A program made the position numbers and the translations under genes. A DNA stretch of 64,000 bases from Octopus bimaculoides (Eukaryota), in assembly GCF_001194135.2 (NCBI RefSeq), contig NC_068983.1, positions 31,614,721 through 31,678,720 on the forward strand. The letters run 5' to 3'. Positions 1 through 64,000 of this stretch are shown piece by piece (the stretch's first letter is position 1; each line of letters begins with the position of its first letter). Under the pieces are notes generated by a model. That model made no database searches, was not told where the DNA came from, and saw only the letters and a list, made by a program, of their open reading frames with translations.

Positions 1-27850: not shown

Positions 27851-30800
27851 TGATGGCAGAAAAGAATATATCAAGGTCAGTATGTTAGTGGAACTCATAT
27901 TTTAGAGAAAATAAACAAGATACATGGTAACTTGACTTGCTAGACATAGAAGCTAAATCTCCAGTAGGAGAAAACAGTTGATAATTCCCGATATTTGATT
28001 GATACTTTTATCAAATCCAGATGAATGAAAGACAAAGTTGACCCATGTGGAAGTTGACATAGAGATGTAATATAATACCCGTCTTTCTGGCTGTCACCCT
28101 CCAATTCTGACCCCTTACCACTCTTAATAGTCATGGTTGATTTCTGATGCAAAGCTACATTTTTCAAGTTGAGGTACAGTTAGTTAGCTTCTCTAGTTGT
28201 AAGATGAAGGGTGATAATTGAAAATAACTTCTATTATTATCAGTCCTATTTTTTCTATAAAAACTATGCGGTCATAATTCTTCTTCAGTATTATTTTTTT
28301 ACAGCCCTTTTTTAATAATGATCACTGTCATGGTCAGAAGAGAACAGTACTTTCAAATATTGAGAGAAGGAGAACAAGTGTTACAGAGAGCAACAGATGT
28401 AACTATGATGTGTAATGTGGAGTTACTTGAACTGAACCTAATACTTGACTGGTAATTAATTTAGTCAATTGCAAAGGGATGACAAGCAGTGTCAACCCAA
28501 ATCTGAACTTTAAAATAAAAAAGGGACATAACTAAATACAGATTCTGCAATCCATCACTCAACACAGATAATCAATAAATGATAAACAAATCAAGTTCTC
28601 ACACATAGATACAAGACTATGGACGTTTATGGGAGAGTTATAGGCAACTAAAAGAACTTCAATGCTGGCTCAGTATATATTTTATCAACCCTAGTAGGAT
28701 TTGAACTCATTATAAAGAGGGAATTACTAAATATTGTTTCTTTTACTACACTACATAATAATGATATTCGATTTCTTTATTTTGCAAACAAAGGCAATAA
28801 AAAGAAATGATAGCATAAAAAAAAATGTAGAAAAAATGCAATCTATGAGGCTCTTGGAACTAAATCAGGTGACAAGAAAAAACTGAAGGAGTATCTGGTT
28901 CTCAAGCAAAAGATAAAATTGGTCAAGATAAATAAAAAAAAGAGTGGAATAGCTGCAGTAACCCAGGTTGAATTTGAATGAAAAGGGATACAAATAAGAC
29001 ATGTAATCTTGTGCTCTAGTATTTCTGCCATTCTATTACCTATAGTATATAATTCACACTCTACAATAATTTCTAATTTAGGAACAAAGCCAATAATTTT
29101 AAGAGGAGAAGTTAGTCAATAATACTGACCATCCATCTCATGCCATCACTGAAAACAGATTTTAAATGTCATGATGAAGATGATGATAACTGACCCTAAT
29201 ACTCAACTGGTACTTTATTTTGCTGATCTCAGAAGGATAAAAAGCAAAGTTAACTTTGGCAAGATATGAATTCAGAATGTAAAGAACTGCAAATACAGCT
29301 ATGCATCTTGTCTGAAGCTCTAATAGTTTTGCCAATTCTCCACCCTTCCCATAGGCACAAGGCCTCACATCTGGCAGAGAGATTATTCAGATAAATCAAT
29401 AACTAGCACTGTTTTATTGACCTTAATTATAATAACACTGACAGATGCAATAACATACATTTTGAAAAAGAAAGAATTTTACAAATAAACGTCATCACTA
29501 ACATCATTGTCTACATACTCATTTTTTTAATGCTAGTGCAGATGGCAATCCAGTATTTCTAAACAAACGTAGTTCTGCATTAATGCAATTTACATTTTTT
29601 TTTTTTTTTTATGTAAAAAGATGTATGTCTATTAATGTCATCACTGAAGAATGAAACTTGTTCCCATCTAACAAATAAATTTACTGAAATTGATGACATA
29701 TATGTGACTTCAAAATATAGTGTTCAAATAGCAATAACTATTCTTAAGTTAACTCTTACTGGCCTATGGTAATTGCTTACTGTTTGAAACAAATTTCACA
29801 TTTGGTTGTGGACCATTATAAAATGTGTAAAAGGACTTGTACACAAAAACACACACACAAGAAAGAGGGAGCAAAATGCTCTGGAATTTATGTGTGACAG
29901 AAATCAAACAAAATATGTTTGATCGTTTCGTGATCAAGTTGCATAACTTCCTATGTGACAGTGGAAGGGACGTAACTCTCATAATGATATTGGCATTAGG
30001 TCATAAATTTGTAAGGAACAATGACAGCCAATCCAGTATACTACTATTTATTTTGTAAATCCTAGTGAGCTGAAAGGCCATGTCGATCCCAACAGATTTT
30101 GAACTCTGAGTGAAAAGGATGTAACTGAATACTCTAATTAATTTTTCCATTCCACTGCCTCCTTGTTTATTTTTTTAGTTGCTGGGTTTGGAAGAGGGTA
30201 CAGTACCAATGGTTGTCACAGGCCCAACAAGACCAGTGAAATTAATGCTACTGAAGATCCTTTTGAACTATTACAAGTCAATATCTATGAGAAAAAATAT
30301 GAACAAAAATATTCCAGAGGTTGATATTCTGAAGAGTTAGAACTAGCTGTAATGGTTAATGTGTAGCCTTGGGAGATTGGGTACAATAAGGGTGATGAGA
30401 AGAAAAGAAAGATAAGTGAGTGAAAAATGTTTGAGTAGAGGTGACATTAGCCCACCTAGTTCCAAGAAGTAGGTGTAGATAAGGCAGAGAGAGGGTACAA
30501 CATGCCTGTGAACCAGAAGCTGAAGTATGACTGTATCTTTATGCTAATTATTTGAATGGTCCCTTTCTGAATGCTGTCTAGGACGTCTATGTACAACAGA
30601 ACAGTGTCCTAAATGTGAGATCAATACTTCATAATGTGTCTCACTTGGGCTTCACAAACTGTCAATTTTTAAGGGGTTAGGTATTTTCTGGCTCTGAAGA
30701 AATAAGCTAATCATTGGGATGCAGTTCTAACTATGTTAAGAATGTGTTTTTATATGAGGATCTCAGAAGAGATCCTCAGCATAGATGAGATTCAACATTT

Positions 30801-32860
30801 GGAGTGATCAAGAGGACTCTATAGTAACATGCTGTTTATGATTAAGGAGAGTGTAATGAAGGTTTTCTTGATATGAAGAGCATTTTTGATAATAGATTAG
30901 AAGAGCAGTAAAATATATTAATACCTCTACATGAAGATCTCAATATGTCAACTTCACATCACTAAAAATTAAATAATATGAATTTTTCCCCATGTTGATA
31001 ATCACTAGTGTCATTGAATATCTGACAGACTAAAAAAATATTTTTGTTTGTTGCTTTTTTTTTTTAATAAAAGGAGGGTCATGATGTTTACTGTTTACCT
31101 ACTAATGACAGGGTCATAAGACTCACCACCATAGCAATTATGTTATGTTTTTGAACTAAGTTTATAACAATGCTGGCCCTAATGGAGCAGACCTACGATG
31201 AAAGGCATTCAAACTATGATCATCCTGTCTTTTGGGATATTTAAGAATAGATTATTCAACATGTGTTTCTTGTTCTTTTTTTCATTACCAGATAGGGGGA
31301 TTCTTGGTTGCAGTTACTAGCAGGTTGAGTTACTGCATACAAGCTCTCTTGTAGGTGCTTCGCTCTGTTTAGCCAATAAGGACCACAGAGTTCACTCAAG
31401 TGATTACATATCTTTTAATCAATCGCTGTTAATCACACAACCAGCTATGAAAAGAACAATTGTCTGCTCCAATGAAATGAATGCCAACCAGGCTAACATG
31501 AAAAAAAAATGGAAACAAAAACGTTTTAAATATCAATTTTGCAAAAACTAAATAAGAATCTAATAAAATATCAGTCAAAAGAAGGGAAGTAATTCAAAAC
31601 TTTAAAACAAAGAAAAGGAAAGAAAATAAAGTGGTAGGAAAGTTGTAAAATGAAAACTAAAGAAGTAAAGAACAAACTGTATTATTTGTGTTTGAAAAAA
31701 AATTTATTTCCACTTCGAAACTACATACAAACGAAAAAAGAATTCAGTCAATGCTTTGCAAGAATTGGTCATAAAAAAAAAAGAAGAAAGAAAGAAAAAG
31801 AAAAAAAAAAACAGCATTTTTCAACATGGAGTGTTTTAATCAACAGTATAACATTTATAAAGATTTTACTATTTTGCTTATCTTGCTACTTTACTAGATA
31901 TTGGTGACAGCAGAGTCAATAAGCTCTTTGATTGAAAAAAAAAAATGAAGAAAAGGTTTAAGAAAAAAAATGAAAAAGAAAAAGAAAGAAAAAGAAAGCT
32001 CACCCATATTTGGGCATCACTAAACACCAAAACCCAACATCACATAGTGATATTCAGAGATTTTTGTATCGTTTAAATTTTTATTTTGGCATTTTTGGTT
32101 TTTGTCTTTTTTCTTATTTATTTTTTTTTAATTATATAAAGAAAATATAGGGACAGTGTGTACAGGGCAGGGTAGTATTTAGTAATTAATCAGGAGTTAG
32201 TGCAACCAAATCTCATCAAGTTCAAAATAATTTTGTGAGGAAAGAAAGTGATTCTTTCCTCCTCTTTTGACTTAAGGGAGAATTCTAGTTTTAGTTTTGG
32301 AGATATTTCACCTGGCTTTAACAGTTTATAAATTTAAAAAGGACCCCAACAACACATCTTTTTATGAGTGTGCATGTGTGATAACTGTATATTATTCCTG
32401 TTTTACCATAAAAAATTTAGGAAGGGAGGGGAACAGAAATTATCCAATTTTTTTTTATTTTCACTTGTTATAACTATGTGTGCATACATATGTATATATA
32501 TTTACACAAACATTTGTGCACAGGAATACACAAGGGTAAATATACATACACAAATACAGAAATTTCTCAGGGAAAACTTCCTCAAAAGTATACACAGCTA
32601 GTTGGCTAGTACCCAACCACTCTATGCCTGTCTCTCTCAACATTTTTCCTCAGACATTTTTCCAGTCATAAAGAATTTAAATAATGAATATGCATTCATC
32701 TTGCTGTAATTTGTGGACATCATGTATAAAAAAAAAATCAAATCCAATTTCTATTCTTCAATGATCACTTTTATTCAAATCAAAATTTTATATTTGAACT
32801 GGTTTCAATTTTTACCTTTCTTTCAAATACCCATTTAAAAAAATTAGCCACTTTAGCCCA

Positions 32861-32897
<37 letters not shown>

Positions 32898-34096
32898 TTA
32901 TATTATAAAAATATATTTTTTTTTCAGTTGAAAGTATCGCATATTGCATAATTTTGTAGAAATATTATTTCAATTTATACAGCATTTATTTATTATTATC
33001 ATGAAAATGCTTTATTTATTTATTTTTTTATTATTTATACTCAATTTCTTATTCAATCTGGACATTTTTAAAATGGATGAAATGTGATACTGACAAAGGA
33101 CTGGATGGAAAATAATACATGAAGCTCTTTGAAGAAATAACATTCTTTAAAACAATAGTAAAATAAGGAATGTATAAGAATTTATAAAAATAGAAGCAAA
33201 ACAGAAGAAAATTAAGTAAAGAAGAAAAAATAACAATATTGTTAGCTATCAAAATATTATTTACTTTAACAAATCTACAATTTGGTTGAGAATCAACATT
33301 TAACACATTATTATGTTTATAATTTTAGTGATTGAATGAAATTCCACATACGAGAAAGGGCAAATGCTGACATTAGCTAAGCAGAATGTGAAACAAATAG
33401 TTATGTCGAATTGTTTATTTATAAAACAAATATCTATTCTGTTCTGTTTAACTACACATCTGATATTTGGAAAGAGGTCATGTTCAGTATATTACTAAAT
33501 ATTATTAGTTTTAAAGCCTACCAAAGTTCATTCTAGCCTTTCATTTCAGTGATAGAAATTAACAAAAAGAAGAATTCTAATTTTTTCTTGTACCAATCAA
33601 CTGTCTCACTTTCTCTTCCCTACTCCCTTTACAACAGACATTGTGGCTAGCATAAATGAAGATAAGAACAAGAAGAAAACTCATATGCTGATCAATAATG
33701 CCAAAATTCTGGCTGCCTTGTTTACACTAACTCAGACAAAATACAAAGCAGTGACTATAAAATGATGACTATAAAATAGTAAGTTGCACAGCAAACTGGA
33801 TGAAACACAAACACTGAATGAAAACTTTTAACAGTGTAGACCAGACTAGGATTGGCTACAACTATAACAAAATCACATACAAGCCAAAATACAGTTGGAT
33901 AAATCAATAGGATAGTGAACAAACCAAGAAAATGATAGCTTATATCCTTTTCCTTAACAACTGCATTGTCTTTGGCCAACACACTACTTAGCTCACAAAC
34001 AGCATAGTTACCTAGATGTGAGCAGGTAGCAAACTCATAAGATTCAAAGACTTCATTAGCTTACAGCATGGTTTAACACCTGCATATTCTATCATG

Positions 34097-34395
34097 GGGT
34101 GTATGATTCAGTGGTTAGAGCATCAGGCTCACAATCATTGGGCTGTGTATTGTCTTTGAGCAACACACTTTATTTAATACTTCTCCAGTTCAGTCAACTG
34201 TACAAATGAGTTACGTCACTGATACCAAGTTGTATTGGCCTTTGCCTTTCCCTTGGATAACATCAATGGCATGGAGAGGGGAGGTTGGTATGCATGAGTG
34301 AATACTGGTCTTCCTTACCCAGACTTGTGTCTTGAGGGTAACTTTCTAGGTGCAATCCCATGGTCATTCATGACCGAAGGGGGTCTTTATCCTTT
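34097..34395 (+). mobile_element. SINE family B copy
   Basis: Reverse-complement homologue of 24008-24358, with a small internal deletion. Confidence 0.7.
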
Positions 34396-34742
34396 GTTCT
34401 ATCATGAAGTAGAGAAATGTCAAGCTCCCTGCTCTACATTCACTACCATCATACTGTTTAATCCTTTGTAAATAATTGCAGAATTTGGTAAATGCAGAAT
34501 TTGGTGCTTGAGTAATTCATAAAGTATTTTCAATTAATGAAAAAATTTATACATGCATGCAAATAACATTTGGCTGTTCAAACTGGAGAAAGAGTATTAT
34601 TTGAAACCAATTACCTATTATTTGTGAATCTGCAGATAAGATTCTTTTATTGCCTGAAAGCTTACACATAGCAAGAAACTGAGTAGTAATGGAGCACTAT
34701 TCAGTTTCTTCTAAGTAAACTCTTACATATATAAAATACATA

Positions 34743-34784
<42 letters not shown>

Positions 34785-34926
34785 NNNNNNNNNNNNNNNN
34801 NNNNNNNNNNNNNNNNNNNNNNNNNNNNNNNNNNNNNNNNNNNNNNNNNNNNNNNNNNNNNNNNNNNNNNNNNNNNNNNNNNNNNNNNNNNNNNNNNNNN
34901 NNNNNNNNNNNNNNNNNNNNNNNNNN

Positions 34927-34983
<57 letters not shown>

Positions 34984-36361
34984 TGTTATTAAAATTTCAA
35001 ATGAAGCTCAAGTATCTTTTATTACAACAGTATAATAAAGATATAAGTAAACAGAGATCTCTTTCCACTAAGCACAAAGCCAATTCATGGTTTAGGGTTC
35101 ATAGTCAGCACATTAGTAGAAGACATTTTACTCATCTCCAGTAGGATGTCAATTCAGGGTAATATCAGACTTAGCTTTTTACAGGTACAGTGTTTGAGCG
35201 GGTATTGTTACAGCTGAGACACCTGTAATCGTTACTCTGCTTGATTAGAACTGAGCTGAGGCTATAACAACACTGACAGTAGTTGACCCAATTTTTTCTA
35301 TAATCTGAGCATTCCTGTTGGAGAGGCATAGTTGATTTCAACATTGTCAATATATTGTTTATGCACATTTTACTAACATTGCCGATATTGATTTGCAACA
35401 TAGACACAAGGCTACAAAATCCAGTAGAGAACAGTCAATTATATTGACCCTATTATTTGATTGGCACTTAGGTTTGAACCCCTGGAATTCAGAACATACA
35501 GGGATGTAACTAAATACAAGGTATTTTGTTTGCCACTCTACAGATTCTTCCAATCCACTGCTTTATAGTTGAAATATTATTAGCAATTACAAAAACTCAG
35601 GTTACAGAAGAGACCTATAACTTAATAAAATTGGATACAATAGAACCAATTTCTAAAATTTTATATTACAAAATAATTACCATAAAAGATAATGTTATAC
35701 AACAAGTAACTCCTAATCAAGAACAATAAAGTTTAAAAAAATAATTTTCTTTCAATATAAATGGCAGTGAATTAGCAGAATCTTTAAGGCATTAGACCAA
35801 ATGTGGTTTTTGTTCTGGCATTTTACATTCCGAGTCTAAATCTTGCTGATCTTGATTTTTACCCATCATCACTCTGAAGTCAATAAAATAAAAGTTTCAG
35901 TCAAATACTGGAGTGAAAGCCTTTCTCCATTCTTCTATCATGTTTTGGATATTCCACTTGGTCAAAAGTCGGGGATGAGAGGGAATCTGTATTTATTTAC
36001 AACTACATTAGTGAAAGGTATGATGCATGTTGATGTGATATCATACTCAATTGCAAATGAAAGACATATATAATTAGAGCTGACAACTGACTGAAAGACC
36101 TTAATATATCAGTAGAAAGGCAGAAAAACCCTATATTAAATTGAGCACCTTACTGTTCTGGGTTCAATCCTGCTAGAGACAGTTTTAATTTTTGTTTCAT
36201 AGGAAGCAGGGATTCAATAAAATGAAGTACCAGTAATATATTGCTTGAATAAGTTGACAATGCTTTTTGCTCCAAAAAATTATCTTTAACTAGACCCACA
36301 TGCCTTAGCAAACATGTAGGCAAGAATGCACAATCAGTTTTGCAGCAAAATAGTGACTACA

Positions 36362-36512
36362 TCATTTGGCGTTAGGAAGGGCATCCAGCTGTAGAAACTC
36401 TGCCAAATCAGACTGGAGCCTGGTGTTGCCATCCGGTTTCACCAGTCCTCAGTCAAATCGTCCAACCCATGCTAGCATGGAAAGCGGACGTTAAACGATG
36501 ATGATGATGATC
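36362..36512 (+). mobile_element. Young 5'-truncated RTE-type 3' end with (GAT)n tail
   Basis: Nearly identical to 42515-42660 and to the reverse complement of 52855-53000. Confidence 0.8.
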
Positions 36513-38740
36513 ATCTATACTAACTTAACAGCTACAATACACAACAATATAGGCTGGCACTCACACTTACATGTTGGTTTCCCAAATGCTCATGGTCATT
36601 ACAGTGAGCTTAGTTTACACAAACATAAAAGCATTTTTAATGTTAGTGAACTGGAAATTAAATCAAAGGTATGCCCAAGGCCTTAAATTAAGTTAAAGAT
36701 AGCAATAAAACAAGTAGCACTTAAGTTACCAACATTTTGATTATTATCTGGTACATGAAGCTGATCTTCAATATGGCTGATGAACATATCTTGACAACCA
36801 ATCATAGATAAGATCAAATTGTGAAATCAATGCATGTGATATAAATTCATCAGCTAAGATACATATGTGGAGTCTACAAAAAGAGGATAGTACTGTTGTT
36901 ACCATTATTGCTTGCTATATGAAAATACACAGATAGATATCACAGTATGTTGGTAACAATAAATATATCGTTAACACAAAAAAATCACATCAACATTGTT
37001 CTATGATGTCATATTCTGCAAGTTTCACTGAAATTTGAGGGATGTGTGATTCAATTTTCACTATGTGTATTCCTTTTTCTATTTACTCTTGACTCAAGAA
37101 GATAATCAATATATGTTAATACCTCAGGGTGGTGGCAAAATCCTAGCAAGTTAAGTATGGGATGCAGATTCAATTCCAGGTTGAGCCATTTCAATCATTT
37201 GTTTCTCACATCTGCATTATCTGGCCACAATCAAGACAGTGGGGAGAGAGAGATAGTCTCTTCCAAGTTGACTTCCTAACAAGGATTAATAGGATGTTTT
37301 CATTTACATTTCACACACACAAACACACATTGCTCTGTATGTACATGCATGTGTATATACAGATGTGTGTGCATGTGTGTACATGTACACACACACTTGC
37401 ACAGACTAAGAAACGGAGATTTTACCAACTTAACCAAACCGAATAAATATCCAGCACTGATAAAATGTAATAAAATATCTCATGGAAAATGTAATGCTTT
37501 CAGACAAGTTAATATTTTGTTGTAAGAATTAAAGCCACAGGATTTTGTCATGGAACAAAGTTGTCTAAAGATATATAGAGCATGGTTTACACATTGTTGC
37601 AGAATAATAAATATACTTATATATAAACAAAAAATATCGTTATTCACAAAATAACATACCTTAAGCATGAAACTGAAAAGAGGAGGCCTAACAAAGGGTA
37701 TTTCTTTTTATCTGTCTAATATCACTTCATGAAAATATTAGCAGTTAATTCACTATCTTAAATTACATTACTGAACAAAAAAAGAAAAGCATGCTTTATT
37801 ATGGGATAAAATGTGCCAGAAAATATAAAAGCAAGATTACATCAGAGCCTTTGCATTACAACAAATATGACATAATTTGAATTCAAATAATGAACTTCAA
37901 ATTAACATATTAAAATTTTTATTGTTTCTCTGAAAAAATATATAACAACGGACAGATTTAATGACAACTACATTAGCAACAATGACAGAGGAATTGCAGA
38001 ATAGACAAAGGTTAAATGCAATATATCCAATGCTCTTAGATATCTTTGAAATTTAATGCTTAGGTCTGGGCCCTAGCTTCCTGACGTTCAATACAAGAGA
38101 TAAATTTCTCCTAGTTAGGATGTCAATCAATTTTATGTACAATTTCTAAATGATCTGCCATCTAGTTTCAAAATTTAAGTGAACTAAGATACTGTTAAAA
38201 CAAAGTATCCTATCCCAAAACATAATAAAACAAAATAAAGCAGCTAATTTGAAGTCACAGCCATAATCAGTCCAATTACTTATCTATTTTGCTTCTGCTG
38301 GATAAATAAGCTTACACTTTTGATGATATTGAATAGAAAAGAAACCCTTCATTCTTTTGTTAACTAAATCTACTTTAGTGCTGTAAAGCACCAACTACGC
38401 ATCCTCTTTGTCCCCACCTTCTCATCACACATATACACTTCATAGGATCATCTGAATACTATCAAATTAAAGTAACTCAATTTGCACATTCTTACTAAGT
38501 CACCAATTCTGCTCTGACTACTGCTAGCCACAAATGTGCTTCAATTCTCACCCTACTAAAGCAGCTAAGAGGATAACCATTACTAACTTCTTAATTCTTT
38601 ATATAACAAAAACCCGCAACTGCCAAGACCCTCAAGTGATTTATTTGCAACTGCACTTCAGCATTACACTGCAATGCCTACAAGAAACTTTCATGCATTG
38701 ATTGACCTGCAAGCTCTCTGATCTCAAAAATTGCTGGCAG

Positions 38741-38778
<38 letters not shown>

Positions 38779-39399
38779 TACTTATCATTCCTGAACAAAG
38801 ATAGCACTGTAAATAGAACTCTTACTGAAAAAGAGCCATGTTTACTGTGTGCCTTTGTACACACTCAAAATAAACAAAAAGTTAATGTCCAAATTCCTTT
38901 TGCATCATTACCACATACACATAGTTACTAGGTGCAAAAATTTCACCAATCACTCCAAATCAACAAGATATCTAACCCTAGCAATGGCTTTCCAATTTTC
39001 TTCAAACAGTCAATTTCTATCCTCGCCAAAATTTTCAACTTTTCTCTCTGTAGGAATCAACCTTAATGTATGGAAACACACTCTGACTATGCCAAGTACC
39101 ATTCTATAACCCTCACTTCCAATAACTCAAAGGTGATGTAAACAATCATGAACAACCACCTCCATCACTTTCAGTCTCTCTTTTCTCACTGATTTCCAGT
39201 ACAGTTTCTGCAGAGCCAGGTCGAACAGAGACTCGCTTTGCTATGTTATATAACAGTAGGTACCAATGTGGGTCAACATCACTAAAATCTGGGATCAGAA
39301 ATACCAATTTAAGCTGCCTATGGATTTCCTACATATCTCAAATCAGGAAAATACTGTCAAAGTGTTCCTTGGTACCTTGCACTAATGGGATCCCTCCAG

Positions 39400-40150
39400 C
39401 TCATTCTATCAACTATGGGTAACCTGTAAGTTATTATATTATGTCTTTCACATGCTTACTTCCTGCTCCTTAAAGGTAGCAACAAGTATGTCACTACCAC
39501 GGATTAATAACACTTGCTGCTACTTTTAAGTATATAAACTCCTACATCGATGATACTGCAGTTCACTTCTTTTTAACTTTCAACATCATCCATATGACAC
39601 CCCATGTCAGATATGAACTACCCTCTTTCAGCAACACTCAGCAATTACATATACCAACTTAAGACTCTCTCTTCTTATACATGAACAATTCAGATGGTCT
39701 CTCATGGTGACATCACACAGCCAAACTGCTTTAGAGTCATATAAAATCCCAATTTTACAAAACTCAAATGCATCTACATTATAGCACAATGCACAAATCT
39801 GGAATAGTTCTGCTGTGACATACACAAACAGATACCATGTCCAACTAAAAGTCATTCAGTTGATTGGTGGAAATTCTCTTACCAAAATGCTACAACTACT
39901 AGTGTATAGATATGTTGCTGTTTCATTCTTTCTTTTATTACTACTACTACAGTCTCTGTTATTCTGAAATAGCAAGCTATATACTACATCTATCCACTGA
40001 TTCACTCAACCCTCCTCTTCCTGTCCTCCCTACCAAAATACTGCACTCATCAAGAATTCTCTTGTTACCAATGTTTTTCCTGCAGATGTTGACCTACAAA
40101 AGTCTAAACTGGACACAAATTATGTCCATCTCACCACTCCGTGAAGGACT
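39400..40150 (+). mobile_element. Decayed CR1/L2-group LINE RT fragment
   Basis: NSYIDDTAVHF (a YADD-like motif) at about 39540, then IWNSSAVTYT. Confidence 0.4.
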
Positions 40151-40322
40151 ACAAATGTCATGAATGCTGCTTCTCTTCTACTGACTGATTTTAGAAAATG
40201 TGTTATTACCAGTAGTCAAATTAAAGTAGTAATGATTCATTGCTCTTTATACTTGTGTGGAATTTCATTAATGCAAAATATAAATGGCCAAAATATGTGA
40301 CAAAAATATATAAAAAGCATAC

Positions 40323-40353
<31 letters not shown>

Positions 40354-40361
40354 TAATCCTT

Positions 40362-40572
40362 TCTACTATAGGCACAAGGCCTGAAATTTGGTGGAGGGGA
40401 TAAGTTGATTACATTGACCCCAGTGCTCAAATGGTACTTATTTTATCAGCCCCGAAAGGATGAAAAGCAAAGTTAACCTCAGCAGAATTTCAACTAAGGA
40501 TGTGAAAAGCCAGAACAAATGTTGCTCAGTATCTTGTCCAACATGTTAACTATTCAGCTAGCTCACCACCAC
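40362..40572 (-). mobile_element. SINE family A copy with (AAT)n tail
   Basis: Full core, close to the apparent family consensus. Confidence 0.85.
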
Positions 40573-40573
40573 C

Positions 40574-40622
<49 letters not shown>

Positions 40623-40843
40623 CAACAATAATTTTGTACACCAGCACAAAGTCACACATTTGTAAAGGAGGGAATAACTCCATTAGTTTCCTAGTATTTG
40701 TTTTATGAATCTCTGATAAAAGAGTTGAAACATTAAGTAGACCTTGCAGCTTAGAAAGTCAGAATGTAGAGTGATATAACTAAATACTACAAGGCAGCCA
40801 ATATAGCACTTAAACCATTTCTGCCACTCTACTACCTTGTACA

Positions 40844-40898
<55 letters not shown>

Positions 40899-42096
40899 TA
40901 CAATGATAATAATACTAATGAGCTTTATTTTCTGTATCTGTTATGGTTCTAACACCCAAACTAGTTCATTATTTTGAATCAGTATTTTAAAATTTAGTCG
41001 CCAAATAAATCATGATTAACTGAACGTTTATATATGCATATACAAAGAATATGAAACAACATATATCAGAGAGGTGCTAATATAAAAAAAATGTGAGGGA
41101 AAATGTGTTCCCTAATACTTTCTCATTTGTCAGGCTTTTAGACTGTATGTAAGTTTTATGTCTCTATATTTATGTACATTTCCACTACATAAAATCACAA
41201 CTTTATAACTGTATAGTATTGTTGTTGTTCAACCCAAGATTGGCTCTGAACAAGTGGACTTATGATTAAAGGCATTTTAGCTAGATTTGGCTGCTATTTC
41301 TAACAATTTCATAGAGGTGCCCCTCATCACTTCTTTGGATCTCTTCTTGGGTGCAAGTTATATATATTGAGTTTGGTGAATTTTATTAACTGATTTATCA
41401 TACCAACACATCACAGATTACTTTAGAGCTTTTCTTTCTTTTCTTTTTTTTTTTTTTTTTTGAGGGGTGAGGGCTCTTTGATAATTGTGTATGAGAGCTT
41501 GTGTTTATTTGTATAACAATTAAATCACTAGTTTCCATGGATTAGTTTGTACTCTTGATAATTATGTGTCTGGATTGAAATAAAAGCATGAAACCAAACA
41601 GAACTAAAGTTAATATCACTTAACACCAAAGGCACAGCTATGTGAAAAACAGTTCACTTCACAACTATATGGTTTCAGGTTCAATCCCATGGCACTACTC
41701 TTGGACAAGTGATTTCTACCATTTACCTCAGCTCAATGGAAAACTAATGAGTGAAATTTGGTAGATGAAAACTGTGTAGAAGCTCATCGAGGGGACCATT
41801 TCTGTTCTTGAGCAGTACACTTAATCCATCAACCAGTCTAACATAATTTGGTTCTTGGACACCTTTAACTGGGTTGCAAATATTCAGATCAGATCTCAGA
41901 TCTGTGACAGACATTCTCCCAACCTTCCACTACTCAAGGAAGTCCTGAAAAATATTATAAGTACTATTTTTCCTCTAACTAAACACAAAAAAAAATTTCA
42001 TCCAAAATAAATACTATTAAATTCTATATTCATACCTACCATACACATACAAACGCATACCACGATTCAGTTAATTTTTGTTCTCAGAAGATAATA

Positions 42097-42156
<60 letters not shown>

Positions 42157-42159
42157 GTA

Positions 42160-42645
42160 ATGGTTTCAAATTTTGGAACAGGGCCAGCAGTTTTTGAGGA
42201 GAGGGGGAAGTCAAATGCATCAACCCCAGTACTTGACTGGTACTTATTCTATTGATCCCAAAAGGATGAAAGGCAAAGTCAACCCTGACAGAGTTTCATC
42301 TCAGATCATAAACATAGACAAAAATACTGCTAAGCATTTTGTCTGGTGTGCTAACATTTCTTCCACGAGCGAGATCGTTGCTAGTGCCCCTGGACTGGCT
42401 CCTGTGCAGGTGGCACATAAGATACACCATTTTCAGCATGGCCGTTGCCAGTACCACCTGACTGGCCTTTGTGCCGGTGGCATGTAAAAGCACCCACTAC
42501 ACTCTCGGAGTGATTGGCGTTAGGAAGGGCATCCAGCTGTAGAAACTCTGCCAAATCAGATTGGAGCCTGGTGTAGCCATCTGGTTTCACCAGTCCTCAG
42601 TCAAATCGTCCAACCCATGCTAGCATGGAAAGCAGGACGTTAAAC

Positions 42646-42676
<31 letters not shown>

Positions 42677-42867
42677 CTACCTTATTTGGCACAAGGCCAA
42701 CATTTTTTAGGTTAAGTGGTAATTCGATTTCATTGACCCCAAGGCTCAACTGGTAATTATTTGATCAACCCCAAAAGGTGAAAGGTAAAGTTGACCTCGG
42801 TGGCATTTGAACTCATTTTAACTGATGCAGTAACAACCTGCCAGCTCACTGCCTTAGTAATAATAAC

Positions 42868-42904
<37 letters not shown>

Positions 42905-43082
42905 TTCCTTTCTACTCTAGGCACAAGGCCCGAAATTTAAGGGAAAGGGACTAGTAGATTACATTGACCCCAGTGTGTCACTGGTATTTAATTTATCAAC
43001 TTGAAAGGATGAAAGGCAAAAAGTTTGAACTCAAAACAAAGATGGACAAAATGCCATGAAACATTTTGCCCAGCGTGCTGCT
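42160..43082 (-). mobile_element. Three tandem SINE A copies with a nested plus-strand RTE-type 3' end (42365-42677)
   Basis: Cores at 42160, 42680 and 42905. The RTE tail interrupts the head of the first SINE. Confidence 0.75.
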
Positions 43083-43944
43083 AATAATAATAATAATAAT
43101 AATGTGCATCAGTACACACAACAATCCTAATTAATCTAGGAATGTGGACAGTTGATGAAAATAAAATTTATCAAAATATTTAACACACACAAAATTCAAA
43201 CAAAGTAACAGTTTTCTCAATCCAACAATTAATCAAATTATAGCAAATATGAAAATAATTTTCTTTTCTAAAAAATGTACTGTAAAACCTTATTAAAATA
43301 ATAGTTTTTTATTAAAATATTAAAACTAATCTAACTTAAGTGTATCGTATGTTTATGTTGACAATCTACAAACTGGAGTTGGTTTCTGTTACTGTAAGCA
43401 TCATAAACATTATAGGCGCACACACACACACACGTGTGTGTGCATACATGCACAGTTACCATACAGAGAGATTATAATGTGCATTATAATTTTGCTTAAC
43501 GGATAAAAAGGAGAGGAAAAAAGCAGCACCATTTTCAAATACTGATTCAGTTAGCACACATTTTGAACTAACCATGATAAAGGTGAAACAAACTACACCG
43601 GGTTTTCAAACAAAAATCACACATACACACTGTATAACATTTTAATATAACATGTTCCTTTAACTTTTTCCTTTATTTTGAATATTTGCTATAAAGAGAT
43701 AAATTAGATAAATCGATTTTGGGGACTTAATTTTCAAGCAACTGCTCTTCATGACTTGCATTTTAATGAATTGTTTCTTAAGAATTAACACCAAACAAAT
43801 GATCTAATAGATGATGGTTTAGCTACATTTAAATGATGAGCATTTATATCAAGGGATATTTTTCAGAGATATATGTTTAATATGAAAATTAAACTATACA
43901 GAAAGAGTTACTTTAAAGAATATTTGCAGATAAAACAATGATTA

Positions 43945-43949
43945 CATAA

Positions 43950-44015
<66 letters not shown>

Positions 44016-44017
44016 AT

Positions 44018-44058
<41 letters not shown>

Positions 44059-44220
44059 CAAAGATGTGTATGCACATACACACATATGTGTGTGTGTGTG
44101 TGTGTGTGTAGCTATATAATTACATAAGTATACATATGTATACAAGCATAAAGACATAGATACATGGACATGTATACACACATATATGCAAACATATACA
44201 TATATACATAAATGCATAGA

Positions 44221-44258
<38 letters not shown>

Positions 44259-44563
44259 CATACATACATATATATATATATACACACACATACATAAATC
44301 CATACACATATGCATAAATCCATAAGCACATGCACAAATGCATACATAGATATGCATAAATGAATACACATATATGCATAAATGCATACACATATATGCA
44401 TAAACACATACACATTCATGCATATACATACATACATCTTGATACATATACACATATACATTCATACATATACACACATGCAGATTCATAGATACACACA
44501 ACCATACATATATATATGTGTATAAACATACATATATATATATATACACACACACATATATAT

Positions 44564-44614
<51 letters not shown>

Positions 44615-44973
44615 AATACACAGACATATACAGAAAAAAATACAAATAAAGACATATATAAATACACACATATGCACACACATTCATACATGTATAGGTA
44701 AAATAGGACAAACAGAATGAGGGAAATGAGACAGACAGTTACACAGCACAAGAGGTTACAATAGGTAGACAAAATACCCAAAGGTGATGGATAGAAAGTA
44801 AACACAAAACGAATTAACAATATAAGCTGTGCACAGTGAATTGTATGCCAAAAAAATAGGAAAAGTAGACTAGCATTTTGGGTGACACATACACACACAC
44901 ATGTATATGTACAAACACATATACATGCCTATATATACATGTATATATGTGTGTGTATATATATATCTATCTA

Positions 44974-45046
<73 letters not shown>

Positions 45047-45274
45047 NNNNNNNNNNNNNNNNNNNNNNNNNNNNNNNNNNNNNNNNNNNNNNNNNNNNNN
45101 NNNNNNNNNNNNNNNNNNNNNNNNNNNNNNNNNNNNNNNNNNNNNNNNNNNNNNNNNNNNNNNNNNNNNNNNNNNNNNNNNNNNNNNNNNNNNNNNNNNN
45201 NNNNNNNNNNNNNNNNNNNNNNNNNNNNNNNNNATACACACACACACATATATATGTCAATGTGTGTATGTACA

Positions 45275-45320
<46 letters not shown>
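43945..45320. repeat. Large compound microsatellite/minisatellite block
   Basis: (TA)n, (CA)n and degenerate units of about 20 nt (atacacatatatgcataaat). Confidence 0.9.
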
Positions 45321-45323
<3 letters not shown>

Positions 45324-45798
45324 ACAAATGAATAAATGAAGAATGAAGGAAAGAAAAATAAATAAATAAATAAATAAATAAACCAGTCAAATAAAATTAT
45401 GAATTACTGCAACCCTAATGAACCACCAGTCTGGGGAGGAAATCAAGTACATGATGCAGAAGTAAGACCTATATTTCGTACTAATTGCATTGGTAGGAGT
45501 AGATCAATCATCTCAATATTTCATCTTGCCACCTGTAAACAGAAATCAAATATTTGGCCACCAACATTTGACTAATTGTTTAAAAAGATTATATAAAAAA
45601 AAAATGAAAAGGGTGGGTTGATAAGAGCCACAATATGTACCAATAGGGAATATGATATTGTAATAGAGCTGAGTGTTAGGAAGCAGTTAGCTAAGTAGAA
45701 GAGAGAAGCAGAAAATAAAGAGGCAAGGTACAGTCCCATTAGTTAGGTGAGATTTTAGTATATTATAAGCAGTGACAGCAGTATTCAGAGATTTTTAC

Positions 45799-45900
45799 CT
45801 CCCAAACTGGAGAGGGAGCTAGCCAAACTGCTGCTGCCAAGCCGCTGGGTGGAATCTTCAGGACGATCAGGAACATGCGTGGAAGTGTTGGAGCGCTTAC
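45799..45900 (-). CDS. AAK1: Probable 102-nt symmetric (phase 1-1) cassette exon of the AAK1/BMP2K orthologue
   Basis: GC-rich island in an AT-rich intron with acceptor catcttgcag| and donor GGAG|GTAAAA. Encodes (G)KRSNTSTHVPDRPEDSTQRLGSSSLASSLSSLG with no stop, in frame with both neighbouring exons; Ser-rich like the rest of the tail. Confidence 0.6.
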
Positions 45901-45932
45901 CTGCAAGATGTTCACCAGAGGGTGTAAGTGGG

Positions 45933-45978
<46 letters not shown>

Positions 45979-46849
45979 TATACATACAGCTAGTTTACAT
46001 CATTTAACATTTTTTTGGTTTTTAACATGTGCACACACATACATACATACACACACTGAGTAATAAATACAGTTTTACATACACATACATATGTGCATCA
46101 ACATATAGGGATACACATTCACAAGTTTACTCACAGCAAAGTTTAAAACAGATCAAAACACTAGTAGTGGTAATATTACTATGAAGATACATTCACCACT
46201 CAAAAATATGCTCATTTCCAATAAAGAAACTATACAATACAAAACGCTTTAATTACTCAAACTAGTTAATATATAAATATTTTCTAAAACTTTAAAAAAT
46301 ATCAAGATAAATTAATTTTCTGAATTTTATAGAACAATCAACTAGACAGGGTACAACAGTATCAATTTATTTTTAATAGTGCACATGGTAATACATGGAT
46401 CTCAGGATATACAGCAAAGATGACACCCACAGCAAGAAGGGCAGTCGCTGATGAAGATTACAGCACTAGCAGAGCTTTAGACAACATATCTTATTCACTC
46501 CTACATATAGCAAATATCTTCCAAAGTACTAAAGTAAACACAATCTTCTTTACAAAGTTCTGGTCAAACTATATATATCAGGAAGGATAAGTCAATCATT
46601 TCGTCTCACTCATAAAGGTATCTAAGTTCAACTTTCATTTGGTATCAGGTGATATGATTAACCGTCTTGCACACAGATACTCAAACAAATGGAAACCAGT
46701 TTGTAGATAAATATTTGCAGTTCCCTCTTGCTTTTTCCATCTTCTTCTCCTCTCAGTTGCCCTCCTATGCTAACACTACTTTACGTTACATAATTCATTT
46801 AAATCATCTTTCATCAATTTCTCGCTCACATCAAAGAACAGAAAACTCC

Positions 46850-49350
46850 ACTCACTCCTCATTTCCATTACACCCACTGCCACTACTCCAACTCCTCCCC
46901 TATCCCTCTCTCTCCCTGATACGCTCCGCCACCGTCACCAACCCACCCCGTCTCTCCCAACCCCCACCTACATACCTACGTCCCCTCCCTCCCAGACTTC
47001 CACCACCCCACCCCTACTTCTGTCCCATCCACCCCTTCTCCACTTCAGTCTGTTGCTACCATTCCTCCAGACCTTCCCCTCTCTCTCCAGATATTCCCCT
47101 CTCTGAGGTGGAGCGCTCCCTCTTCAGTAGGGGACTGTGTTTCATCCTCCTCACTCCATCCAGCAATGAATTTCGGACTCGTGCCAATATCCGCAACTTT
47201 GTGCACCGTGTTAGGTTGTGTGAGCTTTTCTGTGACACTCCACCTGCATCTAGTGAGGAGGACTACTTCACCAACCTGGGTTGCCAACCATCCCAGTGGA
47301 TGCCAGCTCCTGGCCAGTTCCAAGCAGTCGATCTTTTTGCGGATGCCTGCCAGCATGCTGTGGACCGGTTTGATTTTTCCAAGTGTCCCCGACATCTGAA
47401 CATCTCCCCAACTGAACTTTCAGCCCTTCGATGTCTCCGATGCCGCATGGACATCATCATAAAACCAGTCAACAAGGGTGGAGCCGTGGCAGTGTGACAC
47501 GTGGACCTCTACAAGTTAGAAGCTCTCTGCCTACTTCAAAACACCTCCTTCTACAGCCCTCTGCTCTTCGACCCCATACCCAGCTGCTAACAGACTGTGT
47601 CCTCCACTACTCATGACCTCATTTCCTCCTCCCATCTCCCCCCACCACCTCTAACCTCATTGTCCGCACCCCTCGCACCCCCACAATTTACTTCCTCCCC
47701 CAAATCCCCAAACCTAACAACGCTGGCCACCCCACCGTTTCTGCCTGCAAATGCCCCACCGAACTCATCTCCAGATATCTTGACCATGTCCTTGCCCCAC
47801 TAGTAGCTTCCCTTCCCTCTTACATCCATGACACCAACCATGTTCTTCGTTTGTTCAACTCTTTCTCCTTCCCTCCTGACCCATCTAAACTTCTCTTCAC
47901 TCTTGACATCAAGAGTCTATACACTGTGATCCCTAACTACGAGGGGCTGCGTGCACTCCAACATTTCCTTGACCTTCAAACCAACCCACAACCTGACACA
48001 TCCACACTCCTTCGTCTGGCTGAACTTGTCCTCTGACTTAACTGCTTTTCATTCATGGGTGATTTTTACCAGCAGGTCTCAGGAGTGGCCAAGGGAACAA
48101 GAATGGGCTCCAACTATGTGAACCTGTTCATTGGCTATGTTGAAGCACAAATATTCTCAAGTTTCACTGGTCCCACTCCTTAAATATACGGTCGTTATAT
48201 TGACGACTGTATCGGTGTGACCTCACTCTCCCATGAACAGCTAAACTCCTTCCTCTCTTTTGTCAAATCTTTTCATCTTGCCCTCCACTTCTCCTGCACT
48301 ATTTCTCACACCTCAGTCGCTTTTCTCAACATTTTGGTCGGCATTCATCACTCCACTCTCCCCACCTCCATCCACAACAAACACACAGACTCACACTCTC
48401 ACCTCCACTTCTCCTCTTCCCACCCTAAACACACCAAGCTCTCCATCCCCTTTTCCCAAATCCTCTGTCTGTGCAGGCTCTGCAGTGACACACCGGCCTC
48501 GCGCCATTTCCACTCTCCCGATTACTCTTTACAACACAAGTCTGTGTTTGGATTGTCCTTGCACAGAGGCCATCCAGACTCCCTTCTTCACCATGAACAA
48601 GGATTAACCTTCGCTCCTTTTCTCCACATGGGCTCAATTCTCCTCCCCACTTCATCTAACCCTCCTCCTCTCTCACCTACTTCCTCCCACCCACATCTCT
48701 CTTGCTCTGGCACCTACTTCCTCTCTTCACTCCTACCCACCTTCTGCCTTCCACCCCTCTCCCTTCATCATCACCTCTCCCTCATTACCCCACACTACAC
48801 ATTCCAACCCGACCATCCCTATACATCCCATGCCCCCAACCCATCCCTTAGACCACACCCTTACTTCCCCACTCTCACCTCCCCCACACCCCAACGCCAC
48901 CACACTACACCATATCACACCACATCACACCACCCTGCACACACTAGCACTGACCACTTCCCAACACCCACACCAGTGCACACACTAGCACTGACCACTT
49001 CCCAGCACCTACACCATCATCCACACATCTACACATGCACAAACGCACATATCAAAGTCACCAGCCTCCTTCCACAAGCACATACATGCCCTCACATACA
49101 TACGCACACGCACCTTCGTTTTGGGATCACCACTACTTTATTATCTCCCCTTCTTCCTAGCTTTCCTGTGTGACTCCTCTGTCCGGCATCCACCATGATA
49201 GATCTGTTTTCTCTCCCTGTTTATTTCTGTGTTCCTTTCTGTCGAAGAGTGTAGGCTTGAAACATAAAAGGCTTTCTCACTTCCCGAGCATTAAACTAAT
49301 ACATCTGTTTGTTGTTTACACACCCGTCTTCATCTTTTGATTTTTCGTAA
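46850..49350 (+). mobile_element. Penelope-like retroelement (RT present, inactivated)
   Basis: LSEVERSLFSRGLCF, IIIKPVNKGGAVAV, LFTLDIKSLYTVIP, GVAKGTRMGSNYVNLF and RYIDDCIG, with stops and frameshifts; ends in a pLTR-like 3' segment. Confidence 0.9.
49234..49271 (+). ncRNA. Degenerate minimal type I hammerhead ribozyme in the Penelope pLTR
   Basis: CCUUU-CUGUCGA-A-GAGU-GUAG-GCUU-GAAA-CAUA-AAAGG: stem I of 5 bp, a core with an A6>U variant, and stem II with two G-U pairs. Confidence 0.55.
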
Positions 49351-49393
49351 ATTCTCACTATATATATGTATATATATGTATATNNNNNNNNNN

Positions 49394-49446
<53 letters not shown>

Positions 49447-49624
49447 GATGACTATGACAAAAATAGTGATCATAATGATAATGATATGAAGCTAAATGAA
49501 AAAAAAATTTTTATCAGTATCATCATCATCCTCTGGATTGGACAGTTTCATCACAAGAGCAAGCAAAAGATCCCCAAAATGTTCAATGCCATACATATGT
49601 GTATGCGTATATATGTACATGTGT

Positions 49625-52600
49625 ATGCAAATATACATCATCATTATTTAACATCTGTTGTCCATGCTGGCATGGGTTGGACGGTTTGACTGGGCTGGCA
49701 TGCTGGAAGGCTGACCCAGACTTCAGTCTCGTTTGGTATGGTTTTTTACAGCTAGATGCCCTCCTACTACCAACCACTCTGAGAGTGTAATGGGTGCTTT
49801 TATGTGCCACCAGCATAGGTGCCATTTGTGCAACACCAAGGTGCGTTTATGTGTCACTGGCATGGGTCCCATTTTGCATGACATCAGTATCTACCACAAG
49901 TGTGGTTTTGCTCAGCTTCATGGGTCTTCTTCTCTAGCACAACATAAAGCCAAAGATCTTGGTCATTGCCTCTATGAGGCCCAACACTCGAAAGGAACTC
50001 AGCCATTTTGCCTCCATGAAGCCCAATGCTCGAAAGGAACTAAGTCACTTTGCCTCCATGAGGCCCAAAGTTCAAAAGATGTTTTTTATGTGCCACCAAC
50101 ACAAGTGCACTTGGCTTGACAGGTGCTCTCAAGCACAGCACATTGCGAAAGATCTTGGTCACCAGTCATTGCCTCTGTGAGGTTCAAAGTTCAAAGATCA
50201 TGCTTCACCACCTTGTCCCATGTCTTCCTGGGTCTACCTCTACCACAGGTTCCCTGCACAGTTAGATATCGGCACTTCTTTACACAGCTGTCCTCATCCA
50301 TATGCATCACATGACCATACCAGTGCAATCGTCTCTCTTGCACATCACATCTGATTCCTCTTATGCTGAACTTTTCTCTCAAGATGCTTACACTCTGTCA
50401 AACATGTACACTGACATTGCACATCCAGCAAAGCACACTGGCTTCATTTCTTTCAAGCCTACGCATGTACTCAGCTGTCATAGCCCATATTTCACTGCCA
50501 TGCAGCATAACTGTTCACACACGGGCATCAAACAATCTGTCATTCACTCTGAGAAAGAGGCCCTTTGTTGCCAGCAGGGGTAGGAGCTCTCTGAACTTTG
50601 CCCAGCCTAAACTTATTCTCAGCTATGCTCTTGGAGCACCCACATCCACCACACTACTAACTTGGTTACCTAGATAACAGAAGATATCTACTCCTGCTAG
50701 CTTGCTCCATTGACAGTTGATGGAGTCTATTTTCTGCACCTTTTCAGTATTTATTGTACCTGTTTCCTTGTTAACCTTCCTCTGATGTTGCTGCACCTTT
50801 CATGTGTCCAAAGCTTACATTGGGTACATCTTATGGAGTTTCTACCTATGCCTTCTCTACAGATTGAACAGAGCCATCTACCTGAAGGGATTTCCGCTTT
50901 GTCTGCCTTCCTACTTGCTATGACTTTGATTTTTGCTAGGTTAACTTTAAGGCCCTTCAATTCTAGACCTTGCTTCCATACCAGGAATTTCTTCTCTGGC
51001 TCCAGAAGTGATTCAGCAATAAGAGCAAGGTCATCAGCATAGAGGAGCTCCTAGGGGCAGCCTGTCTTGAACTCCTCTGTTATTATTGGAGGACTATGAT
51101 GAACAAGAGAAGGCTGGGCACCAATCCTTGATGAACCCCTACTTGTACCCTGAATTCTTTACTGTACTCGTCCAACCTCACCTTACTGGTAACATCCCTG
51201 TAGAAGGATTGTATGGCTCTCACCAGCCACTCGTCTATCCCTAGTTTCTGCATTGACCACCAGATAAGGGATGAGGGGACTCTGTCAAAAGCTTTCTCTA
51301 AGTCAACAAAAGCCAAGTACAGTTACTTTTGGCCAGGTATTTCTCCTACAGTTGCCTTACCAGAAATATAGCATCAGTGGTGCTTCTACCTGGCACAAAA
51401 CCAAACTGCATCTCATCTAGACTAACTCTAATTAGTTGGGCTATGACTCTCTCCATAACTTTCATCACCTGATCCAACAATTTGATACCTCTGTAGTTAT
51501 CCCTACCTCAGGCGTCACCTTTACCCTTATAGCAGTTGAATATGGTGCCGAGTCATTGGGTATGATTCCTTCATGAACCACCTGAGTTACAAAACGGTTG
51601 ACTAGATTATAATCCACACCACCAGATACTTAAAGCAAATCAAAAGTGATTTCTGATGGGCAGGGGGGGGGGGGGGGGTGCTTTCCCCATCTTCATATCC
51701 TTAATTGTTTTATTTACCAGGATACTGTTGATTTGGGTTATATGTCAGGTTGCTCTTGAGCGCCACTGGTATCATGTAACTCAGTACAACCTGTCGCATA
51801 GTCAAGTCATCAGCAACTAAACTGGCAACCCCATCAAGCTTGCTTGGTGAGGAGGGTGATTGTTGGACACCCTGCAGGACAGAAAATAAGACCTTTCAAA
51901 GGGCAGAAGAACTACTGTGTAGTCAACAGTCAATTCAACAAGTACCTTGTCATGGTGAAGTGCCTGTGTGCTCCATTGACATGAAAGCTATGCTGGATTG
52001 AGAGAAATCTTCAGGCAGGTCTTACCAGGCAAGACAAGTCAAAAGAGACAGATAAAACCTTAATGACAATAAATTGAAACGTCACCAGCAGGGCATGGAT
52101 TTAGTTATTGGCAAGACCTAACAGATCAGATTCCTGGCTTTGAATTAGCAGGATGTCATGCAGAGGATGTTGAATACAAGGCAATGGATGAGACACTAAT
52201 ATTCCTAGTCAGATGGAAACTGCAGGACCACATGGAGCAGTGCCCTGTGACTCCTATAGTATGCGCAACCGAAACCCCTATCTGGAACGTCCCATAGGAC
52301 GACCTAGATGAGCTGATTCGGGTAGCTGGTCCCTCAATTGGATCAACATTTAGCAGACTCTCCTCCTCCCGTTCATTCTCCACATTCAGCAGTCTTTCAT
52401 TGCAGACTCATTAAAAACAAGTGCACCATCATCCATGCAGAGACATTTCGCTATGACACCACAATTTTCTCTCACACAGTCTTGCAATCCAAAATATTTC
52501 AGTTCTTTGGTACTCATGACACTACACATAGGCAAACATCTTTTTTGCTTCTCCCTTGGCTAGATATACCCTGCTGCCCCCATTCTTCCAGGCCTGTTTC

Positions 52601-52790
52601 TTTGCTCTGATGGCCCTGTCTACAGTATTATTCCATCATCACGTTACCCTAAGTCTGGAAGGGACTTTGCACCAGCCACAGATTTGGTCTACCATACTCA
52701 GCAAGCTATTTCAGTTGAAAAATATATCTCATTTGGTCACATTTCATGAGCACATCTTGGTCATCCTATGAACTTTTCAGCTGACCCTTG
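49625..52790 (-). mobile_element. 5'-truncated, inactivated RTE-clade LINE
   Basis: AFVDLEKAFDRVP, VGVHQG, LLYADDLALIAES, KGLKVNLAKIKV, RLHWYGHVMHM and GRGRPRKTW, then a 3' UTR with a (GAT)-like tail. Interrupted at about 51680-52150. Confidence 0.9.
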
Positions 52791-52842
<52 letters not shown>

Positions 52843-52845
52843 TCA

Positions 52846-53170
52846 TCATCATCATCATCATCATCGTCGTCTAACGTCCGCTTTCCATGCTAGCATGGGT
52901 TGGACGATTTGACTGAGGACTGGTGAAACCGGATGGCAACACCAGGCTCCAATCTAATTTGGCAGAGTTTCTACAGCTGGATGCCCTTCCTAACGCCAAC
53001 CACTCAGAGAGTGTAGTGGGTACTTTTACGTGTCACCCGCACGAAAACGGCCACGCTCGAAATGGTGTCTTTTATGTGCCACCCGCACAAGCCAGTCCAG
53101 GGGCACTGGCAACGATCTCACACGAAAATCCTACAGGAGCCAGTCAGGCGGTACTGGCAACGGCCACGCT
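52846..53170 (-). mobile_element. Young RTE-type 3' end with (GAT)n tail
   Basis: Reverse complement of 42365-42677. An older related copy follows at 53225-53545. Confidence 0.8.
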
Positions 53171-53990
53171 CATATATATATATATATATGTATACATATA
53201 TGTGCATGTGTGTGTGTGTCATTCTCATAATCATCATCATTTAAAACGCCTACTTTCCATGCTGGCATGGGTGGGATGGTTTGACAGAAACTAGCCAGGC
53301 GAAAGCCTGCACTTGACTACTGTGTCTGTTTTGGCACAGGTTTTATGGCTGGATGCCCTTTCTAACACTAATCACCCAACAGAATGAACTGAGTGCTATT
53401 TACATGTCACAGGCATAGTTGAGGTCAGTTATGGCAAGGTTTTTTACAGCTGGATGCCCTTCCAAATACCAACCACTTTATAGTGTGGACTGGAAGCTCC
53501 AGTCACTGGGGATGACTCCTTCATGTATCACCTGGTTGACAATACGGGTGACTAGGCTATAGCCGACACTGCCACATATTTTGAGCATNNNNNNNNNNNN
53601 NNNNNNNNNNNNNNNNNNNNNNNNNNNNNNNNNNNNNNNNNNNNNNNNNNNNNNNNNNNNNNNNNNNNNNNNNNNNNNNNNNNNNNNNCATATATTCTAA
53701 TAAAATACAAATATATCTAATCCGAGTTAAAAATATAAGGTAATAATATATATTTTTTAATTGAATACAAAAGGTTTAATCAAAGCAACTAAAATTCAAA
53801 ATACCAATCCTACTACACAAATATAAGTAATATGAAGATAAAATAAAATAATTGTCCACCGACTAAAAGAATTTATTTCAAGATTAAAATACTTTTTAAA
53901 TAATTTAAAATCATTTAAAAGTATTTAAAAAGATATATATATTTGAAATGGTCTTTTACTTCCCTCAACAGATACAAGTTCATAATAAAG

Positions 53991-54164
53991 TAGACCTCCA
54001 CAGGTAAAATCCAAGTACATCCTGAAAAAAGTTGTCTTTCCTCACAAAGATTTTCAAAAGTTCATATAACTACACTGGTGTATTTATATGAACTTTTAGA
54101 AGTTTTTGTGAGGAAAGACAAAACTTTTTTCAGGATGTACTTGGATTTTAGCTGTGGAAGTCTA
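53991..54164. repeat. Near-perfect 174-nt palindrome (foldback)
   Basis: 85- and 87-nt arms with a 2-nt loop (tacac-tg-gtgta); 7 mismatches plus a 2-nt indel by hand alignment. Confidence 0.95.
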
Positions 54165-54769
54165 TATGTGAATGTAATTTATGCACATCCACAAATTAGC
54201 ATGCATGTCGCTCAAATTTTAAGACATTCGTCATGACCCTAGCTCCATTTCCGTCAACTTTTTCTCTCAGAGGCACCCGCATATAGCTGTAAAAATCAAT
54301 TTTCAACCCTAACTTTTACCAATTTTGAAGTTTGCTTACTTGACGAAGTGAAAGTGTGCATAAGCATGCGAGGGTGAGAGAGAAATTGTGTGTTGATGTA
54401 TGTGTCTGTGTGAGAGGGGAAGTGAGGGAGAGATAGAAATTGTTTGCCAGCGTCTAACAAAAAAAGTAAAGAAAAAGTGGGAGAGGGAGACAGAAAGTGA
54501 CTAACAAAAGAAAAGGTAGGTGTGAGTAAGGAAGACAAAGTGTCAGCGTTCATCAAAATTGAAAATATATAAAATGCTTTTGTTTTTCTTAAACATGAGA
54601 TATAGTTTCAAATATAGGATGTTTTTGAAAGACACTATATTTTATAATGAGATTATATATACTTTCTCACACAACAATTAAAATATATTTATTTTAAATC
54701 ATTTACTGTAAGCTGTAAATGTGAAACTTCATTACAATTGGAAATTTCTAGGAACAAAGAGCCATCATC

Positions 54770-55075
54770 GATGACAAGTTTGCACTAAACCCTCAAGCAA
54801 TACATTGTAGCATGAAAAGCCATACCACCAAAGTCATAAAAGCTATTTCCCAAAATGGTCTGGGTTAGGATCTGGAATCTAAACAAACATGACAGTGATG
54901 CAATGTGGTTAAATGAGCTACAAATGAGTACAAATGAGATGCTAGCATCTCTCCCAAAATTTATTATCAAAAATGGAACTCTTCTGATAGTCAGTACAAA
55001 ACTACCAAATGGAAAAATCACCAGGGAGAGACCTGGTAGTTGGTTATTAGTAGAGAACACTGACAGAATCTAAGT
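54770..55075 (+). mobile_element. Possible R4/Dong-like non-LTR fragment
   Basis: DKFALNPQAI...VRIWNLNKHDSDAMWL...KLPNGK resembles the pre-RT region of R4/Dong elements; weak match. Confidence 0.35.
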
Positions 55076-58000
55076 TAAAGGGTTGGATGAAAGCAGGGGT
55101 ATAAGATCAGTCCCCCTTACCTTTATGTGCAGCATCATATCACTTAGCAATACCCACTTGGAGAAAGTCCTTACCATATTAGTGCTAATTCAGTGATGAC
55201 TTCTCCAACCCACATTAGCATGGATGGAAGATGCAAAACAATGATGATTATGATCACACACACATTATAATGTTTATCAATATGAGATAACAGATAAATC
55301 ATAGAATGAACCCACTACTGATCCGGAGCTAATGTGTAAACAGAAGAAAAGAGTAGTTCTTTAACTATCAAAACACAGTATCAACGGTACAGATTTTTCT
55401 TATGAGACACACTGGACTATACGCACATCACCATTTTCAAAACTAGTAGAATCTTGTATGTAAGTACAAGGGAGATGACTTCTGCAGTTTTTCTAACATA
55501 GTAGCTATGTGATATAGGAGATTATATCTAATAAAATCTTAGTGAAAGAGAGATAACTTCTATTAAAGGAACTAGTTAACATGAAATTATAGAGTGAAAA
55601 TGTACAAGATCTTATATAGAATTCAAATTTATAGATAAAAATTTACAATTCAAAAACAAAGTTCTTGGAAATATAAAGAATAATAAAGCACGATAGACAG
55701 AGGGACAAAGATTAAAAGTAAATCAAATTATGAAATAAACTGAAATAAAATAGTCTTGTAGTAAATTACTAAGGGGGGTACAGGATAAGTAATTAGGAAG
55801 ATTTGTGAGATATCAGAACCTTAAGAAAACTTAAGAGAAATGTCTGCATGGACCAAAACATTCAGACTGAGTACTGAAGTAGTCTTTTAGAAACAATATT
55901 GTCATCTTCTCAACAGTACACATACAGCTTCCTCACTCCTGCCGATATATGGCCTACTTTACTCTCTAATTCTCTACTTAATTGGTATAGTCTGTGTTGT
56001 TCTTAGTCACCAGGTATATTTCAATAAAGTTGTATATGTCAATTTTGATTTATCTCTAAAGGAGCCAGTAGTTAGCCTATCTTTTGATTATTTAACTGTC
56101 CTTCTGTCATCCTGATATATTTTTGTCTGTTGATCCTTTCCAGCCTTCTTCAGGTGCTTGTTGTATTCAGTAATGTTCTCAAGATTTCAAACCAAACCTT
56201 TATTTAATCTACAGGAGTCAATTGTGAACATTCCATTGTCCATACTAGAGATATTTTCCTGTTAGTTATTCTTCTAGTGACGTCACTTGCTCATATTATT
56301 TGATTAAACTAGGGACTGAACTAGCTAAAAGAATAATCAAAACCGCTGCTATCTGTTCATTCTTTATTAGAGGTATGTTACAACAAATTCAAAAGATCTG
56401 CTGTGCTTACGTCAGGACAGTTTAAAAAGTAGGTCAAGCCTTCATGAACAACTCTCCCAAAGGAAGCCTCCATCAAAAGAGATAAAGAACAAGAACTGTG
56501 TGTATTCCACGCAGCTGTACAAATGAATATGAAAGTGAAACCAGTCACATCTAAAAGTAAAACTAAAGGAACATTGCATCCATGGAGAAGCAGAAAATTC
56601 AAGCATGGCTATTCATTTGTGGAGGGAAAAGTGAAGTCACCAGCTCTGACAATATAAAACAGAGAACAGGAAGAATCAACACATATGCTGAGCTTTCACA
56701 ACCTCCTCAGTTGATTTGGCATAGACATGAACCTTGGATAGGAGTCTTTTATTAAGAAAGAACATTAGAACTATATATATGAGCTCCTAATTTTTATTAC
56801 CTAACTGTCCTGTGGAACAATAAAATAGTAAATACAAGTGTTGATTAAGTAATAAGTGTAGTACTTCAACTAGATAGTGAGATTAATCTCTGGGTCAATT
56901 AAACAATCTATATATTGACTTAAGTAAGTAGAGTCAGCAAGAGACATCACAAGTGGAATAACTAACAGAAGAATATCTCTTGTATGGACAAATTTGATAC
57001 AAACAATCTACCCAAGATTTAATAAAAGTTTCAGTTTGTCATAGCAATAATGTTACTGAATATGACTATTTTAATAACCAAGAGGAGGATACAAATTTCT
57101 TTATAACACACACAAATACAAGTGCATAATGAAGTGTAGGTCATTAAAAGTGGTTGTGACTTGTGGAAGACATGGGACAAACTAGTGAAGGCCGATTTCA
57201 AGATGCTGTGCACCACAGCAAAAATACTGTCCTGAAAACACCTTGGTCATGCTTGAAAATGCAGAGTCCTGTCCCTTCATCTTTACAGCCCCACCAAGCA
57301 CCCTCCACATTTCATCCCCTAACACCCATCACTCTTCCTTCTACAGCACTATTTGGCTGCTTTACAGTTATCTCCATCCACCTTCCATTTCTCATTCCCA
57401 TTATCATCCCTTCCCACACTATTTCCACCAATCACCTTTCTGTGCCTTCTGCCAACACACTCTTCCCTCTGCCATACTCTAATCTAACACCCCTCAAACC
57501 TGCTATCATGCCCCACCTACCATAGCCACCCTCATGTACTTCTACATCTCCCTCCTCATAAATCCAATGCCTTGTACATCATTCCCCTACTTTCTGATCT
57601 ATCCTACTTCATGAGCCACTTGTATCATTCTCAGCTTACCCCTCTCCATACAGGTATTTTCCATCAACTGCATCCCCACTCTTGTTCATTCACCTCAAAG
57701 CATTCATTACTCTCCTCTCACACTCTTACGACTGACCCACAGCCAGTAAAATCTCTCATAAACATCTTGTATCTTGAGATTCTCTGGCATTTTGTCACCA
57801 CCATCTCTACCTTCTCTCCAATTACTTTCAACCACCCTTATTTAGTACAGAGTTGCAATGTATTTCCTCTATAGCAAAACACCTGTGCTTGTCTCTCTAT
57901 CATACATCAACCTTTCAACACCTGGTATAAATCCACTTCCTCTCTCTTTTAAATACTCCCCTCACCCACTTAGTCAAAGGGGTGTTTTCTATTTTCTTTT

Positions 58001-58377
58001 TCCAGTTCTTTTCTCTTAAGTTACTAGGTGACCTCACTAATATTGATGGCACAAAAAAAAAGAAGTCACTACACACTGTAAAGTGGTTGGTATTAGAAAG
58101 GGTCTCCAACCATAGAAACCATGCCATCAGAGCTGACGTCAGAGCTCAATGTGGCCCTTGAGGTTCACCAAATCCTATCAAACCAACCAACCCATTACAA
58201 CATGGAAAACACTAAAAGATTATTCTTATATACATATATATATATAAATACACACACACAAACACATTATACAGTGTGTATGTAGTGTGTGTGAGCTCAA
58301 TGTGGCCTTTGGGGCTCACCAAATCCTATCAAACCAACCCATGACAACATGGAAAACAAACACTAAAAGATTATTTT

Positions 58378-58443
<66 letters not shown>

Positions 58444-58464
58444 CACACACACAAACACATTATA

Positions 58465-58502
<38 letters not shown>

Positions 58503-60274
58503 AATACATACACATACCAATGCATATGCATACATACAAATATGTATTAATTAAAAAAACATATCTTATGGGTTAATGTTATATGAAACATTTTTACAAA
58601 ATGTGTTCAAAATTGAATTTCTTCAATCACCTTAAATATAAATGAAATTCTTGTTTCATGCAATGTAATGACAAAGTAAAAGGTAGGACCAGTTTTGCAG
58701 GAGTTTCATCGCAGGTCTTCATGCTTTTGCAAGTTGCAACAACTGATTGTTAAATTGTTAATATGACTTATGATCTAGACTAATTGGGTGAATACTTGAT
58801 AGGTATTTTTCTAAGATGGGTATATTGTTACAAGCAGATGCTGGTACAGAATCCTAAATAACCTAAATAATTATAAAGAAGTAAGGAGAAAAAATTGGAG
58901 GGGATTATGTTGATGCGCTTCCAAATACAAAGCATTTTGGATTTGGGAAAATGAAAGATACAAATTGCTGCATATCTGGAATCTTTTTAGTCCCATGCAA
59001 CATGATCCAAACATTTCAATGATGCTATCTAACTTCTCAGCATACTGATGAAACAAATAATAAGAAATCTGACCGTAATAGGAGAGAAAAAAAATCTATT
59101 TGAATTGCTCACAGCCTGTGTTGTAAAATAAGAAAATAAAATAGGTACAGAATATTATATATTAAAATGCATTATTTAATATGAATCATATTTATGAACT
59201 TTTGATGAATATTGCAATGACTTGTAAGTTAGATAACAAATATAACTGTTCTGTATAATGACTAAAAATTGAAAAAAAGCAAATATGGATCTATATGTAA
59301 CATTATTTGAAACAAAATGCACAATTATTATAAGGAACAAAATAAACCAATCTTAAATCAGGTCAGAAAAAAAAATCATAGATTTGTACAGAGTATATTC
59401 ACACTGGCATATAACTGGACATAGTTCAACATCTTTTAAAACTTTGCCTACTTTTAGTATACATAACAAAACCACTGTAACATTTCTATATTGAAATATC
59501 ATATTAAATCCTACTTTCCTAGAGATTGTTTAGTTCAAATTTTATTCAATATATATTCTCTTACTAACTTAAACAGCAAAGATAATTTAGAGAAATCAGT
59601 TGTTATATTATACACCTGGCTTTTGCCACATATGTGTCTGAAATCATTAACTTACTCCATATCTTCCTTATTTCCAAAGGTACATTAGTTTAAATGGCTC
59701 AAATCACTTAACCTTAAACCAGTACCACAAGAAGTAACAAACTGCCGTGGTCTGTGGATAGAAGGTACTTTACTTCAGATAACAATTTCAGTGGCTTTCT
59801 TAAAAATATGAATGTAATAGTAACCAAAGTTTCTCTATTCCACTCTAAGTATTTACCCATCTAAGTAGTAGTAGTACATGTTAATGATAGATGTGTTAGT
59901 TTTTAGTTATCATGAGACAAAACAGGTCAGCAGAAATAGAATTTGGACTTGTTAAAAGAAATCAGTAAATAAGAAAGGGTTGTGTAGGAGTTAGAGTCCA
60001 TGTACACATCAGCATAAATCACTCTTTAACTATAACAAGAGATAGAAAGAGATAGAAAGCACAGAAATCCACATGGATATCAAGATAAAATTGAACATGT
60101 TCAACCAGCAACAATAGTAGTTATTTCTAACAACTAATTTGATTAGTTTCAACAAAAAATGCATTTAATGTAAAATGGCTGTAATTAAAATGAAAAGAAA
60201 GCAATTACACAATAAATGTATATCATAAATAACCTAAACTTTGATTTAAATTATACAGTATGTGAAGGAAAGAG

Positions 60275-60331
<57 letters not shown>

Positions 60332-60580
60332 NNNNNNNNNNNNNNNNNNNNNNNNNNNNNNNNNNNNNNNNNNNNNNNNNNNNNNNNNNNNNNNNNNNNN
60401 NNNNNNNNNNNNNNNNNNNNNNNNNNNNNNNNNNNNNNNNNNNNNNNNNNNNNNNNNNNNNNNNNNNNNNNNNNNNNNNNNNNNNNNNNNNNNNNNNNNN
60501 NNNNNNNNNNNNNNNNNNNNNNNNNNNNNNNNNNNNNNNNNNNNNNNNNNNNNNNNNNNNNNNNNNNNNNNNNNNNNNNN

Positions 60581-60616
<36 letters not shown>

Positions 60617-60935
60617 TTTTATGCATGTGCACAAGGTCTCATGCAAATGCACACAACACAGCACTGATTTTGCTGGCAAGAAAGAAGGCAAAACATTACT
60701 GTTCAGTAGATTCATGTTTAGTCATTTAAAATTTTAAGACTTACAATTAATGCTTTTACATTCATACTTACAAGATATATGTATATATATATATATATAT
60801 ATATTTGTATATATTGTTTCTATCATAGATATGCTGACTGATATTCTGAGAGCAAGGTGTACACAGAACCAGAAATGGTGACCACAAACACACACATATT
60901 TATTTTATCTATCTATCTATCTATATATCTATATC

Positions 60936-60967
<32 letters not shown>

Positions 60968-61055
60968 AATAAAATGGATGGTTTAAACCTGGTAGCTTAC
61001 TGGTAAAGTATGGTCACTTTCACAGTGACCATTATGTATATGGCAAATGAAAAAT

Positions 61056-61429
61056 AGAAGATGGAATATATGAAAATTTATTATTAATCACGACAATTGT
61101 TTCAACACATCTAGCATCAATCCCACACGGGTGGGACACTCAACAACTGGTTCAGGAGCATCCGGCAGTGCAGATGTATCTCATTGGGTGATAAATAGAC
61201 ACAACTCACTAAAATAATAGTTCAGAAATGTAACTTCTTGTTTTGTAGAAAGAAAAGCAGCCAGACGGAGGAAATATCTTCATTTACATAGAAGATCAAA
61301 AGTAAAATCACAGATGTAAATGGATACTCCTGAACCAGTTGTTGAGTGTCCCACCTATGAGGGATTGATGGTAGATGTGTCGAAACAATTGCTGTGATTA
61401 ATAATAGATTCTCATATAGTTCATCTTCT
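61056..61429. mobile_element. MITE-like foldback element with 108-bp inverted arms
   Basis: Arms at 61056-61163 and 61322-61429 with 12 mismatches in 108 by hand, and a 158-nt spacer. Confidence 0.8.
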
Positions 61430-61447
61430 GTCTTTAATTTGCCATAA

Positions 61448-61484
<37 letters not shown>

Positions 61485-61703
61485 TACAATGTGTATTTAA
61501 ATTAACAAAAATTAATCTACATAAATATATATTAAAAAACTAAAATAAAAAAATAAAGTTGTCACATACTATATGTCATAATTCATTAGTTATTGTCACA
61601 AAATTCTATATACAAAAAAAAATTTTTTTAAACTGAAAAAATAATGGTTACATGTCTAAAAATATTTAAACAAAAAATATATATATCTAAAAAAATACCT
61701 TAC

Positions 61704-61793
61704 CTGGTTTTTTGAATGGAGCATTTGAAAAAGGATCCGATGAATCAGACCCTGACATTACCAAATCTTCTCTGCTTTTCACATTTGATATAC
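61704..61793 (-). CDS. AAK1: AAK1/BMP2K orthologue, 90-nt phase 1-1 coding exon
   Basis: Acceptor ttcattctgtag| and donor CCAG|GTAAGG. Encodes (S)ISNVKSREDLVMSGSDSSDPFSNAPFKKP, in frame with the upstream exon (RRGSNS-S-ISNVKSRE). The intron to the upstream exon is 2111 nt. Confidence 0.85.
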
Positions 61794-63334
61794 CTACAGA
61801 ATGAAATGATTCACTACTTGAAAGTTTGTAATTTTGCTTTACATAAAAAATGAATAATCTTTGAAACAATGTAAACTTACTTAAGTTTTGCAATAAATCT
61901 GTTACCTGAAAATATGTTATTAACTTGAATTTTCAAAGAAAATATAAGATTATAATTTTCTTATGCTTAAATATCTGAAAGGTGTTATTTCCAAATTTAT
62001 AATTTCTTCTTTATAATATTTTCATCTACACTGTTTTGAACTGATTGACTTGTGATTTTCATTGAGTCTCTTATTCTTGGATATGACATCAATCTGAATT
62101 CAAAGAAGACTCTTCTAAACCAAAAATCATAGCATTCTTAATCATATGCATGAATAGCCTAGTAAATATGAGCATTACTACTCTTACTTTAGAAGTAAAG
62201 GTTTCAGTTTTATTCCATTTCTTGCAAAGATACTCAATTCTTTTGTTCAGCTTGCAATTAAGTTATCCTTAGGCACAGTATCTTTAATGAAAGCAGTAGT
62301 AAGTTCAGAAAATACATAATGCTGATGTCAGGTATGGCCAAATCCATAAAACGTTTTCTTTACAATGATCCCACTAAGTTTGATTCCACTGAGTGACACC
62401 ATGAACAAGTATTTTTCTATTGCCCTGGGCTGATCCAAGCTGTGTAAGTAAAACTGGGTAGAAGGCAATGGCAGAATCCCATCAGATATACTTATAATTC
62501 AAAGGACTTGCCATGTCAAACACTACGTCACATTAATTCTGTTTGAGGATTACTTTAAGATGGCAAATATGAGTGGAATACCAACAAGCTCCTTTCCTTT
62601 TAGGACTATCAGGGTGTGAATAAGCACTAAATGATTGGCATGGAATTTTCCTGGAAGAATACAAAGGTGGTTTCTTGTTGCCTTCCTTTGAGTATTTTTT
62701 TTTACAAGATACCATCTTGTCAGCCAGACACAAACAAGTTTACTACACCTGCCTGAGCACTCAGAGCATAATGAGCCAAAAAAATATCCAAAAGCATTTT
62801 TTCAACTTTCTAACAACTCAATTGCTCCTCCATCCTTGACAGGTACTTTATTTTATCAAACCCAGAAGGGTGGAAGACCAAGATGACATTGGTAAGATTT
62901 GAATTAAGACTTAACCATAACAAATACTGCAAGGTATTTTATCCAATCCTCATACAATTCTGCCCATCTTGCACCTCCTCAAATATTCAGTCACTTACAC
63001 TATAGTTCAATGAAAGGTAGACCAGTTGATTGAACAAATGGACACTAATCATTGATATTGATGGTGTATCCATTTACTGCAGAAGTAATATATAATTAAC
63101 AGATGTTTTGTCAATCTGCATTGCTGGATTCATATCCTCTCATAAGCAGAACCTGTGAAAACCAAGCATCCTATTCAAGAGAAGTTGCTCCCAACAGCTT
63201 TGTTACTGGGAAAATAGATAAATATTTGAACACTGCAGTGCCTTCTGGTAATGGTAATAGATAAATAATAAAATTCTATCTTAAGAAAATATTCATTTTT
63301 CTAAGCAATCATGGGTTGGATTATTCTGTTACGT

Positions 63335-63690
63335 ATCTTTTACTTGTTTCAGTCATTAGACTGTGGCCATGCTGGGGCACTGCCTTGAAGAATTTTTAGT
63401 CAAATGTATCAACCCCAGGACTTATTCTATTGGTTTCTTTTGCTGAACTGCTACATTACAGGGATGTAAACACACAAGCACTGGTTGTCATGTGGTGGTG
63501 AGGAGACAAACACAGACACAAAGATGCACACACACACACACAAAGATATACACATATACAATGGGCTTCTTTCAGTTTCTGTCTACCAGATCCACTCACA
63601 AGGCTTTGCTTGGCCCAATGCTACAGTAGAAGACACTTGCCTAAGGTGTCATGCAGTAGGACTGAACCCTGAGCTATGCCAGCACCTATA
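63335..63690 (-). mobile_element. SINE fragments
   Basis: tcagtttc.gtctaccagatccactcacaaggctttg...ggactgaaccc is homologous to the 6275 element. Confidence 0.55.
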
Positions 63691-63904
63691 TGAATTATGA
63701 TAGTATTTTTTTAACAACTTCATTATACTTAAACAACCAACTAAAATAAGTGAATATTTTTCAACAGGATAAGCTAGTGGTTATCAATTCATCATGTACT
63801 ATCCTTATTTTTAGGGAGATCAATGAAATCACAAACATTTGACAATCCTGTTTTCAAAATAAAAGTTGAACATTCACAAGGAGAAATCAGCACTGGAGAC
63901 TTAC

Positions 63905-64000
63905 TACTATTTGAACCTCGCCGAATTTTATCAAATTCTTTCCCAAAAATAATATCTTCAGTATAGGAACTAAAGTGGTCTTCTCCAAATGGATTCCAAT
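63905..64000 (-). CDS. AAK1: AAK1/BMP2K (Numb-associated kinase) orthologue, internal coding exon, 5' end runs off the window
   Basis: My translation of the minus strand is WNPFGEDHFSSYTEDIIFGKEFDKIRRGSNS, followed by a phase-1 donor A|GTAAGT. WNPFGED..F...TE.....EFD..R matches the post-kinase motif I recall from AAK1/BMP2K/Nak proteins. Not in the ORF track. Confidence 0.85.

What the first reader, a model, noticed from the sequence alone, without database searches (positions are those of the whole stretch)
45799..45930. Candidate recursive-splicing (RS) exon splitting the 38-kb intron
On the transcribed strand the acceptor is followed immediately by a donor consensus: cttgCAG|GTAAGC. Splicing the upstream exon (...CCAG) here recreates CCAG|GTAAGC, almost identical to the original donor CCAG|GTAAGG, while the exon's own donor (GAG|GTAAAA) is weaker. 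This matches the ratchet-point/RS-exon layout known from Drosophila and vertebrate long introns. It would cut 38,186 nt into 15,803 and 22,281 nt. Unlike many RS-exons it is frame-preserving and would add 34 Ser-rich residues to the kinase tail. It is invisible in the ORF track because it is buried in a TA-repeat pseudo-ORF. The sequence layout is observed; the recursive use is inferred.
Basis: partly seen in the sequence, partly recalled or inferred. Interest (0 to 1): 0.7.

Follow-up and report, generated by a model that had tools for sequence, protein, structure and literature searches.

The report
Ordinary cassette exon with donor-like start
The flagged 102 bases are a genuine coding exon of an AAK1-like kinase gene, already present in a close relative's gene model and orthologous to an alternatively spliced oyster exon. 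Its donor-like first bases are real but not conserved, so recursive splicing is possible, untested and not needed to explain it.

Summary
The sequence layout is exactly as described. On the minus strand it reads ...cttgcag|GTAAGC, a 102-nt open frame (45900..45799), then GGGAG|gtaaaa. The exon is phase 1 at both ends and lies between introns of 15,803 and 22,281 nt.

It is not a hidden ratchet point. A 1351-aa kinase (P0003), 99% identical to the window's tail, already contains these 34 residues.

The same exon exists in oysters at the same position and phase, with the same GGAG|GTAAA donor. Ostrea edulis RefSeq isoforms X1 and X2 differ only by this exon. RNA contigs from a second oyster-like species show it both included and skipped.

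The donor-like start is not conserved. It is GTAAGC here (Gly-Lys), GTCACG in the oyster-like species and GAAACG in Ostrea, where the exon is still alternative. The octamer CAGGTAAG is not enriched in the window (3 seen, 1.4 expected).

By sequence the exon meets the published definition of a "putative annotated RS-exon". That class covers 3.6% of human exons, and 94% of those are constitutive. The regenerated site is as strong as the true upstream donor and stronger than the exon's own donor. Recursive skipping therefore remains a live but untestable minority reading.

The parts
45799..45900 (-). 102-nt coding cassette exon, phase 1 at both ends, encoding (G)KRSNTSTHVPDRPEDSTQRLGSSSLASSLSSL(G). 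GC is 0.57 against 0.26-0.30 in the flanks.
   Evidence: It is included in the 1351-aa protein P0003. It is orthologous to the oyster cassette exon.
45896..45903 (-). CAG|GTAAG: the acceptor AG directly followed by a 5' splice-site-like exon start. GT AAG are the Gly (G|GT) and Lys codons.
45901..45990 (-). 3' splice-site region. It has a weak polypyrimidine tract (Y = 0.60), a candidate branch point in acttAc, and no AG for 89 nt upstream of the acceptor. A (TA)n repeat lies about 30 nt upstream.
45790..45798 (-). The exon's own donor, GGAG|gtaaaaatc. It is weak (no G at +5), and GGAG|GTAAA is identical in both oyster orthologues.
61704..61793 (-). Upstream exon encoding ISNVKSREDLVMSGSDSSDPFSNAPFKKP(G), with donor CCAG|gtaagg. 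It is highly conserved across molluscs.
45901..61703 (-). Intron of 15,803 nt upstream of the exon. It contains N gaps and a reverse-transcriptase fragment.
23518..45798 (-). Intron of 22,281 nt downstream of the exon. It contains N gaps.
21821..23517 (-). Long last coding exon (EDLVHKSPRRHS...KKLPVP*) with repeated D[VI]F..APF motifs. It has a strong acceptor (Y = 0.95).
63903..63998 (-). Next exon upstream (WNPFGEDHFSSYTEDIIFGKEFDKIRRGSNSS), at the window edge. Boundaries are approximate to a few bases.

Best explanation
This is an ordinary protein-coding cassette exon of an AAK1-like (NAK-family) kinase gene. It inserts a 34-residue Ser-rich, probably disordered segment between the DPF/APF endocytic-motif exon and the long C-terminal exon.

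The exon is recognised by exon definition through a modest acceptor and a conserved, deliberately weak GGAG|GTAAA donor. That is the usual signature of a regulated exon.

The GTAAG at its start is most simply the Gly (G|GT) and Lys (AAG) codons following a phase-1 intron. Once the exon is joined to the upstream exon, the junction CCAG|GTAAGC is a potential donor. By analogy with annotated RS-exons in human and fly, it is expected to be kept largely silent by the exon junction complex deposited on that junction.

Shown: the exon is real, it is coding in a close relative's model, it is orthologous to the oyster exon, that exon is alternatively spliced in oysters, and the donor-like start is not conserved.

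Inferred: how far it is included in this species, any EJC protection, and the function of the peptide.
For: - A protein 99% identical to the window's tail contains the 34 residues in a single collinear stretch (628 of 628 aligned).
- That protein has a kinase domain. The orthologues are named AP2-associated protein kinase 1-like.
- The exon is a sharp GC island (0.57 against 0.26-0.30). Only the reading frame that continues the flanking exons encodes the residues found in P0003; one of the other two frames has stops. No AG occurs in the 89 nt before the acceptor.
- An oyster-like genomic contig, L006, has the same layout in miniature: the ISNVKS exon, a 725-nt intron, then a 72-nt Ser-rich exon (ctgcag|GTCACG...GGAG|gtaaag). 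RNA contig L001 includes that exon and RNA contig L007 skips it.
- Ostrea edulis RefSeq isoforms X1 and X2 differ only by the 25 residues GNVRHGSSSDSDPHRSSNSSRSGYG directly after APFKKP. In its genome this is a separate exon, tgcag|GAAACGTAAGG...GGAG|gtaaag.
- The 3' end of the window exon plus its donor aligns to the oyster exon at 22 of 27 nt. Only 1 of 2000 shuffles scores as high. AGCTCCC and GGAGGTAAA are invariant in the three-way alignment.
- Base rate: 3.6% of human exons regenerate a 5' splice site, and 93.8% of those are constitutive (PMC6224609).
Against: - The regenerated site (8 of 9 consensus positions, -11.3 kcal/mol) is much stronger than the exon's own donor (-6.9). Donor competition is a main determinant of RS-exon skipping in published work (PMC6224609, PMC8605326).
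- The two flanking introns are long, which is the setting where recursive splicing is known.
- I found no RNA evidence for this species in either direction. Searches returned no spliced transcripts.
- Orthology to the oyster exon rests on position, phase, composition and a 27-nt match. The 5' half of the exon is too diverged to align.
Confidence: 0.7

Rival explanations
1. It is an expressed RS-exon of the Ubx mI/mII type. The exon is first spliced to the upstream exon. The regenerated CCAG|GTAAGC then competes with the weak GAG|GTAAAA donor. The skip isoform (KKP-E-DLV) would be produced largely by this second, recursive step rather than by one-step exon skipping.
For: - The regenerated site equals the natural upstream donor in strength and exceeds the exon's own donor.
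- The exon is frame-preserving and lies between introns of 15.8 and 22.3 kb.
- The orthologous exon is alternatively spliced in oysters, so a skip isoform is plausible here.
- Published work shows that strong RS-5' splice sites can override EJC repression (PMC6224609).
Against: - Ostrea skips the orthologous exon with a non-donor start, GAAACG. The L006 species has a poor one, GTCACG. Skipping therefore does not need recursion, and the site is not under conserved selection.
- The only protein model on record for the close relative includes the exon, and its 90% cluster holds no skip isoform.
- The polypyrimidine tract is weak.
- Most exons with this layout are constitutive.
Confidence: 0.25
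2. It is a dedicated intronic ratchet point. Its purpose would be to remove the 38-kb interval in two steps, with the 102-nt exon normally discarded, as with Drosophila zero-nucleotide ratchet points or the vertebrate cryptic RS-exons of CADM2 and ANK3.
For: - The core CAG|GTAAG motif lies in a long interval.
- A donor lies 102 nt downstream that could define a cryptic RS-exon.
Against: - The exon is in frame, stop-free, GC-rich and included in a gene model.
- It is orthologous to coding sequence in oysters, whose introns are only 0.7-2.4 kb.
- The SA|SD motif is not conserved.
- The polypyrimidine tract is weak.
- A second motif, TAG|GTAAGA at 24000, has a better tract yet lies only 483 nt from the last exon. 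This shows that such motifs arise by chance in this sequence.
Confidence: 0.03
3. It is a chance motif in non-coding intron sequence, read as an ORF only because of the neighbouring TA repeat.
For: - The octamer is not enriched in the window.
- The ORF track entry is a repeat read-through.
Against: All the exon evidence above.
Confidence: 0.02

Closest known systems
Ostrea edulis AP2-associated protein kinase 1-like, isoforms X1 and X2 (XP_048764073.2 and XP_048764074.2): a 75-nt alternative cassette exon
   Same: - Same gene family.
- Same position, directly after the ...APFKKP exon and before the long tail exon.
- Phase 1 at both ends.
- Ser-rich peptide.
- Identical GGAG|GTAAA donor.

   Different: - The oyster exon is 75 nt and starts GAAACG, so it regenerates no donor.
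- Its flanking introns are about 2 kb rather than 16-22 kb.
- An alternative terminal exon follows it in oysters, and that exon is not detectable in the window.
Annotated or expressed RS-exons: human KPNA1, the alternative CADM2 isoform and others (Blazquez et al. 2018, PMC6224609), and Drosophila Ubx mI/mII (PMC8605326)
   Same: - An expressed, frame-preserving exon whose first bases rebuild a strong 5' splice site on the preceding exon.
- Its own donor is weaker.
- The flanking introns are long, as for Ubx.
   Different: Use of the regenerated site has not been shown here. Ubx mI is ultraconserved even at wobble positions (PMC8605326), whereas this exon's start varies between orthologues and its peptide differs at 2 of 34 residues even from a 99%-identical relative.
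Intronic ratchet points and cryptic RS-exons: Drosophila kuz, Bx and Ubx-RP; human CADM2, ANK3 and others (Duff 2015 and Sibley 2015, as cited in PMC6224609 and PMC8605326)
   Same: - A juxtaposed CAG|GTAAG.
- A downstream donor within about 100 nt.
- A long host interval.
   Different: Those exons are unannotated, poorly conserved, usually out of frame and excluded from mRNA, while their SA|SD motif is ultraconserved. Here the pattern is the reverse.

Membership tests
Intronic ratchet point / cryptic RS-exon | Juxtaposed 3' and 5' splice-site motif, (Y)n NCAG|GTAAGT | tested here: inconclusive
   The core CAG|GTAAGC is present. The polypyrimidine tract is only 0.60 Y, against 0.95 for the last exon. 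The octamer is not enriched: 3 seen against 1.42 expected.
Intronic ratchet point / cryptic RS-exon | The RS-exon is cryptic: unannotated, out of frame or stop-containing, and excluded from mRNA | tested here: not met
   The exon is in frame and stop-free. It is included in the 1351-aa protein model P0003. It is orthologous to coding exons in oysters.
Intronic ratchet point / cryptic RS-exon | Strong conservation of the SA|SD motif with a poorly conserved exon body | tested here: not met
   The exon starts GTAAGC in the window, GTCACG in L006 and GAAACG in Ostrea. The 3' end of the exon and its donor are what is conserved. Conservation within cephalopods could not be tested: no orthologous exon lay within the 10-kb reach in L003, L004, L005 or L011.
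Intronic ratchet point / cryptic RS-exon | RNA evidence: saw-tooth coverage, RS junction reads, lariats from the regenerated donor | not testable with these tools
   No read-level RNA data are available. Searches found no spliced transcripts of this region from this species.
Annotated (expressed) putative RS-exon, in the sense of Blazquez et al. 2018 | The exon-exon junction with the preceding exon reconstitutes a 5' splice site as strong as typical canonical donors | tested here: met
   CCAG|GTAAGC matches the consensus at 8 of 9 positions. Its U1 duplex energy is -11.3 kcal/mol, against -11.8 for the gene's own upstream donor. MaxEntScan was not available, so the published 5.52 threshold was not applied directly.
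Annotated (expressed) putative RS-exon, in the sense of Blazquez et al. 2018 | The exon is annotated or expressed in mRNA | tested here: met
   P0003 contains the exon's residues.
Functionally recursive RS-exon (Ubx mI type) | The skip isoform depends on the regenerated 5' splice site (lariats, mutation of the GT, sensitivity to EJC loss) | not testable with these tools
   This needs RNA-seq, lariat reads or minigenes. As indirect counter-evidence, the orthologous exon is skipped in Ostrea without any regenerated donor.
Conserved alternative cassette exon of molluscan AAK1-like genes | An orthologous exon at the same position and phase | tested here: met
   The exon lies between the ISNVKS...KKP exon and the long tail exon. 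It is phase 1 at both ends, Ser-rich, and shares the GGAG|GTAAA donor. A 27-nt stretch matches at 22 positions (1 of 2000 shuffles)..
Conserved alternative cassette exon of molluscan AAK1-like genes | Both inclusion and skipping isoforms observed | tested here: inconclusive
   This is met in Ostrea edulis (X1/X2) and in the L006 species (L001 included, L007 skipped). For the window's lineage only the inclusion form is on record.

The most novel reading that the evidence does not exclude
The flanking introns grew from about 1-2 kb, as in oysters, to 16-22 kb in this lineage. Over that expansion an ancient alternative cassette exon of the AAK1-like gene may have acquired a near-consensus donor at its first bases (GGT-AAG). 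Skipping would then proceed by two-step recursive splicing. No paper in the searched library mentions recursive splicing together with octopus, so to my knowledge this would be the first RS-exon documented in a lophotrochozoan, and an example of a cassette exon converted into an RS-exon.
Probability: 0.2. Interest if true: 0.5.

Novelty: new member of a known kind. Interest (0 to 1): 0.22.

Why it matters
The main value is as a calibration case. A textbook-looking CAG|GTAAG 'ratchet' in a 38-kb interval turns out to be the Gly-Lys start of a conserved and already modelled coding exon. Motif-only calls of recursive splicing in long-intron genomes will pick up many such exons.

If the regenerated donor is used, this would extend RS-exon biology to molluscs. 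It would also link it to regulated inclusion of a Ser-rich linker beside the AP-2/clathrin-binding motifs of an endocytic kinase. That would be of modest interest to specialists.

Tried and rejected
- **Word-indexed protein searches.** I searched with the spliced tail peptide and with the exon peptide. These returned only two short genomic ORFs of the upstream exon, and no transcripts or orthologous exons.
- **Pfam on the tail.** No family matched.
- **Looking up P0003's own locus.** It is not on record.
- **Searching for the exon in the reachable 10 kb of L003, L004, L005 and L011, and in the 19.7-kb Haliotis and 11.4-kb Lymnaea introns.** Nothing was found. This is inconclusive, because the exon is short and fast-evolving and the introns are long.
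- **An early idea that L001 showed the Ser-rich segment contiguous with the upstream exon, meaning no intron.** I rejected this once genomic L006 showed that L001 is a spliced RNA and the segment is a separate exon.
- **An idea that the shared CAGGTAAG at both intron ends is a target-site duplication from an intron-creating insertion.** I dropped it because the intron position is shared with oysters, whose exon starts differ.
- **The oyster alternative terminal exon (EHRHKRRYSLPSWRP...).** It is not detectable in the window.
- **Accession searches for the SRA and ERZ samples, and a search for 'recursive splicing' plus 'octopus'.** Both found no papers. One search was a badly posed search and gave nothing useful.
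- **Testing whether the exon evolves faster than the rest of the tail.** The count is 2 of 34 differences against 6 of 594, Fisher p = 0.065, which is not significant.
- **MaxEntScan scores.** These could not be computed because the model tables are not available offline. I used U1 duplex energy and consensus match instead.

Full report
**1. The observation**

Reading the minus strand confirms the layout base for base.
- The acceptor is ...catcttgcag|GTAAGC at 45901|45900.
- The exon is a 102-nt open segment, 45900..45799.
- The exon's own donor is GGGAG|gtaaaa.
- The upstream exon (61793..61704) ends AAACCAG|gtaagg.
- The last exon starts at 23517 behind a very pyrimidine-rich acceptor.

Translation shows phase 1 on both sides. 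With the exon the protein reads ...APFKKP-GKRSNTSTHVPDRPEDSTQRLGSSSLASSLSSLG-EDLVHK.... Without it the protein reads ...APFKKP-EDLVHK....

N gaps in both introns make these assembly estimates.

The regenerated junction CCAG|GTAAGC matches the CAG|GTAAGT consensus at 8 of 9 positions. Its predicted duplex with the U1 5' end is -11.3 kcal/mol. The true upstream donor gives -11.8 and the exon's own donor gives -6.9. The factual part of the finding is therefore correct.

**2. Is the motif more than chance?**

On its own it is not.
- CAGGTAAG occurs 3 times in the window against 1.42 expected, and 16 of 100 shuffles reach 3.
- YAGGTRAG occurs 8 times against 6.4 expected.
- A second juxtaposed site, TAG|GTAAGA at 24000, has a better pyrimidine tract (0.80). 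It lies only 483 nt from the last exon, where splitting the intron would serve no purpose.

What sets 45900 apart is not the motif but the exon behind it.
- It is a GC island (0.57 against 0.26-0.30 in the flanks).
- The frame that continues the flanking exons encodes the residues found in P0003. One of the other two frames has stops.
- No AG occurs in the 89 nt before the acceptor.

**3. What the gene is**

An exhaustive HMMER search with the spliced tail found P0003. It is a 1351-aa protein on a 174-Mb contig, 99% identical to the window's tail over all 628 residues in one collinear stretch.

P0003 has a protein kinase domain at residues 26-283. Named orthologues are 'AP2-associated protein kinase 1-like' in Haliotis and Ostrea, 'AAK1-like' in Mya and 'Ap2-associated protein kinase 1' in Plakobranchus.

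The source names of P0003 are withheld by the tool, so I could not confirm 'cephalopod'. The nearest named relatives are molluscs.

P0003 contains the exon as GKRSNTSKHVPDHPEDSTQRLGSSSLASSLSSLG, which differs from the window at two residues. The exon is thus already modelled as coding sequence in a near-identical genome. P0003's 90% cluster has a single member, so no skip isoform is on record.

**4. The decisive comparison: oysters**

Short ORFs matching the conserved upstream exon led to several loci from one oyster-like species.
- L006 (ERR13913548, 6.5 kb) is genomic DNA.
- L001 (SRR11285530) and L007 (SRR20648601) are RNA-derived contigs from the same species, 99.3-99.6% identical to L006.

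L006 carries the whole arrangement in miniature:
- the ISNVKS...KKP exon, with donor CCAG|gtacaa;
- a 725-nt intron;
- a 72-nt Ser-rich exon, ctgcag|GTCACGTCAGG...GGTTACGGAG|gtaaag;
- a short alternative terminal exon;
- the long tail exon.

L001 has the 725-nt intron removed and the Ser-rich exon included. L007 joins the upstream exon directly to the next exon and skips it.

The tail ORF of L006 is 76% identical to a cluster that holds two Ostrea edulis RefSeq isoforms. X1 (1342 aa) and X2 (1317 aa) are identical except for 25 residues, GNVRHGSSSDSDPHRSSNSSRSGYG, directly after APFKKP. In the Ostrea genome (L008) this is a separate 75-nt exon, tgtactgcag|GAAACGTAAGG...GGTTACGGAG|gtaaag, flanked by introns of about 2.1 and 2.4 kb.

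**5. Orthology with the window exon**

Four features are shared: position, phase (1 at both ends), Ser-rich composition, and the 3' end with its donor.
- Window: AGCTCCCTCTCCAGTTTGGGAG|GTAAA
- L001: AGCTCCCGCTCGGGTTACGGAG|GTAAA

These match at 22 of 27 positions. The alignment score is 29, against 13.6 +/- 2.2 for shuffles, and only 1 of 2000 shuffles reaches it. None of 288 other L001 windows does. In the three-way alignment AGCTCCC and GGAGGTAAA are invariant. The 5' half is too diverged to align.

Gastropod models (Haliotis, Lymnaea) go straight from the upstream exon to the long exon. I could not detect the small exon in their 19.7-kb and 11.4-kb introns. This region of the protein is a variable-length linker.

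**6. What this means for the recursive-splicing idea**

The exon and its weak GTAAA donor are old, and the exon is alternatively used in oysters. The donor-like start is not old. The Gly codon split by the intron is GGT-AAG in the window, GGT-CAC in the L006 species and GGA-AAC in Ostrea.

Ostrea skips the exon although CCAG|GAAACG cannot act as a donor. Skipping of this exon therefore does not require recursion. The third position of that Gly codon behaves like an unconstrained synonymous site.

The acceptor's pyrimidine tract is weak (0.60), whereas ratchet points usually have a strong one; that comparison rests on my own knowledge of the ratchet-point literature. [quoted passage not shown] Here each of those features is reversed. 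I therefore reject the 'ratchet point splitting a 38-kb intron' reading.

**7. What remains possible**

By the published definition, any exon that rebuilds a 5' splice site on the preceding exon is a 'putative RS-exon'. That applies to 3.6% of human exons (n = 6,837), of which 93.8% are constitutive because the exon junction complex masks the site (PMC6224609). The fly EJC likewise suppresses cryptic splice sites and prevents re-splicing of mRNA (PMC8184009, title and abstract as listed).

This exon belongs to that class, and at the strong end of it. The regenerated site equals the natural donor, the exon's own donor is weak, and the downstream intron is 22 kb. Donor competition is a documented determinant of RS-exon fate, although exceptions such as Ubx-m1 and msi are included despite weaker own donors (PMC8605326).

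I put about 0.25 on the regenerated site contributing materially to a skip isoform in this species. I put about 0.7 on it being an ordinary included or alternative exon whose donor-like start is incidental Gly-Lys coding.

**8. Function of the peptide (inference only)**

The segment is Ser/Thr-rich (13 of 34 residues) and lies in a variable linker between the DPF/APF motif exon and the long tail, which carries repeated D[VI]F..APF motifs. A basic residue three positions before a Ser or Thr near the start (KRSNT here, VRHGS and VRHSS in the oysters) suggests a phospho-regulated linker. Its optional inclusion could tune the adaptor-binding tail. None of this was tested.

**9. Novelty and score**

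No paper in the searched library mentions recursive splicing together with octopus. The exon itself is already in a public gene model, its alternative use is annotated in oysters, and its sequence class is common.

I rate it a new member of a known kind, with low interest (0.22). The most novel reading that survives is a lineage-specific conversion of an old cassette exon into a functional RS-exon as the introns expanded. I give that reading a probability of about 0.2.

Noticed in passing
window 50191-51316 (minus strand), inside the 15.8-kb intron: A reverse-transcriptase fragment. The ORF at 51083-51316 hits Pfam RVT_1 (E = 6e-8). It is probably a decayed LINE-type retroelement on the same strand as the gene. 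Neighbouring long Pro/Ser-rich ORFs at 46667-47497 and 48217-49173 (plus strand) have no Pfam match.
   Followed up: partly
window 23996-24003 (minus strand; first base after the AG is at 24000): A second juxtaposed acceptor/donor motif, ccatgtag|GTAAGA. Its pyrimidine tract (0.80) is better than that of the flagged site, yet it lies only 483 nt upstream of the last exon. It is a useful internal control for how easily such motifs arise.
   Followed up: partly
window 61788-61795 (minus strand): The upstream ISNVKS exon also begins with GT (ctgtag|GTATAT). This is because a Ser codon, A|GT, is split by a phase-1 intron. The regenerated junction there is a poor donor.
   Followed up: no
L006:1600-1690, L008:18150-18227, L001:633-716: Oysters have a conserved short alternative terminal exon (EHRHKRRYSLPSWRP[HQ]GVCCAPLVEE...) just downstream of the Ser-rich exon. 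In the oyster-like species (L001/L006) the reading frame ends there in a stop codon. L001, whose 3' end aligns to L006 about 1.3 kb downstream of this exon's acceptor, carries an AATAAA near its 3' end. This would give a short-tailed AAK1-like isoform. No counterpart was detectable in the window.
   Followed up: partly
L008:17870-17885 (Ostrea edulis): The Ostrea cassette exon starts GAAAC|GTAAGG. A strong donor-like hexamer therefore sits 5 nt inside the exon rather than at its first base. This is the layout that Blazquez et al. describe for EJC-repressed cryptic microexons.
   Followed up: no
window 45047-45233, 49384-49393, 53589-53688, 60332-60580, 34785-34926, 6850-7639, 8702-9163: Assembly gaps (runs of N) flanked by TA, CA and TG microsatellites. 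One gap lies only about 570 nt downstream of the exon on the transcribed strand. Intron lengths and nearby regulatory sequence are therefore incomplete.
   Followed up: no
window 45933-45980 (minus strand): A perfect (TA)n run of about 48 nt ends about 30 nt upstream of the exon's acceptor. It lies inside the 89-nt AG-free zone. Whether it forms a hairpin or affects branch-point choice is unknown.
   Followed up: no
P0003 against the window translation (tail residues 37, 42, 67, 140, 256, 346, 511, 584): There are eight amino-acid differences in 628 residues between the window and the public protein. The underlying base changes, inferred from the window's codons, are mixed and not only A-to-G. 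This looks like a sister species or another individual rather than RNA editing or the same assembly.
   Followed up: partly
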